Positions 1 to 64,000 of a stretch of 64,000 bases of DNA are shown here, piece by piece. A program made the position numbers and the translations under genes. Where the stretch lies: the NCBI RefSeq assembly GCF_055900595.2, contig NZ_CM148325.1. The stretch is one strand, 5' to 3'. A model generated the notes under the pieces. It saw nothing but the letters and a program-made list of their open reading frames with translations, was not told the DNA's origin and did no database searches. How positions within the stretch are numbered: position 1 is the first letter of the stretch; each line of letters opens with the position of its first letter.

Positions 1-220
1 CAAAGGTATAAAGACTACGTAGTGCAACTTCGCCAAGGAAATCAAAAGGCACTTTATCAAATGCCATACGGTGGAGATCAAACGCCTTCATTTTTATGCT
101 CTTATCGTGGTTTATCCACTAAAAGCATAGTCAACAGTTCATCTGCCTGGCGGCGGTGATAGCGCCTTTGAGATAAAACCCGTATTATTGCGCGCTTTCC
201 GTACGACTAAAGTGATTTTC

Positions 221-1981
221 ATGACGCAAACATTTATCCCCGGCAAAGATGCCGCTCTGGAAGATTCCATCGCTCGCTTCCAGCAAAAACTTTCAGACCT
301 CGGTTTTCAGATTGAAGAGGCCTCCTGGCTGAATCCCGTGCCTAACGTCTGGTCTGTACATATTCGCGACAAAGAGTGCGCACTGTGTTTTACCAACGGT
401 AAAGGCGCAACCAAAAAAGCGGCGCTGGCTTCTGCACTCGGTGAATATTTCGAGCGTCTGTCTACCAACTACTTTTTTGCTGACTTCTGGCTGGGCGAAA
501 CCATCGCCAACGGTCCATTCGTGCATTATCCCAACGAAAAATGGTTCCCACTGACCGAAAACGACGATGTACCAGAAGGGCTGCTCGATGACCGTCTGCG
601 CGCATTTTACGATCCGGAGAATGAACTGACCGGCAGCATGCTGATTGACCTACAATCTGGTAACGAAGATCGTGGTATTTGCGGTCTGCCGTTTACGCGC
701 CAGTCCGACAATCAGATCGTTTATATTCCGATGAATATCATTGGTAACCTGTACGTTTCTAACGGTATGTCCGCTGGCAATACCCGAAACGAAGCACGCG
801 TTCAGGGGTTGTCCGAAGTTTTCGAACGCTACGTGAAAAACCGCATTATTGCTGAAAGCATCAGCTTGCCGGAAATCCCGACAGACGTGCTGGCGCGTTA
901 CCCAGCGGTGGTTGAAGCCATCGAAACGCTGGAAGCAGAAGGTTTCCCAATCTTTGCTTATGATGGTTCGCTTGGCGGCCAGTATCCGGTGATTTGCGTG
1001 GTACTGTTCAATCCTGCTAACGGTACCTGCTTTGCCTCTTTCGGTGCGCATCCTGATTTTGGCGTAGCACTGGAGCGTACCGTGACCGAGCTGCTGCAAG
1101 GTCGTGGCCTGAAAGATTTGGATGTGTTTACTCCGCCAACCTTCGATGATGAAGAAGTTGCTGAACATACCAACCTCGAAACGCACTTTATCGATTCCAG
1201 CGGTTTAATCTCCTGGGACCTGTTCAAGCAGGATGCCGATTATCCGTTTGTGGACTGGAGCTTCTCAGGCACCACGGAAGAAGAGTTTGCTACGCTGATG
1301 GCTATCTTCAACAAAGAAGATAAAGAAGTTTATATTGCCGATTACGAGCATCTGGGCGTTTATGCTTGCCGCATTATCGTGCCTGGCATGTCCGATATTT
1401 ATCCGGCAGAAGATCTGTGGCTGGCGAATAACAGCATGGGCAGCCATTTACGTGAAACGATTCTTTCACTCCCAGGCAGCGAGTGGGAAAAAGAAGATTA
1501 CCTGAACCTCATCGAGCAACTGGATGAAGAAGGTTTTGATGACTTTACTCGCGTGCGTGAGCTGTTGGGTCTGGCGACCGGGTCGGATAACGGTTGGTAC
1601 ACCCTGCGTATCGGAGAATTAAAAGCCATGCTGGCGCTGGCTGGTGGCGATCTGGAACAGGCTCTGGTCTGGACCGAATGGACGATGGAGTTTAACTCAT
1701 CAGTATTTAATCCGGAACGCGCCAACTATTATCGCTGCCTGCAAACGTTGTTATTACTGGCGCAGGAAGAAGATCGCCAGCCGCTGCAATATCTGAATGC
1801 GTTTGTTCGCATGTACGGCGCAGATGCCGTGGAAGCCGCCAGTGCGGCAATGAGCGGCGAAGCGGCGTTTTATGGCTTGCAACCAGTAGATAGCGATCTG
1901 CACGCGTTTGCTGCACATCAGTCGTTGTTGAAGGCATACGAAAAGCTGCAGCGCGCCAAAGCAGCATTCTGGGCAAAATAA
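221..1981 (+). CDS. ycaO: YcaO-domain protein (ribosomal protein S12 methylthiotransferase accessory factor)
   Basis: 586-aa ORF recognised as YcaO; start taken at MTQTFIPGKD inside the longer six-frame ORF; conserved position upstream of focA-pflB. Confidence 0.9.
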   Translation: MTQTFIPGKDAALEDSIARFQQKLSDLGFQIEEASWLNPVPNVWSVHIRDKECALCFTNGKGATKKAALASALGEYFERLSTNYFFADFWLGETIANGPFVHYPNEKWFPLTENDDVPEGLLDDRLRAFYDPENELTGSMLIDLQSGNEDRGICGLPFTRQSDNQIVYIPMNIIGNLYVSNGMSAGNTRNEARVQGLSEVFERYVKNRIIAESISLPEIPTDVLARYPAVVEAIETLEAEGFPIFAYDGSLGGQYPVICVVLFNPANGTCFASFGAHPDFGVALERTVTELLQGRGLKDLDVFTPPTFDDEEVAEHTNLETHFIDSSGLISWDLFKQDADYPFVDWSFSGTTEEEFATLMAIFNKEDKEVYIADYEHLGVYACRIIVPGMSDIYPAEDLWLANNSMGSHLRETILSLPGSEWEKEDYLNLIEQLDEEGFDDFTRVRELLGLATGSDNGWYTLRIGELKAMLALAGGDLEQALVWTEWTMEFNSSVFNPERANYYRCLQTLLLLAQEEDRQPLQYLNAFVRMYGADAVEAASAAMSGEAAFYGLQPVDSDLHAFAAHQSLLKAYEKLQRAKAAFWAK

Positions 1982-1989
1982 AATCAAAT

Positions 1990-2058
1990 AGCCTACGCAA
2001 TGTAGGCTTAATGATTCGTCTGAGTTATATTACGGGGCGTTTTTTTAATGCCCCGTTT
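1990..2058 (+). terminator. hairpins downstream of ycaO (AGCCTACGCAATGTAGGCT and ACGGGGCG...GCCCCGT)
   Basis: two inverted repeats directly after the ycaO stop, second with T-rich loop/tail. Confidence 0.5.
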
Positions 2059-2312
2059 TACATATATTTGCATTAATAAAATAATTGTAATTATAAAGTT
2101 AAATATCGGTAATTTGTATTTAATAAATACGATCGATATTGTTACTTTATTCGCCTGGTGCTCCCTTTTAATTAACTGTTTTAGCGGAGGATGCGGAAAA
2201 AATTCAACTCATTTGTTAATTTTTAAAATTTATTTTTATTTGGATAATCAAATATTTACTCCGTATTTGCATAAAAACCATGCGAGTTACGGGCCTATAA
2301 GCCAGGCGAGAT

Positions 2313-2327
2313 ATGATCTATATCAAT
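2313..2327 (+). promoter_or_regulatory. FNR-box-like site (aTGATctatATCAAt) in focA-pfl promoter region
   Basis: matches TTGAT-N4-ATCAA consensus with one mismatch, in the AT-rich region upstream of focA. Confidence 0.45.
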
Positions 2328-2386
2328 TTCTCATCTATAATGCTTTGTTAGTATCTCGTCGCCGACTTAATAAAGAGAGAGTTAGT

Positions 2387-3244
2387 GTGAAAGCTGACAA
2401 CCCTTTTGATCTTTTACTTCCTGCAGCAATGGCCAAAGTGGCCGAAGAGGCAGGTGTCTATAAAGCAACGAAACATCCGCTTAAGACTTTCTATCTGGCG
2501 ATTACCGCCGGTGTTTTCATCTCAATCGCATTCGTCTTCTATATCACAGCAACCACTGGCACAGGAACAATGCCCTTCGGCATGGCAAAACTGGTTGGCG
2601 GCATTTGCTTCTCTCTGGGGCTGATTCTTTGTGTTGTCTGCGGAGCCGATCTCTTTACTTCCACAGTGTTGATTGTTGTTGCTAAGGCGAGTGGGCGCAT
2701 CACCTGGGGTCAGTTGGCGAAAAACTGGCTAAATGTCTATTTTGGCAACCTGGTCGGCGCACTGCTGTTTGTACTTTTAATGTGGCTTTCCGGCGAGTAT
2801 ATGACCGCGAATGGTCAATGGGGACTAAACGTCCTACAAACCGCCGACCACAAAGTGCACCATACTTTTATTGAGGCCGTCTGCCTTGGTATCCTGGCAA
2901 ACCTGATGGTATGTCTGGCAGTATGGATGAGTTATTCTGGCCGCAGCCTGATGGATAAAGCGTTCATTATGGTGCTGCCGGTCGCGATGTTTGTTGCCAG
3001 CGGTTTTGAGCACAGTATCGCAAACATGTTTATGATCCCGATGGGTATTGTAATCCGCGACTTCGCATCTCCGGAATTCTGGACCGCTGTCGGTTCTGCA
3101 CCGGAAAATTTTTCTCACCTGACCGTGATGAACTTCATCACTGATAACCTGATTCCGGTTACGATCGGTAATATTATCGGCGGTGGTTTGTTGGTTGGGT
3201 TGACATACTGGGTCATTTACCTGCGTGAAAACGATCACCATTAA
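2387..3244 (+). CDS. focA: formate channel FocA
   Basis: 285-aa product from GTG start (MKADNPFDLL...), polytopic membrane protein; the 398-aa six-frame ORF is an upstream extension through the promoter region. Confidence 0.9.
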   Translation: MKADNPFDLLLPAAMAKVAEEAGVYKATKHPLKTFYLAITAGVFISIAFVFYITATTGTGTMPFGMAKLVGGICFSLGLILCVVCGADLFTSTVLIVVAKASGRITWGQLAKNWLNVYFGNLVGALLFVLLMWLSGEYMTANGQWGLNVLQTADHKVHHTFIEAVCLGILANLMVCLAVWMSYSGRSLMDKAFIMVLPVAMFVASGFEHSIANMFMIPMGIVIRDFASPEFWTAVGSAPENFSHLTVMNFITDNLIPVTIGNIIGGGLLVGLTYWVIYLRENDHH

Positions 3245-3298
3245 TGGTTGTCGAAGTACGCAGTAAATAAAAAATCCACTTAAGAAGGTAGGTGTTAC

Positions 3299-5581
3299 AT
3301 GTCCGAGCTTAATGAAAAGTTAGCCACAGCCTGGGAAGGTTTTACCAAAGGTGACTGGCAGAATGAAGTAAACGTCCGTGACTTCATTCAGAAAAACTAC
3401 ACTCCGTACGAGGGTGACGAGTCCTTCCTGGCTGGCGCTACTGAAGCGACCACCACCCTGTGGGACAAAGTAATGGAAGGCGTTAAACTGGAAAACCGCA
3501 CTCACGCGCCAGTTGACTTTGACACCGCTGTTGCTTCCACCATCACCTCTCACGACGCTGGCTACATCAACAAAGCGTTGGAAAAAGTTGTTGGTCTGCA
3601 GACTGAAGCTCCGCTGAAACGTGCTCTTATCCCGTTCGGTGGTATCAAAATGATCGAAGGTTCCTGCAAAGCGTACAACCGCGAACTGGACCCGATGATC
3701 AAAAAAATCTTCACTGAATACCGTAAAACTCACAACCAGGGCGTGTTCGACGTTTACACTCCGGACATCCTGCGTTGCCGTAAATCCGGTGTTCTGACCG
3801 GTCTGCCAGATGCTTATGGCCGTGGTCGTATCATCGGTGACTACCGTCGCGTTGCGCTGTACGGTATCGACTACCTGATGAAAGACAAATACGCTCAGTT
3901 CACCTCTCTGCAGGCTGATCTGGAAAACGGCGTAAACCTGGAACAGACTATCCGTCTGCGCGAAGAAATCGCTGAACAGCACCGCGCTCTGGGTCAGATG
4001 AAAGAAATGGCTGCGAAATACGGCTACGACATCTCTGGTCCGGCTACCAACGCTCAGGAAGCAATCCAGTGGACTTACTTCGGCTACCTGGCTGCTGTTA
4101 AGTCTCAGAACGGTGCTGCAATGTCCTTCGGTCGTACCTCCACCTTCCTGGATGTGTACATCGAACGTGACCTGAAAGCTGGCAAGATCACCGAACAAGA
4201 AGCGCAGGAAATGGTTGACCACCTGGTCATGAAACTGCGTATGGTTCGCTTCCTGCGTACTCCGGAATACGATGAACTGTTCTCTGGCGACCCGATCTGG
4301 GCAACCGAATCTATCGGTGGTATGGGCCTCGACGGTCGTACCCTGGTTACCAAAAACAGCTTCCGTTTCCTGAACACCCTGTACACCATGGGTCCGTCTC
4401 CGGAACCGAACATGACCATTCTGTGGTCTGAAAAACTGCCGCTGAACTTCAAGAAATTCGCTGCTAAAGTGTCCATCGATACCTCTTCTCTGCAGTATGA
4501 GAACGATGACCTGATGCGTCCGGACTTCAACAACGATGACTACGCTATCGCTTGCTGCGTAAGCCCGATGATCGTTGGTAAACAAATGCAGTTCTTCGGT
4601 GCGCGTGCAAACCTGGCAAAAACCATGCTGTACGCAATCAACGGCGGTGTTGACGAAAAACTGAAAATGCAGGTTGGTCCGAAATCTGAACCGATCAAAG
4701 GCGACGTCCTGAACTACGATGAAGTGATGGAGCGCATGGATCACTTCATGGACTGGCTGGCTAAACAGTACATCACCGCACTGAACATCATCCACTACAT
4801 GCACGACAAGTACAGCTACGAAGCCTCTCTGATGGCGCTGCACGACCGTGACGTTATCCGCACCATGGCGTGTGGTATCGCTGGTCTGTCCGTTGCTGCT
4901 GACTCCCTGTCTGCAATCAAATATGCGAAAGTTAAACCGATTCGTGACGAAGACGGTCTGGCTATCGACTTCGAAATCGAAGGCGAATACCCGCAGTTTG
5001 GTAACAACGATCCGCGTGTAGATGACCTGGCTGTTGACCTGGTAGAACGTTTCATGAAGAAAATTCAGAAACTGCACACCTACCGTGACGCAATCCCGAC
5101 TCAGTCTGTTCTGACCATCACTTCTAACGTTGTGTATGGTAAGAAAACTGGTAACACCCCAGACGGTCGTCGTGCTGGCGCGCCGTTCGGACCGGGTGCT
5201 AACCCGATGCACGGTCGTGACCAGAAAGGTGCTGTAGCATCTCTGACTTCCGTTGCTAAACTGCCGTTTGCTTACGCTAAAGATGGTATCTCCTACACCT
5301 TCTCTATCGTTCCGAACGCACTGGGTAAAGACGACGAAGTTCGTAAGACCAACCTGGCTGGTCTGATGGATGGTTACTTCCACCACGAAGCATCCATCGA
5401 AGGTGGTCAGCACCTGAACGTTAACGTGATGAACCGTGAAATGCTGCTCGACGCGATGGAAAACCCGGAAAAATATCCGCAGCTGACCATCCGTGTATCT
5501 GGCTACGCAGTACGTTTCAACTCGCTGACTAAAGAACAGCAGCAGGACGTTATTACTCGTACCTTCACTCAATCTATGTAA
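3299..5581 (+). CDS. pflB: pyruvate formate-lyase (formate C-acetyltransferase 1)
   Basis: 760-aa ORF, recognisable PflB sequence including the C-terminal glycyl-radical motif region (RVSGYAV). Confidence 0.95.
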
Positions 5582-5620
5582 TTAGTTTTGACTGAAATCG
5601 TACAGTAAAAAGCGTACAAT

Positions 5621-5650
5621 AAAGGCTCCACGAAAGTGGGGCCTTTTTTA
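5621..5650 (+). terminator. rho-independent terminator after pflB
   Basis: GGCTCCAC-GAAA-GTGGGGCC hairpin followed by TTTTTT. Confidence 0.6.
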
Positions 5651-5772
5651 GCACGAGAGCCTTTTTTGTCAGCTATCTATACTTTAAGGTGACTGCCAAA
5701 ACAGACTCGACGTAGCCTTCGAGCTGCGCACCAACACGGCCTCAGATGGGCCACATCTGGAGAAACACCGCA

Positions 5773-6513
5773 ATGTCAGTTATTGGTCGCATTCACTCCT
5801 TTGAATCCTGTGGAACCGTAGACGGCCCGGGTATTCGCTTTATCACCTTTTTCCAGGGCTGCCTGATGCGCTGCCTGTATTGTCATAACCGCGACACCTG
5901 GGACACGCATGGCGGTAAAGAAGTTACCGTTGAAGATTTGATGAAGGAAGTGGTGACCTATCGCCACTTTATGAACGCTTCCGGCGGCGGCGTTACCGCA
6001 TCCGGCGGTGAAGCAATCCTGCAAGCTGAGTTTGTTCGTGACTGGTTCCGCGCCTGCAAAAAAGAAGGCATTCATACCTGTCTGGATACCAACGGTTTTG
6101 TTCGTCGTTACGATCCGGTGATTGATGAACTGCTGGAAGTAACCGACCTGGTAATGCTCGATCTCAAACAGATGAACGACGAGATCCACCAAAATCTGGT
6201 TGGAGTTTCCAACCACCGCACGCTGGAGTTTGCTAAATATCTGGCGAATAAAAATGTGAAGGTGTGGATCCGCTACGTTGTTGTCCCAGGCTGGTCTGAC
6301 GATGACGATTCAGCGCATCGCCTCGGTGAATTTACCCGTGATATGGGCAACGTTGAGAAAATCGAGCTTCTCCCCTACCACGAGCTGGGCAAACACAAAT
6401 GGGTGGCGATGGGTGAAGAATACAAACTTGATGGTGTTAAACCACCGAAGAAAGAGACCATGGAACGCGTGAAAGGCATTCTTGAGCAGTACGGTCATAA
6501 GGTAATGTTCTAA
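5773..6513 (+). CDS. pflA: pyruvate formate-lyase activating enzyme (radical SAM)
   Basis: 246 aa from [20 protein letters not shown]; CxxxCxxC radical-SAM cluster motif ([10 protein letters not shown]). Confidence 0.93.
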
Positions 6514-6522
6514 TTTCCCCGT

Positions 6523-6552
6523 AAAGCGGCAACTTTATTGAGTTGCCGCTTT
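6523..6552. terminator. bidirectional hairpin between convergent pflA and ycaK
   Basis: AAAGCGGCAACT-TTATTG-AGTTGCCGCTTT inverted repeat. Confidence 0.55.
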
Positions 6553-6594
6553 GTTATTCCGCGCTTCATTCTGCTACAGCGTTTTTAACACATC

Positions 6595-7185
6595 TTATAG
6601 TGCATCTACCATATCCCGTACCTGAGATAATAACGACTGATAATAGCTCGCGTGAAGTTCTTCCCCATCGAATACCACTGTATTACACAAGAAAGTGACA
6701 TCGGCATCTTCAATACCAAGATAACTGCACATATTTATCAAATAATCGCTTATATTTTTTTCCCAGCCCATCTGGACAAATGATTCTTTGTCTCCTCCAA
6801 CCAGCGCCACCCAACGAACTTTATTGAATGGTAATTTGTGCCCATCTCCATAAGCCAGCCCATTATTCCATACTCTGTCAATATATCCTTTTAGCATTGC
6901 TGGGAAGCTGTACCACCAGAGAGGAAAAACCACCACTAACGTGTCATGTTCAAGCAGCTCTGAATAAAGCTGATGAACCTCTGGAGAATAACGTTTATCC
7001 ATATTCTTCCAGTCTGGTTCATCTTCCGGCGTCATCACCGGGTTGAAATTACGCCGATATAAATCGAGTTCCGTCACCTGTATTTTCCGCTCCATTGCCC
7101 GCTGATGGATCGCATCAGCAATATGTGCGGTCAATGAATCATGACGAGGATGGGCCCATACCAAATAAATACGTTCAGACTGCAT
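6595..7185 (-). CDS. ycaK: putative NAD(P)H-dependent oxidoreductase (flavodoxin-like fold)
   Basis: 196-aa ORF in the conserved position next to pflA. Confidence 0.8.
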   Translation of the reverse strand: MQSERIYLVWAHPRHDSLTAHIADAIHQRAMERKIQVTELDLYRRNFNPVMTPEDEPDWKNMDKRYSPEVHQLYSELLEHDTLVVVFPLWWYSFPAMLKGYIDRVWNNGLAYGDGHKLPFNKVRWVALVGGDKESFVQMGWEKNISDYLINMCSYLGIEDADVTFLCNTVVFDGEELHASYYQSLLSQVRDMVDAL

Positions 7186-7284
7186 AATTTTACCTCCACG
7201 TTAAGTTCTGGAGCGCACTTTACGCAGGCGGCATCATCCTGTAAACGTGATGATTCAGGATGAGTTAATGAAGGATTTTCACTA

Positions 7285-8193
7285 ATGCGGATGAATATGT
7301 CTGACTTTGCCACTTTCTTTGCCGTGGCCCGTAATCAAAGCTTTCGTGCAGCAGGCGATGAGTTAGGCTTATCTTCGTCCGCCATTAGCCATAGTATTAA
7401 AACACTGGAACAACGTCTTAAAATTCGCTTATTCAATCGGACAACCCGAAGCGTATCGTTAACGGAAGCGGGTTCTAATCTCTATGAACGATTGCGCCCA
7501 GCTTTCGACGAAATCCAGATCATGTTAGATGAGATGAATGATTTTCGTCTGACACCGACAGGTACGCTCAAAATCAATGCCGCCCGGGTAGCTGCACGTA
7601 TATTTTTAATGCCTTTACTGGTTGGTTTCACACGTGAATATCCTGATATTAAAGTCGAGCTCACAACTGACGACTCTCTTGTTGATATCGTCCAGCAGGG
7701 CTTTGACGCTGGCGTTCGACTTAGTGGCATCGTCGAAAAAGATATGATCAGCGTGGCGATCGGCCCGCCAGTGAAATTATGTGTAGCAGCAACGCCAGAG
7801 TACTTTGCAAGATATGGCAAACCCCGCCATCCTCATGATCTGCTTAATCATCAATGTGTTGTTTTTCGTTATCCCAGCGGCAAACCTTTCCACTGGCAAT
7901 TTGCAAAGGAGCTGGAAATTGCTGTCGCAGGAAATATCATTCTGGATGATGTTGATGCTGAACTGGATGCCGTTTTGATGGGTGCTGGTATCGGGTATCT
8001 GCTCTATGAACAGATCAAGGAGTACCTTGATACCGGTCGTTTAGAATGTGTACTGGAAGACTGGATCACAGAGCGTCCAGGCTTCCAGATCTATTACCCA
8101 AACCGCCAGTATATGTCCTGCGGCTTGCGCGCATTTCTCGATTATGTAAAAACGGGTCAGATCTGCCAGAGTCAGCGTCACCGACCACAATAA
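7285..8193 (+). CDS. ycaN: LysR-family transcriptional regulator
   Basis: 302 aa; N-terminal HTH (LGLSSSAISHSIKTLEQRL) and LysR substrate-binding architecture. Confidence 0.85.
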   Translation: MRMNMSDFATFFAVARNQSFRAAGDELGLSSSAISHSIKTLEQRLKIRLFNRTTRSVSLTEAGSNLYERLRPAFDEIQIMLDEMNDFRLTPTGTLKINAARVAARIFLMPLLVGFTREYPDIKVELTTDDSLVDIVQQGFDAGVRLSGIVEKDMISVAIGPPVKLCVAATPEYFARYGKPRHPHDLLNHQCVVFRYPSGKPFHWQFAKELEIAVAGNIILDDVDAELDAVLMGAGIGYLLYEQIKEYLDTGRLECVLEDWITERPGFQIYYPNRQYMSCGLRAFLDYVKTGQICQSQRHRPQ

Positions 8194-9624
8194 TTATTTG
8201 CTATTCGCTTTACGCGCCAGCAGCGGGAATATCAGCCCTAATCCCACCAGCACAAACGGCGTTGCAACATTCAGCGCCAACTGGAATGTCCACTCTGCGG
8301 TGAAGGCTTCCATTTTCGGGAAAATACCAGTCAGGCAGGCAAAAGCGGTAAAGGCAAAACACCAAATTCCGACGGTCATTGCCAGCGGCTTATTACGAAT
8401 AAAGACATATTCCGGCTTATATTTCTGCGCCAGGCGAACAACTGCAATAAATGCAACAAATACCCATAAATAACGCAGCGGCATCACTACCGAGTTAAGA
8501 TTCAACAGCCATTTATAGAGATTGTTCATATCACCGATGCTGAGAGTCGGCAGCATAATCAGGATCGCCACCAGCACCAGGGTCAGAAAATAGCCATTAA
8601 CGGGCGTACCAGATGCGTTGGTACGACATAAACTGGCAGGAATATATTTGCTGTCAGCATCGCCTAATAATACTTTAAGCGGCGCATCAATCGAGAATAC
8701 CAGCGCAGCTACTTGACCCAGAGTATTCGCAATGGCGTAAATCACCATTAAAGTATTACCCATGCTGTAATACTCGCCCAGCTTCTGGAAGGCGTAATAC
8801 TGGCCGTTGGTCATTAAGTCATCGGGAATATTGCGGGAGTCAAACATCATCCCCATTGCAAGCGATCCAAGGATCGCGCACACCGCAACCATCACCGCCA
8901 GGCATAACATCCCTTTTGGAAATTCTTTTCCTGGGTTGCGCGTTTGATTAACGTAGGGAGAAATCTTCTCTGCTCCACCAACCGCAAAGACCAGCATTGA
9001 AATAGTGGTAATGTAGGTAAAGTCGATATGAGGAATAAACGTTTCCCAGGTAATGTTTGTGGTCGCAATATGCACTTCAGTAATCGCAGGCGCGGTTACC
9101 GCCATCGCCACATACAGGAGCGACATAACAAACATCGCAATCCCTGCCACAGAACCGACGATTTTCAGCGATTTCATACCGCGTGAAGCAACCCACATAA
9201 AGAAGACAAACAGCACCAGCGTTAACCCCTGTAACGCTACGACGGAATATTCTTTGATTAACGAACCGTCGCCTTTCATCGCCCAACCGAGCGCAATCAG
9301 TATTGCCTGGGGTTTTTGTGCCAGATAGGGAATATGCACTACCCAGTAGGTCCACGCGGCGAGGTAAGCCAGTCCGGGTCCCATCGTGTGTTTAATCCAG
9401 GTACTGACCCCGCCCTTCCCATCTTTGAAGGTCGAGCCTAACTGACCAACAATTAGCGCATAAGGTGTGAAATAGAGCGCAAAGATAAACACCCATGAAA
9501 AAACAACCACCAGCCCCTGGTTGGCGTAGTTATTAACAACGTTGCCAAAACCCCAGACAGTGATAAAAGACATCAGCGCAATGTTGTACCATCGCAGCTG
9601 TTTTTCCTGAACATTCCCAGCCAT
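8194..9624 (-). CDS. ycaM: APC-family amino acid transporter-like membrane protein
   Basis: polytopic membrane protein; start set at MAGNVQEKQ (476 aa) rather than the longer six-frame ORF. Confidence 0.8.
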   Translation of the reverse strand: MAGNVQEKQLRWYNIALMSFITVWGFGNVVNNYANQGLVVVFSWVFIFALYFTPYALIVGQLGSTFKDGKGGVSTWIKHTMGPGLAYLAAWTYWVVHIPYLAQKPQAILIALGWAMKGDGSLIKEYSVVALQGLTLVLFVFFMWVASRGMKSLKIVGSVAGIAMFVMSLLYVAMAVTAPAITEVHIATTNITWETFIPHIDFTYITTISMLVFAVGGAEKISPYVNQTRNPGKEFPKGMLCLAVMVAVCAILGSLAMGMMFDSRNIPDDLMTNGQYYAFQKLGEYYSMGNTLMVIYAIANTLGQVAALVFSIDAPLKVLLGDADSKYIPASLCRTNASGTPVNGYFLTLVLVAILIMLPTLSIGDMNNLYKWLLNLNSVVMPLRYLWVFVAFIAVVRLAQKYKPEYVFIRNKPLAMTVGIWCFAFTAFACLTGIFPKMEAFTAEWTFQLALNVATPFVLVGLGLIFPLLARKANSK

Positions 9625-9833
9625 AGACAAATCCTTCGCCAAAATTAAAGGGGCATCTGTAAAACGAGGGATTATGCGCGGCAAATAAGAAGTGCGGAAA
9701 TAGCGAAATGCAAAATTATAACCTGCTGCACATTTTATTTTGAAACGAATAAAATTTTGAAAAAAGCAAGTCAGAGAGAAGAAACAAAAAAGCAGAGTGT
9801 GAAACAGTAAGTTCACACTCTGCGTTAATTCAT

Positions 9834-10982
9834 TTACACGTGAGCAACGGGTTTCGGCGTATGACCGGCGTTGCGAAGCAGCATCAGCAAATAGATAAAC
9901 GATACGCTGGCGATCATGATAAACAATAAATTATCGGAGAAATTCTGCATTAGCATGGCAGTAAATGACGGGCCAAGCAGACTTCCCACAGTATAGCTCA
10001 ACAGTAAGGCCTGGTTCATCGCCACCAGTTGATGATGTTCAACTTTCTCGCAAGCCCATGCCATCGCCACCGGATATAGCGTAAAGCCAGCGGCACCGAG
10101 GATGAATAACGCTGGGGCCATCGCCGCCTGGCTAAGCATCGCGATACTGCCGAGAATGACGACAAAGACCTGGACACGCAACACCAGCAGTCGACCAAAC
10201 TTATCCGCCAGACGTCCAATCGGCCATTGTCCAAGGATACCCGCACTGACCAGTACCGCCATCCAGAAACCAATGCTGGCATTGCTCACCCCTTTGTGAT
10301 TGAGGTACAGCGGCATCAGGCCATATAGAGATCCCAGAACGATTCCTGAGATAATGCAGCCATTCACGCCAAGCCGCGCCTGACGGAGTTTTAGCATGGA
10401 CGTAATTGACGTCGAATCATGGTTTTCAGCCTGCTGATTCAGCACACGCGTAAACAACAGCGGTAAGATCCCTGCCAACGTCAAACCTGTAACCCACGGC
10501 AATACGGACATCAGCTCGGTTGAAACTTTGCTGACCAGTAACTGGCCTAAAAACGTTCCCACGTAATAAACCATCATATACGCAGCAAGCAAACGCCCAC
10601 GGTTACGTGACGTCCCACTGCACATCAGCGCGCTCTCAACAACCACCCAAATCATGGCACAGCCGACGCCGGCGACAAAACGCCACGCCAACCAGCTCCA
10701 GAATCCAATCATCAGGCCAAGGCCGGCACAGCCAGCGGCAAAAATGAAGGAGGCCAGATAATAGCTGCGGTTAAAGCCAATGCGCTTAATGACATACCCT
10801 GTCAGCAATGTACCGACCAGGTTGCCGGTAAAATAGGATGAGCTGACAACGCCTACCTGCCATGTGGACATATGTTCCTGGGCGAGCCAAAGCGGCACGA
10901 GTGTATTTAACACTGCGATCGCCAAAGTCAACAAAAGCAGGCCAGACAGCAAAAGCATGACAGGCCGGGTATACGTGGACAT
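9834..10982 (-). CDS. ycaD: MFS transporter
   Basis: 382-aa 12-TM protein in conserved position. Confidence 0.85.
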
Positions 10983-11296
10983 GAATTAAAACCGTGAGGA
11001 AGTTCAAATTTCATGCGCATCATGCCACCGCCAAAAACATTGTCAATGGGTGAAAATACGCGCATATCGCAGCTGAGGTATTATCGATTTATATTACTCA
11101 TTCATAACGCTAATGCTGGAGAGACGATTAATCTCATCTGATTGTTTTTATTGATCTAACACAAATTTCATACGCTTCGTTCAGTCGAAAAATTTCATGG
11201 TCACAGCAAACTCATATTTCCCGTCTATGCTTTCAGAGCAATGCATCGCGTCTGACCGATTTCAGACGTACCGCTGACTCTCGAAAGGAGAAGAGG

Positions 11297-11923
11297 ATGA
11301 CCAAACCGTATGTTCGTCTCGATAAAAATGATGCTGCCGTTTTGCTTGTTGATCACCAGGCTGGTTTACTTTCCCTTGTACGGGATATTGAACCCGATAA
11401 GTTTAAAAATAACGTGCTGGCGCTGGGCGACTTAGCTAAATACTTCAACTTACCAACAATTCTTACTACCAGTTTTGAAACCGGCCCTAACGGCCCATTA
11501 GTTCCGGAACTGAAAGCACAGTTCCCTGATGCACCTTACATTGCTCGCCCGGGAAATATTAACGCCTGGGATAACGAAGATTTTGTGAAAGCGGTAAAAG
11601 CGACAGGTAAAAAACAATTGATTATCGCTGGTGTGGTAACCGAAGTTTGCGTTGCGTTCCCGGCACTTTCGGCAATTGAAGAAGGGTTTGATGTCTTTGT
11701 CGTGACTGACGCGTCAGGAACCTTTAACGAAATTACCCGGCACTCGGCGTGGGATCGAATGTCGCAAGCGGGTGCGCAATTGATGACATGGTTCGGCGTG
11801 GCGTGCGAGCTGCATCGCGACTGGCGTAATGATATTGAAGGACTGGCGACGTTGTTCTCTAACCATATTCCTGATTATCGTAATTTGATGACCAGTTATG
11901 ACACGTTAACGAAGCAGAAATAA
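11297..11923 (+). CDS. ycaC: isochorismatase-family hydrolase
   Basis: 208-aa ORF, conserved position between ycaD and dmsC. Confidence 0.85.
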   Translation: MTKPYVRLDKNDAAVLLVDHQAGLLSLVRDIEPDKFKNNVLALGDLAKYFNLPTILTTSFETGPNGPLVPELKAQFPDAPYIARPGNINAWDNEDFVKAVKATGKKQLIIAGVVTEVCVAFPALSAIEEGFDVFVVTDASGTFNEITRHSAWDRMSQAGAQLMTWFGVACELHRDWRNDIEGLATLFSNHIPDYRNLMTSYDTLTKQK

Positions 11924-11928
11924 AAGAG

Positions 11929-11950
11929 AACCGGGGCCGAAACCCCGGTT
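11929..11950. terminator. bidirectional terminator between ycaC and dmsC
   Basis: AACCGGGGC-CGAAA-CCCCGGTT hairpin. Confidence 0.55.
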
Positions 11951-11958
11951 GTTACTCA

Positions 11959-12822
11959 TTAACTTGCGACGGCCATCCCCACGGTCATATGCAAACCATA
12001 GAATACGCCACGACCGATTAATTCCCCTGCCAGAAGCAGAATGAATGATACGGAAAGTAGCGGAACCGCAGGCTGATAACCTTTTAGCTGTGGTGCAATC
12101 CACAAGCACAGGGCAACAGCCAAAAGCACGATCCGCCAGGACATCAGCGCACCATAGTCCGGCACCAGCGCTGCGGCCTGCTGCACAGAGCTATGAATAG
12201 TCGCCAGCTCTGCGCCCTGCATCACTGACACCTCGCCACTCACTACCAGGGCCAGTACAGAAATAGCTGGCAGCAGACGCATCGCCCAGCCATCGACGCC
12301 AGCCAGACTCAGTAACAGGTAACCCAGTAACGGGCCGCCCATGAACATCGTCAGGAAGAAGCCCATCGGTGTCCAGATGCTGTACCAGGTGGGTACGGTA
12401 TCGATGCTGTTATAGACACGCACCATCATCCAGACAAAGACTACGCCAAGAACCATCGTCACCACCAGCCACAGCGTACGCAATGCCGGTGACAGCTTTT
12501 TCAGCATTGCCAGTAACCAGCCGATGCCACCAACAGCAAAAAAGATCGAACCGCTGGCGATTTCGTTACTGAGTGCTGAAGCCCCTACCCGGTTGAGCGA
12601 GTTAAAGGCGCGCATCGGTGAACCAAGATGAAGCATAGAGGCGATAAAGCCAATACCCATCAGCACCCATAAGCCAAACATGCAGGCAATAACACGCTGC
12701 TGGGCTTCTGCTCGCAGGTCGCCTTTGAGCAGCGCCAAAGCCAGAACGATAAAACCACCTGCTACACATTGCCCGAAGACCGTGAAGATCATCAGCGGCC
12801 ATTCATGCCATCCACTTCCCAT
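11959..12822 (-). CDS. dmsC: DMSO reductase membrane anchor subunit
   Basis: 287 aa from MGSGWHEWPLMIF; 8-TM protein downstream of dmsB. Confidence 0.9.
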   Translation of the reverse strand: MGSGWHEWPLMIFTVFGQCVAGGFIVLALALLKGDLRAEAQQRVIACMFGLWVLMGIGFIASMLHLGSPMRAFNSLNRVGASALSNEIASGSIFFAVGGIGWLLAMLKKLSPALRTLWLVVTMVLGVVFVWMMVRVYNSIDTVPTWYSIWTPMGFFLTMFMGGPLLGYLLLSLAGVDGWAMRLLPAISVLALVVSGEVSVMQGAELATIHSSVQQAAALVPDYGALMSWRIVLLAVALCLWIAPQLKGYQPAVPLLSVSFILLLAGELIGRGVFYGLHMTVGMAVAS

Positions 12823-12823
12823 C

Positions 12824-13441
12824 TCACACCTCCTTCGGGTTTGCCAGATAGCCAGTGGTATCCCCGGTCGGGCGGCTGTTGGCATTGGGTTTGATCACAA
12901 TATTCGGTTTGGTAAAGTGAGCTCGCGGCAACGGCGCAACAGCCGCCAAATCGCCATGTTTTTTACGCAGCTCGTCGATAGGGCCGAAATCCAGCGCCCG
13001 CAGCGGGCAAGATTCAACACAGATCGGCTTCTTCCCCTCCGCAACACGGTCATAACAACCATCGCATTTGGTCATATGGCCTTTCGTTTCGTTATATTGC
13101 GGTGCGCCATACGGGCAAGCCATATGGCAGTAACGGCAGCCAATGCATACATCTTCATCGACCACAACAAAACCATCTTCACGTTTATGCATCGCACCGC
13201 TCGGGCAGACTTTAGTACAAGCCGGATCTTCGCAGTGGTTACATGAAATCGACAGATAGTAGGCAAACACGTTCTGGTGCCAGACACCGTTATCTTCCTG
13301 CCAGTCGCCGCCAGCATATTCATAAATGCGGCGGAAACTGACTTCTGGCGTCAAATCTTTGTAGTCTTTACAAGCCAGCTCGCAGGTTTTGCAACCGGTG
13401 CAACGGCTGGAATCAATAAAAAATCCATACTGGGTTGTCAT
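12824..13441 (-). CDS. dmsB: DMSO reductase iron-sulfur subunit
   Basis: 205 aa with four CxxCxxCxxxCP ferredoxin-type motifs. Confidence 0.93.
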   Translation of the reverse strand: MTTQYGFFIDSSRCTGCKTCELACKDYKDLTPEVSFRRIYEYAGGDWQEDNGVWHQNVFAYYLSISCNHCEDPACTKVCPSGAMHKREDGFVVVDEDVCIGCRYCHMACPYGAPQYNETKGHMTKCDGCYDRVAEGKKPICVESCPLRALDFGPIDELRKKHGDLAAVAPLPRAHFTKPNIVIKPNANSRPTGDTTGYLANPKEV

Positions 13442-13451
13442 CGGTTACTCC

Positions 13452-15896
13452 TTACACCTTTTCAACCTGAACAAGGTTTGTATGTGACGGATTCCCCTTA
13501 GCGAGAGGAGACGGACGTTGAGTGGTCAGTACGTTGATACAACCGCCCTTATCGACACGTTTTGCATCCGGGTCATACCAGGCACCTTCACCCAGTGCGA
13601 CCACACCCGGCATCATTCGTGGCGTCACTTTCGCCTCAATATGAACCTCACCACGATCGTTAAAGATCCTGACTTTATCGCCGTTGTTGATACCGCGTTT
13701 TTGCGCATCAAGCGGGTTGATCCACATTTCCTGACGGCAAGCCGCTTTCAGCACATCAACGTTGCCGTAAGTTGAGTGAACGCGAGATTTATAGTGGAAA
13801 CCCGTAAGCTGCAGCGGATATTGTTTGTTCAGCGGATCCTGATAACTTTCAAAGCCCGGCGTGTAGATCGGCAGTGGATCGATCACATCGCCTTCTGGCA
13901 ATTCCCAGGTAGCGGCAATGTCAGCAAGCGCCTGCGAATAAATCTCAATTTTACCCGATGGCGTGGTCAGTGGATTTGCCTGCGGATCTTCACGGAAGGC
14001 TTTATAAGCAACGTGATGCCCTTGTGGGTCGCGCTTTTTAAAGATCCCCTGCTTGCGGAACTCTTCAAACGTTGGCAGTTCAGGAATCGCTTCCCGCGAC
14101 TGGGCATACAGATGCCGCATCCACTCTTCCTGTGTACGGCCTTCAGTAAACTGTTGCTCAACGCCAAGACGTTTTGCCAGTTCGCTGGTCATTTCATAGA
14201 TGGTCTTACATTCAAAGCGCGGTTTAATCACCTGATCGTTGAAAATCACGTAAGACATATTCCCGCAGGATGCATCCAGTGCAAAGTCCATCTGTTCGGA
14301 AGCGGTGCAGTCAGGCAGCAGGATGTCAGCATATTTCGCCGATGAAGTCATGTGGCAGTCGATAACCACAATCAGCTCGCACTTCTTATCATCCTGAAGG
14401 ATTTCATGGGTACGGTTGATTTCAGAATGCTGGTTAATCAGGCAGTTACCGGCATAGTTCCAGATCATTTTGATCGGCACATCCAGCTTATCTTTCCCGC
14501 GCACACCATCACGCAGCGCTGTCATTTCCGGGCCTCGTTCAATGGCATCGGTCCACATAAACATCGAAATGCTGGTCTGGATCGGGTTTTCGAGGGTCGG
14601 CATACGGACAAAAGGTAAGCTGTATGAACCTTCACGCGCGCCGCTGTTGCCCCCGTTAATACCAACGTTACCGGTCAGAATCGCCAGCATCGAGATAGCA
14701 CGGGTTGCGATTTCACCGTTAGCGTGACGCTGCGGGCCCCATCCCTGGCTGATAAACGCCGGTTTGGTACTACCGATTTCACGAGCCAATTTGATGATTT
14801 TGTCTGCCGGAACACCGGTGATTTGCGAGGCCCATTCCGGCGTTTTAGCCACGCCATCTGGCCCTTCACCCAGAATATAAGCTTTATAGTGACCATTTTT
14901 CGGCGCACTGGCTGGCAGTGTTTTCTCGTCGTAGCCAACGCAATATTTATCGAGGAATGCCTGATCCACCAGGTTTTCGGTGATCATGACATACGCCAGA
15001 CCGTTAACCAGTGCGGCATCTGTTCCCGGACGAATAGGGATCCACTCATCTTCGCGCCCGGCACCGGTGTCAGTATAGCGCGGATCGATGATGATCATGC
15101 GAGCATTAGATTTCTGGCGCGCCTGTTCAAGATAGTAAGTCACCCCACCGCCACTCATTCGCGTTTCGCCAGGGTTATTACCAAACAGCACTACCAGTTT
15201 ACTGTTTTCGATATCCGACGGGCTGTTACCATCTGCCCAGCCGCCGTAGGTATAGTTCAAACCTTCCGCAATTTGCGCGGAAGAGTAGTCACCGTAATGG
15301 TTCAGATAACCGCCGCAGCAGTTCATCAGGCGAGCGACCAGGGTATTTCCCGGCGGCCAGGAGCGGGTCATGGTGCCGCCCAGCGTACCGGTACCATAGT
15401 TCAGATAGATAGACTCGTTGCCGTACTCTTTGATCAGGCGCTGCATATTGGTCGCGATGATGTCGTAGGCTTCTTCCCAGCTAATGCGCTCGAATTTGCC
15501 TTCACCGCGCGCCCCGACTCGTTTCATCGGATATTTCAGGCGGTCCGGATTGTAGACACGGCGACGCATGGAACGCCCACGCAGACAGGCGCGCACCTGG
15601 TGCAGGCCGTCATAGTTGTCATCGCCGGTATTATCCGTTTCAACATATTTAATTTCACCGTCCACAACGTGCATACGTAGCGGGCAGCGGCTACCACAGT
15701 TAACTGTACAGGCGCTCCAGATTACCTTTTCGTCTGACTTTGCCGGAAGGGCACTATCAACAGCGTGCGCAATCCGACTAAAAGGTAATGTTAATGCGCT
15801 GCTGGCCATTGCCAGGCCGCCGATCGCTGTCGTTTTTACCAAACCACGGCGACTCACCTCAGCAGCCAATACCGCATCAGGGATTTTCGTTTTCAT
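13452..15896 (-). CDS. dmsA: DMSO reductase catalytic molybdopterin subunit
   Basis: 814 aa; N-terminal twin-arginine signal (SRRGLVKTTAIGGLAMA). Confidence 0.95.
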   Translation of the reverse strand: MKTKIPDAVLAAEVSRRGLVKTTAIGGLAMASSALTLPFSRIAHAVDSALPAKSDEKVIWSACTVNCGSRCPLRMHVVDGEIKYVETDNTGDDNYDGLHQVRACLRGRSMRRRVYNPDRLKYPMKRVGARGEGKFERISWEEAYDIIATNMQRLIKEYGNESIYLNYGTGTLGGTMTRSWPPGNTLVARLMNCCGGYLNHYGDYSSAQIAEGLNYTYGGWADGNSPSDIENSKLVVLFGNNPGETRMSGGGVTYYLEQARQKSNARMIIIDPRYTDTGAGREDEWIPIRPGTDAALVNGLAYVMITENLVDQAFLDKYCVGYDEKTLPASAPKNGHYKAYILGEGPDGVAKTPEWASQITGVPADKIIKLAREIGSTKPAFISQGWGPQRHANGEIATRAISMLAILTGNVGINGGNSGAREGSYSLPFVRMPTLENPIQTSISMFMWTDAIERGPEMTALRDGVRGKDKLDVPIKMIWNYAGNCLINQHSEINRTHEILQDDKKCELIVVIDCHMTSSAKYADILLPDCTASEQMDFALDASCGNMSYVIFNDQVIKPRFECKTIYEMTSELAKRLGVEQQFTEGRTQEEWMRHLYAQSREAIPELPTFEEFRKQGIFKKRDPQGHHVAYKAFREDPQANPLTTPSGKIEIYSQALADIAATWELPEGDVIDPLPIYTPGFESYQDPLNKQYPLQLTGFHYKSRVHSTYGNVDVLKAACRQEMWINPLDAQKRGINNGDKVRIFNDRGEVHIEAKVTPRMMPGVVALGEGAWYDPDAKRVDKGGCINVLTTQRPSPLAKGNPSHTNLVQVEKV

Positions 15897-16066
15897 AATG
15901 GCTCACTCAAGCTTGCTCACGATTGATTCCAGTAACAAACCGTATTGTGTAATTATTTCTATAGCAGGTCGCTATATAGGCTTGTATATATCGAATAATT
16001 TGAAAATCAAAGAGATATGTAGATTTTCACTCGAAAGTAGTATTACGTGTAAGTGAGGAGTAATTA

Positions 16067-16080
16067 TTGTTCGGTATCAA
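16067..16080 (-). promoter_or_regulatory. FNR-box-like site upstream of dmsA (TTGATACCGAACAA on the minus strand)
   Basis: matches TTGAT-N4-ATCAA consensus with one mismatch; lies 12 bp from the prophage att core. Confidence 0.5.
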
Positions 16081-16091
16081 AGGGAGACAAA

Positions 16092-16106
16092 AAAAGCGCC
16101 CGCAGG
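16092..16106. repeat. att core copy, integrase-proximal
   Basis: exact 15-mer shared with 53386..53400. Confidence 0.8.
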
Positions 16107-16192
16107 AGATTTAACGGTACTTACTCCTCTTGCTGATTTCCTTATTTTTCAATAAGTAAACAAAAACAAGGGGAGCAAATTATCACAAATAA

Positions 16193-17197
16193 TTACTGGT
16201 CGATGGACAGTTTATGGACACTTTCAGCCAGCGGATTAAAGCTGATCGCATCCTGTAAAAAGTCCGGTGAAAAATGCGCATACGTCATCGTTTGCTGAAT
16301 CGTGGCGTGACCCAGGATCCTCTGCAACGTGACGATGTTCCCGCCGTTCATCATGAAATGCGTGGCGAACGTGTGCCGCATGACATGCGTGGCCTGCCCT
16401 TTGGGTAAGTCGGGCTTCACCTCCTGAAGGATCTCCCTGAAACTGAGATAATCAACCTGATATAACAGGCCGGTCCGGCGGGTTTTAATTAACGGCACAA
16501 CGGAATCAGCTACAGGAACCGAGCGCGATTTCCCGTTCTTTGTGTTAAAGAACGTCACCCTGTTACCCACGATGTGTTCCCCGCGAAGCGTTGACGCCTC
16601 TTTCCATCTGGCCCCGGTCGAAAGGCACAGAATGGCAATGCGTCGTGCATCACCCTCAAGCCGTTTCAGAAGGCGATCAATCTCGTCATCTGAAAGAAAG
16701 GCCATTTCTGTATTCTGAACCTTGAGTTTACGTATTCCGCGCACAGGGTTTTCGTTATGATAAACCTCCGCGTCAATTAACAACGAAAACATCGCAGATA
16801 AGGCGCACAGGTCGCGATTGATACTGGACGGCATCAGTCCCGCCTGCAACTTATCCGAGCGATACTCAATCACGAATTTTCGTGTCATCTGGCTGGCGCG
16901 CGGGTCCCCCATTTCACGTATCACCTTCTCCAGTCTGGTTCTGTAGGTATCACCATATGCCTGATTACGACCATCAAGCATCCACCACACCTCAATCAGT
17001 TCTGATAACCGCCGTTGATCGGCGGGCCTTGCCTGCCACGGGTTATTGTGGAAATTCTGAAGAACGTATCTTTCGAATTCCTGCGCCTTTGATTTCAGGG
17101 TGAAAATCTTACGAATCCGCCTTCCTCCCGCCCCCTGAGGCCTTACATCAACCTGATAACGTCCGTCTTTGAGTTGCTTAATCGACATGATCAGCAC
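16193..17197 (-). CDS. int: P2-family tyrosine integrase
   Basis: P2 Int-like sequence (KQLKDGRYQVDVRP..., ILCLSTGARW..., catalytic region HVMRHTFATHFMMNGGNIVTLQRILGH...YAHF); true start may be the MSIKQL Met. Confidence 0.9.
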   Translation of the reverse strand: MLIMSIKQLKDGRYQVDVRPQGAGGRRIRKIFTLKSKAQEFERYVLQNFHNNPWQARPADQRRLSELIEVWWMLDGRNQAYGDTYRTRLEKVIREMGDPRASQMTRKFVIEYRSDKLQAGLMPSSINRDLCALSAMFSLLIDAEVYHNENPVRGIRKLKVQNTEMAFLSDDEIDRLLKRLEGDARRIAILCLSTGARWKEASTLRGEHIVGNRVTFFNTKNGKSRSVPVADSVVPLIKTRRTGLLYQVDYLSFREILQEVKPDLPKGQATHVMRHTFATHFMMNGGNIVTLQRILGHATIQQTMTYAHFSPDFLQDAISFNPLAESVHKLSIDQ

Positions 17198-17257
17198 CTC
17201 CGACGGATAAACCTGTTAACCCCTGCTTACTGAACGCCGCCCGTTCAATATACAGCG

Positions 17258-17599
17258 TCAGCCAGCATTGCGGCCTGATTGGGGTGATTTTTGGGTATTG
17301 CGGGTTGAAACCTGATCGTCCTCCGACTGCGTGGAGCCATCAAGAGAGAGAGCCGGGGCGATCTGACCGGCAACAGGTAGCGTCTTATCTTTGATTAGCC
17401 AGAACATATATTTTTCAAACCGATCCACTTGAAGGACGGCCTCAACAATCTTTGCTCTGGCGATCTTTTGCCCTGACTCATAATTCCTGACAGTTGCCAG
17501 AGATAACCCTGTAATATCAGCAAATTGCTTTTGAGTTAGCCCTTCCGTCTTGCGTATCAAACGCAACTTTTTCGCATAGTCTATTGACAAGATACTCAT
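17258..17599 (-). CDS. P2 C-type immunity repressor
   Basis: 113 aa, HTH (LTQKQFADITGLSLATVRNYESG) and GQIAPAL motif resembling P2 C; divergent from the early operon. Confidence 0.8.
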   Translation of the reverse strand: MSILSIDYAKKLRLIRKTEGLTQKQFADITGLSLATVRNYESGQKIARAKIVEAVLQVDRFEKYMFWLIKDKTLPVAGQIAPALSLDGSTQSEDDQVSTRNTQKSPQSGRNAG

Positions 17600-17648
17600 T
17601 TGGGGATTAATCTCCTACAAAAGATAACCGTACGATTATCTTTACAAG

Positions 17649-17667
17649 TCATCAAAAATCATCAAAA
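17649..17667. promoter_or_regulatory. direct repeats TCATCAAAA x2 in the C/early divergent promoter region (candidate operator)
   Basis: two 9-bp direct repeats 10 bp apart between the repressor gene and the first early gene. Confidence 0.4.
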
Positions 17668-17702
17668 GGCGCAACAAGCGCACCAATGCAAGAGGATAAC
17701 AA

Positions 17703-18224
17703 ATGCGGGAGATTATTGCCGACAAAGAGTTATCTGGCGCTCAACCGGTTCAGGATGATGGCGCGGACAATGAATTCATTGAAGCTGCCAACGACAACGA
17801 ACACCTGGAAACCAAAACCAGACCGTCCTACAAAAAGGGCGCAACCCTACGACTGGACGGCCCAGTCGCAGGACTTGTGTCACTGGAAAAAGGGGCTGCC
17901 TATCTGGGGGTAACAAAATCTGCGCTACGCGCCGCCATTCAGCGCGGGCAGATGCCGGGTCACAAAACGCGCTCAAATCCCGAAGATGAAAAGTCAGACG
18001 GTACATGGTGGTTTAACGCCAAAGCCTGGGACGAACTAGCCGACGAACTACTGGAGTGCGAACCGCCAGAGTGGCACAACTGGAAAAGCTACTGGACGTA
18101 CGACCGCAAGAAAAGAAAGTTTTCACCGGCAAACAAGGAGGACTGCCAGACCGTTAAAGGTAAGCAGGTTTACTCCCCCAGAGTTTCAAAACTGGAGCAA
18201 CTCAAAAACAACCAGCCCGGCTAA
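17703..18224 (+). CDS. first early-operon gene, HTH protein (Cox/excision-control analogue, putative)
   Basis: position equivalent to P2 cox; HTH-like segment LGVTKSALRAAIQRGQMPG; longer than P2 Cox. Confidence 0.5.
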   Translation: MREIIADKELSGAQPVQDDGADNEFIEAANDNEHLETKTRPSYKKGATLRLDGPVAGLVSLEKGAAYLGVTKSALRAAIQRGQMPGHKTRSNPEDEKSDGTWWFNAKAWDELADELLECEPPEWHNWKSYWTYDRKKRKFSPANKEDCQTVKGKQVYSPRVSKLEQLKNNQPG

Positions 18225-18232
18225 ACACGAAA

Positions 18233-18439
18233 ATGACCAGCAATATCATCAATGCCGTTTTGAACATTATATTCCTGGAATTAGGCGTAGTGGTGATTTA
18301 TCTGCTTGGCAAGCTAACAGGACAAAAAGAACGTTTTATTGTCCTCAACGTTCATTACGTCGCAGCTTATTCTAAAGGGCTTTTTCCAATAGTTGTTGGC
18401 GCGGGACTTACAGCGTTTGTCATCTGGCTCATCAGGTAG
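18233..18439 (+). CDS. small membrane protein (2 predicted TM)
   Basis: 68-aa hydrophobic ORF in early operon. Confidence 0.4.
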   Translation: MTSNIINAVLNIIFLELGVVVIYLLGKLTGQKERFIVLNVHYVAAYSKGLFPIVVGAGLTAFVIWLIR

Positions 18440-18721
18440 AGGCACACAACGTAATCATTCGTAGCTATATTTCCGCAATAGTATTCAAGTAAAGGAAGAC
18501 AACAACATGAAACCAAGACAAAGATTAACCTCCAGAAGTAGTGACGCATTGCACTTTAAAGCAAAAGACATAATAGCCACAACAAAGGTAGGAGCATAAG
18601 TCTATATACACTTTCAGAATTTCTATCTGGAGAGAACATTAAAAACGGAAGAGGAAGCCAATGAGTATTTGTTATTCATGAAAGATTGCATAGAAGGAAA
18701 AATAAGCGCAGGAGATAAATA

Positions 18722-19030
18722 ATGCGAAAACATTATTCACAGCCACATTTCCGCAACAGTGCACCACGCAGCAATAACCGCTGGAGCCTGCGCGAAACAC
18801 ACGCAACGCCGGGCGGTCATGCTGTAAAACAGACTGGTCAACACACCTGGCTGATTGAGCAGGCCGGACTCGTGATCCACAGATGCCACCGCAATCCGTT
18901 TACCGGAAACCGCATTTTTGCACTGAGCAGCGGCGACAATCAGTTCGGACAGGATTTCACACTGCACGAAGCCTTGCGAACTGCCGACCGCTTAATCGAG
19001 GGGCGCAGCTTTCAGCATACCGACTACTAA
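18722..19030 (+). CDS. hypothetical early protein
   Basis: 102-aa ORF with AGGAG RBS. Confidence 0.45.
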   Translation: MRKHYSQPHFRNSAPRSNNRWSLRETHATPGGHAVKQTGQHTWLIEQAGLVIHRCHRNPFTGNRIFALSSGDNQFGQDFTLHEALRTADRLIEGRSFQHTDY

Positions 19031-19068
19031 GGCAAAAGGAGTCTTAATAAGACAGAAGAGGCAGCAAG

Positions 19069-19311
19069 ATGAAAAGAGCCTATAAAGAACTCATTAACGA
19101 CGCGCTTCAGAATTACCATTACGGACTTACAAGCCGTGGCACTAACGGTGACGCTGTTTCACTTGCAGCACTGACTACAGCAATCAAGGGCCTGACCTGT
19201 TGCGCCTTTGGTTCCGGAGATAATGAAGCTCTGACGGAATTACAGGCCATTAATAAAGACCTGTCTGAAGGAAACGTAATAACCCCCTTTGTAATTCAGG
19301 AGGAAGCATGA
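19069..19311 (+). CDS. hypothetical early protein
   Basis: 80-aa ORF co-directional in early operon. Confidence 0.45.
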   Translation: MKRAYKELINDALQNYHYGLTSRGTNGDAVSLAALTTAIKGLTCCAFGSGDNEALTELQAINKDLSEGNVITPFVIQEEA

Positions 19312-19433
19312 GCGTATTTATGTCATGGTTAATTCTTATCCTTGCCATTATTTGCGCTGTGGAGATTATGCGGGTAATTAACAGCATTAACACCATTGAA
19401 TCGTTATTTACTGGCGATAAGCGCCGTAAATAA
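19308..19433 (+). CDS. tiny hydrophobic protein (41 aa, single TM)
   Basis: ATGA overlap with upstream stop; MSVFMSWLILILAIICAVEIM...; below six-frame size cut-off. Confidence 0.3.
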   Translation: MSVFMSWLILILAIICAVEIMRVINSINTIESLFTGDKRRK

Positions 19434-19513
19434 ACAGGCGTTTAACACCAGAAACAACCAGAAACATCCGCTCACGCGGAGGGGTTGACCCGCTCAAAAA
19501 GGAGAAATCAGGA

Positions 19514-19807
19514 ATGCTTAATAATAAAAAAAACCGAATCATTGATAACAGTGAACAGGTCAACAAAATAATCGAAGGCACAAACAAATTAATTAAGAAA
19601 AAAAACAAACTAAGCCGTGAATTAATGGAACATCCGGAAGAAATATTATTAGCCATGATGCACCAGACAGAAGCGATAGCCATCGCCCTTGCCGTGCAGG
19701 CGCTTTCTGAGTTCCGGGAAGAAAACATCAGGCTGGCTCAGGAGCTGAAAAACCTCAGACGTCAGCTTCAGAGCACTGAGGCTGGCACGTCATCACGAAT
19801 ACACTGA
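19514..19807 (+). CDS. hypothetical coiled-coil protein
   Basis: 97 aa, strong RBS AAAAGGAGA. Confidence 0.5.
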   Translation: MLNNKKNRIIDNSEQVNKIIEGTNKLIKKKNKLSRELMEHPEEILLAMMHQTEAIAIALAVQALSEFREENIRLAQELKNLRRQLQSTEAGTSSRIH

Positions 19808-19817
19808 GGGCCACACC

Positions 19818-20027
19818 ATGACTGCAATTCTGAGAAGACGCAATAAAACGCTTTTTACCGATACATCCGGGATGGAATACGAAGTGGAAAGCAGTGTCAT
19901 CGCCACCACCACCCGATGCCCGGCAGGTGACGAACTGATTTACGTCCACCTGACGGACGGGTCACAGATAACCGTCCTGACAGAGTCATGGCGCGAACTC
20001 GAGATAATAAGCGAGGTAAGAACATGA
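19818..20027 (+). CDS. hypothetical protein
   Basis: 69-aa ORF with GAGGG RBS. Confidence 0.45.
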   Translation: MTAILRRRNKTLFTDTSGMEYEVESSVIATTTRCPAGDELIYVHLTDGSQITVLTESWRELEIISEVRT

Positions 20028-20236
20028 GCAGCAAACACGATACCAACGCACGCAGACCAGGCAAAGAGGCGCGTCACCATATCGCCGTAATGCGCAACCT
20101 GCTTATGAGTGAAATCGACGATTTTGTGGCAGGCCTGGGGCAACCGGGCGAACCAGCAACACCAGGCCAGATACACAGGGAATTACGCCGCCGCGTGGAA
20201 AACGTCGTGGATTACGTCATAAACCCGAACGACTGA
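20024..20236 (+). CDS. hypothetical protein
   Basis: 70 aa from MSSKHDTNARRPG, ATGA-overlap with upstream gene. Confidence 0.45.
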   Translation: MSSKHDTNARRPGKEARHHIAVMRNLLMSEIDDFVAGLGQPGEPATPGQIHRELRRRVENVVDYVINPND

Positions 20237-20275
20237 CGGGAACATGGCGAGCGTCAGATGACACACGCAGGGCAC

Positions 20276-20758
20276 TTATCGGGAAAAACCGATCGTAATG
20301 GCAGCCATCATCTTTTCAGCGAAAGAGAGAGATTCACGATGACTGATATTCAGAGACATACAGGCTTTGTTGTACGCCACATTTTCCATGCATTCCAGGA
20401 CAGGAGAGTCATGCATCTCAAGCTCTGGAAGGCGTGCCAGCAGAGCTTCCGTACTGAGGAGGGCGCTTTTGGTAATCAACTCATTGTAGCGATGGGCATG
20501 CTCACTCGCCGCCTGCGCACGTTGCCCGAAACGACATATGAAATTACAGGCTCCGAGAACCACCACCACTGCCCCAAGCACCCAGCCGAAATGCCAGCCG
20601 GCTACGATGAACGCACCCGCCGCAAGGATCAAAATGTTGATGATCGCATCAAGGCGACGATTGAATACCGCCGCGATGCGCTCCAGCCAGTAGCTGTACC
20701 AGAGACGGAACATGACCTCATCCCGTTCTCTCGATTTTTTACGTTGGTTGTTTTGCAT
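20276..20758 (-). CDS. membrane protein encoded antisense to the early operon (moron candidate)
   Basis: 160 aa, RBS GAGGGAT, two hydrophobic helices (IINILILAAGAFIVAGWHFGWVLGAVVVVLGA) plus soluble C-terminal domain. Confidence 0.5.
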   Translation of the reverse strand: MQNNQRKKSRERDEVMFRLWYSYWLERIAAVFNRRLDAIINILILAAGAFIVAGWHFGWVLGAVVVVLGACNFICRFGQRAQAASEHAHRYNELITKSALLSTEALLARLPELEMHDSPVLECMENVAYNKACMSLNISHRESLSFAEKMMAAITIGFSR

Positions 20759-20992
20759 GGTGTTTTATCCCTCATCGTCATCGCTCTGCCCCTAATCAGC
20801 GCAGAGTGCAGGGTAACCTGGCTCGTGGAATTTTTGCAGCCAGACATCTTTACCCCCGGGCGTGTTGAACAAAGTGTCCGCCAGATCCACTGAACGGCGG
20901 ATTCATCAATGCTAACACGCCCTTCTTTTCCGGTTGAAGGCGAAAAAACCGGACCATTACCCCGACACAAAACAGAACAACGGAGAACAACT

Positions 20993-21547
20993 ATGCCCGC
21001 ACTTAAACCTATGGGTGTATCAGGTGTACCACCGAAGCATGTCAGAGCCTGGACACAACAGGAAGATGCTCTACTGGTCGGTTTATACCCCTCCCACACC
21101 GTACCAGAACTGACAAAACACTTTCAGAGAACCGGGCCAGCAATACGAAGCCGCATCCGTCTTTTGCTCTCTCAGGGGGTTATCCACACCAAACAACCCC
21201 CCCTGAATACAAAAGAACTCAACACGCTCATCAGGAATCGCCACACAAAAACCATCCGGGAACTCGCGAATGAACTGGGGCGCTCGACATCCACGGTGGG
21301 ACTGAACCTGAGAAAAAGAGGGTACCGGTTCAGGAAATACGGGGAACTCCACCACAGAGCCAGATACAGCGATCACCTGGTGGAGTTGGTAACTGAACTG
21401 CGCGATGAACAGGGGATGACATTCAGCGAAATCAGAAAGTACATCCGGGACACGGCCGGGATATCCCTTAAAAGATGGGTCCTCGCCCGGCTTTACGCAC
21501 GATATACCGCCGCTGACACCGTGCTTTGCGAACTGCTACCGGACTGA
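20993..21547 (+). CDS. putative DNA-binding early protein (HTH)
   Basis: 184 aa from MPALKPMG with GGAG RBS; HTH-like TIRELANELGRSTSTVGLNLRKRGY. Confidence 0.5.
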   Translation: MPALKPMGVSGVPPKHVRAWTQQEDALLVGLYPSHTVPELTKHFQRTGPAIRSRIRLLLSQGVIHTKQPPLNTKELNTLIRNRHTKTIRELANELGRSTSTVGLNLRKRGYRFRKYGELHHRARYSDHLVELVTELRDEQGMTFSEIRKYIRDTAGISLKRWVLARLYARYTAADTVLCELLPD

Positions 21548-21638
21548 GTAACCACTATGCACACACAAAAAAACCGCTTGCCATGCCGCAATCAGTCAGG
21601 TTACATTTCCGCTGCACCTCATAAAACGGGTGCCGGGA

Positions 21639-21833
21639 TTGCAACCCCCGCTGACAACTACAGCGCACAACCGCGCCAGCGGTTTTTTTGTGCGTACCGT
21701 ATCGCCACGTCTTTTTCGCGCCAGAATTATGGCGGGGCGTATGGGGCCGACTTCGGTCGGGCCGGTTTCTGTAGTTGCCGGTGGTTGCAACCCTGTACGT
21801 CTCGCCACCCAGAATTGCAACCTCTGGATGGTG
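21639..21833. repeat. TTGCAAC direct repeats (4 copies; three at ~30-bp spacing upstream of the 21868 gene)
   Basis: copies at 21639, 21766, 21796, 21827 in a ~320-bp noncoding stretch. Confidence 0.6.
21669..21690 (+). terminator. hairpin plus T-run (ACCGCGCCAGCGGTTTTTTT)
   Basis: GC stem followed by seven T. Confidence 0.45.
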
Positions 21834-21867
21834 AGTTTTCAAAACTTGCAACTACAGAGGCCACACC

Positions 21868-22092
21868 ATGGCAAACCGCAAACAACAGCGCGCATACGCT
21901 GCGCGTCGTCACATCCAGACTGAAATCAACCGCAGACTTTTCCGCGCATTCCGCGTCGCGCATATCATGCACATCAATATGCTGCATGAGCGCAGCCACG
22001 CACTGTCAAACATGTATTCCGCCGCTGTATTCAGCTACCTGGCGGATGACCTGCGCGAGCTGCAGGACCTCATTAACCAGCACCACCACTAA
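21868..22092 (+). CDS. hypothetical small basic protein
   Basis: 74 aa, RBS AGAGG, preceded by the TTGCAAC repeats. Confidence 0.45.
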   Translation: MANRKQQRAYAARRHIQTEINRRLFRAFRVAHIMHINMLHERSHALSNMYSAAVFSYLADDLRELQDLINQHHH

Positions 22093-22160
22093 TCAACATC
22101 CCGGAGCCATCCCGCCCCCGTACGCGGGAGGCTTCCGCACGTCCGTTTCCGGAGGTTCTC

Positions 22161-22574
22161 ATGAAGAGCGTTAAGGGACTTTCAGATATTCAGGATTTTT
22201 TTAACTGGATGTGGGCGGTGGATCCACGCCTCGCTTCCCGTCTCAATGACCTGCACGACTATTACCGCCGCGCCTGTAAACAGGCAGCCCGCAGCGCTGC
22301 CACATACGGGGATTTTTCCTTCACCGTTGACGACCGTTACCGCGTGGATGTCAGAGACCAGAACCACAGCCTGGAGCTGGGCCTGTTCCACATCAACGGG
22401 TGCGACAGCAGCGTTATCAGCTGGTCATCGTCAGAAATGGTGCTCGTTCTGGAAATGACCACCCACAGCGTGGTCGTGAAAGGGATTAAAACAGCAGAAG
22501 ACTTTATCGCTGAATACCAGCGCCTTCTTGTGCTGTACCGGGCTGCATTTCAGAAGGCAACAGCAGGGGAGTAA
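22161..22574 (+). CDS. hypothetical early protein immediately upstream of A
   Basis: 137 aa, RBS GGAGG. Confidence 0.5.
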   Translation: MKSVKGLSDIQDFFNWMWAVDPRLASRLNDLHDYYRRACKQAARSAATYGDFSFTVDDRYRVDVRDQNHSLELGLFHINGCDSSVISWSSSEMVLVLEMTTHSVVVKGIKTAEDFIAEYQRLLVLYRAAFQKATAGE

Positions 22575-22579
22575 GCGGA

Positions 22580-25090
22580 ATGAGCCATCACCACACGCAC
22601 CTGGCGTACCCGTGGAACGCCCCGCTGCCGGTTATTGATCCTGAGACATTCGGCAGAGCATTACCGCAGAAGCCAACCGCATTACAACGGGCAATCCGTG
22701 ACTACCTCACCGAAGACATTCGCACTGAGGCCCGGCTGGATGAAGAAACCGTGGCCTTCCTGACAACCACGGACAAAGGTAAGCAAATTAATTCACACCT
22801 TCACCGGGACGAAGAGCGGCAGATAAGGCTGGATAAGCTGGCACGACACAGACGCGAAAATCCGCCAACGGCGGTATCGGAGGCGATAGCCGAACTTCGC
22901 ACCCTGCCCTCGTTTCTTGCCAGTGTGTTGATCCGTGATCTGGCACGACTGAACCGGAAACAGCAAAGTGCCCGCAGTGAAGGTGTAAAAAACAACAGCG
23001 CATACGTGGCCGATAATTTCGTTCGCCGTGGACTGCGTGCGCGCCTGAAACGTATTGAAAGGGTTAACGACCGCTTTGCAACGCCGGCATTCAAAACCAC
23101 CGTCGTGCGCCATCGCCTTGAAGAACTGCTCACACTGCCGCAACTCACCCGTGACGAAATCCAGCGCATCGCCACACTGACAGCCCAGGCATTCGCCGCA
23201 GAATTTGAACGCATATGTGATGAAGTTCTTGAACGGACAGGCAAGGATAATGACAGCCCGGTTATCTGGCTGCTGGCCTACCAGAAGGTGGCACGCACAG
23301 CCTTAATTCTGGGCATGGTCCCGCCATACTGGCCGGAACTCGAAATCAGGCACAACCGACGCACACCGCCGGACCCTGAACGGGTTCCGGGTGCGGTACT
23401 GCGCATCACCTGCGCGACCTGGTGGAACAACCAGTTACGCCACGTCGCCGATCTCTGGCGGGAGGAGTTACTGCGCGCCGCCGGCAGAGTGTCACGTAAA
23501 CAATCCCCCTATATCAGCCATGAGTCACTACTGGAGTTCCGCGAGAAGCGCCAGCGCACCTGTGACTTTCTCAAAAGCTGGGATATTGAAAACGAAGACG
23601 GCGAGCGCCTGAGTCTGGAGGACGTGTACTGGGCTGGCCTGGGTAATCCACGCAACCGCCGCAATGAAATGATGGTCTGCGTCAGAGGGATGGAGATGGT
23701 GGCCGAATTACGGGCTGACGTCGCATTCTTCATCACAGTAACCACCCCTTCCCGCTTTCACAGCGTGAACGAGAACGGCAGCCTGAACCCGAAATACAAC
23801 GGTGCCACAGTACGAGATGCCAGTGATTATCTGGTTTACGACTTCTTCGCAGCCGTAAGAAAAAAAATAAAAAAAGAGGGGCTGGGCTGGTACGGCGTGC
23901 GAACCGCTGAGCCACACCATGACGGCACGCCACACTGGCATATGCTGGTATTCACTTCCCCGGAGAACGCAGAGCGCATCATCGAAATTATGCGCGAAGC
24001 AGCAATTAAATCAGATCGCCACGAACTGGGGGACGATATTTCACCGCGCTTTAAATGCGAGAAGATAGACCCGGAAAAAGGCACACCGGCAAGCTATATC
24101 GCAACCTATATCGGTAAGAACCTGGACGCCAGCGCTTTCCACAACAATGATCCGAAAACCGGAAAACCTTACGTTGATGAGGAATCCGGGAAAACCATGG
24201 CGGAAACCGTGGAGAACGCCATTGCCTGGGCAAGCCTTCACCGCATCCGTCAGTTCCAGTTTTTCGGCATTCCGCCCCGCCAGGTATGGCGTGAACTCCG
24301 CCGCCTTGCAAGCCAGATGGAGCGCAACCCGGCATCACCGAAGCACCTCGATCATGACGATATTGACGCCATTATGGCTGCCGCAGATGTGGGATGTTTT
24401 GCCACCTACATCATGAAACAGGGTGGTGTGCTCATTCCGCGCAACCAGTATCTGGTCCGCACCGCATACGAAACCGCAGACGAAGCCAACGACTACGGTG
24501 AACTCCCTCAACGTATCTACGGAATCTGCGCCCCGTCGCTCGGAGAGCGGTACACCATATGCACCCATCCGGACGAGTGGAAACTGGTTAAAAAAGAAAC
24601 AATACCAGACAACCGCACGGGCGAGGGTTTTGACCTTCAGGGCGACCCCGTCGCCCCTTGGACTCGTGGCAATAACTGTCCCCGGGATGAAAAAACAGAC
24701 AATCACGGACCAGAAAACAGGCAGGACCCCGGACGACTGACGCTTCCCGAAGAGAACCTGGAAAGCTGGCTGAATACGTTAAGCAGGGGCGATCGGAGAA
24801 AACTGCGTAATCAGATTAAAAATCAGCCGTCGGGCGCAAAAACCGGACAAAACGACACCACACCGGCATCTGACACCCCTGTAAGGGTGGGGATTGTCGT
24901 GCCTGCGGATACCGCGACGGACACGCAAATCGCCCGCGAACTTGATGCGCTGGGTGTGCAGTTGCCTGACGCGGCCATCATCTCCGTGCGTAACGGTGCC
25001 CGTGTGCGTCTGGATAACGGGGGAACAGCGTACTGGGATGAGTCAGCCCGTCACATCATCACAGAGCAGCCAGTGGAGGCGGGAGCATGA
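22580..25090 (+). CDS. A: P2 gpA-family rolling-circle replication initiation protein
   Basis: 836 aa; HWHMLVF histidine motif and catalytic Tyr region (YIATYIGKN) typical of P2 A. Confidence 0.85.
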   Translation: MSHHHTHLAYPWNAPLPVIDPETFGRALPQKPTALQRAIRDYLTEDIRTEARLDEETVAFLTTTDKGKQINSHLHRDEERQIRLDKLARHRRENPPTAVSEAIAELRTLPSFLASVLIRDLARLNRKQQSARSEGVKNNSAYVADNFVRRGLRARLKRIERVNDRFATPAFKTTVVRHRLEELLTLPQLTRDEIQRIATLTAQAFAAEFERICDEVLERTGKDNDSPVIWLLAYQKVARTALILGMVPPYWPELEIRHNRRTPPDPERVPGAVLRITCATWWNNQLRHVADLWREELLRAAGRVSRKQSPYISHESLLEFREKRQRTCDFLKSWDIENEDGERLSLEDVYWAGLGNPRNRRNEMMVCVRGMEMVAELRADVAFFITVTTPSRFHSVNENGSLNPKYNGATVRDASDYLVYDFFAAVRKKIKKEGLGWYGVRTAEPHHDGTPHWHMLVFTSPENAERIIEIMREAAIKSDRHELGDDISPRFKCEKIDPEKGTPASYIATYIGKNLDASAFHNNDPKTGKPYVDEESGKTMAETVENAIAWASLHRIRQFQFFGIPPRQVWRELRRLASQMERNPASPKHLDHDDIDAIMAAADVGCFATYIMKQGGVLIPRNQYLVRTAYETADEANDYGELPQRIYGICAPSLGERYTICTHPDEWKLVKKETIPDNRTGEGFDLQGDPVAPWTRGNNCPRDEKTDNHGPENRQDPGRLTLPEENLESWLNTLSRGDRRKLRNQIKNQPSGAKTGQNDTTPASDTPVRVGIVVPADTATDTQIARELDALGVQLPDAAIISVRNGARVRLDNGGTAYWDESARHIITEQPVEAGA

Positions 25091-25518
25091 CGCGATTTTG
25101 CTGCACCATGCAGCGCCCACAGTTTGAGGCCATCATGCGCCAGCGTATGCCGGTGCTGACACTGTTCAGGCCTGCCACAAGGCCACAACCGGGCGACGAG
25201 CTGGAAATCACGATAGTCAGCCCCGATCGCACCACGGAGACCACCATCGCCGACATACTCAACAGGCGGCCGGGCAGCGAGAGCCATAGCTGGACTGTCG
25301 TCATTCGTCCGCGCCGTTCGCCGGAGGAACCGGAGCCGTGCACGCCTGCCGGGAAAATCATGCAGAGATATCACGAAGAGCGGACACGCAGGCACAACGG
25401 CGGACTGGCCAGAACACTGAACACAGTCAATCACAAGGCCGCGCTGGCGCGAATGGTCTTTTCACCACAACGCAATTCATTCGCCAGACCAGCACAGAAC
25501 GGGAGGAAACAACAGTGA
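25087..25518 (+). CDS. hypothetical Arg-rich protein, translationally coupled to A
   Basis: 143 aa; ATGA overlap with A stop; RBS GGAGG. Confidence 0.45.
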   Translation: MTRFCCTMQRPQFEAIMRQRMPVLTLFRPATRPQPGDELEITIVSPDRTTETTIADILNRRPGSESHSWTVVIRPRRSPEEPEPCTPAGKIMQRYHEERTRRHNGGLARTLNTVNHKAALARMVFSPQRNSFARPAQNGRKQQ

Positions 25519-25709
25519 GCAGAATATTACTTTTTCTGCTGTTTTTCGCGCCATTCGCACAATCAGCCACGCCGAACTGCGTAGCGAAAAAGAGCAACAC
25601 CGTTGTCATTGTCCAGTGTGATGACGGCACGGTAACAATCACCGACTCGAGCAAAGGAAGCGTCATTGTCTGCCGTAAAGAGAAACCCTGTCAGCGAACC
25701 GAACTTTGA
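25515..25709 (+). CDS. small secreted Cys-containing protein (64 aa)
   Basis: GTG start overlapping upstream stop (GTGA), RBS GGGAGGA; N-terminal signal peptide ILLFLLFFAPFAQSA; 4 Cys. Confidence 0.45.
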   Translation: MSRILLFLLFFAPFAQSATPNCVAKKSNTVVIVQCDDGTVTITDSSKGSVIVCRKEKPCQRTEL

Positions 25710-25720
25710 AGGAAAAATAT

Positions 25721-26035
25721 ATGAACAGGAAACAGAAGCAGGAACTGAAAGGCTTCTTACGTAAAGAAATTGCCAGGCTGGAAGATGTGGAATCTCAGTC
25801 ATCAGATATTCCATTCGGAATGGATATCAACGACGCCTGTATGCTCCAGGTATACCGCATAGCTCAGGCTGCACTACAGGCAAAACCGTCAGATGGACTG
25901 GTTAGAGCAGTACGTTTCTATGAACTGGTAAAGCGTGAGAATCCGCCAGTCGAAACCGGAGCATGGCAAGACGCTGTTGACTGGGTGCTCAAAGAGGCTT
26001 GTCAGGTTGTAAACACTGGCATCAAAGGAGACTGA
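25721..26035 (+). CDS. hypothetical protein (104 aa)
   Basis: co-directional, 12 nt after upstream stop. Confidence 0.5.
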   Translation: MNRKQKQELKGFLRKEIARLEDVESQSSDIPFGMDINDACMLQVYRIAQAALQAKPSDGLVRAVRFYELVKRENPPVETGAWQDAVDWVLKEACQVVNTGIKGD

Positions 26036-26036
26036 T

Positions 26037-26246
26037 ATGGCTATTGCCGCAAGTTACACCATGCATCTCTATTGTGATTGTCGCCAGTGTACAAATGGTA
26101 AATATCAAACGCCAGACTTCGGTGAATATATCGGTACGTCATGGACTGGCTGTGCAAAAGAGGCGCGTAAGGATGGCTGGCGAATAAGCAAAGACAAAAC
26201 TCGTGCTTTTGCGCCCGGGCATAAAGTTTTGAGGATTAACAAATGA
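26037..26246 (+). CDS. small Cys-rich (putative zinc-binding) protein
   Basis: 69 aa with CDCRQC...C; starts 2 nt after upstream stop. Confidence 0.5.
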   Translation: MAIAASYTMHLYCDCRQCTNGKYQTPDFGEYIGTSWTGCAKEARKDGWRISKDKTRAFAPGHKVLRINK

Positions 26247-26644
26247 CCACTATAACCAAAGAGCGACTACTGACAATCAGGCAGTGGCGCGAAACATACG
26301 GACCTGGTAGCAACGTTGTACTGCCAGCCGAAGAAGCGGAAAAACTGGCACGGATTGCTTTGGCATCGCTGGAAGCAAAACCAATAGGTGCTTTCCACAT
26401 TGCAGAACAGCAGGTCGATGGCACAAGTGACTACATCAAGGATGGGGAGTACCGCTTGCTGACATCTGAAGAACAAAAGATAGCCCAACTTTTAGGCGAT
26501 GCATGGAACCTGTATTTTACATTGCCAGTTGAGCATCCAATGGGTAGAGATGAATTTTGCCGGGCAATTCATCATTGCCAAAATATGGTGTTGGCACGCC
26601 CTGCCATCAGGGCGCTGGCCAGTAAGGGGCAAGGCTATAAATAG
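26243..26644 (+). CDS. hypothetical protein (133 aa)
   Basis: overlaps upstream stop by 4 nt; followed by terminator. Confidence 0.5.
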   Translation: MTTITKERLLTIRQWRETYGPGSNVVLPAEEAEKLARIALASLEAKPIGAFHIAEQQVDGTSDYIKDGEYRLLTSEEQKIAQLLGDAWNLYFTLPVEHPMGRDEFCRAIHHCQNMVLARPAIRALASKGQGYK

Positions 26645-26650
26645 ATGAGC

Positions 26651-26679
26651 AAAACGCCCTCCTCCAGGGCGTTTATTTC
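26651..26679 (+). terminator. rho-independent terminator ending the early/cargo operon
   Basis: AACGCCCT-CCTCC-AGGGCGTT hairpin followed by TATTT. Confidence 0.6.
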
Positions 26680-26681
26680 AA

Positions 26682-26708
26682 TGCACAATAGTGCACAAAT
26701 TTGCACAA
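26682..26708. promoter_or_regulatory. three TGCACAA direct repeats at exact 10-bp phasing
   Basis: copies at 26682, 26692, 26702. Confidence 0.5.
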
Positions 26709-26856
26709 TTTTTTTGAACGACTTTTTGCCCTTCCGGCCCGTGTGGCGTCTGGATCCGTCGGGGATCCGTGCGTGCACGAAAAAAGGCCTTTTTCTGCGC
26801 GCAGGTGACGGGGGAACAGCCCGCGTTTCAGGGGGTAAATAGCATTCCCTGAACGA

Positions 26857-26874
26857 TGTTGCAGCGACACAACA
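26857..26874. promoter_or_regulatory. TGT-N12-ACA dyad (candidate Ogr-type late activator site) upstream of the 27137 gene
   Basis: TGTTGCAGCGACACAACA; a bare TGT-N12-ACA match is expected by chance several times per 64 kb, so support is weak. Confidence 0.3.
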
Positions 26875-27136
26875 GAATGGCTGTATTTCTCACGCTGAGC
26901 GTAAAAAAGACGTAAAAGCTTGATTTGATGGGGGTGAAAGATAAGGCCGTCAAAATCGCACTGAGGCAGCGAGAATATGTCGTCAGAGTTGCGGGGTTGC
27001 GTAAGCATCCGCCCGGCGATGATGGCTACAAGGTTGGAGATGTTGTGAAATTATCTGAAGGAATAACCAGCTTGCAGGAGAACCCGGGCAAAGTCAGAAT
27101 AGCGGCAGGCATCAACTCAAAAGAGGATAATGTCAT

Positions 27137-27638
27137 GAGCCACTTTAATGATTTATGCCAGATCAATCGTGAAGCTGAAGAAAAACGCGCTGAGGCAGCT
27201 CAAATTTTGCGGGATGAAGCGGCAAGGCTGATTGATTTCTATGAAGAATGGCTGGGGCTTCCATCCATGTACTGGGAAGACGATGATGGCGACCTGCACC
27301 GCTACGTGGAGACAGGCTTGCCATGTAAGACAGCGGCGGATTTTAGTCCTCTTTCAGTCCACAATATCGCATCTGCACCAGACAATATTTTCCGCATGGC
27401 CGTGCGAACCTGGGTTAAGTCATCTGACAGCAGCTACCCGGTAAGCGTGGTTATTGCACTTGAATTATATTCAGTAGATGCGGAACGGGTGTCTCTGAGA
27501 GTCCGGGTGGAAGACGATATTTCTGTTCGCGTATTTATCAATAAACCCAGCGAAGAAGCCTGGGGCGATGTTGTTATGCACATGAAAAAGCACATCGCTA
27601 ATCACCTGAAAAAGCGAGCGCCATCAGCACTTCGTTAA
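27137..27638 (+). CDS. hypothetical cargo protein (167 aa; possibly 237 aa from 26925)
   Basis: strong RBS AAAGAGGA before MSHFNDLCQ; occupies the P2 tin/old position next to the portal gene. Confidence 0.5.
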
Positions 27639-27654
27639 GCAGAGCTGGAGAGTC

Positions 27655-27677
27655 GGGGCATAAATTTTTTATGCCCC
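27655..27677. terminator. hairpin GGGGCATAAATTTTTTATGCCCC between cargo gene and portal gene
   Basis: perfect inverted repeat between convergent genes. Confidence 0.5.
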
Positions 27678-27704
27678 GGCGAAGCAGCAGACAAGCGAAG
27701 CGCG

Positions 27705-28760
27705 TCAGGATATGGGCTGGGTGTCTAACAGTGCGTAAGGGTTAAAACGGATCACCTCTTCGCCCAGCCAGTCGTTGACGTGTTTCATTGCTTCCATGAC
27801 GGGCATCAGTTCGTTAATGGCAAACACACGGGCTGCCTTCTCCACATCCCCGAATGACCCCTTCTCACCCGGCATGGCCCCCATCAGCTGCGGCGGTACA
27901 CGGTGCACGGACAGCACATCATCACGCGATGCAGCCTTGACGTTCATGAACTCATCCTTTGCGGTGATTTGCTGAAACGGCAAAATCTGTACGCCATCCT
28001 TACCACCTCCCGCCGCGTGGATGAGCAGATTTTTAAACGCCCCGCCACCACGCGCGCTTTGCAGTGTTTCCCGCAGTTTTTCCATGCTTTCACGGTCAAC
28101 CTGCGCCGCACCGATGTAGACAATACAGCCCGCGTGTGAGCCGTTATCGTAGTAGAGCTTGCGGAAGATATCGGCGGAATGTGACAGGCTGGCAGACAGC
28201 AGGCCGCCCAGGTAATCCGGCATCCCGTAAATCTCCTGGTTGATATCAGGATTCATCAGGTGGCATATCGTCCCCTCACGAAAGCGGTACTCTTCCTGTC
28301 CTTCCTGTATATACCACCATGATTTCATATCGCTGCCACGTCGCATGTATTTCGCCAGCGCCCGGCGCAGGGCCAGCGGTTCGCCAAGCATGTTGCGCCG
28401 CAGCTCAAGACAGGCATTACCGAACACAAACCAGTCCATCGCCACCCCGGCGAACTCCTGGCGGGACAGCAGAGGATGTGGAATATAGCAGCCCAGCAGC
28501 ACATTACGTTTGAAGCTGAGCGCCGACTGGTGCCAGGACGTCTGGCGGGCAGCCCGTGCCAGTCCGTACCAGTCAACGGGCGTTTCAAACCACCGCCCGT
28601 TGTCGGCGCAGTACATGCTGTCCAGCAGGTCGGCCCCTGACAGCCGGTAAGGTCCTTCAAACGTGAAGGCACTCAGTGTCGGGTCGCTTCGCAGGGAATC
28701 CGCAAGGCTGCCCTGCGCTGCGCGGGCGTTCGTACGTCGTTGTTTATTTTTTCTGCTCAT
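27705..28760 (-). CDS. Q: portal protein (P2 gpQ family)
   Basis: 351 aa, size and position match P2 Q upstream of terminase P. Confidence 0.8.
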   Translation of the reverse strand: MSRKNKQRRTNARAAQGSLADSLRSDPTLSAFTFEGPYRLSGADLLDSMYCADNGRWFETPVDWYGLARAARQTSWHQSALSFKRNVLLGCYIPHPLLSRQEFAGVAMDWFVFGNACLELRRNMLGEPLALRRALAKYMRRGSDMKSWWYIQEGQEEYRFREGTICHLMNPDINQEIYGMPDYLGGLLSASLSHSADIFRKLYYDNGSHAGCIVYIGAAQVDRESMEKLRETLQSARGGGAFKNLLIHAAGGGKDGVQILPFQQITAKDEFMNVKAASRDDVLSVHRVPPQLMGAMPGEKGSFGDVEKAARVFAINELMPVMEAMKHVNDWLGEEVIRFNPYALLDTQPIS

Positions 28761-30511
28761 CAGAACTCCGTAACACTGAAGGGGGCGGCATCATGTTCAC
28801 CGCCGACAGGTTCGTTGATAACGGCCAGCATGGTGGCCCATGCAAGATCGCCATGGCTTACGCCTCTTGCGCGATCTGTTTCGTAGGTGATAAATCCGGC
28901 CTGCGTTTTTGTTTTGCGTACCGCGTTAAAGGCGCTCACCAGTTCGCGCTCGCTGCGGTCGTACTCCCACCGCCCGGCGCGCATGAGCTGCAGCATCTTC
29001 AGAACCAGCGTGCGCTTTGATGACAGGGTGAAGGTGTAGGGAATGGCTGCCGGAAAAAAGCGCTTCACAATCTGATACACCGCATCCCCGTGACCGCCGG
29101 TTACGTCAATACCGATATGCTCAACGTTATAGCGAAAGGTGAACTCTTCAATCACCTTCGCCTGCGCCTCAAACTCCAGCCCCTGCACCCGCCGCGTCTC
29201 CACGGTGCGAAAACGCCCGCCCGGTACGGCTGGCGGCACCACCACGACAACCGCCCCGCTGTCACCGTTCCCGCTACTGCCGTTGGCGTCGTACCCAATC
29301 CACACAGGGCGGTTCCCCATCGGACGCGGTGCAAACGGCTTCCAGTCCGGCCACTCGTCGTATCCGTCAACACCGCAGCCAATCAGGATATTCAGGTTAA
29401 ATGCCGATTCCCCTTCGCGAGCAAATTCACACATGTAGAGATTGCGGAACTCGTCTTCAGTGTTATTGCGCCGGATTTTGTCAATGTTGGTTAACGTCCA
29501 TCCCTGACTGACCACATCTTCCAGCGTCACAATTTGCCGCCAGATATAGTCAGGACAGATAAGGCCGTTATGAAGCGCATTCCAGCTCACATCAAAATGC
29601 TGACGTTTATGAGTACGAAGCCCTTCATTCCAGTGATCGCCGTTCCAGTATGCATACGCCTCATGTGTTTCACTTGATGGCGTGGAAAAATAGGTACACC
29701 GCAAACCATCCAGCGTTGCCATAGCAGCAGCCACCTTGCGCAGCTCTGCGAAACGCCCCGTCCAGAAAAACTCATCAAAATACAGATTCCCTGTGTACGC
29801 TTGCGCGGTGGCCGCAGAAGTGCCGAGAAAATGCAGCTCTGCACCGTTGGAGAGGATGACTTTATCGCCCCCTTTCAGTTCCACATCAACTTCAGATGCA
29901 GCCTTCTGAATAATGCTTTTAAACTGGAGCGCCTGACGACGAGACGCAGACAAAAAAATCTGGTTACGCTGGTAAGGTTGTGCCACATCGTCACGCAGCG
30001 CCATCAGCAGCGCTTCCTGCGCAAAATACCAGGTCGCCCCAATCTGGCGGGATTTCAGGATCATCCTGTCAGTAATTCCGGCACGCTCACAGGCACCGAT
30101 AGCATCAAGCCATTTGCGCTGGTGTCCGGCCAGCCTGTCGGTAATTTTTTCCCGCAGCGCCGCGATCTGTTCCGGCGTGAAATGATTTTTGTGTTTTTTC
30201 GCCCGGCCTTTCTTTCCTGTTGCCGTCTCATCCGGCAGACCGTCATGCAGCTTTTTAAGCTGACGGGTCAGCAAATCAATTTCCTTAAAGTCCCCGCCTG
30301 TTTTATTCTGTTTTTCCGTGAGCTGAATGAGTCGCGCATCCATGGACTGCGTGACACGCTGAACCGGGGGCGTCTCATCCCACTGGTCGCGTTTTTTCCA
30401 CGAATGGATCGTGTTCTGGTTGATACCCATAAGGCGGGAAATTTCCGCAACAGGGTAACCCTGCCAGTACAGCTGGCGTGCCCGCTGGCGAACAAATGTA
30501 TCCTGAATCAT
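28760..30511 (-). CDS. P: terminase large (ATPase) subunit (P2 gpP family)
   Basis: 583 aa, P2 P-like sequence. Confidence 0.85.
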   Translation of the reverse strand: MIQDTFVRQRARQLYWQGYPVAEISRLMGINQNTIHSWKKRDQWDETPPVQRVTQSMDARLIQLTEKQNKTGGDFKEIDLLTRQLKKLHDGLPDETATGKKGRAKKHKNHFTPEQIAALREKITDRLAGHQRKWLDAIGACERAGITDRMILKSRQIGATWYFAQEALLMALRDDVAQPYQRNQIFLSASRRQALQFKSIIQKAASEVDVELKGGDKVILSNGAELHFLGTSAATAQAYTGNLYFDEFFWTGRFAELRKVAAAMATLDGLRCTYFSTPSSETHEAYAYWNGDHWNEGLRTHKRQHFDVSWNALHNGLICPDYIWRQIVTLEDVVSQGWTLTNIDKIRRNNTEDEFRNLYMCEFAREGESAFNLNILIGCGVDGYDEWPDWKPFAPRPMGNRPVWIGYDANGSSGNGDSGAVVVVVPPAVPGGRFRTVETRRVQGLEFEAQAKVIEEFTFRYNVEHIGIDVTGGHGDAVYQIVKRFFPAAIPYTFTLSSKRTLVLKMLQLMRAGRWEYDRSERELVSAFNAVRKTKTQAGFITYETDRARGVSHGDLAWATMLAVINEPVGGEHDAAPFSVTEF

Positions 30512-30573
30512 TTCTCCCCCTCATGTGATTCAGGCAGTTTACTCACCCCTTACAGGCCTCCTGCCATGCCCGG

Positions 30574-30597
30574 TGTTGTCGGCATTCGCTTACAACA
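30574..30597. promoter_or_regulatory. dyad TGTTGT-N12-ACAACA (inner TGT-N12-ACA) between divergent P and O
   Basis: perfect 6-bp inverted repeat centred about 55 bp from inferred starts of both P and O. Confidence 0.55.
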
Positions 30598-30665
30598 AAC
30601 GCACTTTGTCTGTCCCTGCCCCGTTTTGCCATCATGAGACAAACGATCATCACGAGGGCCCGACA

Positions 30666-31502
30666 ATGCCTGAACAGAAAAAAACATCCCGTAAAACATT
30701 CCGCGTGGCCGTTTCCGGTCCCACCGCAGACGGTCGCGAAATCAGTGCCGCAGATTTGCGCGCGGCGGCCAGTAACTTCAACCCTGAGATTTACGGCGCA
30801 CGCGTGAACGTGGAGCACTGGCTTTCACCGGTTCCGTCCAGTGAATTTTCCGCCATGGGTGATGTGACGGCACTGAGCACAGAAGAAATCACCGAAGGTC
30901 CGCTGGTCGGTCGTACTGCGCTGTATGCGGAAATCGAACCCACCGACCGCATGAAAAATCTGGTCTCCCGGGGTAAGAAAATTTACTCCAGTATTGAGCT
31001 GGCACGAAATTTCACCCCTACGGGCACCCCGTATCTTATTGGCCTTGCCATGACAGACACCCCGGCAAGCATCGGCACGGAGCGTCTTCAGTTCGCCCTG
31101 CAGCAGCGCCGTTCGGTCATGACCTTCAATAATCAGCAGACGGAAGCACCGATGTTCTCTGACGCCATTGAGGCTGAAGTGATCGAACTGACGGAGCGCC
31201 GCAGCGAGGAAGGTGCGCAGTGGCTTAACCGCGTGATGAACATGATTGGGCGAGGACGCAGGGCTGACGACACCCGGTTCTCCCGCATTCATGACGCCGT
31301 TGAGGGGATAGCCTCATCGCATGCCGACCTTCTCGACCGCTTCAGTGCACTGGAATCGCGCCATCAGGCAGACAGACAGAAAATCGCCACCCTGTCCACT
31401 GAGCTGGCAGAGCTGAAAAACAGACTGCGCGGACTGGACGCTGATCAGGAAAGTCGTTTTACGGCAACCGGCGGGCAGTCCAGACAACTGGCTGACTACT
31501 GA
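30666..31502 (+). CDS. O: capsid scaffolding protein (P2 gpO family)
   Basis: start at MPEQKKTSRK within the longer six-frame ORF; position between P and N. Confidence 0.8.
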   Translation: MPEQKKTSRKTFRVAVSGPTADGREISAADLRAAASNFNPEIYGARVNVEHWLSPVPSSEFSAMGDVTALSTEEITEGPLVGRTALYAEIEPTDRMKNLVSRGKKIYSSIELARNFTPTGTPYLIGLAMTDTPASIGTERLQFALQQRRSVMTFNNQQTEAPMFSDAIEAEVIELTERRSEEGAQWLNRVMNMIGRGRRADDTRFSRIHDAVEGIASSHADLLDRFSALESRHQADRQKIATLSTELAELKNRLRGLDADQESRFTATGGQSRQLADY

Positions 31503-31530
31503 CAGAAATAACCACAAGAGGTGATAACCG

Positions 31531-32670
31531 ATGAATCTGATCATGAGCGATGCCGCGCGGGCCGAGCTTTTTGCTTACCAGGCACAACAGGCGGAGATGA
31601 ATAACATCACGATATCTGCGCTCTCCTCCCGCTTTTCGGTACAGCCGGCAGTGCAGCAGAGATTTGAAAACGCATCAAAGGAAAGCCATGATTTTCTTCA
31701 GAAAGCCAACAGCATTGGTGTGACAGAGCAGAAAGGTGAAAAGGTACTCCTGGACACCACCGGGCCGGTTGCGCGCACGAACAGCAGTTATGACGGTACA
31801 AATCGTCGTAACCCGCTGAATGTGGTGGACATGAAAGCGCGACGCTATGAGTGCGAGCAGGTGAACTACGACACCTTCATCTCCTACCCTCAGCTTGACA
31901 TGTGGGCCGGACACCCTGACTTCCAGCTGCGTGTGAGTCGCCAGATTGCCAGACAGGTGGCACTTGATCGCATCATGACAGGTTTTAACGGTACGCACCA
32001 TGCGGAAGTCTCGGATATAAAAAAACACCCGCGACTTGAGGACGTCAATAAGGGGTGGCTGCAGGATATCAGGGACCAGGCCCCGCAACGCGTCATGAAA
32101 GACGTGATGCTGACTGCGCGCAATATGGACAATTCGGTGGCATACACAGGCAGATACGCCAATCCCGATGCACTGGTCCAGGATGCACGCTCATCCCTGC
32201 TTGATGAATGGCACAAGGACGCAGACGACCTCGTTGTCATCATGGGGCGAAACCTCTTTAACTCCCTGCGCCTGCCGGTCCTGAACAGTATCAGCATGCA
32301 GAATGCGAATGCCGAACTGCTTGCCGGACAGCTCATTGTGTCAACGCGGACCATTGGCGGCCTTGATGTGTACCTTGCGCCATTTTTCCCGGCTCAGTCA
32401 ATGCTCATCACCTCATTCAGCAACCTGTCGGTTTACTGGCAGAAGGGGTCCATGCGTCGTCTCATGAAGGATGAGCCCGAATACAACCGTATCGCCATCT
32501 ATCAGTCCGTTAACGACTGCTATGTGGTTGAGGACCATGGTAAGTGCGCACTGATTGAGAATATCAGCTTTGCCACATATGACCATGACGCGCCGGACTG
32601 GTACCGGGAGGGCATAAAAGCACTGTCAGCGCAGGCTGAAGACAAGGATGCAGGGGAAGAGGAGGATTAA
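31531..32670 (+). CDS. N: major capsid protein (P2 gpN family)
   Basis: 379 aa with clear similarity to P2 N as recalled. Confidence 0.85.
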   Translation: MNLIMSDAARAELFAYQAQQAEMNNITISALSSRFSVQPAVQQRFENASKESHDFLQKANSIGVTEQKGEKVLLDTTGPVARTNSSYDGTNRRNPLNVVDMKARRYECEQVNYDTFISYPQLDMWAGHPDFQLRVSRQIARQVALDRIMTGFNGTHHAEVSDIKKHPRLEDVNKGWLQDIRDQAPQRVMKDVMLTARNMDNSVAYTGRYANPDALVQDARSSLLDEWHKDADDLVVIMGRNLFNSLRLPVLNSISMQNANAELLAGQLIVSTRTIGGLDVYLAPFFPAQSMLITSFSNLSVYWQKGSMRRLMKDEPEYNRIAIYQSVNDCYVVEDHGKCALIENISFATYDHDAPDWYREGIKALSAQAEDKDAGEEED

Positions 32671-32672
32671 CC

Positions 32673-33449
32673 ATGCTGACACCGGCACAGGCTCATTTCC
32701 AGCACGTGATGGCTTTACGGGCAGGAACGGCAGCAGAAAACGAGGATATCGTGGCCCGCACGGCTCATGAGCAGGTCCTTCACCGTCTGCGCCTGGCACA
32801 GCAACGCATAAAGGGCGTCCAGGCAAAAGCGGCAAAGGCCGCGCTCAAGCGTGAAATGCTGCCGGGTTTTGCAGGCTGGATAGACGGCACGCTGGAAGCC
32901 GACGGCGGACAGCAGGATGAGGTGATAGCCACACTCATGGTGTGGGCCGTGGACTGTGGCGACCTGGCGCTTGCACTGCGCATCGGGGATTATGTGGTTC
33001 GCCACAACCTCACGATGCCTGACAACTTCGGGCGTACGGCAGCCACGGTACTGACCGAGGAAATCTGCAACCCTGTTCTGACACAGGCCGGAACGGATGC
33101 ACACGCCGATTTGTCCGGCTACATCGAACCGCTGGACACCCTCTGGCAAATTGTCGCGAACCGGGACATGCCCGATGAGGTCCGCGCCAAGCTGTGCAAG
33201 GCATGCGCCTTTGCCCGTCGTGGCCTGACCGATGCCGACAGCATGGCGGTGAGTCTGAAGCTGTTCCGTGAGGCAATGCACCTTAACCCGAATGCGGGGG
33301 TAAAACGTGAGATTGCCACGCTTTCACGGGCCCTGAAAAAGGCCGGACAGGATGAAGCCGCTGCCGCACAGGAGCCTGCGGCACAGAAAGATACAACCAG
33401 AGAACAGACCACGACGCCGAAGGCGAAAGCGAAGGCGAAACGTGGTTAA
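32673..33449 (+). CDS. M: terminase small (endonuclease) subunit (P2 gpM family)
   Basis: 258 aa, position after N. Confidence 0.8.
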   Translation: MLTPAQAHFQHVMALRAGTAAENEDIVARTAHEQVLHRLRLAQQRIKGVQAKAAKAALKREMLPGFAGWIDGTLEADGGQQDEVIATLMVWAVDCGDLALALRIGDYVVRHNLTMPDNFGRTAATVLTEEICNPVLTQAGTDAHADLSGYIEPLDTLWQIVANRDMPDEVRAKLCKACAFARRGLTDADSMAVSLKLFREAMHLNPNAGVKREIATLSRALKKAGQDEAAAAQEPAAQKDTTREQTTTPKAKAKAKRG

Positions 33450-33550
33450 CGGCTGACCCCGTCAGAAGGCGGCGTGCCGGGCGTTCCGGTTACGGTTTTC
33501 CGTTCCCCTTACACCCGGCACCCACCGCTTTTTTTCTGAAGGAGCGATTT

Positions 33551-34045
33551 ATGAGCATGGTCGCAAGACCGGAAGCCGCCCCTGCACGGGACGATATCCC
33601 CGACACCGACGACGGCGACGCCACCATCACCGCCGGGGCATTCTGGCCGGAGATTGTGCTGCGGGAGCTGCGCCTTGCAGTACGCCTGCCGGGCCGCATC
33701 ACCTCCACACGTCTGGCGCACGTTGCCACGGGAGCCGTGGCTCACGTCACGCGGGAGCTGGAAGAGTGGCAGAAGGCGCAGTCTGCCGCAGGGTTCAGCA
33801 TCCTCGCAGAAGTGCCTGCCGCCACCATCAACGGTGAGAGCGTCAACGTATGGCATTACCGCAACGCCGTCTACAGCGCCACCCGCGCCCTGATTCTGGA
33901 ACGCTGGCGGGATGTGGACACCACTGATAAAGGGGACCGCCGGGCTGACGCACTGGATGAGCAGATGGAAGACTTATGGCGCGATGTGCGCTGGTCCGTG
34001 GCAGATATTCTGGGTCGCCCCCGTCTTTTTGCGGAGCTGGTGTGA
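33551..34045 (+). CDS. L: head completion protein (P2 gpL family)
   Basis: 164 aa, position and size. Confidence 0.75.
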   Translation: MSMVARPEAAPARDDIPDTDDGDATITAGAFWPEIVLRELRLAVRLPGRITSTRLAHVATGAVAHVTRELEEWQKAQSAAGFSILAEVPAATINGESVNVWHYRNAVYSATRALILERWRDVDTTDKGDRRADALDEQMEDLWRDVRWSVADILGRPRLFAELV

Positions 34046-34242
34046 TGAAAGTGAGGGCACTCCAGGGGGATACCGTCGATTTACTCTGTTTCCGGCACTA
34101 CGGCACCACGCAGGGGGTGACCGCACAGGTACTTGATGCCAATCCAGGGCTCTGCCGCCAGGTAATTCTGGAAGCGGGACAGGAGGTGGAGATGCCGGAG
34201 CCGGAAAGGAAACAGCAACGCGAAAAGGTAAAGCTATGGTGA
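34045..34242 (+). CDS. X: tail protein X
   Basis: 65 aa from MKVRALQGDTVD; ATGA-type coupling to L. Confidence 0.7.
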   Translation: MKVRALQGDTVDLLCFRHYGTTQGVTAQVLDANPGLCRQVILEAGQEVEMPEPERKQQREKVKLW

Positions 34243-34526
34243 CGGGATTTTTTCAGCGCGTCAGTGACTGGATCACCTTCTGGGCGTCAGTGACGGCAAC
34301 AACCATTGGTGTTATGACCATCAGCGAAAAAATTGCGCTGGCCGGGCTGCTTCTGGGGTCACTTTCCGCCATCCATGCCTGGTGCCACCGCAGGCGTACG
34401 GAGCAGGCAATGAAGCGCCGCAATGACCTTATCGCCCGCATCCTGGCACGTTCAGAAAACCGCGAGCTTCACGACGGTGAGAGACGGGCACTGGACAGCG
34501 TGAGACAGGACGGAGAAGAGCGGTGA
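34236..34526 (+). CDS. holin (putative)
   Basis: 96 aa, hydrophobic helices followed by charged tail, directly upstream of endolysin. Confidence 0.65.
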   Translation: MVTGFFQRVSDWITFWASVTATTIGVMTISEKIALAGLLLGSLSAIHAWCHRRRTEQAMKRRNDLIARILARSENRELHDGERRALDSVRQDGEER

Positions 34527-35068
34527 AACTGCCGGTAAAACGTTATGCGGTGGCGGCCATTGTGGCGCTGGGCGTCTCCATGGCACCCGGTGAACTGAGA
34601 ACCTCACGGGAAGCACAGATAAAAATCGCCACCCGGGAAGAGTGCCGGGCGACACCGTACCGTGATATTGCAGGAGTAATGACCGTGGGATGTGGTTCAA
34701 CAGGGGGCGTGGAGAACCGGGTTTACGGAGAAAAGGAGGTGGCCCGCCGCTGGGTGAATGACCTGCGGCACGCGGAAAACTGTATCAACCAGAACTTCAG
34801 CGGTGCCGCCATGCCCCAGTCCGCCTTTGAGGCGATGACCGACGCGGCGTTCAACGTCGGCTGTACCGGCCTGATGTGGTACCGGGACAGGAGCGGCAAC
34901 CGGCAGCGCACCACCATCTGGAAGCACGCACAGGCGCACCGCTGGGTGGCGATGTGCGGGAGACTGACCGATTTTGTCAACAGTGGCGGACGCCGCTCAC
35001 AGGGGCTGGTTAACCGCCGGGAGGAGTTCAGACAGTGGTGTCTTCGCGACACGGGAGGCAGCACATGA
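34523..35068 (+). CDS. signal-anchor-release (SAR) type lysozyme endolysin (putative)
   Basis: 181 aa; N-terminal hydrophobic segment YAVAAIVALGVSMAPG followed by E-8-D-5-T catalytic pattern (EECRATPYRDIAGVMT). Confidence 0.7.
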   Translation: MKLPVKRYAVAAIVALGVSMAPGELRTSREAQIKIATREECRATPYRDIAGVMTVGCGSTGGVENRVYGEKEVARRWVNDLRHAENCINQNFSGAAMPQSAFEAMTDAAFNVGCTGLMWYRDRSGNRQRTTIWKHAQAHRWVAMCGRLTDFVNSGGRRSQGLVNRREEFRQWCLRDTGGST

Positions 35069-35472
35069 GACCGGTTTACGCCGTGATTGTTGCCCTCATG
35101 GTGACCACCCTGACGGCGGCGGCCATGTGGCAGTCATACCGGCTGGGGCGTGCCGGTGAGGCACGTGACGCCGCAGAGCAGCAGCTGGGCGAATACAGCC
35201 GGGCGCTGCGTGAGTCCTCCGCCGTTATCAGCGATGCCTCCGCCGTACTGCATGAGGTGATGACGCAGCGACAGAAAAGGGCACAGGAAGGAGAAGTCAG
35301 ACGTGAACAGCTTCGCGAAATTGCTGCGACGGATGAGTGCGCCGGCACTCTTCCTGACCACCGTTTTACTGACCGGCTGCGCGAACACACGGAACGCGCC
35401 ACTGCCCGCGCCCTCCTTCCGGTTCATTCCGGCGGGACTGACGACGGGAACACGGCCCCCGCCCTTCCCTGA
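35065..35472 (+). CDS. i-spanin (Rz/LysB-like)
   Basis: 135 aa from MRPVYAVIVALMV, N-terminal TM then charged coiled-coil domain; ATGA overlap with endolysin stop. Confidence 0.65.
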   Translation: MRPVYAVIVALMVTTLTAAAMWQSYRLGRAGEARDAAEQQLGEYSRALRESSAVISDASAVLHEVMTQRQKRAQEGEVRREQLREIAATDECAGTLPDHRFTDRLREHTERATARALLPVHSGGTDDGNTAPALP

Positions 35473-35617
35473 ACACCCCACCTGGGGAAATATCGGGATA
35501 TGGAGCGACAGCCTCCTGGATGCACTGGAAACCTGCAACGCAGACAAACGGGCCATTGAGGCGATGGAGCGCCGGAGACTCAACCGACAGAACGGAGAGG
35601 CGCATGCTGAAAAGTAA
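35333..35617 (+). CDS. o-spanin lipoprotein (Rz1/LysC-like), overlapping the i-spanin gene in another frame
   Basis: lipobox LLTGC, Pro-rich; starts inside the i-spanin gene and extends past its stop. Confidence 0.6.
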   Translation: MSAPALFLTTVLLTGCANTRNAPLPAPSFRFIPAGLTTGTRPPPFPEHPTWGNIGIWSDSLLDALETCNADKRAIEAMERRRLNRQNGEAHAEK

Positions 35618-36068
35618 ATCCCTGAGCACACACATGAGTACAGCGTGCCGGTGGTGCAGGGCCAACCCGGAAAAGTTCACCGTGTTCATTGAACGTGGCG
35701 GGATAGAGACCACCGGCGAGACGCCGACGTTCGTGTACAACTACCGGCTGGTGATGTTCGTGATGGACTACACGGGCGATCTGGACAACCTGACGCTTCC
35801 ACTGATTGTCTGGCTGGCAGAGAACCAGCCGCAGTTGCTGCTTAATCCTGAGCGCAACAACGATATTCAGTTCACGGCGGCCATTAACGACGACGACAGC
35901 GCGGACGTGCTGTTTGAGCTGCCGTTACGTGAACGCGTGCGCGTCACCCGCAGGGATGACGGCACCCTCATGACAGAACATCTACCGGAGCCGAAATCAC
36001 GCATCCCGCAGGACGGCGACTGGTCACACATTCTGGAGGATGTGACGTGGAACATTGTCACCGGATAA
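35604..36068 (+). CDS. R: tail completion protein (P2 gpR family)
   Basis: 154 aa from MLKSKSLSTHM; position. Confidence 0.65.
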   Translation: MLKSKSLSTHMSTACRWCRANPEKFTVFIERGGIETTGETPTFVYNYRLVMFVMDYTGDLDNLTLPLIVWLAENQPQLLLNPERNNDIQFTAAINDDDSADVLFELPLRERVRVTRRDDGTLMTEHLPEPKSRIPQDGDWSHILEDVTWNIVTG

Positions 36069-36083
36069 CACGCGGAGAATGTT

Positions 36084-36740
36084 ATGGGGAAACTGAGATA
36101 CCGTAACCTCGTTCCCGCTGAAGGAATGAGTAACATGTTTGTCAATATCCGGCTGGCAACCAGCCCGCAGGCAGTGAAGCGCATTGCCGCGCATGTGGGT
36201 AAGGAGCTGCGGCGCGTGAACCAGAGCCGGATGCGCGCCCAGAAAGCGCCGGACGGTTCGGTGTGGACACGCCGTAAACGCCGTATATCACGCCTTCAGG
36301 AGCGCATCAGCTTTATCTGGCAAAACCAGAACCGCACCCTGAAAAACTGGCATCACGGTTCAGGAAAATACGGCCAGACCATCACCGGCTGGGATGAAGA
36401 CCGGAGCGGCATACGTACCTTTTACCGGAGTGATATCCTCCGTTTCCTTGAAATCAGGACACGCCGCATCAACCGTGACACCACAAAAACGGTGCCGATG
36501 TTTGCGAAGCTGCGCACGGCCCGTTATCTGAAAGTGAAGGCGGACGCATCAGGCGTGACGGTGGGCTACAGCGGCGTGGCGGCACGCATTGCCCGCGTTC
36601 ACCAGTTCGGGGAGCGCGACCGGGTGGCCGCAGGGATGTATACGGATTATCCGGCCCGTGAACTTCTTGGAATAACACCGGCAGATGAACGACTTATTCA
36701 GCGTATCATTATGGACAATATCGCGAGGGCTGTGGCATGA
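36084..36740 (+). CDS. S: tail completion protein (P2 gpS-like)
   Basis: position between R and V; start uncertain. Confidence 0.6.
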   Translation: MGKLRYRNLVPAEGMSNMFVNIRLATSPQAVKRIAAHVGKELRRVNQSRMRAQKAPDGSVWTRRKRRISRLQERISFIWQNQNRTLKNWHHGSGKYGQTITGWDEDRSGIRTFYRSDILRFLEIRTRRINRDTTKTVPMFAKLRTARYLKVKADASGVTVGYSGVAARIARVHQFGERDRVAAGMYTDYPARELLGITPADERLIQRIIMDNIARAVA

Positions 36741-37318
36741 ACGCGGAATTAATGCGCCTTATCAGCAACATCATCAGAACCGGCGTGATTTTCGACGTGA
36801 ACCCGCAGACCTGGGAGGTCCGGGTGCGCAGTGGCGGACTGGAGACAGGCTGGCTTCGCTGGAGCACCGCGCGGGCGGGCGCGTTCAGTGTCTGGGTGCC
36901 GCCAGCCACCGGTGAACAGGTGGCGTTCGTCTGTATCGGTGGTAATCCCGAAACCGCGATAATCATCGGCAGCCTCTGGAGCGATGATATCCCGGCACCG
37001 GGCAGCACACTGAAGGAAATCATCATGACAGCACCGGACGGTGCGGTATTCCGCTACGATGCAGACGCCGGTGCACTGGAGGTTAAGGGGATTAAAACAG
37101 CCAGCATTCAGGCCGACACGCGCATCACCCTGGACACGTCGGAGGTGGTGTGTACCCGCAAACTTATCACCGCCACCCTGGAGGTGCAGAACGGCGGCGA
37201 GATGCGCGGCAGCATATCCCACAGCGGCGGCAGCCTGACATCCAACGGTATCACCGTTCATACGCACACCCACGGTGGCGTCAGGACGGGCCCGGGCACC
37301 ACGGGAGGCCCGCAATGA
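36737..37318 (+). CDS. V: baseplate assembly protein V (spike)
   Basis: 193 aa, P2 V-like. Confidence 0.8.
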   Translation: MNAELMRLISNIIRTGVIFDVNPQTWEVRVRSGGLETGWLRWSTARAGAFSVWVPPATGEQVAFVCIGGNPETAIIIGSLWSDDIPAPGSTLKEIIMTAPDGAVFRYDADAGALEVKGIKTASIQADTRITLDTSEVVCTRKLITATLEVQNGGEMRGSISHSGGSLTSNGITVHTHTHGGVRTGPGTTGGPQ

Positions 37319-37665
37319 CCGCTGTTTACAGGGGGATGAACCCGCAGGGAACCGGCACGCTGAGCGACAGCGAACACCTGAAAAACAGCGTGCGGGATAT
37401 CCTGACCACACCGCCAGGCAGCCGGGTGATGCGCCGCGAATACGGCAGCCTGTTACCGGACCTCATCGACGAGCCCATGAACGACACCACGCGTTTACAG
37501 TGCATGAGCGCCACGGTGACTGCGCTGGCGCGCCATGAACCCCGTATAGCACTGCAGAACGTCGATGTGAACTGGCGGGCTGGCGGACGCGCCGTGGTGA
37601 CGTTATCCGGCATCATCACCGAAACCATGCAGAACATCACATTCAGTATCACCCTGAGGGAGTAA
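37315..37665 (+). CDS. W: baseplate protein W (gp25-like)
   Basis: 116 aa from MTAVYRGMNPQG; overlap with V stop. Confidence 0.8.
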   Translation: MTAVYRGMNPQGTGTLSDSEHLKNSVRDILTTPPGSRVMRREYGSLLPDLIDEPMNDTTRLQCMSATVTALARHEPRIALQNVDVNWRAGGRAVVTLSGIITETMQNITFSITLRE

Positions 37666-37668
37666 ATC

Positions 37669-38565
37669 ATGCCTTCCGTTGACCTGTCACAGTTACCGGA
37701 ACCGGCCATCATCGCGCAGCCGGATTTTGAGTCCATCCTGGCAGACATTAAAACCATGATGGTGAGCTCCTTCCCGGAAGAATACCGCGCCGCCGTCACC
37801 CGTGCCCTTACTCTGGAATCCGAGCCATTGAACATCATTTCCCAGGCCATGGCCTTTCGTGAAATGCTGCTTCGCCAGCGCATCAATGAAGCCGCCCGCG
37901 CCTGCATGCTCAGCCTCAGCCGGGGCAGTGACCTGGACAATCTGGCCGCCAACAACAACACCCGCCGCCTGGTCATTCATCCGGCCACTGATACCACGGA
38001 AGCAGTGATGGAAAGCGACACATCGCTGCGTCTGCGTGCCCAGTCAGCCTGGGACGGCCTGAGTGTGGCCGGACCGTCCGGCGCGTATGAGTATTTTGCC
38101 CGGAGCGCAAGCGGTCTTGTCCGTGATGCGCGCGCCATCAGCCCGTCACCGGCCACAGTCACCGTCTCCATCCTGTCAGCAGACGGTGACGGCACCGCCG
38201 GTGAGGCGTTACTGAACACGGTGCGCACCGCCCTGAATGCCGAGAACGTGCGCCCGGTTGCCGACCGCCTGACTGTGCAGAGTGCTACCATCGTGAACTG
38301 GGTAATGGAAGCGAAGCTGTATTTTTATCCAGGGCCGGAGTCTGAACCCATGCTTGCGGCCGCTGACGCCGCTTTCCGTGCATGGCTGGCAGACCAGGGC
38401 CGTATCGGTCAGGACGTGGCCCTGTCAGCCATCACTGCAGCGCTGCATGTTCACGGTGTCCAGCGCGTTGAGGTCATAAAACCCACGCAGAACATCACCA
38501 TCAGTGACACTCAGGCAGCCAGATGTACCACATTCAGCATCAGCGAAGGAGGACGCAATGAGTGA
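37669..38565 (+). CDS. J: baseplate assembly protein J
   Basis: 298 aa, P2 J-like. Confidence 0.8.
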   Translation: MPSVDLSQLPEPAIIAQPDFESILADIKTMMVSSFPEEYRAAVTRALTLESEPLNIISQAMAFREMLLRQRINEAARACMLSLSRGSDLDNLAANNNTRRLVIHPATDTTEAVMESDTSLRLRAQSAWDGLSVAGPSGAYEYFARSASGLVRDARAISPSPATVTVSILSADGDGTAGEALLNTVRTALNAENVRPVADRLTVQSATIVNWVMEAKLYFYPGPESEPMLAAADAAFRAWLADQGRIGQDVALSAITAALHVHGVQRVEVIKPTQNITISDTQAARCTTFSISEGGRNE

Positions 38566-39121
38566 CAGGAAAAAAACAGACAGCGCACAGCACAGTACAT
38601 CACTGCTTCCACCGTCCGCAGGGCCATTCATGCGCGCCACAGAGGCGACAGGAGTACGCATCAGTACCATACCGGTGGACGCCGACACCCTGTGGTCGCC
38701 GGACCGCTGCCCTGCTCACCTCCTGCCCTACCTTGCATGGGCATGTTCCGTTGACTGCTGGGACCGCAACTGGCCGGAAGAGACCAGGCGACAGGTGATT
38801 CGGGACGCATGGATGATACATCGCCACAAAGGGACCATCAGTGCACTCCGCCGCATCGTTGAACCACTGGGCTACCTCATCCGTGTATCAGAATGGTGGG
38901 AGTTTGACGGCTCGCCCGGGACCTTCACCATTGAGATTGGCACACTTGAAACCGGAGTAAGTGAAGAGCTGCATGAAGAAATGGAGCGTCTGATTGCCGA
39001 TGCGCGCCCCGTCAGCCGCCACCTCGTGGGGCTTAGTATCATCCAGGAAATACACGGTGCCATTTACGACGCTGCCGCAGGTTACGACGGCGACATCATC
39101 ACCATTTACCCGGAAGACTGA
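38558..39121 (+). CDS. I: baseplate/tail fibre-associated protein I
   Basis: 187 aa from MSDRKKTD. Confidence 0.75.
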   Translation: MSDRKKTDSAQHSTSLLPPSAGPFMRATEATGVRISTIPVDADTLWSPDRCPAHLLPYLAWACSVDCWDRNWPEETRRQVIRDAWMIHRHKGTISALRRIVEPLGYLIRVSEWWEFDGSPGTFTIEIGTLETGVSEELHEEMERLIADARPVSRHLVGLSIIQEIHGAIYDAAAGYDGDIITIYPED

Positions 39122-39124
39122 ACC

Positions 39125-41359
39125 ATGAGCACGAGAAAATTCAGAACCCTTATCACCGACATCGGGCTGGCAAAGCTGGCCGCAACAACGGCGCCTGGCG
39201 GTAGACCTGTACGCCTTACGCACATGGCTGTAGGGGACGGCAATGGAGAGCTTCGTCAGCCGCAGAAAAACCAGACATCGCTTTACAATGAGGTTTGGCG
39301 CCAGTCTGTCAACCGCGTCTTCACCGACCCGGAGAACCCGAACCGCCTCATCGCCGAACTGGTCATTCCTCCTGAAACCGGCGGATTCTGGGTGCGTGAA
39401 ATTGGTGTGTTTGATGATACAGGTACAATGATTGCAGTAGGAAATACCGCTGAAAGTTACAAGCCCACCAGAGAGGAAGGTTCAGGGCGGGCGCAGATAT
39501 TCCGTGCAGTAATCACCGTCACCTCCGACGCCGTGGTGGAACTGGTCATGGACACAACAACAATTCTGCCGACCACGGACTACATTGATGAGAAAATGGC
39601 GGAACACGCACGTTCCCGTAACCACCCTGACGCGACACTGACAGAAAAAGGATTCACCCAACTGAGCAGCGCCACAAACAGCACCTCTGAAACACTGGCC
39701 GCCACACCGAAGGCCGTCAAGGCTGCATATGACCTTGCAGCCGGTAAAGCACCCGCCAGCCACACCCACCCGTGGAATCAGATAACTGGTGTGCCATCAG
39801 CCTCGCTGACGGCAAAAGGCACCGTACAGCTGAGCAGTGCCACAAACAGTGAGTCAGAGACTGAGGCGGCCACCCCCAAAGCGGTTAAAGCCTTACACGA
39901 TATGGTGACGAGCAAGTATACAGGACAGGATGCAACCACCGGACGCAAAGGCATCGTACAGCTGAGCAGCGCCACAAACAGCAATTCCGAAACACTGGCG
40001 GCCACACCGAAGGCAGTAAGTGATGCACTGAGCATGGCGTTCGTGAAGCCAACAACATCCCTGGGGGAAACAGACCTGAACACTCTGGGGCGTAAGGAAG
40101 ACGCGGGAGATTATTACCAGCAGAGTGACTCAGGTGCGAGAACAGACAGAAACTATCCTGTAGAGAAGGCAGGAGAGTTACGCATCCGTGTTGGTGCATG
40201 GGGATTCTGCCAGCATGAATACACGAGCTGGGATCCGCCACGAAAATTTATCAGGACAGTTACCGGAAACTTTAACGGTAACGGCCCATGGTCAGAGTGG
40301 GTGGAGGTGACAAACACAGATGCAACAACTGGACGCAAAGGCATCGTACAGCTGAGCAGCGATACAAACAGCAATTCCGAAACGCTGGCGGCCACACCAA
40401 GAGCCGTCAAGGCTGCATATGACCTTGCAGCCGGTAAAGCACCCGCCAGCCACACCCACCCGTGGAATCAGATAACAGGTGTGCCATCAGCCTCGCTGAC
40501 GGCAAAAGGCACCGTACAGCTGAGCAGTGCCACAAACAGTGAGTCAGAGACTGAGGCCGCCACCCCCAAAGCGGTTAAAGCCTTACACGATATGCTGACG
40601 AGCAAGTATACAGGACAGGATGCAACCACCGGACGCAAAGGCATCGTACAGCTAAGCAGCGCCACAAACAGCAATTCCGAAACGCTGGCGGCCACACCAA
40701 AAGCTGTTAAAGCTGCGTATGACCTTGCCAACAGCAAAGCCTCGGCAGCCCACACTCATCGCTGGGCTCAGATCACAGACGCCCCTGTTTTTTCGTCTGT
40801 TGCCCGCGTCATCATGGGTAAACAAAGCATAAAAGATATTCTTGATTACTTTGGTTTAGGAGAAGGCTCGACGCTGCCAGTTGGCGTACCCGTTCCGTGG
40901 CCTTCGTCAAGACCACCTGAGGGGTGGTTACAGTGCAACGGTGCCGCATTCACGCGTACAAAATACCCAAAACTGGCGGTGGCCTACCCTGACCTCAGGC
41001 TACCAGATTTGCGCGGGGAATTTATTCGTGGATGGGATGACCTGCGAATGATTGACAGGGGACGCTTATTGTTATCCACACAGGAAGCAACATATATTTG
41101 TACCGCCATACAGGCGTACCACGGCGTAGCGGGAGGTGCAGATATTCAGGCAGGGATTTCATTTGCATCACATGATAACGACATCATAAACATAACCCCT
41201 GATCAACCCAGAACCGGTAACGGCATCCTGTACGGCACAAAACCAGTTGACAGATGGGCAATAGCCAGAGCCGGTAAGCTGGTGAGTAATGAAAAAGACA
41301 GATGGATAGCGATCAGACCGCGCAATATCGCTTTTAATTATATTGTGAGGGCAGTTTAA
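39125..41359 (+). CDS. H: tail fibre protein (P2 gpH family) with internal repeats
   Basis: 744 aa; repeated GxVQLSSATNSxSETxAATPKAVK units. Confidence 0.85.
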   Translation: MSTRKFRTLITDIGLAKLAATTAPGGRPVRLTHMAVGDGNGELRQPQKNQTSLYNEVWRQSVNRVFTDPENPNRLIAELVIPPETGGFWVREIGVFDDTGTMIAVGNTAESYKPTREEGSGRAQIFRAVITVTSDAVVELVMDTTTILPTTDYIDEKMAEHARSRNHPDATLTEKGFTQLSSATNSTSETLAATPKAVKAAYDLAAGKAPASHTHPWNQITGVPSASLTAKGTVQLSSATNSESETEAATPKAVKALHDMVTSKYTGQDATTGRKGIVQLSSATNSNSETLAATPKAVSDALSMAFVKPTTSLGETDLNTLGRKEDAGDYYQQSDSGARTDRNYPVEKAGELRIRVGAWGFCQHEYTSWDPPRKFIRTVTGNFNGNGPWSEWVEVTNTDATTGRKGIVQLSSDTNSNSETLAATPRAVKAAYDLAAGKAPASHTHPWNQITGVPSASLTAKGTVQLSSATNSESETEAATPKAVKALHDMLTSKYTGQDATTGRKGIVQLSSATNSNSETLAATPKAVKAAYDLANSKASAAHTHRWAQITDAPVFSSVARVIMGKQSIKDILDYFGLGEGSTLPVGVPVPWPSSRPPEGWLQCNGAAFTRTKYPKLAVAYPDLRLPDLRGEFIRGWDDLRMIDRGRLLLSTQEATYICTAIQAYHGVAGGADIQAGISFASHDNDIINITPDQPRTGNGILYGTKPVDRWAIARAGKLVSNEKDRWIAIRPRNIAFNYIVRAV
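39690..40010 (+). repeat. internal direct repeat copy 1 within tail fibre gene
   Basis: near-identical to 40350..40690. Confidence 0.7.
40350..40690 (+). repeat. internal direct repeat copy 2 within tail fibre gene
   Basis: near-identical to 39690..40010. Confidence 0.7.
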
Positions 41360-41970
41360 TGAGTAACACTGCAGTTCTGGATGAAAACGGTATCGCCACT
41401 TTCGCAGGCGATATCACTGTATATCACTATGATGAGGAAACCCGGGAATACACCTCATCCTCTGTGGAGTATCTCGCCCTGGGGGTGGGTACCCCGGCAC
41501 ATTCATGCGCCGATGCCCCGCCAGAGGCAATGCCGGGTTACGTGATTTGCCGGACGTCCACGCTGGACGGGTGGGAGTATGTCCCCGATCATCGTGGAGA
41601 GACGGTATACAGCACAGAGAACGGTAATCCGGTCCAGATTACCCAACCAGGTGACTACCCGGAAGGGACAACGACAAAACAGCCTGCCACACCATGGGAT
41701 ACCTGGAACGGTGAGGCGTGGGTAACCGATACAGAACGGCAGCAAGCCGAAGAGCTGGAGGTTGCCAGACAGCAACGCAAGGAACGGGTGGATCAGGCGA
41801 TGAAGTCCATCGACCTCATCAACCTTAAGTTGCGGGCAGGTCGCAGTCTGACACCAGAAGAAACGGCAAAACTGAATGCCGTGCTGGATTATATCGACGA
41901 GCTGAACGCACTGGATATCAGCACGGAGCCTGAAATAAGCTGGCCGGAAACACCACCAGAAATGGAATGA
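41359..41970 (+). CDS. G: tail fibre assembly chaperone (P2 gpG family)
   Basis: 203 aa immediately after H with ATGA-type coupling. Confidence 0.8.
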   Translation: MSNTAVLDENGIATFAGDITVYHYDEETREYTSSSVEYLALGVGTPAHSCADAPPEAMPGYVICRTSTLDGWEYVPDHRGETVYSTENGNPVQITQPGDYPEGTTTKQPATPWDTWNGEAWVTDTERQQAEELEVARQQRKERVDQAMKSIDLINLKLRAGRSLTPEETAKLNAVLDYIDELNALDISTEPEISWPETPPEME

Positions 41971-42023
41971 GCGGGGAAAAGGAACGGGCATTCATAAATA
42001 ATTCATCATGCAGGTGCCGCAAG

Positions 42024-42043
42024 AATGCGGCACATTACCTTCA
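42024..42043. terminator. bidirectional hairpin between convergent G and U (GTGCCGCA-AGAA-TGCGGCAC)
   Basis: perfect 8-bp stem. Confidence 0.5.
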
Positions 42044-42529
42044 CATCAGATCATTTACGCCGCTTACTGTGGTATTCCAGACCGAACTTAACTTCCCTTT
42101 CATTCCCGAAAGCATATCAGACACCGGCGACGAGGCCATACTCTCCCGCAAATCCTCATCACAGCGTTCCAGACTGACAGTGAACTCAATTTTTTTGGCC
42201 TTACCGTGGCGGTCAAGTTCGCTTCGCGTTGTGCGGACAGCCGTTATCACATACATGCCGTATATCTGCCCCACACCGTCAATCAGCGGCCATGGGCGAC
42301 CAGTGTAAGCCTGCGTCGTTAAAAGGCTGAGGGAAACCTCACCGCCGGTAATTTCGGGATAAAGCACACCGGACAACGTGATCTGGTCGTCACCCGCCCC
42401 GATATACTGCCAGCTGGCCGAACGATTGATGCGTTCATTTTTAACGTGGCGCCAGGTTTTATTATGTTGCAGTTGTTGATGAGGCAGCGTACGCAACTCA
42501 AAAACAAACATGCCGTAAATCATCATCAT
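42041..42529 (-). CDS. U: tail protein U
   Basis: 162 aa, P2 U-like (MMMIYGMFVFELRTLP...). Confidence 0.85.
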   Translation of the reverse strand: MMMIYGMFVFELRTLPHQQLQHNKTWRHVKNERINRSASWQYIGAGDDQITLSGVLYPEITGGEVSLSLLTTQAYTGRPWPLIDGVGQIYGMYVITAVRTTRSELDRHGKAKKIEFTVSLERCDEDLRESMASSPVSDMLSGMKGKLSSVWNTTVSGVNDLM

Positions 42530-42540
42530 GCGAGGTACTC

Positions 42541-45500
42541 CTAATCTCTGTCACGGAAACTACCGACTGTCTGGCGGATACGGCGTTCCATTTCCGCACG
42601 GACGGCATCACCCACCATTTTTGCCAGTTCGCGCGGGTTTTGCGTGTGAACATCATGCAGGTGAATATGCAGTTCGCCAGTTAATCCCCATGGTGCCGGC
42701 TCACTCTGGCGCGGTCGGGGCGATGCGGGGGATATGGGCTGGCGCACAGCCTCAACCACCGGACGGGATGTTGCCGCCATCACTGGTGTCATTAGCGGGG
42801 AGAACGTCGGCATGACATCGTGAGTCATAACCGGTTTGATCACCGGCGGAACCACTGGCGTAATATTACCGGACAGTACCGGACGGACGACCGGAGGAAT
42901 AACCGGCACATTATTCACGGACACCACCGGCTTCACGACCGGCGACACGTTCGCCGTGGTGGATATCAGCGGCGAAACACTGACAGGCGGTGGCGCTGGC
43001 AGCGGTGGCAACGAAGGCACACTGACCGACGGCACCTGCGGCAGTCTGACAGGTGGCTCACTGACACTACCCGGTAACAGGGAAGCTGCTCGGTTAAAGC
43101 GTTCCTCCTTCCACTCACCACGAACGGCCAGCGCTTCCGGCAGGTTTTTAAAGATAATATCGCCGGGACCAGCGCGTTTTTTCGCCTGTTTCGCCTCATC
43201 CAGCAGACCACCGGTGTTATCGACGATTTTGTTCAGGCGGCGCATAGTGCCGGTATTCTCCCCCGTCAGGGGTGGTTGCCCCCCTTTGGGTTTTTCGCCG
43301 TCTTTTTTATCCTCGTCCTTTTTCGGCGGATTAATGACGTTAACATCCGCCAGAAGCATGGCAGCTTTCTCGTTCAGCAACTCCTTCTGTTTTAGTTCTT
43401 CCGCCTTTTTCCGGGCGCGCTCAACCGCCGACGGAATCAGCCCGAGTTTTTCCAGCACCCGGGTTAATGAGTCAATCAGCAGCGTAACCGGACCGGTCAC
43501 CAGATTGCTGATAAACTCCCCGACCTTCTGCCCGAACGTACGCCCGGCTTCCGTGCACTTGTCCAGCTCATCCTTTGTTGTGCTTACCGGCGCGAACAAA
43601 TCCACGAACCACTGCCACACACGCCCGATTGTCTGCCCGACATACTCAAACAGCGGTCCCAGTGGTGCCACAGCCTCGCGCAGTGGCGTAAGCCCCTGCC
43701 ACAGGCCGGACAAGAACCCGCCCACGACAGCCTTCAGCTGGTCCCAGTGCCGCCAGATAAGCACTGCCGCACCGACCAGTGTCGCCACCACAAGGCCCAC
43801 CGGACTTAACAGAAAACCCAGCGCCCCGCCAAGTGCGCCCACCGCACCACTCACCATCCCCCACAGTGCGGGCAGACCTGACAGTCTGAGCGCCAGTATT
43901 CCGATACCGCGCCCCAGTGAAATCAGTGCGCCGCCAGGTGAAGTGAACGCAGCCAGCAGACCACCACGCAGCGCGCCAAGTCCCGCCTGCACACCACGAA
44001 GCCGCCCCGCAACTACGCCCAGCAGTGCAGCAAACCGTCCGGCACCGGAGGTGATACCGACAAACAGCACGCGCCAGCCACCGATACCGCCCAGCGGACC
44101 ACCGAGTACGCCGCGCAGCTGCGTCAGTAACGGCAGCGCACGACCGAGGCCGGATGTGCCGGTCAGCAGGGCAAACCCAAGACGCAGTTTTGCCAGCGGC
44201 CCCATCAACACACCAGTGGCAAGTGACAGCGCCCCCATGGCCGCAACCGCAGCCAGCAGTACACCACCGGCAATCAGCAGTTGTTTTGTCAGTTCAGGGT
44301 GCGCCTGAGCCAGCGCGGTGACTTTCGCAATAACCCGGGTGAACGACTGCGTGACAGAACGCAGCGGCCCGTCAACGAGGTCAGCGACACGGATACGCAG
44401 TCCTTCCCATGCGCTGTTCAGTGATTTCAGGTCACCGTCCAGGTTATCAGCCATAACACGGGCAGTGTGATTAAGTTCCCCGGTGGCCAGTTCAATCTCC
44501 TGCGTAAGACGGGGAAGATTATTTTCCCCCGCCGCAGTGACAAGATTCATCAGGGAAACATAGGACTCCTGCCCGGCAATAGCCCTGAAAAAGGAGACCT
44601 GCGCGGCATTACCGTATTTTCGGGTGGCCTGGTACAGCTCATTCAGGATATTTTCCATCCGGCGCATGTTCCCGTAAGCATCCTGCGTCTCCACGCCAAG
44701 CTCTTTCAGTGCCATTGCAGCGGCCTTCGGCGGATCAACCAGACGTGACAGACTGGCACGCAGCGCCGTACCTGCATCACTTCCACGGATCCCCACACTG
44801 CCAAGGACACCCGTCATGGCTGCCGCCTGTTCAAGGGACAGGCCAAGTGAAGCTGCAACCGGACCCGTGTACTTCATGGTTTCACCCAGCGAACGGAGAT
44901 CCGTATTGGTTCGTGTGAAGGTGGCGGCCAGCGTGTCACCCACGCGATCCATCTGGTCAGCGGACAGACCAAACTGTGTGAGGATATTCGAACTGATATC
45001 GGCAGTCTGTCCCAGGTCCATCCCTGCAGCCATTGCCAGATCAAGCACGCCGGGTAGCGCCGCCTGTATGGCCTGTGGTGTGAAGCCGGCCATGGCAAGG
45101 AACGCCTGACCGCTGGCAGCATCACCGGCGGTAAACTGCGTTTCAGAGCCCAGCTTAATGGCCTGTTCGCGCAGCGCCTTAAACTGCGGACTGTTTTTGT
45201 CAATACGGGTCAGCGCCTGGACGCGCGACATCTCCTTACCAAAACTGACCGCCGGTTGCAGGAAACGTCCGGCCGCATAGCCGCCTGCCGCCGCCGTACC
45301 AACCGCCGTAAGTCCGACCGTTTTAAGTTTTCCCGCCGTCTCCTGAGCACGGGAATATTGCTGGCGTGCCTGCGTGACACGTGCCAGCGCCTGCCGTTCG
45401 CGTTCCAGCTGGTCGTTGTATTGCTGTGTTCGCCGTATGGCCTGTTGAATGGTGTTGTCACTGCCGGAAAGCGCAATACCGTGGCGCCGCAGCTCACCAC

Positions 45501-45852
45501 CCAGTTCGCGCATTCGCTGAACTTCACGCGCACGGACCTCATTGAGACGCTCAAGTTTGAGGCTCAAATCGTTCATCAGCTTTTTCTGTTTGTCAGACAG
45601 CACGGTTCCGGCGCGCTGAATTTGCTGAAGTGCGCTTAACTGGCGTTGCGCCCTGACAATGCCGTTTCCGGCCTTGTTTGCAGCCTCGCGGGCGCGATCA
45701 AATGAACGGGCGTGGCGTTCCAGGTTTTTGATCGCACCCTGCGTTCTCTGTATGGAGTCGCCAAGCTGGCCCATCATGCGACGGGCGTTTTCGGTGGGAC
45801 GGGTCAGCCTGTCAACAGCGCTGAAGGCGACCCGTATATCAAGCGTTTTCAT
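42541..45852 (-). CDS. T: tail tape measure protein (P2 gpT family), extended
   Basis: about 1100 aa; start taken at MKTLDIRVAF where E' terminates; C-terminal Pro/Val-rich repeat region. Confidence 0.85.
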   Translation of the reverse strand: MKTLDIRVAFSAVDRLTRPTENARRMMGQLGDSIQRTQGAIKNLERHARSFDRAREAANKAGNGIVRAQRQLSALQQIQRAGTVLSDKQKKLMNDLSLKLERLNEVRAREVQRMRELGGELRRHGIALSGSDNTIQQAIRRTQQYNDQLERERQALARVTQARQQYSRAQETAGKLKTVGLTAVGTAAAGGYAAGRFLQPAVSFGKEMSRVQALTRIDKNSPQFKALREQAIKLGSETQFTAGDAASGQAFLAMAGFTPQAIQAALPGVLDLAMAAGMDLGQTADISSNILTQFGLSADQMDRVGDTLAATFTRTNTDLRSLGETMKYTGPVAASLGLSLEQAAAMTGVLGSVGIRGSDAGTALRASLSRLVDPPKAAAMALKELGVETQDAYGNMRRMENILNELYQATRKYGNAAQVSFFRAIAGQESYVSLMNLVTAAGENNLPRLTQEIELATGELNHTARVMADNLDGDLKSLNSAWEGLRIRVADLVDGPLRSVTQSFTRVIAKVTALAQAHPELTKQLLIAGGVLLAAVAAMGALSLATGVLMGPLAKLRLGFALLTGTSGLGRALPLLTQLRGVLGGPLGGIGGWRVLFVGITSGAGRFAALLGVVAGRLRGVQAGLGALRGGLLAAFTSPGGALISLGRGIGILALRLSGLPALWGMVSGAVGALGGALGFLLSPVGLVVATLVGAAVLIWRHWDQLKAVVGGFLSGLWQGLTPLREAVAPLGPLFEYVGQTIGRVWQWFVDLFAPVSTTKDELDKCTEAGRTFGQKVGEFISNLVTGPVTLLIDSLTRVLEKLGLIPSAVERARKKAEELKQKELLNEKAAMLLADVNVINPPKKDEDKKDGEKPKGGQPPLTGENTGTMRRLNKIVDNTGGLLDEAKQAKKRAGPGDIIFKNLPEALAVRGEWKEERFNRAASLLPGSVSEPPVRLPQVPSVSVPSLPPLPAPPPVSVSPLISTTANVSPVVKPVVSVNNVPVIPPVVRPVLSGNITPVVPPVIKPVMTHDVMPTFSPLMTPVMAATSRPVVEAVRQPISPASPRPRQSEPAPWGLTGELHIHLHDVHTQNPRELAKMVGDAVRAEMERRIRQTVGSFRDRD

Positions 45853-46002
45853 GCTCTGCGTTCCCGCTGCGAAGGGCCGCCCGCTCACGCCAGGCGACCA
45901 CCTCGCCGGGATCCATCAGGAAGATTTCAGCGGGAGACCAGTTGAAAATAACGGCGATATCCGCCACAAAGTCTTCAATGTGCTCAAAGGGCACGACGGT
46001 TA

Positions 46003-46365
46003 TCAGCCTGCCGTCGCCGCCCCACTCTTCCCGCCAGAGTCCTGACCGGCCAAAAAATTAACCGCCACCCCGCACAGCTGAATAAAATCAGCGGACCCCA
46101 TGCGCTTAAGCAGAACCTCGTCCAGTCGCGGCGAAGTGACGCGCGGGAGTAACTCAAACATCGCGTCCGTTTTCATGTTCAGCACGTCAAGCAGTGACAG
46201 CCCGCGCAGTGAACCGGCCTGCTGTACAGCAGGCGTGATTTCCACATACGTGATTTTTTTGTTACCGAGCACAAGGGGCGTTTTCAGCGTCACGCCGCGC
46301 TCACTGGTCACGTCCGCCGCATCAGCACCGTCAGTAACAGGGGCAACAACCGGATTTTCTTTCAT
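46003..46365 (-). CDS. E: tail assembly chaperone E (E' produced by -1 frameshift, extending to 45839)
   Basis: position between FII and T; slippery TTTTTTG near 3' end; -1 frame stays open until overlapping the T start. Confidence 0.75.
   Translation of the reverse strand: MKENPVVAPVTDGADAADVTSERGVTLKTPLVLGNKKITYVEITPAVQQAGSLRGLSLLDVLNMKTDAMFELLPRVTSPRLDEVLLKRMGSADFIQLCGVAVNFLAGQDSGGKSGAATAG
46051..46057 (-). other. programmed -1 ribosomal frameshift slippery heptamer TTTTTTG (E/E')
   Basis: heptamer 14 codons before the E stop; -1 frame open for about 70 codons. Confidence 0.65.
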
Positions 46366-46415
46366 GCATAAAACCTCAAATCAGGGGGCGACGCCGCGCG
46401 CCGCCGTGGGAAACA

Positions 46416-46934
46416 TTAACCACCAAGACCAATCGCCGAGCGCACGCGGTCCGGGAAGACGTTTTTGCCGTCCTTGCGTTCGATGTGGTTCAGTAAATCA
46501 ATCTCCAGCACCGGACGGTCGTTAATGCTGAGTTTGTAGTAGGTACTCCTGACCGCATAGGTGTGAGACGTGACCTCACCCTGTTTTGCCTCCCCCGTAT
46601 CAATTTCCGTCACGCGGCCGCGAAGCTCAATTTCATACAGGTCGCTCTGCTCTTCATCGTTGTAGTACTCACCGACAAAGCGCAGCAGCGTACCGTCGAT
46701 CGTGCCGCCGTACTTAAGGAACAGTTCGCGGGTCGGCCCGCCCATGGTGAAACTCGCATCCAGCGCGCCGTCATCCAGACCAAGGTCGATATTCACCGCG
46801 CCGGCCATACCACCACCGCGATAGGCTTCCGTTTTACGGGTCAGTTTGGGGGGGGTGAAGCCGGTCACCCTGCCAATCTGGTTCACCCCGTCAGTAAACA
46901 GCGTGAACACCCTGAGATTTTTTGGTACGGCCAT
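46416..46934 (-). CDS. FII: tail tube protein (P2 gpFII family)
   Basis: 172 aa, P2 FII-like. Confidence 0.85.
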   Translation of the reverse strand: MAVPKNLRVFTLFTDGVNQIGRVTGFTPPKLTRKTEAYRGGGMAGAVNIDLGLDDGALDASFTMGGPTRELFLKYGGTIDGTLLRFVGEYYNDEEQSDLYEIELRGRVTEIDTGEAKQGEVTSHTYAVRSTYYKLSINDRPVLEIDLLNHIERKDGKNVFPDRVRSAIGLGG

Positions 46935-48127
46935 TAAGCACCTCCAAGCGTCGCAAATGCAGGACCAAAGAATTCATCAGTAAACGTCTGGTAAAGTTCC
47001 ATATCCTCAAGCGGCGGAACGGGCGTGTACTTGTAGCGGATACGCACGCGTCCCTGACGAAGTTCCGTGGTGCTGTTATCCACCACGTCATACCAGCACT
47101 CCGCACCAATGAGACGTCCTGACGTAACCAGCGCATCCAGTTTTGCGCGAATTGCGCTTAACACGTCTTTCACATTAGCAGGGGTCAGCGGGGCATCAAT
47201 CGTTTCAAACTGCGCTTCCGCAATGGAATCAGCCAGCACCTGAGCGGTTCGCGTGTACACCTCAAAGAGATACGCCTTCGTTTCCGGCGTACGGTTGCCC
47301 CAGAAGCGGAAACCGTTACGGCAAATGATGGTAGTGATTTCCTTGTTGTTGAGATTGTTGGCATCGCTGTCTTCGGACTGAAGGGACCAGAACACCGGGC
47401 TGGAAATACCCAGCACATTTCTTACCGGCACGTTGGACAGCGATTTATGCCAGCCCTGTTCGTGGTCAATACGTGCACGTAAACCGCAGGCGTACGCCGC
47501 AGCCGGGAAGACCTCATTAGCGCCGGATTTCGGGTTATGGGCGATGAAGTCCGGCCAGACCAGCATAAGTTCGCGCTCGTTAAATCTGGCGCGGTAGCTG
47601 ATTGCATCGGCGGGCTTCTTGCAGTTGTGACAGCCCGCGTAGACAAATGCGCGAAGTTTTTCTGCAATTACACACAGGGATTTTGTGACAGCTTCAGTAT
47701 CCAGTCCGGGAGCTGCGATGATGCGCGGACGGTAACCGATGGCATCATCCTGTTCAGCTATCAGAAGTGCATACATGCCGGTATAGTTTCCGTCATCATC
47801 AGAACCACCGATAACGAGTTTGTCCTGGGTTTGTCCTGAATGCGTCTCTTCCTTAAATTCAGGAACGCGCACCACAATCACCTTCGTGCTCACCTGGTCG
47901 GCGACAGCCTTAAGCGATTTGTAAAGCGTCCCCTTTGTGCCGGCCTTACCCAGCACATCACTGACGCGGGTCAGCAGTGTGGGTTTGTTCAGCGGGAACA
48001 GAGTTTCATCCGCGTCATCTGCCGTAGCCACAATACCAATAACACTGGAATCCACATCATTAATGGCGGTGGCAAGGCCGGTACTTTCCCTTACGCGCGC
48101 ACCATGAAAGCGTGTTTCACTCATATG
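46934..48127 (-). CDS. FI: tail sheath protein (P2 gpFI family)
   Basis: about 397 aa from MSETRFHGARV; the six-frame ORF extends further upstream. Confidence 0.85.
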   Translation of the reverse strand, partial: HMSETRFHGARVRESTGLATAINDVDSSVIGIVATADDADETLFPLNKPTLLTRVSDVLGKAGTKGTLYKSLKAVADQVSTKVIVVRVPEFKEETHSGQTQDKLVIGGSDDDGNYTGMYALLIAEQDDAIGYRPRIIAAPGLDTEAVTKSLCVIAEKLRAFVYAGCHNCKKPADAISYRARFNERELMLVWPDFIAHNPKSGANEVFPAAAYACGLRARIDHEQGWHKSLSNVPVRNVLGISSPVFWSLQSEDSDANNLNNKEITTIICRNGFRFWGNRTPETKAYLFEVYTRTAQVLADSIAEAQFETIDAPLTPANVKDVLSAIRAKLDALVTSGRLIGAECWYDVVDNSTTELRQGRVRIRYKYTPVPPLEDMELYQTFTDEFFGPAFATLGGA

Positions 48128-48198
48128 TTTCACCCTTGTCTGGCTGGTTGATTTTGCGTAATCATTACCCACACACGCGGTAATCTCACCCCTTTGAT

Positions 48199-48220
48199 GT
48201 TGTCTCCTGACAGCGACAAC
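48199..48220. promoter_or_regulatory. dyad GTTGTC-N10-GACAAC (contains TGT-N12-ACA) in divergent FI/D intergenic region
   Basis: inverted repeat centred about 55 bp from inferred starts of both FI (minus) and D (plus). Confidence 0.55.
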
Positions 48221-48285
48221 AAAACAGCCATTCAACGCCGCTGCGGTGCATGAAACCATTACAGAACGCACCAGGAGAGAACACC

Positions 48286-49377
48286 ATGAAAGAGCTGTCA
48301 GTTACCGTTCCGTCACCGGATATCGACATCACCATCAACAACAACACACTGGCAAACCTCACAGAGCGACTCATGACGCTGACCCTGACGGATAACCGGG
48401 CCTTTGAGGCAGACCGCGTCACCCTCACCCTTGACGATACGGACGGGCAGTTACAGTTGCCACCACGTGGCGCACGCCTGAGAGTGATGATTGGCTGGCG
48501 AGGAGAATCACTGGTTAACAAGGGCACCTACGTCGTTGATGAGGTTGCGTGGGAAGGACCTCCAGATAAACTGATCATCACCGCCAGCAGCGCAGATTTT
48601 CGGGAAGAGTTCAACGTGAGGCGGGAGGTATCCTGGCACGACGTGACCGTAAAACAGGTTGTGTCAGCCATCGCTCACCGCTACGGCCTGAAGACACAGA
48701 TAAGCGAAATCCTCATGGATATCGAAATTGACCACGCTGACCAGACCGAAGAGAGCGATATATCCTTCCTGACCCGCATGGCTGAAATGCTGGGTGCGAT
48801 TGCCACCGTAAAAAACGGCAGCCTGTTATTCATTCTGCCGGGTGGCGGAACCGGGCCGGACGGAAGAGCCCTGCCTTCGTTCGCCATTACCCGCAGCAGC
48901 GGCGACAGTCACCGCTTTCGCATTGCTGACCGTGATGCGTATACGGGGGTCCGGGCGCACTGGCTCGATCTGAAGTTCGGGCAAAAGAAAAAAGTGAACG
49001 TGAAGCGACGCAGGGAAGCCGGGAAACAGAAACAGGAGAAGAGCAGCAGCCGGGAGGGTGATTACATGGAAGGCGCGGAAGGGAACGTCTACGTTCTGCG
49101 CAGGACTTACCAGAATGAAGAAACCGCACGACGTGCAGCTGCGGCAAAGTGGCAGGAGTTACAGCGGGGAGCAGCGGCATTCTCCATCACTCTGGCACGG
49201 GGTCGTGCCGACCTGTATCCCGAAATGCACGGCAGGGTAACAGGTTTTAAAAGCGAGGTGGACAATCAGGACTGGATTATTGCCAGGGTGGAGCACATCA
49301 TAGATGAAAGCGGCTTCACCACACAACTGGAGCTGGAAGCGAAAATCCCCGAATGGATAGCAGATTCAGGCGGATAA
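48286..49377 (+). CDS. D: tail protein D (late control D family)
   Basis: about 363 aa from MKELSVTVPSP (ORF opens at 48250). Confidence 0.8.
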   Translation: MKELSVTVPSPDIDITINNNTLANLTERLMTLTLTDNRAFEADRVTLTLDDTDGQLQLPPRGARLRVMIGWRGESLVNKGTYVVDEVAWEGPPDKLIITASSADFREEFNVRREVSWHDVTVKQVVSAIAHRYGLKTQISEILMDIEIDHADQTEESDISFLTRMAEMLGAIATVKNGSLLFILPGGGTGPDGRALPSFAITRSSGDSHRFRIADRDAYTGVRAHWLDLKFGQKKKVNVKRRREAGKQKQEKSSSREGDYMEGAEGNVYVLRRTYQNEETARRAAAAKWQELQRGAAAFSITLARGRADLYPEMHGRVTGFKSEVDNQDWIIARVEHIIDESGFTTQLELEAKIPEWIADSGG

Positions 49378-49420
49378 AATTAAAATGAGCCATCTCCACT
49401 CAGCCAGATAAGGAGAAGCC

Positions 49421-49672
49421 ATGTTCCGTTGTCCCCTATGCGGTGCATCCGCACGTATCCGCACCAGTCGCAATGAAAATGATTCAGGCACAGTTCGCCT
49501 GAAGTACTACCAGTGCAATAACCTCGAATGCGGGATCGGCTTTACCACACTGGAGGGTTTTAACAAATTCACATCAAAACGCGCCCCGTCGCCGCAGGGT
49601 ACAGAGCGGATACCGTGGGAAGATTTTCCGGGATCTCACAGGGGGAATACTCAGATTAATCTTGATATTTAA
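49421..49672 (+). CDS. ogr: Ogr/Delta-family zinc-finger late transcription activator
   Basis: 83 aa; CPLC...C..NLEC zinc-binding arrangement like P2 Ogr. Confidence 0.85.
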   Translation: MFRCPLCGASARIRTSRNENDSGTVRLKYYQCNNLECGIGFTTLEGFNKFTSKRAPSPQGTERIPWEDFPGSHRGNTQINLDI

Positions 49673-49784
49673 GAACAATAATCAGGTTGAGAGGACATCA
49701 TAAGGCAAGTAGATTAACGGCAGATACTTTCCCGCAACCACGGGCAAGTATTTAATTATCCATGATGAAATATGACCTAAATTG

Positions 49785-49817
49785 TTTTTTGCCCGCCGGA
49801 AAGCGGGCATTTTTTTA
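49785..49817 (+). terminator. terminator hairpin copy 1 (GCCCGCCGGAAAGCGGGC plus T-run)
   Basis: first of nine near-identical hairpins in 49.8-53.0 kb. Confidence 0.7.
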
Positions 49818-50030
49818 TTCTTTTGTGGTTATGGGGTCATCAGGAACCACGTGCAGATTATATTTTTGTTTTTTTGGCGTTCCTCCGGCAGCAACGAGTT
49901 CATCAATAAGACACTGACACGCCTGAACATCCCGGGCATGTCTTAGTTTCACCTTTATTGATTTAACCTTATCCTCACCGGAGGAGAAATGCAGTTCAAT
50001 CTCAATATCGTTTCTTCGGAACAATCTCAT
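49815..50030 (-). CDS. 71-aa hypothetical protein, intact copy of a repeated gene
   Basis: MRLFRRNDIEIELHFSSGEDKVKSIKVKLRHARDVQACQCLIDELVAAGGTPKKQKYNLHVVPDDPITTKE; decayed paralogues at 51101..51199 and 51784..51855. Confidence 0.55.
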   Translation of the reverse strand: MRLFRRNDIEIELHFSSGEDKVKSIKVKLRHARDVQACQCLIDELVAAGGTPKKQKYNLHVVPDDPITTKE

Positions 50031-50123
50031 ACGCCCCCTGAATATATCAGAAATACTAGTATCGAAAAATGAGAAAACAGTTAGACAGGAGAAACATATT
50101 AACACAAATCATTTATACCTATA

Positions 50124-50141
50124 GATGAAATTATAATTTCA
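50124..50141. promoter_or_regulatory. perfect 18-bp palindrome ATGAAATTATAATTTCAT with embedded TATAAT
   Basis: about 95 bp upstream of the 71-aa gene; related imperfect palindromes upstream of the decayed copies. Confidence 0.55.
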
Positions 50142-50250
50142 TTCATGAATATGATAGATAACTATATTGTGAACAAAATGAAAAATGGCTAAATTAAAAA
50201 TGGGCATGGAGGAATGCCCGGTTATCAATATAATGTGACGTAGATCATTG

Positions 50251-50281
50251 TTTTGCCCGCCGGAGAGCGGGCATTTTTTTT
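50251..50281 (+). terminator. terminator hairpin copy 2
   Basis: GCCCGCCGGAGAGCGGGC plus T7. Confidence 0.7.
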
Positions 50282-50450
50282 GCGCCTGCCATCGAGGCGC
50301 CTTCCCTGGCGCACACAAAGCAGCCCTGATTTTCCATGAAAACTTCAGGGTTGAGCTGCGGGCACAAAGTGAGTAGATTAGCTACGGGTACCTCCCCCTG
50401 ACAACAGGAAGGGTGTCCATTATCCATGATATACAAACGAAAAGTCTTGT
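50282..50450 (+). ncRNA. repeated ~170-nt structured module S1 (candidate small RNA)
   Basis: bounded by terminator hairpins; internal hairpins (GCGCC..GGCGC, CCCTGA..TCAGGG, CCTTCC..GGAAGG); four paralogous copies. Confidence 0.35.
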
Positions 50451-50481
50451 TTTTTGCCCGCCGAAGCGCGGGCATTTTTTT
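50451..50481 (+). terminator. terminator hairpin copy 3
   Basis: GCCCGCCGAAGCGCGGGC plus T-run. Confidence 0.7.
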
Positions 50482-50607
50482 ATGCATCAGACAAGATACA
50501 GCCCACCCCAACTGACACCTGAAATATTGCCGCAACAAAAAGAAACAGTTAAATTACGCGCGGGTGCCTTTCGGCTGATGGCCGGAGGGAAAACCTGAAG
50601 GCCGGAT

Positions 50608-50841
50608 GTGGAAAGGCCCCGGAAAACATTTCTGTTTAACCGAGGCCCTAACCGCATTACCTTGACAAGTGAAAGGTTAGCGCCTCTCCGGAAAAGGAGC
50701 AAGTGCTATGTCGCAAAAATCGCTTACGGCCATCACGTTCTGCGTGACGGCAATCCTCATCATCTGGATATTGCACGGTTCGCTGTGCGAAATACGGATG
50801 AGCTTCTGGGGAGCGGAGTTTGCGGCGTTCTTACAATGTAA
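50608..50841 (+). CDS. mok-like overlapping reading frame of hok locus
   Basis: 77-aa ORF starting upstream of and overlapping the hok-like frame, as in hok/mok/sok loci. Confidence 0.5.
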   Translation: MERPRKTFLFNRGPNRITLTSERLAPLRKRSKCYVAKIAYGHHVLRDGNPHHLDIARFAVRNTDELLGSGVCGVLTM

Positions 50842-50848
50842 GAAGTAA
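50708..50848 (+). CDS. hok: Hok/Gef-family type I toxin (intact)
   Basis: 46 aa MSQKSLTAITFCVTAILIIWILHGSLCEIRMSFWGAEFAAFLQCKK; single TM plus conserved SLCEIR motif; 5' GGGTGCCT (50552) complementary to 3' AGGCACCC (50906). Confidence 0.8.
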   Translation: MSQKSLTAITFCVTAILIIWILHGSLCEIRMSFWGAEFAAFLQCKK

Positions 50849-50934
50849 GGAAACCGCGACGGGGGAGCAATCCCCCGTCAATCGGTTGCCAGGGTAAGGT
50901 CGATAAGGCACCCTATCTCACAGACATGAACAAC

Positions 50935-50970
50935 AAACCCGCAGCATAAAAACTGCGGGTTTTCTTTTTG
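50935..50970 (+). terminator. rho-independent terminator of hok transcript
   Basis: AACCCGCAG-CATAAAAA-CTGCGGGTT followed by TTCTTTTT. Confidence 0.7.
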
Positions 50971-51100
50971 GTGTCCTCACCGACTTGAAACAGTGATCAG
51001 ACTATAAGACAAAGCCCGCAATGTTGCGGGCTTACTCTACCTCTCGAAAATGTGGTCACTGCGTGGACATACGCTGATACAAATCCTTTATATCAATAAA

Positions 51101-51199
51101 TTAAATCTTTGTTTTTTTCATCAACAATGATTTAACCTTATCCTCACCGGAGGAGAAATGCAGTTCAATCTCAATATCGTTTCTGTGGAACAGCCTCAT
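51101..51199 (-). pseudogene. truncated paralogue of the 71-aa gene
   Basis: MRLFHRNDIEIELHFSSGEDKVKS then divergent and stop after 32 codons; retains AGGAGG RBS. Confidence 0.55.
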
Positions 51200-51414
51200 A
51201 AGACAACCTCCTGAATTCATCAGAAACACAGTCAACTGAAAACCAGAAAGCAGACAAACAGTGGACACACATTAATACAAATCATTTATACCTATAGATG
51301 AAATTGCAGTTTCATCTATAACATGACAGGTAACAATATTGTGAAAAAACTCAAAACTCGTTAGATTAAAGACGGACAGAGCAATGCTACTTTATCAATA
51401 ACATGTAACCTGTA

Positions 51415-51445
51415 CTTCCTTATTTTGCCCGCCGAAGCACGGGCA
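51415..51445 (+). terminator. terminator hairpin copy 4
   Basis: GCCCGCCGAAGCACGGGC plus T-run. Confidence 0.7.
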
Positions 51446-51621
51446 TTTTTTTTGCGCCTGCCATCGAGGCGCCTTCCCTGGCGCACACAAAGCAGCCCTG
51501 ATTTTCCATGAAAACTTCAGGGTTGAGCCAAAAGCACAAAGACAGTAGATTAACCACGGGTGCCTTCCACCTGACAACAGGAAGGGTGTCCAGTATCAAT
51601 GACAGACAACTCACATTGCTG
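51446..51621 (+). ncRNA. structured module S2
   Basis: paralogue of S1. Confidence 0.35.
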
Positions 51622-51651
51622 TTTTGCCCGCCGGAAAGCGGGCATTTTTTT
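51622..51651 (+). terminator. terminator hairpin copy 5
   Basis: GCCCGCCGGAAAGCGGGC plus T-run. Confidence 0.7.
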
Positions 51652-51783
51652 ATTCTTTTGTGGTTATTGGGTCATCAGGAACAACATGCAGATTATGCTT
51701 TGATTTTTTTGGTGTTATTACAGCAGCAACGAGTTTATTAATAAGACACTGACATGCCTGAACATCCCTGACATATCATAATT

Positions 51784-51855
51784 TCACTTTATTTTTTTAG
51801 CTTGTCCTTTCTGGAGCAGAAATATCTCAACATCGTTTCTGTGGAACAACCTCAT
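51784..51855 (-). pseudogene. decayed paralogue of the 71-aa gene
   Basis: MRLFHRNDVEIF then frameshift; 3' region still alignable to the intact copy. Confidence 0.5.
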
Positions 51856-52071
51856 TTGCCCCTGAATGTATCATAAATATCAGCATCGGAAAACCAACAG
51901 CAATACAGAAGAAACATGTTAATGCAAATCACTTATACCTATAGATGAAATTACAGTTTTGTTCATAAATATGATAAGTAACTATATTGTGAATAAAATG
52001 AAAACTAGCTAAATTAAACGTGGGCATGGTGGAATGCCTCGTAATCAATAATACATGATCCGTACTTCCTT

Positions 52072-52102
52072 GTTTTGCCCGCCGGAAAGCGGGCATTTTT
52101 TT
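52072..52102 (+). terminator. terminator hairpin copy 6
   Basis: same hairpin. Confidence 0.7.
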
Positions 52103-52270
52103 GGCGGTTACCATCGCCTCACCTTCCTGGTTCACATGAAGCAACCCTGATTTTCCATGAAAACTTCAGGGTTGAGACAAAAGCACAAAGACAGTAGATT
52201 AACCACGGGTACCTTCCACCTGACAACAGGAAGGCTGTCCAGTATCAATGACAGACAACTCACATTGCTG
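52103..52270 (+). ncRNA. structured module S3
   Basis: paralogue of S1/S2. Confidence 0.35.
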
Positions 52271-52299
52271 TTTTGCCCGCCGGAAAGCGGGCTTTTTTT
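52271..52299 (+). terminator. terminator hairpin copy 7
   Basis: same hairpin, T-run after GGGC. Confidence 0.7.
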
Positions 52300-52471
52300 G
52301 GCAGTTATCATAGCCGCACCTTCCTGGCACATATGAAGCAACCCTGATTTTCCATGAAAACTTCAGGGTTGAGACAAAAGCACAAAAACAGTAGATTAAC
52401 CACGGGTGCCTGCCACCTGACAACAGGAAGGGGTGTCCATTATCCATGATATACAAACGAAAAGTCTTGTC
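52300..52471 (+). ncRNA. structured module S4
   Basis: paralogue, 3' end like S1. Confidence 0.35.
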
Positions 52472-52501
52472 TTTTGCCCGCCAAAGCGCGGGCATTTTTT
52501 T
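52472..52501 (+). terminator. terminator hairpin copy 8
   Basis: GCCCGCCAAAGCGCGGGC plus T-run. Confidence 0.7.
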
Positions 52502-52712
52502 ATGCATCAGACAAGATACAGCCCACCCCAACTAACACCTGAAATATTGCCGCAACAAAAAGAAACGGGTGCCTTTCGGCTGATGGCCGGAGGGAAAACC
52601 TGAAGACCGGATGTGGAAAGGCCCCGGAAAACATCTGTGTTTAACCGAGGCCTGACCCTTCCTACCGTGACAAGTGGAAGGTTAGCGCCTCTTTGTAAAA
52701 GGAGCAAGCGCT

Positions 52713-52853
52713 ATACCGCAAAAAACGATTATTGTTGGCATTTTATGCCTGACAATAACCCTGGTCATCTGGATGGTCCACGATTCGTTATGTGAATTCA
52801 GCTTTGATATCTGAGGAGCGCGTTTTGCGGCGTTCTTGCAGTGTAAACCGTAA
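52713..52853 (+). pseudogene. hok-like toxin pseudogene (second copy)
   Basis: paralogous to 50708..50848 but start codon is ATA and an in-frame TGA replaces the Trp codon; mok-like frame 52613..52795 retained. Confidence 0.7.
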
Positions 52854-52948
52854 GAAACCGCAGCGGGGGAGAAATTCCCCGCTATCCGGTTGTTGGGGTG
52901 GGCCGATATGGCGCCCTTTCCCTGTAGAGACAAAACAAAAAACCAGAT

Positions 52949-52975
52949 TTGCCCGCCATTGAGAGGGCTTTTTTG
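52949..52975 (+). terminator. degenerate terminator hairpin copy 9
   Basis: GCCCGCCATTGAGAGGGC plus T6. Confidence 0.45.
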
Positions 52976-53003
52976 TCACCCTCACCAGTGAGGGCATCAT
53001 CAT

Positions 53004-53231
53004 TCAGAGGCGCGTAAGCCACCCGGCGTTAACATCCTGCCTGTCAACCCTGGCCGCAGAGTCTGAACGGCAGGTACCGGAAGGAGTACCAAAAACATCC
53101 CTGACAAGTTCCGCCACCTTCCCGATATCATCAGGTGTCACATTCCTCACCTCGGCCGTGATCCGTGGCGTACCATCATCGTTAACAAGAGTGGCTTTAA
53201 AGCTGGTGCGAAGGGAAAACAACATCAACAT
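53004..53231 (-). CDS. hypothetical small protein at prophage end (75 aa)
   Basis: RBS AGGGAGGGG upstream of ATG; last ORF inside the att boundary. Confidence 0.4.
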   Translation of the reverse strand: MLMLFSLRTSFKATLVNDDGTPRITAEVRNVTPDDIGKVAELVRDVFGTPSGTCRSDSAARVDRQDVNAGWLTRL

Positions 53232-53385
53232 CCCCTCCCTTTGGTTCGTTGCACTGACGGCACGACACCATCAGGAAAAAGAAAAGCCCACAACGTCAGT
53301 ATTGTGGACTTTTTTCTTCAAAGATGGACATTATCTGGACACATGAAAATAAAATCCATTTATTTTCATATAGTTAAGTACCATG

Positions 53386-53400
53386 CAAAAGCGCCCGCAG
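53386..53400. repeat. att core copy, serS-proximal (forms the serS terminator hairpin)
   Basis: AAAAGCGCCCGCAGG identical to 16092..16106; continues as GCGCTTTTT. Confidence 0.8.
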
Positions 53401-53429
53401 GCGCTTTTTAGATTCAGAAAAATTGGGTA

Positions 53430-54743
<1,314 letters not shown>

Positions 54744-54812
54744 TTAAATGGGAGATGTGGCCACAGCCTGCGACCACAGGGATACAGTAACAACATTACC
54801 GCAACGATAACA

Positions 54813-56156
54813 TTAACGGTAGCGTTTTATGGGGCTATTTTGATCCTGTTCAGCCAGCCAGGCGAGCTTTTCGCCAATCTTGCCTTCAAGGCCCCTGTTT
54901 GTCGGGAAATAATAGCGTGTTTGTGCTATTTCCGGCGGGAAGTAAACCTCACCGGCAGCATAAGCGTTTGCTTCATCATGAGCATAACGATATTCCTGAC
55001 CGTAGCCCATTTCCTTCATTAATTTCGTCGGCGCATTACGCAAATGAACCGGCACGTCATAATCCGGACGTTCGCGAGCATCGGCCAGCGCGGCTTTAAA
55101 TGCGGTATAGACAGCGTTACTTTTTGGCGCGCAGGCCAGGTAAACAATCGCCTGAGCAATGGCACGTTCACCTTCAGCCGGACCAACGCGAGTAAAGCAA
55201 TCCCAGGCCGCAATTGCCACCTGCATCGCCCGTGGGTCAGCATTACCCACATCTTCAGACGCAATCGCCAGGCAGCGACGCGCGACATATAACGGATCTC
55301 CACCGGCGGTAATAATTCGCGCATACCAGTACAGCGCCGCATCGGGTGCGCTCCCACGCACCGATTTATGCAGTGCAGAGATCAGATCGTAAAAGCGATC
55401 GCCTTTGTTATCAAAGCGGGCGCTACGCTCACCGGCGATTTCGGTCAGTAATTCAGGCTTCAGGACTCGCTTACCGCTATCATCGACTTCAGCCATATCC
55501 GCCATCATTTCCAGCGTATTTAACGCGCGGCGCGCGTCGCCATTCACCAATTCAGCGATGGCGCGTCTTGTTTCACCCGGCAGAACGATATCCTGACCAC
55601 CATAACCGCGGGTTTTGTCTTCCATCGCCTGAGTCAGTACCTGTTCGATATCCTCTGTACTCAGGGATTTCAACAGGTAGACACGGGCACGGGAAAGCAG
55701 TGCCGAATTAAGCTCAAATGACGGGTTTTCAGTGGTTGCACCAATAAAAGTGATGGTGCCGTCTTCGATATGTGGCAGAAATGCATCCTGCTGACTTTTG
55801 TTGAAACGGTGAACTTCGTCAACAAAAAGAATAGTGCGGCGACCAGCATTGCGGTTTTGCCGAGCGCGCTCGATCGCCTCGCGAATCTCTTTCACGCCAG
55901 AGGTGACGGCAGAAATACGTTCCACATCAGCGTTCGCATAACGGGCTATAACTTCAGCGAGGGTTGTTTTGCCGGTACCCGGTGGCCCCCAGAGGATCAT
56001 AGAATGCAAATGCCCAGCTTCGATAGCGCGCGGCAATGGCTTCCCGGCAGCCAGCAAATGTTGCTGGCCGATATACTGTGCTAAATTTTCTGGCCGCATA
56101 CGCGCGGCCAGAGGTTGAAAAGTATTATCCGAAAAATCGAGCGACAGATTGCTCAC
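54813..56156 (-). CDS. rarA: replication-associated recombination protein A (AAA+ ATPase)
   Basis: 447 aa; Walker [10 protein letters not shown]. Confidence 0.93.
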
Positions 56157-56166
56157 TCAGGTGCCT

Positions 56167-56781
56167 CTACTTACGTTGATCATCTACCGTGACGCCTTGC
56201 GGCGGGGTGAAGGTAAATTTCGCTGCATCCACAGCCCCATTTTGCTGGGATTTCAGCTGATAACTGCTGCGCTGATCGTCCTGCTCCACCGCGCTAAACT
56301 GATGGATTGTGCCATCACGCCCTACGTTAATGGTGAACTGCTTCAAATTGCCATTGCTGGCTTTCGGCGTCAGGACAAAGTCATCGCCATTCTGTTTGAT
56401 ATTGTACTGCTGCCAGTCGCTGGACTGGTTGCGGGCAATCAGCATAAACGGCGTATTACCGGTGGCATCTTTCAGCCAGGTTGCCGTAGCTTGCTCAACG
56501 AACGGGTTATAGAACCACAGTGTTTTACCGTCAGAAACCAGAATGCTTTCGTCAGGTTGAGTCATATGCCAGTTGAATAAGTTTGGACGTTTCACCCACA
56601 GATCGCCCTGACCTTCCTGCACCGCAGCGCCGCTACCGTCAGTCACTTTTTGTGTGAAACTGGCGTGGAAGCTGCTGACTTTATCCAGACGGCTTTTCAG
56701 ATCGCTTGCGGCATCAGCCCAAACACTGGACGCCACTAAACTTGAGAGTAATGCACAGGTGATGGCAATTTTTTTCATCAT
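56167..56781 (-). CDS. lolA: outer-membrane lipoprotein carrier protein LolA
   Basis: 204 aa with signal peptide. Confidence 0.93.
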
Positions 56782-56890
56782 TGTTCCTCAAATTACGTCA
56801 CTCCCGATCGGGAGTTCCCTCTACTCTCTATTCCAGGCTAATAATCAGCTTGAGGAAAGAAGAAAATACTGAATTTTCAGTTGATAGAGT

Positions 56891-56926
56891 GCCGGATGCA
56901 ACGCTACCTCGCCTTATCCGGCCTAC
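56891..56926. repeat. REP (repetitive extragenic palindrome) element
   Basis: GCCGGATGCAACGCTACCTCGCCTTATCCGGCCTAC in the ftsK-lolA intergenic region. Confidence 0.75.
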
Positions 56927-56936
56927 GATGCATTAA

Positions 56937-59900
56937 TTAGTCAAACGGCGGTGGGGCCAGCACTTCACGATTACCGTTGTGCCCCTGTTCGCTGACAATC
57001 CCTTGCGCTTCCATCTGTTCGATAATACGCGCTGCACGGTTATAACCAATGCGGAACTGACGCTGTACGCCTGAAATTGACGCTTTGCGTTTTTCAATGA
57101 CAAACTGCACCGCCTGATCGAACAACGGATCCAATTCTTCAGCGCCATCGAAACCACCCGCACCACCTTCGCTTTCGCTGTCGGAGGTGATGCCGTCAAC
57201 ATACTGTGGGCGACCACGCGCTTTCCAGTCCTGCACCACGGCATGAACTTCCTGATCGCGAACAAAAGCACCATGAACACGTACCGGCAACGTGGAGTTC
57301 GGCCCAGAGTAAAGCATATCCCCCATACCCAGCAGTGATTCCGCGCCAGCCTGATCAAGAATGGTACGGGAGTCAATCTTGCTGGAAACGGTAAAGGCAA
57401 TACGGGTCGGAATATTCGCTTTAATCAGACCAGTAATAACATCAACCGATGGACGCTGCGTTGCCAGTACGAGGTGGATACCTGCAGCACGGGCTTTTTG
57501 CGCCAGACGTGCTATCAGCTCTTCCACTTTTTTACCTACCGTCATCATCAGGTCGGCAAATTCGTCCACCAACACCACAATGTACGGTTCTTTTTTCAGC
57601 ACCGGATGCTGGGCATCCATACTGTCACCCGGCTTCCAGTACGGGTCTGGAATCGGACGCATCATGCGATCGGCTTCAGCAATTTTTTCGTTATAACCCG
57701 CCAGATTACGCACACCCAGTGCAGACATCAGTTTATAACGACGCTCCATCTCGTTAACACACCAGCGCAGCGCGTTGGCGGCATCTTTCATATCGGTAAC
57801 AACTTCCGTTAACAGGTGCGGAATGCCTTCATAAACCGAAAGCTCCAGCATTTTCGGGTCGATCATGATGAAACGCACATCTTCTGGCTGTGCTTTATAA
57901 AGCATGCTCAGGATCATCGCGTTCACACCGACAGATTTACCGGAACCGGTAGTCCCCGCAACCAACAAGTGCGGCATCTTCGCCAGATCGGCAACCACCG
58001 GCTCACCGGCGATATCTTTACCCAGCACCACGGTTAATGGCGACGGATTATCGCGGAATTTGGCGTTATCCAAAACTTCGCGCAGATAAACGGTTTGTCG
58101 TTTTTTATTCGGTAACTCCAGACCTACATAAGGTTTGCCAGGAATAACTTCAACGACACGCACCGCGACCGTCGAAAGTGAACGGGCAAGGTCACGAGAC
58201 AAGTTAGAAATGCGCGCCGCTTTTACGCCCGGTGCCAGATTCAATTCAAAGCGAGTGATAACCGGTCCCGGAGAGTAATTGACGACATCGGCTTTAATAC
58301 GGAAATCAGCCAGACGCGCTTCCACCAGACGCGCCATTTGTTCAAGCGCAAAGGTATCTACCGGTTCCACTTCGCTCGGTGGCGGTGTCAGCAAATCCAG
58401 AGAAGGCAGCGGCGTCGTCGGTTTATGCAACGGACGGCTGTCGCCATTACGCATCAACAGCGGATGAAGCAGGGTATCCTGCGGCTGCGGCGCAACCGGT
58501 TGTTGTGGCTGCTGATACTGCGGCTGCGGCGCAACTGGCTGTTGCGGCTGCTGATATTGCTGCTGTGGTGCAACCGGCTGTTGCGGCTGCTGATATTGCT
58601 GCTGCGGTGCAACCGGTTGTTGTGGCTGCTGATATTGCTGCTGCGGCGCTACCGGTTGTTGTGGCTGCTGGTATTGCTGCTGCGGCGCTATCGGTTGTTG
58701 CGGCTGCTGATACTGCGCCTGTGGCACTACCGGTTGTTGCGGCTGCTGTACAGGTTCAACAATTGGCGTAAACAGCGGTTCGTGTGGCCCATCATCCAGC
58801 AAAGCTTTCATTGGCGAAAATTCGAAATCATCCAGCGAGAACGGATTCGCCCCAGCCGGTTGTTCGCCCGAATAACGTTGCTGTTGAGTTTGAGCAAACT
58901 GACGAGCCAGTTCTGCCTCTGCTGCAGCATCTGTATCTTCTGCGTTGACTGGCACATCATGTTGATACTGTTCGCCATAGCGTTGCTGCTGCGTCTGGGC
59001 GAACTGACGCGCCAGTTCATCCTGCTGCATCGCATCGATTTCATCATCGTTATACTGATCGCCGGAATCGTACTGATTGCGCTGGGCTTCACGGGCTTTT
59101 TCTTCTGCTGCACGCTGTGAGGGCAGCTTAATGCCATATGACGCCAGTTCACGACGAGTTGGCACCCGGATACGTTTCGGTCGTGGCAACTGCGGGCCAA
59201 TCCCCTCTTTAACCTGCGGACGCGGTCCACCGCTATTTGCCAGACTGAAGACTGGTGCGGCAACGGTTGCGGCAGCCCCCGTCGCCAATGTCGCTTTTTT
59301 CACGCCAGATGCCAGCGGAGAAACAGCGGCAGCGGCTTCTACTGGAGGTACTGCTGTAACAGAAGGTGCTTTCAGCGATGATTTAATCGGTTCTGGTTCT
59401 TTAACCGGTTCAGGAATCGGTTGATACCAGGCCGCAAGTTGTTCACGTTCACGGGCACGCTTCTCTTCCACTTCTTCAAAATAGTAAAGCGGCGGACGTG
59501 CGGGTTTTGTCTCTTCTACAACGGGTTCAGGCTCCGCAACAGGCTGCTGTTCAACGGATTGCGGCTGTTGGTATAACGGTTCTTGAGCGGCTGGCTGCTG
59601 ATAAGTTTGCTCCGTCTGGTATGTAGACTGTGGAGCAAAAGTGGATTGCTGCTCTTCGGCTTGCCAGGCGTTACCTGCCACCGGTTGTTCTGGCGCAGGG
59701 GCGTAATACGGCTGTTGCGCAGACTGTTCCGGCGCAGGAGCGTAGTAAGGTTGTTGCACAGGCTGTTCAGCTGCAGGCGCATAATACGGCTGCTGTGGCT
59801 GTACAGGTTGTTGCAGCGGCTCATTATATTGCACTGCAGGCTGCGCATATTGTGGCTGCTGAGGGTAACCTTCCGGTGCAGGAGCAATAACCGGCTCTCC

Positions 59901-61004
59901 CGTTTGTGGCCCCGGTACAGGCTGCCAGGCTACTGTAGGTTGCGCAGGTGGAACATCAACAGAGGCAACTGGCGGCGTCTGAGTCACAGGTTCAACCGGT
60001 GCAGCCCAGCTTTGTGTCGCCGTGGTAGCAGCAGCTGCTACAGCAACAGGTTCGGTAATTGGCGCACCGTTTAATAATGGATCGTATTCGTCATATTCTG
60101 GCTGCGTTGCACGATTGCCCGAAAAGAGGACGTCGTCAGGGTCGGCAGCCACACCGCGTGCAGTGTAGGTAATCTCTTCTTCATCATCCATCCGCTTACC
60201 GGAGAACAACGCAGCATCTGTTTGCCGCCCCATCGGATTAATGAATTTTTCCGCCAGACGTTTACGACGTGCTAGCGCGCCGCGAAGAATACGGGCACGG
60301 CGCGATTCATGCTGTTTGCCGCGATTTTCATCTTCATATTCTTCGTCGTCTTCATACTCATCTTCATCGACCCAGGTATCATCGCGACGGGTACGATTAC
60401 TGGCGAAGGTGAGAATGTTTAAAATCCAGCCGCCGAGTTTTTCAGCAATGGTCACCCATGACCAACCGGTGAACAGCGTCAGGCCCGCTGCCCAAACGCA
60501 GAGCAGCGCAATAGTTCCCCCGCTACTGTGTAGCAGTGGTTGTAGCGTAGTGCTTAGTAAGCTGCCGATGACGCCACCAGAGGCAAAATACCAGATATCG
60601 TCAGCGTTGATTGCCGCCAGACCACAAGAGGTAAGGATGAGCGCCAAAACGCCAATGATGCGTAGCGAAACGGCAAAATAATCAATGTATTCGTCACTGG
60701 ACTGATGACGCCAGGCAAACCAACAGCCGCCGACGATAATGACGGGAATGGTGTAAGCCATCACGCCAAAAATAAAGAACAGCGTATCTGCCAGCCACGC
60801 ACCGGGCATTCCACCTAAATTATGGATAGGCTCATGCCAGGCCGTTTGCGACCAGCTGGGGTCCGAAGGGTTAAAGCTTAGTAAGGCAGCCATCAACCAG
60901 ACGGCAAACAGGACAATAAGGATCAGCAACGCCTCCAGAAGGCGGCGGCCGCTACTTAACTTTGTCAATGTGACTTCTTTGTCTTCAGTGTATTCCTGGC
61001 TCAA
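56937..61004 (-). CDS. ftsK: DNA translocase FtsK
   Basis: 1355 aa; N-terminal TM domain, Pro/Gln-rich linker with tandem repeats, C-terminal motor with Walker A (GTTGSGKS). Confidence 0.95.
58478..58750. repeat. 39-bp tandem repeats (about 7 units) inside the ftsK linker
   Basis: repeating CTGCGGCTGCTGATATTGCTGCTGCGG units encoding [13 protein letters not shown]. Confidence 0.8.
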
Positions 61005-61137
61005 GAAAGGCTCTCCAGGTTACAGGCTTTTCCTGCCCGATGCTAAAACGGACAACAGTACCAGGTTACCCCAGTACTGTTGCTGTATGGATTAACAGGA
61101 GTGTAATCAAAATACGCCGATTTTGCACCTGTTCGTG

Positions 61138-61632
61138 TTAGCGCGTCTTAATAACCAGACGATTACTCTGCTTGACTTCTTCCATAACAACGTATGTCCG
61201 TGTGTCATTGACGCCAGGCAGACGCAGCAGGGTTTCCCCCAACAACTTACGGTAAGCTGACATATCCGGCACGCGTGTTTTCAACAGGTAGTCGAAATCA
61301 CCGGATACTAAATGACACTCCTGAATTTCTTCAAGTTTTTGTACAGCGGTATTGAATTGTTCAAACACATCCGGTGCGCCACGATTCAGAGTAATCTCAA
61401 CGAATACCAGAAGTGATGCATCCAGATAATGGGGGTTCAGCAGCGCTGTATAGCCCTGAATAAACCCTTGTCTTTCCAGCCGACGCACACGCTCAAGGCA
61501 CGGCGTTGGGGAAAGTCCCACACGTTTAGAAAGCTCGACGTTAGAAATACGCCCATCCTTTTGCAACTCATTAAGAATGTTACGATCGATACGGTCGAGA
61601 TCTTTGCCAGGGCGCTTCTTGCTATCTACCAT
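61138..61632 (-). CDS. lrp: leucine-responsive regulatory protein
   Basis: 164 aa from MVDSKKRPGKDLDRIDRNILNELQKDGRISNVELSKRVGLS. Confidence 0.95.
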   Translation of the reverse strand: MVDSKKRPGKDLDRIDRNILNELQKDGRISNVELSKRVGLSPTPCLERVRRLERQGFIQGYTALLNPHYLDASLLVFVEITLNRGAPDVFEQFNTAVQKLEEIQECHLVSGDFDYLLKTRVPDMSAYRKLLGETLLRLPGVNDTRTYVVMEEVKQSNRLVIKTR

Positions 61633-62059
61633 TATTATTGTCTCTCTGTATTCCTTCCCTACTCCTGTCTGACCCTGAAACATCACTGTTCAGAGTCGCT
61701 ACCCGTCACGATAGACCGAAATCATTAAGATTCACGGCGCGCAATGCCTGGTCTACGGTGAGAAGACCGTTGCCTGGTGGCAGCTATCGACATCACGAAT
61801 GGCGTCTGTCCACGCCATACGTAGATTTCACTAGCACGGTAAACATGGTATTTACATGCATGGTTATGCGCATATAAGAATACTGTTTTTTTTCTTCCTC
61901 GAATGTTTTCGCAAAACACCAGGGGATTGTCAAAGCAAAACATCGATTTTTAGTACAACATGCCAGATATTCATTAACAGGGGCGTTTATTCATCATTTA
62001 ATCGGCTTATAACGCGGGAAATTTAAGTAGCAGAGGTGATAATGCCGGAGGGAGTTTGA

Positions 62060-63142
<1,083 letters not shown>

Positions 63143-63170
63143 TTTTACAAATCAGTAACAAAAGTAAAGA

Positions 63171-63210
63171 AGGCGACACCATGCGACTATGGGTCGCCTT
63201 TATTTTTTCC
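63171..63210 (+). terminator. terminator after trxB
   Basis: GGCGACACC..GGTCGCC hairpin followed by TTTATTTTTT. Confidence 0.55.
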
Positions 63211-63264
63211 CCGTTGTAACATTGCTCTGCAAATAATTCTGATAACTCACCTGCTAAGCGTGCA

Positions 63265-64000
63265 ATGAATAAATCCCGTCAAAAAGAGTTAACCCGCTGG
63301 TTAAAACAGCAAAGCGTCATCTCCCAACGTTGGCTGAATATTTCTCGTCTACTGGGCTTTGTGAGCGGCATATTGATCATTGCCCAGGCCTGGTTCATGG
63401 CGCGAATTCTGCAACATATGATTATGGAGAATATTCCCCGTGAAGCCCTGCTGCTTCCCTTTACGTTACTGGTTCTGACCTTTGTACTGCGCGCATGGGT
63501 GGTCTGGTTACGAGAACGGGTGGGTTATCACGCCGGGCAGCATATCCGCTTTGCCATCCGACGTCAGGTTCTCGACCGTCTGCAACAAGCAGGGCCAGCG
63601 TGGATTCAGGGTAAACCGGCGGGGAGCTGGGCGACGCTGGTACTCGAGCAAATTGACGATATGCATGATTACTATGCGCGCTACCTGCCGCAAATGGCGC
63701 TGGCAGTGTCGGTGCCGTTGCTGATTGTGGTGGCTATCTTCCCCTCTAACTGGGCTGCGGCGCTCATTCTGCTGGGCACTGCTCCGTTAATTCCGTTGTT
63801 TATGGCGCTGGTTGGAATGGGGGCTGCCGATGCTAACCGACGTAACTTTCTCGCTCTTGCTCGCTTAAGTGGGCATTTTCTTGATCGCCTGCGCGGCATG
63901 GAAACATTGCGTATTTTTGGTCGTGGCGAAGCTGAAATTGAAAGTATTCGTTCTGCTTCGGAAGATTTCCGCCAACGGACAATGGAAGTGCTACGGCTGG
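63265..64000 (+). CDS. cydD: cysteine/glutathione ABC exporter CydD (5' part; continues past window end)
   Basis: MNKSRQKELTRWLKQQSVISQRWLNISRLLGF; ORF open to window edge. Confidence 0.85.
   Translation, partial: MNKSRQKELTRWLKQQSVISQRWLNISRLLGFVSGILIIAQAWFMARILQHMIMENIPREALLLPFTLLVLTFVLRAWVVWLRERVGYHAGQHIRFAIRRQVLDRLQQAGPAWIQGKPAGSWATLVLEQIDDMHDYYARYLPQMALAVSVPLLIVVAIFPSNWAAALILLGTAPLIPLFMALVGMGAADANRRNFLALARLSGHFLDRLRGMETLRIFGRGEAEIESIRSASEDFRQRTMEVLRL

Follow-up and report, generated by a model that had tools for sequence, protein, structure and literature searches.

Evidence for a P2-family prophage site-specifically integrated in the serS terminator next to the dmsA P1 FNR box, with FNR control of dmsABC likely preserved

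Phages integrate in symmetric targets, such as the 3' ends of tRNA genes and terminators, and the attP sequence carried by the phage restores the target (Campbell; Williams 2002, as cited in PMC3603311). In the P2-like phages, the lysogenic operon starts with C, and of the switch promoters Pc is the weaker one (PMC1904263); the arm-type repeats of P2-type integrases follow the consensus tgTGGaCa (PMC3448106). With respect to the region between serS and dmsA, a 38.6-kb P2-family prophage (“P88”, GI-3) was reported in 2025 to lie “downstream of serS” in the ST131 strain NS30 (PMC12632120), and the serS prophage site is therefore already on the descriptive record. The same paper mislabels serS, which encodes seryl-tRNA synthetase, as a serine recombinase, and dmsA does not occur in its main text. 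Our search for literature on serS and dmsA in connection with a prophage or an integrase returned no paper, and the description of ST131 GI-3 was the only report found on the site. PhiECO1 of E. coli HS (916–948 kb, PMC3448106) was considered as an occupant of the serS site and rejected, since it sits at rcdA/ybjL and carries a 186-type cI.

Here, we analyzed a stretch of 64,000 nucleotides from contig NZ_CM148325.1 (assembly GCF_055900595.2), referred to as the window, for which a preliminary description had claimed a prophage in the serS terminator with a 15-bp att core. The window runs inverted relative to the K-12 map, with the gene order rarA, serS, prophage, dmsA, dmsB and dmsC on the minus strand (Table 1). 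The sequence AAAAGCGCCCGCAGG constitutes a 15-bp direct repeat with exactly two copies, both on the plus strand; they mark the two ends of the prophage, and the terminator hairpin is found at the serS-proximal copy, as had been claimed. To rebuild the empty site, positions 15850–16106 were joined to 53402–53650, and the resulting 506-bp serS|dmsA sequence occurs uninterrupted, at 100% identity, in at least nine E. coli genomes. Across the site, K-12 MG1655 reads ...CTAAAAAGCGCCTGCGGGCGCTTTTTTTGTCTCCCTTTGATACCGAACAA..., the same as the rebuilt sequence. The core repeat is identical at both junctions and the empty site is precise, in keeping with a P2-type element, and because the rebuilt site equals a natural contiguous sequence, including that of K-12 MG1655, the prophage boundaries are exact. 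The comparison with an unoccupied serS-dmsA region, which the preliminary description had proposed as a check, thus places the core at the junction with 100% identity. The shortness of the repeat is all that speaks for the reading that it is a coincidence and that the real prophage ends lie elsewhere. Allowing two mismatches, only 0.19 matches are expected by chance, and three or more matches arose in none of 100 shuffles; moreover, exact deletion between the repeats restores natural empty sites at 100% identity, which refutes coincidence and reduces its probability to practically nil.

Table 1. Positions of the genes and sequence elements discussed for the serS–prophage–dmsA locus, numbered from the first letter of the window.
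Feature	Position	Strand	Remarks
dmsC	11959–12885		After dmsA
dmsB	12824–13441		After dmsA
dmsA coding sequence	13452–15896	−	From the ORF list; named dmsA in matching E. coli records
Presumed ModE-type palindrome CGCTATATAGGCTTGTATATATCG in the dmsA leader	15970–15993		On the dmsA side of the junction, not displaced
Rfam RF02084 (STnc130) match	15987–16121	+	Runs antisense to the leader and promoter of dmsA; the att hairpin forms its 3' hairpin
FNR box TTGATACCGAACAA of class II dmsA P1	16067–16080	−	Single occurrence in the window
int-proximal att core copy, attR (serS-to-dmsA orientation)	16092–16106	+	About −60 to −74 of dmsA P1
P2-like (Peduoviridae) prophage body, 37.3 kb	16107–53386		From the TUM1886 prophage annotation and intact long ORFs
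Phage DNA between core and int stop codon	16107–16192		Terminator-like sites absent from the int strand
Pair of P2-type Int arm-type direct repeats, GATGGACA and TATGGACA	16202–16220	+	Overlap the int 3' end
Tyrosine integrase gene int	16193–17197	−	Transcribed toward the att core and dmsA
C-type immunity repressor gene (HTH)	17258–17599	−	Upstream of int, same strand
cox family gene	17703–18224	+	Divergent from C; Pfam Phage_Cox; Cox family in the matching record
ogr/Delta-type zinc-finger late activator gene	49421–49672	+	Last conserved phage gene before cargo and attL
Phage-borne bidirectional terminator-like hairpin	53282–53313		In serS sense, 74–105 bp past the core
Int arm-type repeats of the opposite arm (three), TGTGGACT, GATGGACA and TCTGGACA	53303–53341	+	
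serS-proximal att core copy, attL	53387–53401	+	
serS terminator hairpin AAAAGCGCC-CGCA-GGCGCTTTT	53387–53408		Starts 23 bases past the serS stop codon (serS sense)
serS coding sequence	53430–54722	−	
rarA	54813–56156	−	

The integrase encoded next to attR contains an arm-binding N-terminal region and a catalytic domain (Pfam Int_N, 2.2e-30; Phage_integrase, 1.3e-17), and its alignment with P2 Int, at 50.9% identity, extends over 99% of the length. The gene order was taken from the annotated TUM1886 prophage, the junctions of which are 99.0–99.6% identical to those of the window, and the ORFs were confirmed in the window. Following int, C and cox are genes for the replication endonuclease, portal, terminase, scaffold, capsid and lysis proteins, and later those for baseplate, fibre, sheath/tube, tape measure and gpD, with ogr toward the far end. 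This is the P2-type arrangement (int-C / cox-...-A, Q P O N M L, lysis, tail, D, ogr), where int occupies one prophage end and ogr the other, and some 3.7 kb of additional phage DNA extends from ogr to the attL core. Judged by its reading frames, the prophage looks intact. The tape-measure gene is an intact ORF of 1115 amino acids in the window (42541–45888), whereas in TUM1886 it is annotated as a truncated pseudogene (9415–11610 in that record), and integrity therefore varies among members of the prophage lineage to which the window belongs.

Between ogr and the attL core, a region of about 3.3 kb (49700–53000) is made up of diverged direct repeats, for example a 174-nt unit in four copies and a 231-nt unit in two. 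A Hok/Gef-type ORF is located inside these repeats (50708–50848, plus strand), with an apparent decayed second copy near 52613–52850; the Rfam scan at gathering thresholds gave no hok/sok hit in the repeats, and the serS-side phage end (52600–53401) was without a match in the phage collection. In the early region of the prophage, Rfam hits for isrK (60.1 bits) and the C4 antisense RNA (80.1 bits) are adjacent to each other at 21614–21812 on the plus strand.

Of 5426 complete genomes, 344 (roughly 6%) carry the int|dmsA junction and 5077 the empty serS|dmsA site, scored as a match covering at least 80%; together, occupied and empty sites account for essentially all of the genomes. The locus is an ordinary, recurrent integration site of E. 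coli. Junction types were assigned with 66-bp junction queries, which leave about 34 of the 344 occupied genomes matching neither type. The junction type of the window, where the core is followed by AGATTTAACGG, is found in 25 genomes, as is its serS-side junction, and among the best 5 of the 25, all those with a named host or source come from chicken or chicken meat. The commoner type, where the core is followed by CGCTTTAACG, is found in 285 genomes; it also occurs in the E. albertii type strain and in ON470599 and PV468777, which are prophage cut-outs deposited as “phages”, the source of PV468777 being O25b:H4-ST131. The integrases of the two lineages share 90% protein identity, and the int-C DNA is about 81% identical. 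The prophage in the window is a distinct lineage of P2-type prophages at an already reported site. The close integrase matches listed do not include phage P88 itself, and “P88”, as used in the names of the records and in the paper, appears to denote the nearest phage. The predicted attP sequences of both lineages gave no exact match in IMG/VR and no excised form was found; the records recovered from phage collections are prophage cut-outs that still include dmsA. A 391-bp record assigned to “Chryseobacterium sp.” (CACSKA010000082.1) matches the dmsA leader/att/int junction of the commoner E. coli lineage, and is almost certainly a contamination.

Direct repeats that fit the P2-type arm consensus flank the core on both sides, all on the plus strand, and as far as can be read from the sequence, repeats and core together represent standard P2-type attL/attR anatomy. 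At 16107, the phage DNA starts with AGATTT, a two-mismatch copy of the host arm CGCTTT, and the distance from the core to int is 86 bp. The block of identity measures 15 bp in the phage of the window and 20 bp, AAAGCGCCTGCGGGCGCTTT, in the commoner lineage, where attL is CTAAAAAGCGCCTGCGGGCGCTTTAAGTAG and attR is CGTTAAAGCGCCTGCGGGCGCTTTTTTTGTC, such that the 20-bp block spans both hairpin arms. With AAATCTCC in place of AAAGCGCC in the phage arm, the block in the window is limited to 15 bp. Since CCTGCGGGCGCTTT is common to both lineages, the crossover should fall within it. We propose that attB corresponds to the loop and one arm of a palindromic, bidirectional intrinsic terminator located 23 bp past the serS stop codon, and that a P2-family temperate phage would have entered it through site-specific recombination by its tyrosine integrase. 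The inverted core-type sites for Int are probably provided by the palindromic arms, and the orientation of integration probably depends on the loop, TGCG, which is asymmetric.

On the serS side, the core copy runs on into CGCTTTTT, thereby forming the palindrome AAAAGCGCC-CGCA-GGCGCTTTT. In serS sense, the empty site is predicted by ViennaRNA to form a hairpin of −15.4 kcal/mol followed by U7, and the lysogen a hairpin of −15.1 kcal/mol followed by UUUUGCAU; the tail after the hairpin reads UUUUGCAUGG in the lysogen versus UUUUUUUG at the empty site, and UUUAAG in the commoner lineage. Based on such folding and on direct reading, we treat the hairpin as a bidirectional terminator. serS retains its hairpin because attP holds a copy of part of it, and the rebuilding of the terminator proposed in the preliminary description is accurate for the stem, which is kept at nearly the same energy, but not for the U-tract, which is cut from seven residues to four. 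The phage-borne hairpin about 75 bp further on would back up the serS terminator. This hairpin belongs to the P arm of the phage, where it shares bases with the Int arm-type site TGTGGACT; besides supporting the shortened serS terminator it could also end phage transcripts running toward serS.

On the dmsA side, the FNR box TTGATACCGAACAA differs at one position from the FNR consensus TTGAT-N4-ATCAA (PMC10845959), and it is the only site with at most one mismatch within 15897–16192. In K-12, dmsABC is directly activated by FNR from a class II promoter with the site at −41.5 (PMC3688515, Table 1 therein). From the FNR box through the core, the window is identical to K-12, and the FNR-like site noticed in the preliminary description is the same as this published functional site. 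The adjacency of box and core stands as well; the gap comprises 11 bases (16081–16091), and the 12 bp given earlier are thus accurate to one base. With the P1 transcription start placed, by inference, near 16032, the core spans −60 to −74 and the host sequence is intact from the start codon to about −74, a limit that follows from the FNR box being the K-12 site at −41.5. As had been described, the sequence further upstream, beyond about −74, is phage DNA; int is the last phage gene and faces dmsA. A sigma-70-like match (TTGTCT, 16-nt spacer, AATAAT) at 16063–16090 on the minus strand overlaps the FNR box just downstream of the core; it is the same at empty sites, and is a consensus match only. 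The palindrome CGCTATATAGGCTTGTATATATCG in the leader is one that we take to be of ModE type from its resemblance to the ModE consensus.

In the lysogen, the FNR box, the alpha-CTD landing region and the leader with the ModE-type palindrome would all remain with dmsA. Because the host stretch to −74 with these elements is unchanged, FNR-dependent anaerobic control of dmsABC is most likely preserved. It could be argued that upstream input is nevertheless lost, as every host base beyond −74 is displaced and any needed host element located there would have been moved 37 kb away. However, the empty site offers little for dmsA to lose: beyond −74 there is only the other hairpin arm, a 23-bp spacer and the end of the serS coding sequence, which makes such a loss very improbable. 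In addition, dmsA retains its FNR box and ModE-type palindrome as well as the bases from −60 to −74, and the insertion is carried by about 6% of E. coli genomes. Taken together, we consider it highly likely that a P2-family prophage is site-specifically integrated in the serS terminator, 11 bp upstream of the dmsA P1 FNR box, and that FNR control is likely preserved.

The int gene, co-oriented with dmsA, closes the lysogenic C-int operon. Beyond −74, dmsA is preceded by the P' arm of the phage and by the 3' part of int, and weak Pc transcription via C and int could enter dmsA in the lineage of the window. This raises the possibility of a lysogenic conversion, in which constitutive Pc-C-int read-through over the degenerate attR produces an FNR-independent (aerobic) DMSO reductase, or interferes with P1. 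We regard this as unlikely, although several features of attR are compatible with it: the co-oriented int lies only 86 bp from the core, the strand concerned carries no terminator-like site, and in int/dmsA sense the canonical hairpin is down to −1.1 kcal/mol and outside the minimum-energy fold (ViennaRNA), such that the U7 run persists without a stem. The hairpin is missing from attR in the window because the phage-derived arm has two substitutions. Between the int stop codon and the FNR box, a terminator scan detected no terminator-like site in the window lineage; this simple scan takes the U-tract into the stem via A/U pairs and so overlooks the hairpin at the empty site as well, and our calls rest on folding and direct reading. 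Since no intrinsic-terminator-like element lies between int and P1 in this lineage, low-level read-through is structurally possible.

Three considerations oppose a conversion of this type: (i) among the promoters of the P2 switch, Pc is described as the weaker one (PMC1904263), (ii) Rho-dependent termination may take place past the int stop codon and (iii) the terminator is rebuilt at the same place in the commoner lineage, where attR has the full hairpin with U7 and is flagged by the terminator scan in both orientations. As the commoner lineage rebuilds its terminator, read-through is no general property of phages at this site, and folding predicts that it should be blocked in the 285-genome lineage. 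An effect on dmsABC expression, as suggested in the preliminary description, is plausible for the lineage of the window, and a read-through effect large enough to be physiologically meaningful appears unlikely. The preferred reading remains integration with FNR control of dmsABC likely preserved.

The hairpin at attR also forms the 3' end of a match to the Rfam family STnc130, which was overlooked in the preliminary description and the sRNA status of which is putative. In the window, model positions 1–135 are matched at 127.8 bits (threshold 55), and at the empty site, with all eight stem pairs intact, the score is 142.3 bits; the decrease is due to the 3' hairpin being broken by the insertion. 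The last 15 nt of the match are phage DNA in the window, where the 3' terminator is no longer intact: of the eight pairs, two have become non-canonical, and AACGG stands in place of the U-tail. On the plus strand, the predicted hairpin energy changes from −14.1 kcal/mol at the empty site to −2.3 kcal/mol in the lysogen. The two attR substitutions would thus also leave the putative antisense STnc130 without its terminator.

The far-above-threshold Rfam match, its drop in score and the loss of the plus-strand hairpin could be taken to mean that STnc130 is the main functional target of the insertion, becoming inactive without its terminator or extending into int as an antisense RNA with retroregulation-like control of int. 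This seems improbable to us, since the listing of STnc130 beside dmsA (PMC3632133) is only as a “putative sRNA”, a scan of the STnc130 strand gave no promoter-like site, and the commoner lineage keeps the hairpin stem at attR; furthermore, the Rfam family may capture just the conserved dmsA promoter/leader together with the serS terminator. The 5' end of the STnc130 model (15987) falls within the ModE-type palindrome, which spans about +39 to +62 from the inferred P1 start, and that ModE might act on an antisense promoter rather than directly on P1 is pure speculation. A two-way coupling can also be envisaged for the 25-genome lineage, in which, with the sole terminator between int and dmsA lost through the two substitutions, the C-int transcript would be joined to dmsABC as a lysogenic conversion, resulting in an oxygen-independent DMSO/S-oxide reductase, and STnc130 would conversely extend into int and damp the integrase; from the sequence, we give this scenario a small chance.

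The analysis defines the attachment sites (attB, attL and attR) and the arm sites for a specificity group of P2-type integrases present in about 6% of complete E. coli genomes, the target of which, treated here as a bidirectional terminator, lies beside a well-studied FNR promoter. The two natural lineages differ in whether they re-insulate the dmsA promoter, and provide a ready natural pair for prophage read-through on a respiratory operon. DmsABC was recently tied to stress survival in uropathogenic E. coli (PMC12096835), and altered DmsABC expression in lysogens, if true, would for this reason be of some interest. The practical value is modest.

Finally, the locus can be set against known systems. 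For the 3' context of int, sib retroregulation in lambda is a parallel, and Bertani is said to have put forward a “split-operon” idea for P2 int; by analogy, integration at serS would alter the int 3' context between prophage and free phage. As with symmetric targets of other phages, attB here has the form of a palindromic hairpin, and through the phage copy the upstream gene retains its 3' structure. Restoration is, however, incomplete in the window, since the serS U-tract is shortened and the bidirectional terminator is lost in one direction. With coliphage P2, the prophage shares (i) a tyrosine Int gene beside attP, transcribed toward attP and downstream of C, and (ii) tgTGGaCa arm repeats on both arms, and it has an intergenic, non-tRNA target, as is the case for P2-type integrases (PMC3448106). 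It differs from P2 in that Int is only 50.9% identical, with another core specificity and site, and in that the 37.3-kb prophage has ogr separated from att by roughly 3.3 kb of additional repetitive, hok-like cargo. The prophage also resembles GI-3 of the ST131 strain NS30 (PMC12632120), ON470599 and PV468777, which share with the window the attB site, the orientation with int beside dmsA and the P2-type int-C-cox module, with Int proteins 90% identical. In contrast to this group, to which the int-C DNA is only 81% identical, the window has a 15-bp instead of a 20-bp block, two hairpin-abolishing substitutions in the phage arm of attR and a different ogr-proximal end.

Follow-up and report, generated by a model that had tools for sequence, protein, structure and literature searches.

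The window, which is the whole stretch of 64,000 nucleotides that was analyzed, comes from an E. coli chromosome, and over positions 19800-21600 several complete E. coli genomes match it with 100% identity. The prophage, as annotated by PGAP in TUM1886, is P2/186-like and adjoins dmsABC; it codes for an integrase, an HTH/C-type repressor and Cox, after which come several small early genes, the gene for replication endonuclease A, and portal, terminase, scaffold and capsid genes of P2 type. The early operon runs on the plus strand of the window, opposite to the integrase and repressor genes, which are on its minus strand. Inside this operon there is a gene in the reverse orientation, whose annotated neighbors on either side are all on the plus strand (Table 1). 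The initial annotation described here a 160-codon minus-strand reading frame with two hydrophobic helices and a good ribosome binding site, embedded antisense among plus-strand early genes, and both the reading frame and its placement are borne out. PGAP calls the same minus-strand gene in identical E. coli prophages, as hypothetical protein WP_029399959.1. It is an accessory gene (a moron) of a P2-like E. coli prophage.

Table 1. Coordinates of the features at the locus, in positions of the window.
Feature	Position	Strand	Basis or remark
Last early gene before the minus-strand gene	ends 20236	+	PGAP
Convergent junction between early-gene end and 3' end of the minus-strand gene	20237..20275	.	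Terminator scan, folding z-scores
Non-coding shadow ORF, 211 aa	20258..20893	+	Codon position 2 lies opposite position 2 of the gene
CDS, 160-aa SLATT-like 2-TM protein	20276..20758, stop codon included	-	ATG start
Shine-Dalgarno sequence GAGGG	20773..20769	-	10 nt 5' of the ATG at 20758, read from the sequence
Degenerate remnant of the upstream small ORF (uORF)	20847..20765	-	Alignment with L002/L003/L004, frame analysis
Leader hairpin C, TCCGCC..GGCGGA	20901..20877	-	Consensus fold of four alleles
Extended -10-like element TGTTAGCAT (TGnTAnnnT)	20917..20909	-	Conservation
Hairpin B, CGCCTTC/GAAGGGCG	20942..20918	-	Immediately 5' of the -10-like element
Hairpin A, TCCGGTT/AACCGGA	20953..20929	-	Immediately 5' of the -10-like element
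DNA-binding protein gene	starts 20993	+	PGAP
Replication endonuclease A gene	22580-25090		PGAP

The terminator scan found no intrinsic terminator at the convergent junction, where the folding z-scores are not significant; scanning and folding likewise gave no terminator 3' of the minus-strand gene and no detectable plus-strand terminator within the cassette formed by the gene and its upstream region. The GC content of the cassette is 0.52 and that of its flanks 0.48-0.56, so that it is not marked as foreign by base composition.

A competing plus-strand frame of 211 codons overlaps the gene, and the initial annotation had left open which strand codes. In PHROGs the minus-strand product aligns along its entire length with phrog_6315 (E=5e-65), and the plus-strand product has no match in PHROGs, PADLOC or NCBIfam. 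Three more E. coli P2-like prophages carry alleles with 54-60% protein identity in unchanged position and orientation, and among these four diverged alleles the pairwise substitutions at minus-frame codon positions 1/2/3 number 48/30/91, 57/38/92 and 52/29/101. This pattern places the coding frame on the minus strand, since position 3 of the minus frame is position 1 of the plus frame, which would therefore vary most at its first codon position. Polymorphism in the window's own lineage (alleles 99.4-99.6% identical) follows the same frame, with all five polymorphic sites in the gene at minus-frame position 3 (four synonymous and one F158L) and, by frame arithmetic, at codon position 1 of the plus-strand ORF. 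Conservation thus follows the minus frame, and these comparisons indicate that purifying selection acts on the minus-strand main ORF. TTA, CTA and TCA, the sole codons that create stops in that antisense frame, are absent from the gene, and this accounts for the shadow frame being open in all four diverged alleles. That the plus-strand frame is a real gene continuing the early operon, as its length, its strand and its openness might suggest, has a negligible chance of being right, and at the sequence level this reading is already refuted by the lack of homologues in PHROGs, NCBIfam or PADLOC, the variation at its first codon position and the stop-codon avoidance. The equivalent frame in Yersinia phage vB_YenM_42.18 (NC_070913) is nevertheless the one called in the deposited annotation, as gp08 of 221 aa, on top of a family member with 41% identity to the window protein, and strand ambiguity of this kind produces real annotation errors.

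The gene is present in 32 of 5,426 complete E. coli genomes, and the window allele is found at 99% identity or above in 26 complete genomes. In the related P2-like prophage L021 the equivalent early gene and DNA-binding protein gene are 15 bp apart with no insert between them, and the early operon continues uninterrupted up to gene A. The absence of the cassette at this site identifies the gene and its upstream region as a moron-type cassette, and the gene is dispensable for closely related prophages. The initial annotation had proposed a moron, and the empty site, the conserved upstream elements and the presence of the family on several unrelated phage backbones all support this. Family members occur in other P2-like prophages (one with a Toprim primase) and in Yersinia phage vB_YenM_42.18; in lambdoid prophages between the pL-type operon and cI, adjoining the Exc/Int-side operon, and in the late region between Q and the holin/lysozyme genes; at a prophage end adjoining a Dam-type methylase; and in a neighborhood with Nmad2 and DpnII-type (restriction enzyme) genes. 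Locus retrieval with a four-sequence alignment returned four loci. Across 16 family loci, in P2-like, lambdoid and other contexts, there is no conserved partner gene, and none of the 16 has a CD-NTase/SMODS, SLOG, TIR, reverse transcriptase or RADAR neighbor. In 11 of 12 informative contexts the genes on either side are both encoded on the other strand; among these contexts are P2-like phages of three kinds, lambdoid pL/cI regions and one Q-lysis region. In all of the P2-like phages the gene is co-oriented with the repressor and integrase genes.

The minus-strand gene is separated from the next plus-strand gene by 234 bp, and this upstream region is more than a spacer. It contains a block (20918-20960) that hardly varies among four alleles whose coding DNA is only ~65-70% identical, and hairpins A and B, which are mutually exclusive, lie directly ahead of an extended -10-like element. 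The TGnTAnnnT motif is located 35-72 nt 5' of the start of the small upstream ORF (see below) in 11 of 15 family loci, and the conserved positions within the element are TG, T1, A2 and T6 only, which are those that matter in sigma-70 recognition. We infer from this conservation that the element is the promoter of the minus-strand gene. A stricter consensus promoter scan of 20760..20990 called no promoter on either strand; the divergent promoter region that had been proposed across this interval is thus retained in its minus-strand half, as a set of conserved elements that includes the -10-like sequence, and its plus-strand half finds no support in the scan.

Hairpin C has two compensatory pairs among four close alleles, and in distant loci an equivalent hairpin begins 3-8 nt past the -10-like element; it is predicted to be the 5'-terminal stem-loop of the mRNA. 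Hairpins A and B both recur in distant loci with other arm sequences (GCCGGG/CCCGGC, GCCGGAT/GTCCGGC and CCGATT/GATCGG for A; ACCATGC/GCATGGT, GCCGT/ACGGC and GACCCT/AGGGTT for B). In several loci hairpin B is followed by TTTTG, a terminator-like arrangement abutting the promoter, which is not so in the window. The hairpins are out of register when these regions are aligned with MAFFT, so that RNAalifold gives no structure, and they were examined locus by locus. A scan of IMG/VR with GCCGG-N-CCGGC-N-TGTGGTA is too unspecific, giving at least 120 matches with one (L091) adjoining a family gene, and no repeated operator like the conserved inverted repeat is present elsewhere in the prophage.

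A small proline-rich ORF just ahead of the main gene is intact in 15 of 16 family loci compared with 8% of shuffled controls (1% for an ORF with four or more prolines). It ends 6-14 nt before the main ATG, or 24 nt in L027, and examples of its product are MSDSDKFHVPRQPAPAPEKGQGRDDEEG in L002, ...FHILHKPAPPEEKKTDDEE in the Yersinia phage, MSEDRKDYHRIHRPAPAEQAPPK... in L006 and MYRSDYEERHMPPFKRPKPQPKPKPEDE in L010. The ORFs of L002 and L003 differ by eight synonymous and two non-synonymous changes, which argues that the small ORF is translated in the relatives; the peptide has no PHROG match. The window is the sole exception among the 16 loci, where the small ORF is disrupted twice: the ATG at 20847 is one nucleotide out of frame with the homologous 'KFHEPGYPA' segment, a TAG is in frame inside GATTAGGGG (20797..20789), and the TAA corresponding to the homologous stop is 6 nt ahead of the main ATG. 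The window allele is thus a variant without an intact leader ORF, and the module may be altered or partly decayed in it, although its main gene is still under purifying selection. One possibility is that the peptide of the relatives is a leader of the translation-sensing or arrest type, as its PAPP-D/E and PPP motifs are of the kind that depend on EF-P; another is that it is a small partner of the membrane protein.

The protein has hydrophobic segments at residues 39-55 (TM1) and 59-76 (TM2) with a loop of three residues between them, and its N-terminal flank is K/R-rich with a net charge of +4. By the positive-inside rule, both termini are predicted to be cytoplasmic (N-in/C-in), with only ~3 residues exposed to the periplasm. 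When 1.84 billion cluster representatives were searched exhaustively by HMM, 162 of them proved to be relatives at E<=1e-3 (63 at E<=1e-10), nearly all of them stand-alone proteins of 150-165 aa; the word-indexed protein searches gave only 6 and 11 close relatives, none with a Pfam annotation. An AF2 model built from an 89-sequence alignment of the family has a pLDDT of 96.1 and a pTM of 0.88, with helices at 2-52, 58-75, 77-97, 103-114, 123-135 and 146-155; the first passes from an amphipathic cytoplasmic part into TM1, the second is TM2, and the four helices that follow make up a cytoplasmic bundle. The near-invariant family residues R35, G62, Y91 and A128 are all retained in the window protein.

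SLATT proteins (SMODS and SLOG-associating 2TM effectors) were reportedly defined by Burroughs in 2015, and the Pfam SLATT clan includes DUF4231. Foldseek against AFDB50 returned 107 matches at E<=1e-3, the best of which is named SLATT (TM-score 0.94), as are ~22 of the top 50, these names being automatic and many of the matches belonging to the window protein's own family; further matches bear the names DUF4231 or 'Fels-2 prophage protein'. The independent viral library BFVD likewise gives SLATT-named proteins as its best matches, from giant viruses, and these matches are weak, with 9-17% identity, E-values of 0.01-0.07 and TM-scores of 0.5-0.66. In NCBIfam the recurrent top match is SLATT_1 or SLATT_4, both with the query and with 9 of 20 diverse family members; the matched region is in each case approximately residues 25-105, with E=0.006 for the query and values down to E=2.7e-5 among the members. 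These scores are far below the curated cut-offs, with the query at 16.5 bits for SLATT_1 (cut-off 41) and the members at 14.7-24.1 bits for SLATT_4 (cut-off 55), and Pfam SLATT matches neither the query nor any of the 89 members. Pfam families returned for the query and the 89 members are weak, TM-driven matches such as BaxI_1 and ATP-synt_I, and were set aside. No relative with a solved structure is found in the PDB by either sequence or fold, and PADLOC-DB v2 gives no significant match, the only one being LeoBC (E=0.018, 12.2 bits) over the TM region. The SLATT architecture comprises an N-terminal helix, two closely spaced TM helices and C-terminal helices in ~150-200 aa, and the model has this arrangement. 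We therefore call the protein SLATT-like at the level of fold or clan and outside of the existing curated SLATT families, as its fold neighbors are SLATT-named but its sequence scores fall under the cut-offs.

SLATT proteins are a widespread group of immune effectors in bacteria and are predicted to form pores. In CBASS and DRT10/UG17 they are the effectors, and in RADAR and DRT3 they have an accessory role (PMC9226505, PMC12632851, 10.64898/2026.04.29.721553); in DRT10 they are required effectors and predicted pore formers (PMC12632851, PMC9226505), and their mode of activation is still to be settled, even for CBASS and DRT10 (PMC12632851). The window protein resembles them in size (SLATT proteins are ~150-190 aa), in the N-terminal helix, tight two-TM hairpin and C-terminal helices, in its best fold matches in two libraries and recurrent sub-threshold SLATT_1/SLATT_4 matches, and in the mobile-element and defense-type neighborhoods of the family. 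It differs in falling under every curated cut-off and lacking a Pfam match, in being encoded by a stand-alone gene with no conserved CD-NTase, SLOG, RT or TIR partner, in the tiny Pro-rich ORF that precedes the gene in its relatives, and in its location antisense inside phage lytic operons.

The antisense placement is reminiscent of sieB (superinfection exclusion B), the gene of an abortive-infection membrane protein, which in lambda lies on the plus strand within a pL operon that runs on the minus strand. In P22, translation of sieB is controlled by the phage-made antisense RNA sas, which provides self-immunity (PMC7067206, PMC12197685); the BTP5 data in PMC7067206 do not bear on the window gene. 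The window gene and sieB are both prophage genes for a small membrane protein that are reversed inside an early operon, and silencing by the phage's own early antisense transcription, as with sas, would be possible for the window gene by analogy. The host phage is P2/186-like, however, rather than lambda or P22, and the Esc-like internal start and the antisense RNA are features of sieB. Homology to lambda SieB was considered and rejected, with an hhalign probability of 0.1% for the 89-sequence profile and no match to Pfam SieB (PF14163).

With its SLATT-like fold and sieB-like placement the minus-strand gene is a good candidate for protecting the lysogen from other phages, and we tentatively favor a chain of events that, taken whole, falls a little short of an even chance of being correct: a membrane-damaging abortive or exclusion effector, expressed in the lysogen from its own promoter and silenced by resident early transcription. 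In the lysogen the early promoter would be repressed and the gene transcribed from a -35-independent extended -10 promoter (~20917..20909), giving an mRNA that begins with a stabilizing stem-loop. The protein would reside in the inner membrane and, on infection by another phage, would oligomerize and permeabilize or depolarize the membrane, and the damage would abort the infection, as proposed for SLATT effectors in CBASS/DRT10 and as SieB does in lambda and P22. When the resident prophage enters the lytic cycle, its early transcription would have to cross the gene antisense to reach the replication genes, as should be so given that the early operon is uninterrupted to gene A in relatives and that no terminator was found; convergent transcription or antisense RNA would then shut the gene off, and the phage would spare its own infection. 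Several observations weigh against this reading: no SLATT cut-off is reached, there is neither a PADLOC match nor a conserved sensor partner, the promoter is uncalled by the consensus scan, the uORF of the window is broken, and the site is outside the described P2 defense hotspots (PMC9122126).

Those hotspots were described by Rousset et al. (PMC9122126), and like their systems and the P2 genes old, tin and fun(Z), the window gene is non-essential cargo that varies between related P2-like prophages (PMC9122126). It differs from the hotspot systems and from these genes in its antisense position ahead of gene A within the early operon, and it has no sequence relationship to old, tin or fun(Z) and no PADLOC match. 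A further comparison can be drawn with lambda RexB, the four-TM membrane channel component of the abortive-infection system RexAB, which needs the sensor RexA. RexB is a lysogen-expressed inner-membrane protein that collapses the membrane potential on superinfection, as is proposed for the window protein, and one lambdoid family member is in the same general region adjoining cI. The window protein has two rather than four TM helices and no partner, and no homology to RexB is found in PHROGs, NCBIfam or Pfam.

A more elaborate version, in which the family is an undescribed self-contained exclusion module, is rather doubtful. It would pair a SLATT-like pore with a tiny Pro-rich leader peptide ([FY]H..[HR].PAP[AP]) that is co-translated with it and either senses the translation state, through EF-P or arrest stalling, or restrains the pore. 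The unit would be placed antisense in lytic operons such that early transcription of the resident phage switches it off, and the window allele would be a variant functioning without the peptide.

It is unlikely, and somewhat more so than such a module, that the gene instead serves the phage's own biology, either as an addiction or stability toxin whose antidote is the Pro-rich peptide or the antisense transcript, or as a membrane factor tuning induction or lysis. The co-conserved small ORF just ahead of the gene in 15 of 16 loci does give a toxin-antidote-like layout, the overlap with early transcription could serve as an antitoxin RNA, and SLATT-linked toxicity has been reported for an RT-SLATT locus (PMC9226505). 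Yet the window allele, with no intact small ORF, persists in 26 complete genomes with almost wholly synonymous drift, which argues that an antidote is not essential, and the dispensability of the gene in closely related prophages and an orientation that opposes lytic-cycle expression also disagree with a role of this kind.

Superinfection exclusion by blocking DNA entry at the inner membrane, instead of by a suicide pore, is known from P22 SieA, T4 Imm and HK97 gp15. A small inner-membrane protein that is prophage-encoded, placed like a lysogen-expressed moron and without a sensor partner would suit such a blocker, and the broken uORF of the window allele would be easier to tolerate if the protein is not intrinsically toxic. 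With a predicted periplasmic loop of ~3 residues, however, the protein would be nearly all cytoplasmic and offer little surface to an injection apparatus, and its fold neighbors are SLATT effectors and not Sie or Imm proteins, so that we give this explanation a small chance only.

Least probable of these functional alternatives is that a former two-ORF module is decaying and has left a gene that is open yet no longer functional in this prophage lineage, a reading to which we attach little weight. The frameshift and in-frame stop in the uORF are confined to the window allele, whose protein is 54-60% identical to those of alleles that keep the uORF. Against decay, the 160-codon ORF is intact with its near-invariant residues and a pLDDT of 96, the polymorphisms are at third positions only, and the promoter-like block is nearly invariant.

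phrog_6315 has no assigned function, the gene is annotated as hypothetical, and there is no PADLOC model for it; the literature searches turned up no description of a stand-alone SLATT gene located in P2-like early operons. As close homologues already carry automatic SLATT labels, the assignment of the fold is not in itself new. What is new is a stand-alone gene placed antisense in lytic operons across phage types, with a common layout of promoter-like element and hairpins and a Pro-rich leader ORF, together with the recognition of the 211-aa frame as a shadow ORF. To the initial annotation are added the SLATT-like fold, the parallel with sieB and the small ORF upstream.

At a practical level, these results provide a way to tell a real gene from a long shadow ORF, which has been annotated in place of the gene in at least one deposited phage genome. 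If the favored reading of a lysogen-expressed, antisense-silenced membrane effector is true, such a SLATT-like gene, stand-alone and free of an enzyme partner, would offer the simplest available means of studying the SLATT trigger and membrane effect. It would add a position for defense genes in P2-like prophages outside of the published hotspots, and the sieB principle of hiding an exclusion gene on the antisense strand of an early operon would extend from lambdoid to P2-like phages.

The early region carries two RNA matches, IsrK and C4, each above its Rfam gathering cut-off, with a promoter-like site ahead of IsrK and a 'derepression protein' gene just downstream of the RNAs; together these constitute a P1/P4-style RNA-controlled antirepressor module within a P2-like early region. 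A 205-aa mechanical ORF (21557..22174) overlies the module and is spurious, because the module occupies the same stretch. The segment (window 21557-22082, plus strand) is a widely shared module: among 5,426 complete E. coli genomes, ~1,200 match it at 80–90% identity, and 'ash family' (P4-like satellite) genes often adjoin it. The neighboring SLATT-like gene, which encodes the antisense two-TM protein, is found in only 32 genomes. The gene for the 184-aa DNA-binding protein is an indel in its own right: two E. coli P2-like prophages with diverged SLATT-like alleles, L003 and L004, lack it, and there the IsrK region directly borders the block conserved upstream of the SLATT-like gene. At the integrase end, an STnc130 sRNA match lies just outside the integrase gene, so the prophage attachment site is predicted to be at or beside this sRNA locus, upstream of dmsA.

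Coordinates of features in the window and in related loci
Feature	Location	Strand	Remarks
STnc130 sRNA	window 16000-16121	+	Rfam 107 bits; 5' end cut by edge of searched interval
Integrase gene	window 16193-17188
Upstream ORF remnant	window 20847-20765	-
Hairpin pair	window 20918-20953	-	mutually exclusive; directly upstream of extended -10-like element
DNA-binding protein gene	window 20993-21547	+	184 aa; phrog_323 'transcriptional regulator, D5-like', E=2e-27
Promoter-like site	window 21578-21607
IsrK Hfq-binding RNA	window 21614-21689	+	60.1 bits (cut-off 50)
C4 antisense RNA	window 21725-21812	+	80.1 bits (cut-off 45)
'Derepression protein' gene	window 21868-22092
Upstream ORF	L002 6557-6650	-
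Upstream ORF	L003 6378-6471	-
Upstream ORF	L004, L005, L006, L010, L014, L016-L018, L026-L029
gp08 shadow ORF	L014 5788-6453 (NC_070913 2950-3615)	-	221 aa
SLATT-like gene	L153 77-514 (NZ_CP100500 3477372-3477809)	-	PGAP start at Met16, 145 aa

Annotation of the SLATT-like gene varies among its relatives. In Yersinia phage vB_YenM_42.18 (L014) the deposited annotation calls the shadow ORF, gp08, on the early-operon strand and leaves the conserved gene on the repressor strand uncalled; the gp08 call is probably a mis-annotation. Start sites are also annotated inconsistently across the family, since PGAP begins the L153 gene at Met16 despite an unchanged upstream sequence.

The hairpin pair has equivalents at corresponding positions in loci L005, L006, L014, L026 and L029; the arms vary in sequence by locus with complementarity kept, and a CCGG core is conserved. 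At some loci, hairpin B plus TTTTG resembles a terminator abutting the promoter.

Of 16 family loci, 15 carry a Pro-rich upstream ORF of 17–57 aa that ends 6–14 nt short of the SLATT-like gene (24 nt in L027); its core motif, [FY]H..[HR].PAP[AP], precedes a charged tail. Among the loci compared, a frameshift and stop occur only in the window allele. The ORF gave no match in a PHROG search. Eight synonymous and two non-synonymous changes separate L002 and L003, between which the ORF is under purifying selection; it may act as an EF-P-dependent or arrest-type leader, or encode a peptide partner.

Follow-up and report, generated by a model that had tools for sequence, protein, structure and literature searches.

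The systems closest to the locus analyzed here are those in which phage immunity is exerted by small RNAs. In phages P1 and P7, the immI region reportedly produces the c4 antisense RNA, whose segments a' and b' match the sites a1,b1 and a2,b2 and which thereby controls icd-ant, an arrangement said to have been described by Citron and Schuster in 1990. Repression through pairing of C4 at the Shine-Dalgarno sequence has been shown in P1. The annotated P1 immI region (NC_005856) comprises, in this order, promoters, a1, b1, the c4 RNA, a2, and finally b2, which is located at the Shine-Dalgarno sequence of icd, a reading frame of 73 aa; within c4, the second hairpin holds b' in its loop and the 3' junction holds a'. 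The RNA immunity mechanisms of P1, P4 and N15 are outlined in PMC3632133, according to which the anti-immunity system of N15 employs a small processed RNA to control an antirepressor (Ravin et al., 1999). As described for the Gifsy-1 locus in PMC4825925, IsrK is transcribed from its own promoter and ends at a leaky terminator; it is followed by a processed RNA of about 80 nt that is complementary to the middle of IsrK, and by an antirepressor-type gene. The same study reports that the short IsrK RNA activates translation in trans and that alternative pairings in cis and in trans occur (PMC4825925).

The interval that we studied is located in the early operon of a P88-like Escherichia coli prophage, and we consider it highly probable that it constitutes an IsrK-C4 module for RNA immunity, of the type known from P1 immI, P4 immunity and N15 anti-immunity. 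We base this identification on the matches to both Rfam families, the covariation within the C4 structure, a composite sequence motif, a layout resembling that of P1, the occurrence of the same tandem elsewhere, the preference of the antisense elements for their cognate targets, the clustering of sequence variation in the pairing sites, the concerted change of all three copies of each site, and the predicted cis pairing of a1/b1 with a'/b' in the complete transcript.

The window, that is, the entire stretch of 64,000 nucleotides under analysis, is a segment of an E. coli chromosome that contains a P2-family prophage; its portion from 19000 to 25200 is 100% identical in E. coli TUM1886 and in other isolates, many of which originate from poultry. 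The nearest phages are P88, the Citrobacter phage phiSM and other Xuanwuvirus members of the Peduoviridae; P88 is inducible by mitomycin (PMC5285337). Genes of the prophage are arranged in the order integrase (about 16194-17189, minus strand), C repressor (about 17259-17600, minus strand), Cox, small early genes, a DNA-binding protein, the gap considered here, a 74-aa gene, a 137-aa gene, and the P2-type replication endonuclease A. A reading of the letters alone, hereafter the sequence-only reading, had flagged the gap as noncoding, and positions 21548-21867 are indeed featureless in the identical RefSeq record, between the end of the gene for the DNA-binding protein (21547) and the start of the 74-aa gene (21868). 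Two observations concern other parts of the prophage. Just beyond the integrase gene, at or near the junction between prophage and chromosome, lies a match to the Rfam family STnc130 (15987-16121, plus strand; 127.8 bits against a gathering score of 55). Moreover, a hypothetical gene of 160 codons (20276-20758) is carried on the minus strand within the otherwise rightward early operon; no Pfam match was found for its product, and it may represent a moron.

The gene directly upstream of the module (20909-21547) varies among relatives. This position is occupied by a D5-like DNA-binding protein in the window and in phiSM, by an SPFH protein in P88 and ETEC1732, and it is empty in 569R5 and O104:H4. 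Because homology among the relatives resumes about 10 nt upstream of the -35 hexamer of the module, this slot looks like an insertion site for cargo genes.

An internal promoter had been suggested for the interval, and a promoter-like element is indeed present. With its hexamers TTGCCA and TACATT separated by 18 bp and an A-tract immediately 5' of it, the putative sigma-70 promoter at 21578-21607 (plus strand) is the only promoter-like site between 21300 and 22300, it is invariant in five Xuanwuvirus sequences, and a -35/-10 pair is found at the matching position upstream of every other module, including P_LE of P4 and P1c4 (P51b) of P1. It ends 7 nt upstream of a match to the Rfam family isrK (RF01394) that covers model positions 1-77 of 77 and reaches 60.1 bits (gathering score 50). 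Transcription would start at about 21614 and yield an IsrK-like leader or small RNA of about 76 nt (21614-21689, plus strand). This RNA consists of a 5' hairpin, a second hairpin that carries the a1 site in its loop, a linker with the b1 site, and an intrinsic terminator; its predicted folding energy is -27 kcal/mol (z = -2.8). The terminator-like hairpin previously noticed in the sequence corresponds to this Rho-independent terminator (21669-21689, plus strand), in which the GC-rich 6-bp stem AACCGC-GCCA-GCGGTT (21669-21684) is followed by a run of seven T residues that extends to 21689. Both the promoter-like and the terminator-like sites that flank the IsrK-like RNA are conserved. A search for the leader family c4-a1b1 (RF03163) gave no match at E <= 1 in the window; the leader is of the isrK type and has the same role as the c4-a1b1 leader.

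The second RNA begins after a spacer of 35 nt. It is a C4-type antisense RNA (21725-21812, plus strand), a homologue of the P4 CI RNA and of STnc1160, and its match to the Rfam family C4 (RF01695) spans model positions 1-87 of 87 with 80.1 bits against a gathering score of 45. The idea that the interval might harbor a small RNA locus has thus been borne out by two RNAs that Rfam recognizes. The C4 segment has a predicted folding energy of -45.8 kcal/mol (z = -3.8), and its minimum free energy structure is that of the Rfam family: a closing stem of 17 bp that resembles a tRNA acceptor and is followed by ACC encloses a UUCG hairpin, a second hairpin and a single-stranded junction. Across 12 homologues, 324 of 324 pair cells contain standard pairs and 13 of the 27 pairs show compensatory double changes, while control registers slid by 1 to 3 columns yielded only 1-3 pairs with double changes. 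The first inner hairpin, CCGAC-UUCG-GUCGG, is found at 21747-21760 (plus strand) and has compensatory changes in four of its five pairs. A hairpin with a TTCG loop had been noted beforehand; it exists, but not at 21724-21746, where it had been placed with an error of about 23 nt, since this stretch forms the 5' arm of the long stem by which the hairpin is enclosed. From the annotated ends of the P1 C4 RNA, we predict that the mature form comprises positions 21731-21809 (GGCGGGG...GCCACC). The sequence AAUUAU|GG at the position of the P1 cleavage, the acceptor-like stem of 17 bp and the 3' ACC are all compatible with maturation by RNase P, which, by analogy, probably cleaves at G21731.

The feature that first drew attention to the interval was the heptamer TTGCAAC, of which four copies had been counted. 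We find them on the plus strand at 21639, 21785, 21815 and 21846; the last three follow one another at distances of 30 and 31 nt. The heptamer is not enriched in the 64-kb window as a whole (11 found, 15.4 expected); locally, the four copies lie within 214 nt, for which 0.05 would be expected (Poisson P of about 3e-7). A composite motif, TTGCAACC-N(3-30)-CAACTACAG, has precisely three occurrences in the 64 kb, against none expected; all three lie within the gap, two of them in sense orientation and the third as a reverse complement inside C4. This pattern can be read with the nomenclature of P1. Site a1 (TTGCAACC, 21639-21646, plus strand) is an upstream decoy or target complementary to a' and occupies the position of P1 a1; its predicted duplex with a' extends over 21635-21647 and has an energy of -13.3 kcal/mol. 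Site b1 (CAACTACAG, 21655-21663, plus strand) is complementary to the b' loop and covaries with b' and b2. Within C4, the b' recognition loop UUUCUGUAGUUG of inner hairpin 2 is located at 21766-21778 (plus strand), with the core CUGUAGUUG at 21769-21777, and the a' recognition element GGUUGCAA forms the single-stranded junction at 21783-21790 (plus strand). In the mRNA leader, the a2 target TTGCAACC (21815-21822, plus strand) covaries with a1 and a' and has a predicted duplex of -12.1 kcal/mol with a', and the b2 target UGCAACUACAGAGGC (21847-21861, plus strand; core 21849-57) has one of -17.8 kcal/mol with b'. The b2 site overlaps the Shine-Dalgarno sequence AGAGG (21856-21860) of the gene starting at 21868, which is separated by 7 nt from the ATG; in 15 of 15 modules, b2 ends in the Shine-Dalgarno sequence. 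The fourth TTGCAAC, at 21846, is merely the 5' edge of b2. Taken together, there is strong evidence from the sequence that the TTGCAAC copies are RNA-RNA pairing sites that correspond to a1, a' and a2 of P1, and that the CAACTACAG set correspondingly represents b1, b' and b2. In the window phage only, the a site is palindromic (GGUUGCAACC; 21783-21792, 21639-21646 and 21815-21822), whereas the a sites of the relatives are not. Because of this palindrome, C4 could form dimers via a', or a1 could pair directly with a2; the chance of such alternative pairings is a point against the module model.

The first gene downstream of the module (21868-22092, plus strand) encodes a protein of 74 aa that is homologous to epsilon, the 'derepression' protein of P4, and is hence a putative antirepressor. 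It was identified by a match to the Pfam family PF25738 ('Derepression') that, with 27.2 bits against a cut-off of 27, is marginal and counts as a point against the module model, and by BLASTP against P4 epsilon (29% identity over 66 aa, E = 1e-7). Its orthologues are labelled 'derepression protein' in P88 and by the PGAP annotation. The 137-aa protein and the P2-type replication endonuclease A (Phage_GPA, E = 1e-103) follow in the same transcription unit (22161-25090, plus strand). No NCBIfam models were found for the 74-aa and 137-aa proteins, and comparison of the 137-aa protein with P4 ORF151 revealed no homology. The order of genes 3' of the module is the same in all Xuanwuvirus relatives whose annotation was retrieved.

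These data lend themselves to a regulatory model patterned on P1, P4 and N15. Transcription would initiate at the promoter 21578-21607, and most transcripts would end at the terminator 21669-21689, thereby forming the 76-nt IsrK-like RNA with a1 and b1. Those transcripts that read through would contain the C4-type RNA; RNase P would probably release it by cleaving at G21731, and trimming would bring its end to about position 21809. The b' loop and the a' junction of C4 would then pair with b2 (21847-21861) and a2 (21815-21822) on the mRNA, mask the Shine-Dalgarno sequence of the epsilon-like gene and block its translation. With the coupling of translation to transcription lost, transcription into the replication gene A would probably be blocked as well, so that in the lysogen the expression of gene A from this promoter would be limited; the 137-aa gene and gene A would thus probably both be subject to polarity exerted by the RNA switch. 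The a1 and b1 sites, present in the leader or in the IsrK RNA, would act in cis or in trans as competing decoys that set the switch, and the hypervariable a and b sequences would determine the specificity of immunity. The sequences themselves show that the two RNAs belong to their families, how they are structured, that the three copies of each site are complementary and covary, and that b2 overlaps the Shine-Dalgarno sequence. We infer the direction of this regulation, and likewise an antirepressor activity of the 74-aa protein, from the comparison with characterized phages.

The dissection of the Gifsy-1 locus, the one IsrK locus that has been dissected by experiment, placed the emphasis on trans-activation by IsrK and on an orf45 that is translated across the C4 region and not on repression by a processed C4 RNA (PMC4825925), which stands against the module model as formulated above. 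An activating switch of this type would keep the read-through transcript silent by cis pairing of a1/b1 with C4, the short IsrK RNA would activate in trans, and a leader ORF across C4 would couple translation to the downstream gene. This is the experimental model for the homologous Salmonella locus (PMC4825925), and the minimum free energy fold of the 272-nt transcript (21614-21885) does pair a1/b1 in cis with a'/b', in the manner depicted there for structure A of Gifsy-1 isrK. However, the ATG at 21729 lacks a Shine-Dalgarno sequence in the Xuanwuvirus group, the frame of the leader ORF is offset from that of the downstream gene by 1 in the window and by 2 in the relatives, and the ORF overruns the downstream ATG; furthermore, b2 directly covers the Shine-Dalgarno sequence, as it does in P1. 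We regard this switch as a rather doubtful description of the window locus. It should be noted that the activating switch and repression by C4 are largely complementary, as an IsrK decoy that sequesters C4 amounts to activation.

A second alternative takes P4 as its example and assumes control purely by premature termination, in which pairing of the C4/CI RNA with the upstream and downstream sites would stop transcription ahead of the replication genes, whether or not the 74-aa gene is translated. In its favor, P4 has matches to the two Rfam models in the same order, with epsilon and a replication gene downstream, and the P4 mechanism is summarized in PMC4825925. Predictions gave no terminator-like element for the stretch from 21812 to 21868, though, and the overlap of b2 with the Shine-Dalgarno sequence argues for a translational step that comes first, as in P1. 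Termination as the sole means of control thus appears unlikely to us.

The variation among related prophages bears on the nature of the pairing sites themselves. We aligned the window with P88, phiSM, 569R5 and PhiR44_2, and later added the E. coli prophages of O104:H4 2011C-3493, ETEC1732 and 10671. In these eight P88-like (Xuanwuvirus) prophages, the backbone of the module is nearly invariant and the a and b sites differ: among five Xuanwuvirus sequences, the six sites, which together span 83 nt, account for 34 of the 50 variable columns (P = 8e-11). The three copies of each site always change in step, and seven combinations of a and b are present among the eight sequences. The window combines a TTGCAAC with b CAACTACAG; P88 has a TTTCCAC with the same b type, CAACTACAG; and phiSM has a TTGGAAC with b CAACCAAAG. 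In 569R5, a TTCGCAG is joined to b CTACACAAG, in O104:H4 a TTTCCAC to b CTATACACG, in ETEC1732 a TTCGCAG to b CAACCAAAG, and in strain 10671 a TTCTCAAC to b GAGCAAAG. It follows from these combinations that the a and b types reassort independently. The a site TTCTCAAC of the Xuanwuvirus-type module in strain 10671 is identical to that of phage N15, an observation that suggests that specificity elements are shared among, or have converged in, unrelated types of phages.

We further compared predicted duplexes in 13 modules from Xuanwuvirus phages, lambdoid Stx and other phages, ST64B, N15, P4 and P1. In each of the 13, the duplex of a' plus b' with its cognate target was the best one, both for the downstream and for the upstream targets (means of -24.5 versus -11.2 kcal/mol). 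This result provides strong evidence that the sites function via RNA-RNA pairing, and it speaks against a sequence-specific DNA-binding protein. The sequence-only reading had recommended a search for a protein that binds TTGCAAC, and one might think of operators for such a protein, for instance the HTH protein encoded upstream, that would control an internal promoter, in view of the regular spacing of 30-31 bp and the partial palindromy. We hold this to be most improbable. The heptamer is not conserved in relatives with nearly identical surroundings; they carry TTTCCAC, TTGGAAC, TTCGCAG or TTCTCAAC instead, and yet the complementarity among the three copies, including that to the C4 junction, is kept, which is the signature of RNA-RNA pairing. 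In addition, P88, 569R5 and O104:H4 either lack the upstream HTH gene or have another gene in its place, while their module is unchanged, and the repeats lie downstream of the promoter, inside the RNAs.

It is scarcely credible that the interval codes for a protein, be it via the 205-aa ORF 21557-22174 (annotated in 569R5 and PhiR44_2, open in the window and in three relatives, and with an 'Ash family' match of 26.0 bits to Pfam Phage_ASH for the 569R5 translation), via an ORF on the reverse strand (98 aa; such an ORF is annotated in P88), or via the leader ORF from the ATG at 21729, because, compared with the other four sequences, the window carries indels of +1 at 21645 and -1 at 21814 that put some 57 codons of the 205-aa ORF into another frame in DNA that is otherwise about 90% identical, substitutions do not favor the third codon position (15:9:16 over the three positions), variation clusters in the pairing sites, the window's own translation has no Pfam match, the 205-aa ORF overlaps the epsilon-like gene out of frame, and its ATG is absent from P88. 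A conserved gene across the interval, which the earlier reading had named as the finding that would contradict it, was looked for in the relatives; the spanning 205-aa ORF turned out to be frame-shifted between them and does not refute that reading.

Existing annotations of this region deserve comment in their own right. Pfam Phage_ASH (PF10554) scores exactly at its threshold on the spurious ORF across isrK-C4 (window 21557-22174; loci L008 1458-2075 and L019 1177-1440), and both PGAP and submitters have called 'ash family protein' genes or pseudogenes over the isrK-C4 region. The ash protein family seems to be the translation shadow of a conserved noncoding RNA. In nine of nine modules from outside Xuanwuvirus and P1 (lambdoid phages, N15 and P4; loci L004, L005, L006, L007 and L010-L014), an ATG at the 5' end of C4 shares its reading frame with the antirepressor or eta gene that follows, and no stop codon intervenes. 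This explains the over-long 'Rha/antirepressor' coding sequences in which the RNAs have been swallowed by the annotation. The in-frame C4 ATG may be related to orf45 of Gifsy-1; in the Xuanwuvirus group, the frame relation between the C4 ATG and the downstream gene has been lost.

The Xuanwuvirus form of the 290-nt module is present, at a coverage of at least 80%, in 1,135 of 5,426 complete E. coli genomes, in nearly all of which it has gone unannotated; matches of 99% or more, which share the specificity of the window itself, are limited to 14 records. Searches with Rfam recovered the tandem of isrK and C4 in 13 of 13 additional loci examined, including N15 and P4, and in one existing phage record both RNAs are annotated side by side. 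Our searches of the P2 and 186 early regions with the Rfam models detected no isrK/C4 module, and we found no description of an isrK-C4 module in the literature on P88, phiSM or Xuanwuvirus phages. It is conceivable, and we offer this as a tentative proposal, that the P88-like phages of the P2 family, which reside in roughly one fifth of complete E. coli genomes, run a second, RNA-based layer of immunity in which IsrK and C4 govern the epsilon-like antirepressor and gene A, a layer that P2 and 186 would lack and whose cassette would be of the same kind as that of the satellite P4. Independently reassorting a and b sites would then create many hetero-immune specificities, with possible competition or cross-talk among helpers, satellites and other prophages bearing C4.

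An unannotated and sometimes protein-misannotated gap in a very common family of E. coli prophages has hereby become a defined regulatory element with testable pairing sites. That RNA immunity and epsilon are combined in the same cassette in a helper-type phage of the P2 family and in its satellite P4 bears on the evolution of the regulatory circuits of helper and satellite and on the question of whether these circuits disturb each other. The independent reassortment of a and b provides a compact natural case of modular RNA-RNA recognition codes, and the a and b types could serve to sort prophages into immunity groups. The module reveals no new mechanism.

P1 immI and the window agree in the order and spacing of all their elements, from the promoter onward. 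The a1 and b1 sites are 8 nt apart in the window and 7 nt apart in P1, a2 follows just after C4 in both, and b2 lies 22-27 nt further on and overlaps the Shine-Dalgarno sequence of an ORF of about 73-74 aa. In P1, the equivalent of the window's b' is the c4 loop CACUAAC, whose pairing partners are b1 and b2, and that of a' is the junction UGUCAA. Both C4 RNAs match the same Rfam family, and the 5' end of P1 C4 lies at the same AAUUAU|GG as G21731. The leaders differ, as that of P1 matches c4-a1b1 with 51 bits and isrK only below threshold, whereas that of the window is of the isrK type. P1 controls icd-ant, while the genes downstream in the window are those for the epsilon-like derepression protein and the P2-type gene A, in a myovirus of the P2 family.

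In P4 (P_LE, seqA, CI RNA/seqB, seqC, eta, epsilon, alpha), the seqA leader and the CI RNA match isrK and C4 in the same order as in the window, and the left operon parallels the window cassette in its succession of leader, C4/CI RNA, epsilon-like gene, small ORF and replication gene. The spacer between leader and CI RNA measures 107 nt in P4 as opposed to 35 nt in the window, the eta gene that P4 carries between seqC and epsilon is missing from the window, and the replication protein is the alpha primase-helicase in P4 but a GPA endonuclease in the window. P4 is a satellite, whereas the window element resides within a complete helper-type phage. The Gifsy-1 IsrK/orf45 (STnc1160)/AnrP locus resembles the window in the arrangement of promoter, terminator, C4-like RNA and antirepressor-type gene; its regulated gene is of the Rha/AnrP type and in frame with the ORF of the C4 region, whereas the window has a gene of another family and no in-frame leader ORF. 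In N15, the isrK and C4 tandem is found upstream of gene 32/31/ant with the same a/b logic as in the window, although N15 is a linear plasmid-prophage with a different family of antirepressor. Collectively, the locus represents a new, hitherto unannotated case of IsrK-C4 antisense immunity, a known system whose class of mechanism is well established; what sets it apart is its location in a P2-family prophage, beside an epsilon-like gene and gene A, and its clear reassorting specificity code.

Follow-up and report, generated by a model that had tools for sequence, protein, structure and literature searches.

The interval between the replication endonuclease gene A and the portal gene Q in the 64,000-nucleotide stretch of DNA analyzed here (the window) is an already-catalogued variable region of a P2-like E. 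coli prophage, adjoining its DNA-packaging site. We read it, with a probability of roughly 0.6, as the cos-proximal junction of a P88-related P2-like prophage in which four functionally separate units meet: ORF1 tied to A, ORF2–5 within the early operon, the cos region with its phased repeats, and the self-contained ORF6. A preliminary description had correctly recognized the cos-proximal A-to-portal hotspot, which was described by Rousset et al. 2022 (PMC9122126), whose Table S5A lists this exact arrangement as six untested 'hypothetical' proteins; its view of the genes as a single cargo cluster does not hold under this division. Anatomy, linkage patterns, folds and conservation are directly supported, and expression timing and every biochemical role are what we infer.

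Features of the A-to-portal interval (positions within the window).
Feature	Position	Strand	Description
Replication endonuclease gene A, 836 aa	22580..25090	+	ORF list; RefSeq name 'replication endonuclease'; starts the coupled gene string
ORF1, 143 aa	25087..25518	+	ASCH/PUA-like beta domain and long basic helix (structure model)
ORF2, 64 aa, GTG start	25515..25709	+	Small exported protein (predicted), 4 Cys in mature part; phrog_20764, E 4e-10
ORF3, 104 aa	25721..26035	+	Small early-operon protein; phrog_26213, phrog_660
ORF4, 69 aa	26037..26246	+	Cys-rich (C13, C15, C18, C39), widespread small prophage protein; phrog_926, E 6.6e-37
ORF5, 133 aa	26243..26644	+	Mosaic protein; PHROG matches split between residues 1-76 and 72-133
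Intrinsic terminator hairpin	26652..26674	+	9-bp perfect stem AAACGCCCT/AGGGCGTTT, then TTATTTC; ends the early operon
Conserved non-coding block, read as cos	26682..26830		Three phased TGCACAA, fourth TGCAC, predicted cohesive end
TGTTG-N8-CAACA dyad (TGT-N12-ACA pattern)	26857..26874		Present; significance doubtful
Predicted sigma-70 promoter of ORF6	27072..27100	+	-35 TTGCAG 27072-27077, 17-nt spacer, -10 CAGAAT 27095-27100
ORF6, 167 aa, phrog_5091	27135..27638	+	Self-contained gene between cos and portal gene
Two-way terminator hairpin	27652..27680		13-bp stem; serves ORF6 as well as the P-Q (terminase-portal) operon that converges on it
Portal gene Q	27705..28760	-	ORF list and RefSeq annotation; right-hand hotspot boundary

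The prophage gene order runs int, repressor, Cox, early genes, A and then ORF1 onward. All six reading frames are present in the ORF list and each matched a PHROG family (E 4e-10 to 6e-82), indicating that they are real genes, and about 20 genomes carry the locus with 100% identity. The sizes given earlier for ORF1–5 (143, 64, 104, 69 and 133 residues) were correct; stop/start overlaps or short gaps join these genes, with a Shine–Dalgarno sequence of the GGAGG/AGGAG type 6–7 nt upstream of every start. As in the P2 hotspot, which holds orf91, tin and old, the slot lies between A and Q beside cos. P2 tin and old are encoded on the minus strand with their own mapped mRNA start near cos, whereas the cargo left of cos in the window runs in the direction of A with no consensus-like promoter. 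Between cos and the portal gene P2 has only ~160 bp of non-coding DNA, whereas the window has a second variable slot with ORF6. Sequence comparison revealed no relation of the six proteins to Tin or Old, as had been held before; a single weak gapped match of ORF5 to Tin was judged to be chance.

The stop of A, a gene whose relatives carry Pfam Phage_GPA, overlaps the start of ORF1 as ATGA at 25087. ORF1 always overlaps the stop of this A-gene type, while the downstream cargo varies. In the structure model, residues 1–75 form the beta domain and residues 87–124 the basic helix, a fold that was confident in only one of five AF2 models. P2 Orf91 (DUF3850, ASCH-like) is likewise the first gene after A, overlaps the A stop and has an ASCH-like fold, but ORF1 differs by its additional long basic C-terminal helix and tail and by the lack of detectable sequence similarity to Orf91 (hhalign probability 0.2%); it also has no Pfam match. 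Since its position equals that of orf91, ORF1 belongs to the replication module, travelling with A rather than with the cargo. Coupled to A, the ASCH-fold protein would have a nucleic acid or a modified nucleotide as its ligand while replication takes place.

ORF2–5 are co-directional with A and translationally coupled. ORF2 overlaps ORF1 as GTGA at 25515 and is preceded by the Shine–Dalgarno sequence GGGAGG; the ORF3 ATG follows 12 nt past the ORF2 stop, that of ORF4 only 1 nt past the ORF3 stop, and ORF5 overlaps ORF4 as ATGA at 26243. The earlier reading of ORF2 as secreted and Cys-containing fits its signal-peptide-like N-terminus and four cysteines, and the protein would act in the periplasm. 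In L014, too, a homologue (67% identical) comes second behind A, and virulent Erwinia jumbo phages have distant relatives. At this locus phage P88 encodes a 112-aa protein with 93% identity to ORF3, which is disrupted by an IS21-family element in strain GF60. ORF4 contains, as noted previously, a CDCRQC motif and one further cysteine; its relatives form 47 clusters in Enterobacteriaceae, none of them named. The N-terminal ~49-aa module of ORF5 recurs in lambdoid and P1/P7 phage genes that carry the annotation DUF551 or EaA and appears in >200 phage records, and the C-terminal module (phrog_13916) is found in Pseudomonas phages by tblastn. PGAP called only the first 135 nt of ORF5, as a partial gene; the frame is nonetheless open.

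ORF4 and the first third of ORF5 share ~94% DNA identity (segment 93.6%) with the exo-to-int region of Stx phages, and ORF4 with the start of ORF5 is 93–96% identical across Stx and other lambdoid phages. There, homologues of ORF4 and of the ORF5 N-terminal module are likewise coupled through ATGA, with exo and a TraR-like gene upstream of them and int downstream; a close ORF4 homologue in Stx2 phage 86, between exo (upstream) and int (downstream), is ATGA-coupled to an ORF5-type gene. Like the genes of the exo–xis/exo–int region, ORF3–5 are small, numerous, mosaic and placed in an early lytic operon; their carrier here, however, is a P2-like phage, and they follow its A gene. No similarity to lambda ea22, ea8.5, orf61, orf63 or orf60a was found, and Pfam Ead_Ea22 gave no match. 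Early lytic expression is reported in the literature on the exo–xis region (PMC8614690).

The promoter scan found no consensus-like plus-strand promoter between A and the ORF5 terminator, and the terminator that had been proposed downstream of ORF5 was confirmed (−15.2 kcal/mol, z −4.4) and is kept in P88. ORF2–5 would form the tail of an early operon starting at the Cox-side promoter, which should be repressed in the lysogen. Lacking a consensus-like promoter of their own, they would stay off while the prophage is repressed, and their products would appear only upon infection or induction. A weak internal promoter is conceivable for them, since the consensus scan also overlooked the one predicted for ORF6.

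The early-operon terminator would be followed by cos. TGCACAA occurs at 26682, 26692 and 26702 in exact 10 bp steps (three of the five occurrences in the 64 kb), and a fourth motif, TGCAC, lies at 26774. The resulting spacing of 0/10/20/92 compares with those of P2 (0/12/22/94) and P4 (0/13/23/95), where the fourth motif stands 29 nt before the cohesive end. The P2/P4 cos site (Ziermann and Calendar 1990, as cited in PMC9122126) is likewise located between right-end cargo and Q, with three phased TGCAY motifs, a fourth ~72 bp on and the cohesive end ~25 nt later; the motif here is TGCAC(AA) instead of TGCAT. The predicted 19-nt cohesive end, GGTGACGGGGGAACAGCCC at 26804–26822, is identical to that of P2 at 13 of 19 positions, and the cut site is placed by this identity and the motif geometry, not by virion ends. 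Global alignment of the block with P2 cos was uninformative, and the flanks do not align globally. P88-like phages share the block, as do relatives from Salmonella, Edwardsiella and E. coli with differing flanks; in Edwardsiella all four motifs are jointly changed to TGAAC. Of 5426 E. coli genomes, 1139 contain it without annotation. The phased repeats and the fourth TGCAC would provide the recognition layout for a cut at ~26804–26822.

ORF6 matches the full phrog_5091 profile (E 3.4e-52), a family adjoining the portal gene in P2-like prophages. Its model comprises an N-terminal helix, an antiparallel sheet and a C-terminal helix, with weak structural matches, and its dN/dS of 0.15 indicates purifying selection. 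IS insertions in ORF3 and ORF6 of otherwise identical prophages show that both are dispensable for lysogeny. The separate promoter proposed for ORF6 agrees with a predicted one; the gene starts at 27135 and not at 27137, from where the frame meets 16 stops. The standard scan missed this promoter because it scores only 7/12. Its pattern, TTGCnn-N17-nAnAAT, is kept at a distance of 61–68 nt before the start codon in the window, L011, L013, L014 and L018, and L021 has it as well; it stands out in DNA otherwise 47% identical. The Shine–Dalgarno sequence is GAGGA (27123–27127), and the two-way hairpin (−28.9 kcal/mol on the plus and −22.8 on the minus strand; z −6.4 and −4.3) occupies the same position as P2 tQ. 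In phages 569R5 and PhiR44_2 a 174-aa portal-adjacent protein also matches the full phrog_5091 profile (E 1.4e-67), but is only 26% identical to ORF6, and the cassette there lies across the conserved hairpin; the 569R5 gene is preceded by the same promoter motif. With sigma-70 promoter, Shine–Dalgarno sequence and terminator, ORF6 would be an autonomous cassette, and the variable slot that it fills, the second of the region, lies between cos and portal.

The TGCACAA repeats and the TGT-N12-ACA dyad had been described as preceding ORF6 and might be operators or activator sites, for example of an Ogr-type late promoter. The dyad does fit the half-site pattern of P2 late promoters, a second copy lies between P and O (30577–30594), and TGCACA-16-CACAAT scores 8/12 as a promoter-like site. 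We nevertheless consider such a role very unlikely. The repeats are indeed present with 10 bp phasing, but ~430–450 bp upstream of ORF6, and they copy the P2/P4 cos motif spacing; the dyad lies ~260–280 bp upstream, and its pattern is not enriched in the window (10 found, 16.7 expected). Both are kept in P88-type phages without ORF6, so neither is simply an ORF6 control region. Of five ORF6 homologues checked, four (Salmonella, L014, L018, L022) have no such dyad upstream; what is conserved instead is the proximal TTGCnn-N17-nAnAAT, and the other dyad-pattern match, upstream of the L011 homologue at −428, is a different sequence. On this motif evidence, the TGCACAA repeats are part of the cos region and not ORF6 regulatory sites. 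That the small ORFs are decaying, functionless remnants is most improbable: ORF5 is mosaic and flagged as an incomplete, partial pseudogene by PGAP, and IS insertions are tolerated, but all frames are open with strong Shine–Dalgarno sites and tight coupling, PHROG matches are strong, the locus is identical in the ~20 genomes, Stx phages keep the coupling of ORF4 to ORF5 and ORF6 is under purifying selection.

More weight is due to the idea that the coupled ORF1–5 unit, ORF6 or both form an undescribed exclusion or defence system expressed in the lysogen and functionally replacing tin and old, although we hold it to be improbable. The locus is a documented P2 defence hotspot adjoining cos, many hotspot systems are proteins without known domains, one validated P2-hotspot system consists of three genes with no predicted domain (PMC9122126), and ORF6 has its own promoter and terminator. 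The Pfam and PADLOC searches called for earlier, however, gave no match for any of the six proteins, nor did NCBIfam or PDB sequences, and PADLOC found no defence-related signal. Structure prediction yielded folds for ORF1 and ORF6, with no enzymatic or effector-like domain in either, and the other four proteins have just 64–133 residues. ORF1 is linked to A and is not cargo; ORF2–5, unlike tin and old, sit in a repressible early operon without a consensus-like promoter; homologues of ORF3–5 occur in lambdoid early-left operons; and virulent phages carry relatives of ORF2 and of the ORF5 C-terminal module. It is somewhat less improbable, if still unlikely, that ORF6 serves the phage and not the lysogen, either as an anti-defence or host-takeover protein, which, as the product of the first gene beside the left cohesive end, could be expressed from a constitutive promoter as soon as the DNA has entered, or as an accessory packaging or head-assembly factor. 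Its absence from P88, P2 and 186 argues that it is not needed for packaging, and it is IS-interrupted in one prophage. The 569R5 portal is 82% identical while the allele beside it is 26% identical, which points to the cassette swapping typical of accessory cargo, and the weak structural matches likewise speak against a phage-serving function.

Returning to the reading as four separate units, ORF2–5 resemble the genes filling the exo-to-int region of lambdoid phages and would act as early-lytic modulators of the lysis–lysogeny balance, host takeover or counter-defence. Rousset et al. (PMC9122126) found defence for about one-third of the cloned P4-hotspot systems and for three of eight from the P2 hotspot, and given such base rates a defence role for some of the six genes is possible. 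The preliminary view of the genes as exclusion or defence candidates is not favoured for the A-linked ORF1 or the early-operon ORF2–5. Only ORF6 has the organization of a gene for lysogenic conversion or exclusion; the prophage probably expresses it, with its product acting as a non-enzymatic binding protein, and it alone is a plausible candidate for phage exclusion.

The P2-like prophage in the window sits beside rraA and reads, in order, integrase, HTH repressor, Cox-family gene, rightward early genes, replication endonuclease gene A, the A-to-Q interval, the portal gene (Q) and the large terminase gene. Based on the ORF list and inspection of the sequence, the six ORFs of the A-to-Q interval are present with the sizes and tight coupling attributed to them in the preliminary description. 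A and ORF1, like ORF4 and ORF5, overlap as ATGA, ORF1 and ORF2 overlap as GTGA, ORF3 follows after 12 nt and ORF4 after 1 nt, and every ORF start has a strong Shine–Dalgarno sequence. The start of ORF6 needed correction, as position 27137 is out of frame with the ATG at 27135. The terminator hairpin downstream of ORF5 was borne out, as was the TGCACAA triplet, which makes up three of the five copies in the 64 kb. All six proteins match PHROG families of unknown function. The sequence features of the interval are real, but they form four units, which the proposed single cargo cluster merges into one.

Features of the A-to-Q interval and related sites in the window
Feature	Position	Strand	Remarks
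phrog_6315 gene	20276-20758	-	160 aa; antisense within the rightward early operon
Replication endonuclease A	22580-25090	+	rightward early direction
ORF1	25087-25518	+	143 aa
ORF2	25515-25709	+	64 aa
ORF3	25721-26035	+	104 aa
ORF4	26037-26246	+	69 aa
ORF5	26243-26644	+	133 aa, open frame; 135-nt 'partial' pseudogene in RefSeq/PGAP
Promoter-like site	26276-26249	-	TTGTCA-16-TATAGT (10/12), antisense into ORF4
Terminator hairpin	26652-26674		downstream of ORF5
TGCACAA repeats	26682, 26692, 26702
TGCAC motifs	26682, 26692, 26702, 26774
Core of conserved block	~26682-26830
Predicted cohesive end	26804-26822		GGTGACGGGGGAACAGCCC
Conserved segment right of predicted cos end	26830-27060		~230 bp
Dyad	26857-26874		TGTTG-N8-CAACA
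RefSeq/PGAP model of ORF6	26928-27638	+	236 aa, in-frame fusion to part of the cos-flanking block
Predicted ORF6 promoter	27072-27077, 27095-27100		TTGCAG and CAGAAT, then GAGGA and ATG
ORF6	27135-27638	+	167 aa
Two-way hairpin	27652-27680		strong; between ORF6 and the portal gene
Portal gene	27705-28760		converging on the A-to-Q interval, together with the large terminase gene
TGTCGGCATTCGCTTACA	30577-30594		between divergent P and O genes
TGTCCAGTATCAATGACA, two copies	51587-51604, 52236-52253		identical 18-mers, 649 bp apart

The assignment of this locus to the P2 anti-phage hotspot holds, as the cos-proximal stretch between A and Q in P2-like prophages has been described as such (Rousset et al. 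2022, PMC9122126). At least a handful of entries in Table S5A of that paper, NZ_CP033635 among them, show precisely this gene set (WP_000196517 + WP_001080487 + ... + WP_000086827) with all six proteins labelled 'hypothetical', and none of the eight cloned P2 systems in its text match it. NZ_CP033635 is one genome identical to the window across the interval; about 20 complete E. coli genomes are 100% identical there, and P88-type phages (Xuanwuvirus, Peduoviridae) as well as many lambdoid/Stx phages match parts of it. Both the hotspot and the six-gene arrangement are already in the literature.

The profile searches suggested in the preliminary description (Pfam, PADLOC) returned no defence family or other meaningful match for any of the six proteins. 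Likewise, NCBIfam and PDB sequence searches gave nothing meaningful, five proteins had no match in PADLOC-DB v2, where ORF3 reached only chance level (E 0.016, 12 bits), and an Rfam scan of 24900-27900 gave no match. The earlier statement that no ORF is tin or old was confirmed. P2 Old is an OLD-family nuclease of about 586 aa with ATPase and TOPRIM nuclease domains; the six ORFs, all of 167 aa or less, yielded no significant BLASTP match to it and no Pfam/PADLOC domains. BLASTP against P2 Tin (NP_046797) returned only ORF5, at 25 bits and 27% identity with 17% gaps, in an alignment crossing the junction of ORF5's two mosaic modules. P2 Tin belongs to phrog_9821, which none of the six ORFs matches, and we take ORF5 as a chance match rather than a Tin relative, given a weak, gapped alignment over a mosaic junction and the different PHROGs. 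Another gene of the same prophage, the 160-aa member of phrog_6315, a family of unknown function, has a layout like an independently expressed moron, and its PADLOC search gave nothing significant.

Homologues of ORF1 (65–99% identity) were found in E. coli only, and every one overlaps the end of an A gene whose product has ~840 aa. What follows downstream varies: one set of loci has an Ead_Ea22 protein, another has MarR plus a toxin-antitoxin-like pair. In the related prophage L015, the A protein and the ORF1 homologue (P0016) are 72% and 73% identical to those of the window, respectively, the portal only 29%. The constant overlap, the changing downstream genes and these identities indicate that ORF1 travels with A and not with cargo or packaging genes, so that it is probably part of the replication module, leaving its candidacy for defence unsupported. 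The A stop of P2 is overlapped by orf91, which codes for a DUF3850 protein and is labelled DUF3850/ASCH in the table of Rousset et al. (PMC9122126); in the window ORF1 takes that position. The predicted model of ORF1 shows a small β-barrel ASCH fold (ASCH/PUA-like superfamily). No ASCH or DUF3850 profile matched ORF1 in Pfam up to E 10, and hhalign against P2 Orf91 gave a probability of 0.2%, with no detectable sequence similarity. Judged by the model, ORF1 is the counterpart of P2 orf91 in position and predicted fold, without similarity in sequence. It showed no relation to the 153-aa A-overlapping protein of the related prophage L014.

Like A, ORF2–5 read rightward, and they are coupled to A. 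A standard and a relaxed sigma-70 scan found no + strand promoter upstream of ORF2, ORF3 or ORF4, and the first terminator downstream of A is the one after ORF5. Together, these observations suggest that ORF2–5 should share the repressible early promoter of A and be transcribed with it. In P2, by contrast, tin/old are read from the opposite strand, and their mRNA start has been mapped beside cos; L031, another E. coli P2-like prophage, also has opposite-strand genes here. For ORF1–5, which are coupled to A, no consensus-like promoter of the tin/old type was found in the sequence. The strong promoter-like site on the minus strand in ORF4 may reflect chance or an antisense transcript.

Close homologues of ORF4 and of the N-terminal ~49 aa of ORF5 occur in Stx2 phage 86, with 93.6% identical segment DNA and the same ATGA coupling; exo and a TraR-like gene precede them there, and antB and int follow. 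This location is the extended exo-xis region, and more than 190 lambdoid records match the segment. Expression of exo-xis region genes at the earliest lytic stages and an influence on the lysis-lysogeny decision have been reported (PMC8614690). No Pfam Ead_Ea22 domain was found in the lambdoid-like ORFs, BLASTP revealed no similarity to lambda Ea22, Orf60a, Orf61 or Orf63, and ORF5 and ORF3 showed no relation to lambda Ea22 or to L014's Ead_Ea22 protein. The two halves of the mosaic ORF5 have different relatives: genes annotated DUF551 or EaA, as well as P1/P7, share the N-terminal module, and the C-terminal module (phrog_13916) is found in Pseudomonas phages, some around 200 kb. The P88 protein at the equivalent locus is 93% identical to ORF3. 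ORF2 has four Cys and is predicted to be exported; a homologue (67% identity) comes second behind A in a different lineage, and virulent Erwinia jumbo phages hold distant relatives. These relatives in virulent phages and lambdoid early operons would fit a lytic-cycle role of ORF2–5 better than prophage-expressed immunity, and their defence candidacy, as promoter-less lambdoid-type early genes, is weak. The short RefSeq/PGAP annotation of ORF5 is likely an artefact.

The preliminary description had tied the TGCACAA repeats to ORF6, a link that did not survive comparison. The non-coding block begins exactly at the repeats and is conserved in P88-type phages with and without ORF6, and its core is also kept in Salmonella, Edwardsiella and other E. 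coli relatives with unrelated flanks. Of 5426 complete E. coli genomes, 1139 (about 21%) have the block, without annotation and mostly at 90–95% identity. In P2, the equivalent position between old and Q holds cos. Counted from the start of the 19-nt cohesive end, both P2 and P4 have TGCAT motifs at -123/-124, -111, -101 and -29. The TGCAC motifs of the window are spaced 0/10/20/92 compared with 0/12/22/94 in this geometry, which, projected on the window, places the cohesive end at about 26803-26804. The predicted end is identical to the P2 end GGCGAGGCGGGGAAAGCAC at 13/19 positions, and the position of the 19-nt 5' cohesive end is derived from this identity and the motif spacing. In an Edwardsiella tarda relative (L011 5483-6000) all four motifs read TGAAC (or TGCAA), with the spacing and the GGTGACGGGGGA core retained; such a joint change is expected of sites read by one protein and looks like co-variation of protein-binding sites. 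The core lies ~190 bp from the portal stop in L031, compared with 187 bp in P2. Located between right-end cargo and Q and conserved independently of its flanks, as is a P2-type cos, the block leads us to conclude that the TGCACAA repeats are in all probability part of the packaging signal, with the exact cut site predicted.

Aligning the intergenic block globally to the cos junction of P2 was uninformative, and the start of the linear record LR595891 was rejected as a cos end, the end and start of the record being contiguous. A scan of species-representative genomes for the cos core, seeking P4-like satellites with the same cos, gave only 2 matches. The segment right of the predicted cos end is 88–94% conserved across P88-type phages and contains a 42-codon frame with mostly non-synonymous differences and no Rfam match; candidate roles are a cos flank, a small RNA or a peptide.

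The dyad ahead of ORF6 is present as described, but TGT-N12-ACA is not above chance in the window (10 against 16.7 expected). Ogr/Delta-dependent late promoters carry TGT-N12-ACA some 55 bp ahead of the start site, and the dyad was considered as such a promoter of ORF6. It lies about 35 bp right of the predicted cohesive end and is retained in P88-type phages lacking ORF6. No equivalent was found upstream of five ORF6 homologues: four lineages are without any TGT-N12-ACA match, and the sole other match, in L011 at -428, differs in sequence. With the dyad not conserved alongside ORF6 and retained where ORF6 is missing, a role in controlling that gene is not credible. Elsewhere in the window, TGTCGGCATTCGCTTACA lies between P and O, where P2 carries Ogr-dependent late promoters, and the two copies of TGTCCAGTATCAATGACA suggest a local duplication.

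ORF6 aligns over residues 1–167 with positions 1–163 of 164 of the phrog_5091 profile (E 3.4e-52), and this profile, like the homologues of 164–169 aa, supports the 167-aa product. The 236-aa model was rejected: its upstream 69 codons come from the block, which relatives without ORF6 also have, and in relatives the extra segment carries mostly non-synonymous differences and an in-frame stop. This annotation, too, is likely a RefSeq/PGAP artefact. By sequence the family is small (7 representatives among 1.84 billion proteins). All homologues with sufficient flanking sequence are in P2-like prophages (of E. coli, Salmonella, Edwardsiella and others), with the conserved block on one side and the portal gene on the other, and phage 569R5 carries a portal-adjacent 174-aa phrog_5091 member 26% identical to ORF6. 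A TTGCnn-N17-nAnAAT motif precedes the ATG by 61–68 nt in the window and 4/5 other loci scanned, in DNA otherwise only 47% identical; it is also visible in L021 and recurs upstream of the 569R5 member. With this promoter-like motif, the Shine–Dalgarno sequence and the hairpin, ORF6 is organised like a moron and appears to form a cassette of its own in a second slot, between cos and the portal gene.

The dN/dS of ORF6 against the Salmonella homologue is 0.15, indicating purifying selection, and its divergence about equals that of portal and terminase in several lineages; yet ORF6 is missing in P88 and its place is taken by a distant allele in 569R5, with portals 82–83% identical to that of the window. 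In prophages otherwise identical, IS21-family elements split ORF6 (ISEc12; L029, E. coli NRZ14408) and ORF3 (ISSso4-like; L030, E. coli GF60), so both genes are dispensable for keeping the prophage. The A-to-cos slot of prophages with ORF6 homologues (L012, L018/L019, L022) holds toxin-antitoxin-like pairs (Gp49 + HTH_37; TumE + HVO_A0114; HicA + HicB) or ParM/StbA partition genes, and these differing contents indicate that the slots on the two sides of cos vary independently.

For ORF6, a defence role is at most a candidate reading. Tin poisons T-even replication. We consider it doubtful, at roughly one chance in five, that phrog_5091 (ORF6 plus ~35 structural relatives from Enterobacterales, Pseudomonas and other groups) forms a new single-gene, non-enzymatic, prophage-expressed family with its own hotspot between cos and portal of P2-like phages, moving with its own conserved promoter and, Tin-like, blocking competing phages or neutralising host defence by binding a target protein. 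In L031 (E. coli AMSCJX04), three minus-strand hypothetical genes (253, 114 and 469 aa; 3222-5701) lie between A and cos; this set, in tin/old orientation, is a better-organised candidate defence cassette than that of the window.

The outcome is mainly a clean-up that reveals no new mechanism. It provides a cos prediction for the P88-type lineage, whose block is carried by about one in five complete E. coli genomes, flags the two likely annotation artefacts, and leaves phrog_5091 as a defined candidate within a layered hotspot anatomy. The A-to-Q 'hotspot', usually taken as one defence locus, consists of several layers: an A-linked ASCH-fold gene, promoter-less early genes exchanged with lambdoid phages, cos with terminase-type repeats, and a separate second cargo slot between cos and the portal gene. 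Genes that lie in a repressible early operon make poor candidates for immunity expressed by the lysogen, and for defence mining of hotspots self-contained cassettes such as ORF6 are the better candidates.

Follow-up and report, generated by a model that had tools for sequence, protein, structure and literature searches.

A predicted Ogr-family activator site common to the divergent promoters of terminase and scaffold genes in a P2-like prophage of Escherichia coli

The divergent late genes P and O of a P2-like prophage are separated by a non-coding gap (the P/O gap, 30512..30665, 154 bp) that holds just one TGT-N12-ACA-type dyad. This dyad, the perfect repeat TGTTGT-N12-ACAACA, is very probably the operator at which a zinc-finger activator of the Ogr family, encoded by the prophage itself, acts, and it would serve two back-to-back late promoters, PP and PO. 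The gap is predicted to carry a single activator site that is equidistant from the two divergent promoters and is used in both directions. Ogr recognises inverted repeats whose centre is at about -55, and it requires the RNA polymerase alpha subunit (PMC3152322). Where that source cites Wood et al. 1997, activation in P2 is stated to need the alpha-CTD and to be blocked by rpoA109 (PMC3152322).

In the proposed mechanism, the product of ogr (49421-49672) would bind the two-fold symmetric TGTTGT-N12-ACAACA sequence. The centre of the site would lie ~55-56 bp upstream of a leftward start at ~30529, for P-Q (terminase and portal), and the same centre would lie ~55-56 bp upstream of a rightward start at ~30641, for O-N-M and the genes that follow (scaffold, capsid, other head, lysis and baseplate genes). 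The Ogr homologue would recruit RNA polymerase via the alpha-CTD to both promoters, each with only a -10 element, turning on P-Q and O...G together. A second identical dyad would have an equivalent role for two further units, FI...U and D(-ogr). For the prophage, we infer activator binding, the start sites, activator dependence and the alpha-CTD contact.

The prophage and its late genes

The window, which is the whole stretch of 64,000 nucleotides analysed, contains a P2-like prophage of ~33.6 kb that extends from an integrase gene (16193-17197) to ogr and is inserted in the dmsA/serS interval of an Escherichia coli chromosome. The serS gene is 99.9% identical to that of some E. coli genomes. 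About 25 complete E. coli genomes carry a near-copy of the prophage (at least 99% identity), and P88-like relatives occur in several hundred; the P/O region itself is 100% identical in ~25 complete genomes of the species. Among named phages, P88 and other Xuanwuvirus members come closest, at just ~73% nucleotide identity. No direct repeat of at least 12 nt, such as an attachment-site core, is common to the presumed prophage ends (15850-16300 and 49600-50200). The genes on which the argument depends are as follows.

27705-28760, minus strand: gene Q, portal (Pfam Phage_portal); second in the P-Q unit, in the same order as in P88
28760-30511, minus strand: gene P, terminase large subunit (Pfam Terminase_6N, Terminase_6C and Terminase_5, gpP-like); first in the P-Q late unit
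30666-31502, plus strand: gene O, capsid scaffold/protease (Pfam Phage_GPO, E=3.9e-87); first in the long O...G late unit
31531-32670, plus strand: gene N, capsid (Pfam)
42041-42529, minus strand: gene U, tail (Pfam)
46934-48124, minus strand: gene FI, tail sheath (Pfam Phage_sheath domains); first in the FI-FII-E-T-U unit
48286-49377, plus strand: gene D, tail/baseplate hub (Pfam Phage_GPD; PHROG 52, tail protein); reads away from FI
49421-49672, plus strand: ogr homologue, 83 aa, predicted cognate activator (Pfam Ogr_Delta PF04606, E=4.9e-14)

The genes that flank the P/O dyad are morphogenetic, with P terminase and Q portal on one side and O scaffold and N capsid on the other; the second dyad is likewise flanked by the genes for sheath FI and tail protein D. 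The start codons of P (ATG ending at 30511, minus strand) and O (30666, plus strand) are matched by PGAP calls in an identical E. coli prophage and are also backed by tblastn against P88, in which the match begins at residue 1. The start of D is most likely the ATG at 48286, which is preceded by the Shine-Dalgarno sequence AGGAGA.

The Ogr homologue is 42% identical to P2 Ogr and conserves all four cysteines. Its cysteine motif is CX2C-X24-CX4C, compared with X22 in P2 Ogr, a two-residue insertion between the cysteine pairs, and its C-terminal part is unlike that of P2 Ogr in both length and sequence. These divergent features might accompany the fully symmetric extended site in the prophage. 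No solved structure was found for the Ogr family, the sole match being a marginal zinc finger (E=0.037).

In P88, the interval between G and U (25416-27564) holds a tail-fibre segment that can invert, together with a DNA invertase; the prophage lacks this module, and in it G (end 41970) almost abuts U (42529, minus strand) within 41970-42541. Downstream of the prophage genes, the stretch between ogr and serS (49700-53430) is a mosaic of direct repeats in nine families, with copies 65-98% alike and start-to-start spacings of ~0.2 to 2 kb. It includes an ORF for a Hok/Gef-family toxin (50708-50848, plus strand; Pfam PF01848, E=8e-7) overlapped by a mok-like ORF, as well as a degenerate second copy near 52566-52796, and gave no Rfam match. 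P88 has a single hok locus at the corresponding place.

The P/O dyad and the promoters it may serve

The sequence-only reading had placed the dyad at 30574..30597, and these coordinates are exact. The site and the promoter elements predicted on its two sides are listed below.

30574..30597, no strand: perfect dyad TGTTGT-N12-ACAACA; predicted single Ogr-family activator site common to PP and PO, centre 30585.5
30536..30541, minus strand: -10-like TAAACT of predicted PP; predicted start ~30529-30530
30627..30635, plus strand: extended -10 TGcCATCAT of predicted PO; predicted start ~30641-30642

The dyad comprises TGTTGT at 30574-30579, a 12-nt spacer at 30580-30591 and ACAACA at 30592-30597, and its inner TGT-N12-ACA occupies 30577-30594. 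The exact extended motif occurs twice in the 64-kb window and in none of 100 dinucleotide-preserving shuffles; even for a version with one mismatch, the expectation is 0.20. Late genes diverge at just two places, the P/O and FI/D gaps, and each of these holds one of the exact copies. The bare TGT-N12-ACA core is not enriched in the window (10 seen, 16.7 expected), so the signal comes from the extended arms and their location.

Other copies of the core were considered as a third late site and set aside, and no sites with the conserved register were found beyond P/O and FI/D. The copy at 35755-35772 is inside a tail gene and, as the core motif is unenriched, was taken as chance. The copy at 26857-26874 (TGTTGCAGCGACACAACA) lies ~266 bp upstream of the probable start of a PHROG-5091 gene, is without the ACAAC register, and is probably chance as well. 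It is situated directly past a terminator-like hairpin of the early operon and upstream of an ORF at 26925-27638. Similarity of this ORF to PHROG 5091, of unknown function, begins only at residue 70, which puts the real start near 27132, too distant from the dyad.

The window was aligned with P88, P2 and 186 across the P/O gap, with regulatory facts for P2 and 186 taken from GenBank feature tables and secondary citations. In this alignment, the TGTT.T motifs of all four share columns. In GenBank, P2 (AF063097) has one feature labelled "activator binding site; pO, pP promoters" (3057-3087), flanked by mapped starts for the P operon at 3016 (minus) and the O operon at 3127 (plus), and the centre of its inner TGT-N12-cCA is 55.5 bp from either start. 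The record of 186 (U32222) similarly annotates one B-protein site at 3798..3817 for "activation of pV and p12 promoters". Transferred to window coordinates, the P2 site corresponds to 30571-30601, the 186 site to 30575-30594, the P2 P-operon start to 30529 and the P2 O-operon start to 30641. The alignment thus supports the P/O dyad as the positional homologue of the single shared activator site annotated in P2 and 186. The suggestion that each divergent late pair uses one activator site gains backing from the same homology.

The earlier estimate that the dyad is centred about 55 bp from the starts of P and O stands for transcription starts aligned with those of P2, relative to which the centre is at -56.5 (30529) and -55.5 (30641); it fails for the start codons, which are 74.5 bp (P) and 80.5 bp (O) from the centre. 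By an equivalent computation, the activator sites of P2 are centred at -55.5, -55.5, -56.5 and ~-57.5. The predicted start-to-start distance is 112 bp in the window vs 111 bp in P2. The predicted PP hexamer aligns with TAGCCT of P2, which forms positions -12 to -7 of the mapped P2 PP start, and in the window 32 bp separate the dyad box from the -10 hexamer on either side. The -10 hexamers have three to four of six consensus matches and were chosen with the expected position known. A consensus scan of 30400-30800 gave no sigma-70-type promoter, a result that fits activator dependence. PP and PO appear to have -10-like elements only, with no usable -35, and for this reason they are proposed to stay silent until the activator recruits RNA polymerase.

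The dyad could instead be bound by a different protein, such as a host regulator or a phage repressor or Cox, and be unrelated to late activation. TGT-N12-ACA is also the consensus of the unrelated PpsR/CrtJ regulators in other bacteria; however, these are photosynthetic bacteria and not E. coli. In addition, the dyad is positionally homologous to the P2/186 activator site, it recurs solely at the second late-gene gap, and a gene for a cognate activator is present in the same prophage. Binding by an unrelated protein is therefore highly improbable.

Conservation in relatives and the FI/D site

IMG/VR yielded 77 related P/O gaps, of which 23 are distinct, and 81 related FI/D gaps, of which 49 are distinct and come from several clades. 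The blocks that are invariant in the 23 distinct P/O gaps include the P ribosome-binding region and CAGG.AG.T.AC, which contains the PP -10 and start. Within the dyad and its edge, T30577, T30579 and ACAACAA (30592-30598) are invariant, as is the PO -10 block TTGCCATCATG (30626-30636). In the PP -10 hexamer, the T, A, C and T positions are kept in relatives. Variation is free in the 12-nt spacer and in most of the sequence around the dyad.

The FI/D dyad that had been reported alongside the P/O dyad is present between FI and D, in a 161-bp gap from the FI ATG at 48124 (minus strand) to the D ATG at 48286 (plus strand).

48198..48221, no strand: second perfect dyad TGTTGT-N12-ACAACA; predicted site common to PF (minus) and PD (plus), centre 48209.5
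48161..48166, minus strand: -10-like AATGAT of predicted PF; predicted start ~48154
48251..48259, plus strand: extended -10 TGaAACCAT of predicted PD; predicted start ~48265-48266

Gene D needs a promoter inside this gap, and the extended -10 at 48251..48259 is the obvious candidate. FI and D are divergent in 81 of 81 FI/D loci. In the 49 distinct gaps, T48201, T48203 and ACAAC (48216-48220) are invariant. So too are AT.AT at 48161-48165, equivalent to positions 2, 3, 5 and 6 of the minus-strand PF -10, and TG 48251-52, A48255 and T48259, which in PD are the TG of the extended -10 and the second and sixth bases of the hexamer. A 10-mer, CTCACCCCTT, is found both in the FI/D gap, towards FI (48185-48194), and in the P/O gap, towards P (30542-30551), 3 bp from the dyad in the former vs 22 bp in the latter. 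Just the CA of the FI/D copy (48187-48188, within TCAC), near the -35 of predicted PF, is invariant (49 of 49 FI/D gaps).

Geometry is conserved at both sites. In every sequence, 31-32 bp separate the 24-bp dyad box from the -10 hexamer on either side of either site: always 31 bp for PF, 31-32 bp for PD, and 32 bp for PO except in one divergent sequence, where it is 31 bp. Fixed half-sites and fixed geometry with a drifting spacer are, as judged from these aligned gaps, the pattern of a protein-binding site and unlike that of a hairpin.

A nucleic-acid hairpin (a terminator, RNA element or cruciform) or a chance palindrome was also considered. The dyad could form a 6-bp stem, slightly extended by a small inner stem of 3 bp, but its stability is no better than that of shuffled sequences (z=-0.48), 54 of 200 of which fold equally well. 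The T-run of a terminator is absent and no terminator was called. Relatives keep the half-sites and their spacing with a free spacer, and no compensatory changes that preserve pairing were seen, the conserved half-site bases being kept as sequence. Moreover, with divergent genes on its two sides and both predicted starts downstream of it, the dyad should stay untranscribed, which argues against a hairpin. Chance is excluded by the shuffle statistics together with conservation in relatives. A structural or accidental origin of the dyad is scarcely credible on this evidence.

Perfect symmetry is not a general feature of these sites. Most relatives have a degenerate left half-site (TTCT or GTCT), and in P2 the right half is degenerate instead. 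Perfect symmetry is therefore unnecessary, and symmetry alone is no proof of bidirectional use. The idea that the two sites within a genome co-vary strictly in their half-site variants was considered but not supported, as an IMG genome pairs TGTTGT at P/O with CGTTCT at FI/D.

The inequality of the half-sites in most relatives, with the right ACAACA invariant and the left degenerate, also bears on whether the dyad is an Ogr site for one promoter only (for example PO), P-Q being expressed via another unrecognised element or a constitutive promoter. The PP -10 points the same way, being the less conserved hexamer (TAAACT, TAATCT or TCATCT). However, the homologous site in P2 and 186 is annotated for both promoters, with both starts mapped at equal distances; the PP -10 is conserved, as is its spacing of 31-32 bp from the dyad box; and the P/O gap has no other promoter-like site. 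Service of a single promoter is accordingly considered improbable, and a shared site for PP and PO remains the preferred reading.

Beyond close relatives, one TGT-N12/13-ACA dyad is present in the P-O gap of Fels-2, Klebsiella phage 4LV2017, Yersinia phage vB_YenM_06.16-2, Ralstonia phage RSA1 and Pseudomonas phage Dobby. A dyad of this type is absent from the P-O gaps of K139 and a Mannheimia phage, in which other motifs are present. A single shared P-O dyad is widespread among the P2-like phages sampled, but the rule is not universal in the family.

Late-regulon architecture and comparison with known systems

In the P2 annotation, three activator sites serve four late promoters. The F operon of P2, FI...U-D-ogr, is unidirectional from pF, and V-G is transcribed from its own pV; in the window, by contrast, FI...U is inverted relative to D, a layout shared with P88. 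The S (36084-36740) and V (36737-37318) genes of the prophage overlap, leaving no room for pV, and the same is true in P88. Two bidirectional sites thus appear to serve four late units in the P88-like lineage. The broader proposal is that P88-like (Xuanwuvirus-type) phages run the whole late regulon from two bidirectional Ogr sites as a consequence of FI...U inversion, a new D-side -10 and pV loss; this is slightly more likely than not. In such a history, inversion of FI...U would have moved the symmetric pF site beside D, a new -10 on the D side would have turned the pF-derived site into a second back-to-back promoter pair, and overlap of S and V would have removed pV, leaving four late units on two sites where P2 has three sites.

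The ogr gene starts 43 bp after D, in the same post-D position as in P2. With ogr directly downstream of D, read-through from PD would give late positive feedback on the activator. Two overlapping TAAAAT sequences directly follow the D stop codon (49375-49386).

49381-49386, plus strand: TAAAAT, the second of the two; probable ogr -10

Judged by eye, this second TAAAAT resembles the ogr -10 of P2 in the D-ogr gap (23996-24002, TAAAATG); a simple consensus promoter scan missed it. Its likeness to the annotated P2 element counters the idea that ogr lacks its own promoter and depends on PD only. The gene probably retains its own promoter besides any PD read-through.

The shared-site principle is already established for P2 and 186, in their GenBank records, and is not new. 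What is mildly new is the architecture alone, a minor variant at FI/D. A two-site arrangement for four late units was not described in the literature searched, coverage of which was incomplete, and the P88 and PhiSM papers are silent on promoters. The prophage adds a clean, perfectly symmetric case of one class-I-type activator site with two divergent promoters, and its wider biological weight is small. In practical terms, the late promoters of a common E. coli prophage group become annotatable with confidence, and compact bidirectional Ogr-inducible expression cassettes may be a possible use. The FI/D pair additionally makes a modest point about promoter evolution, in that a symmetric activator site would be reusable in the opposite direction after an inversion.

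The closest counterpart of the P/O pair is pP/pO of P2. In both, P-Q is read leftward and O-N-M and the following genes rightward from a single site at an equal alignment position, and both have a TGTTGT left arm, promoters with only a -10 element, and ogr after D. However, the P2 dyad is imperfect (TGTTGT-N12-gCCAtc), whereas that of the window is a perfect 6+6, and the PO -10 of P2 is GAAACT, compared with the extended -10 TGcCATCAT in the window. In the p12/pV region of 186, likewise, a single activator site is annotated, flanked by the divergent promoters for terminase and scaffold. Differences from the window are an imperfect right half-site (CCA), B in place of Ogr as the activator, and an uninverted tail operon.

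For the FI/D dyad, the counterpart is the P2 pF site (17555..17583), which drives FI-FII-E-T-U and has GTTGT-N12-CCAAC at ~-57. Unlike the dyad of the window and of 81 of 81 P88-like loci, which lies between divergent FI and D, the pF site acts in one direction and D ends the same operon.

More distant parallels come from other hosts. TGTTGT-N13-ACAACA has been reported upstream of the late genes of Ralstonia phages phiRSY1 and RSA1 (PMC5694545), and in Stenotrophomonas phage Smp131, PP' and PO' were both assigned to one and the same 18-bp sequence (PMC3931495). In phiRSA1/phiRSY1, as in the window, TGTTGT...ACAACA stands ahead of the P and O homologues, and there it also precedes two other late units (PMC5694545). 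The spacer is N13, compared with N12 in the window, and the late promoters of the Ralstonia phages and Smp131 are sequence predictions. These phages also differ from the window in their hosts and in their gene rearrangements.
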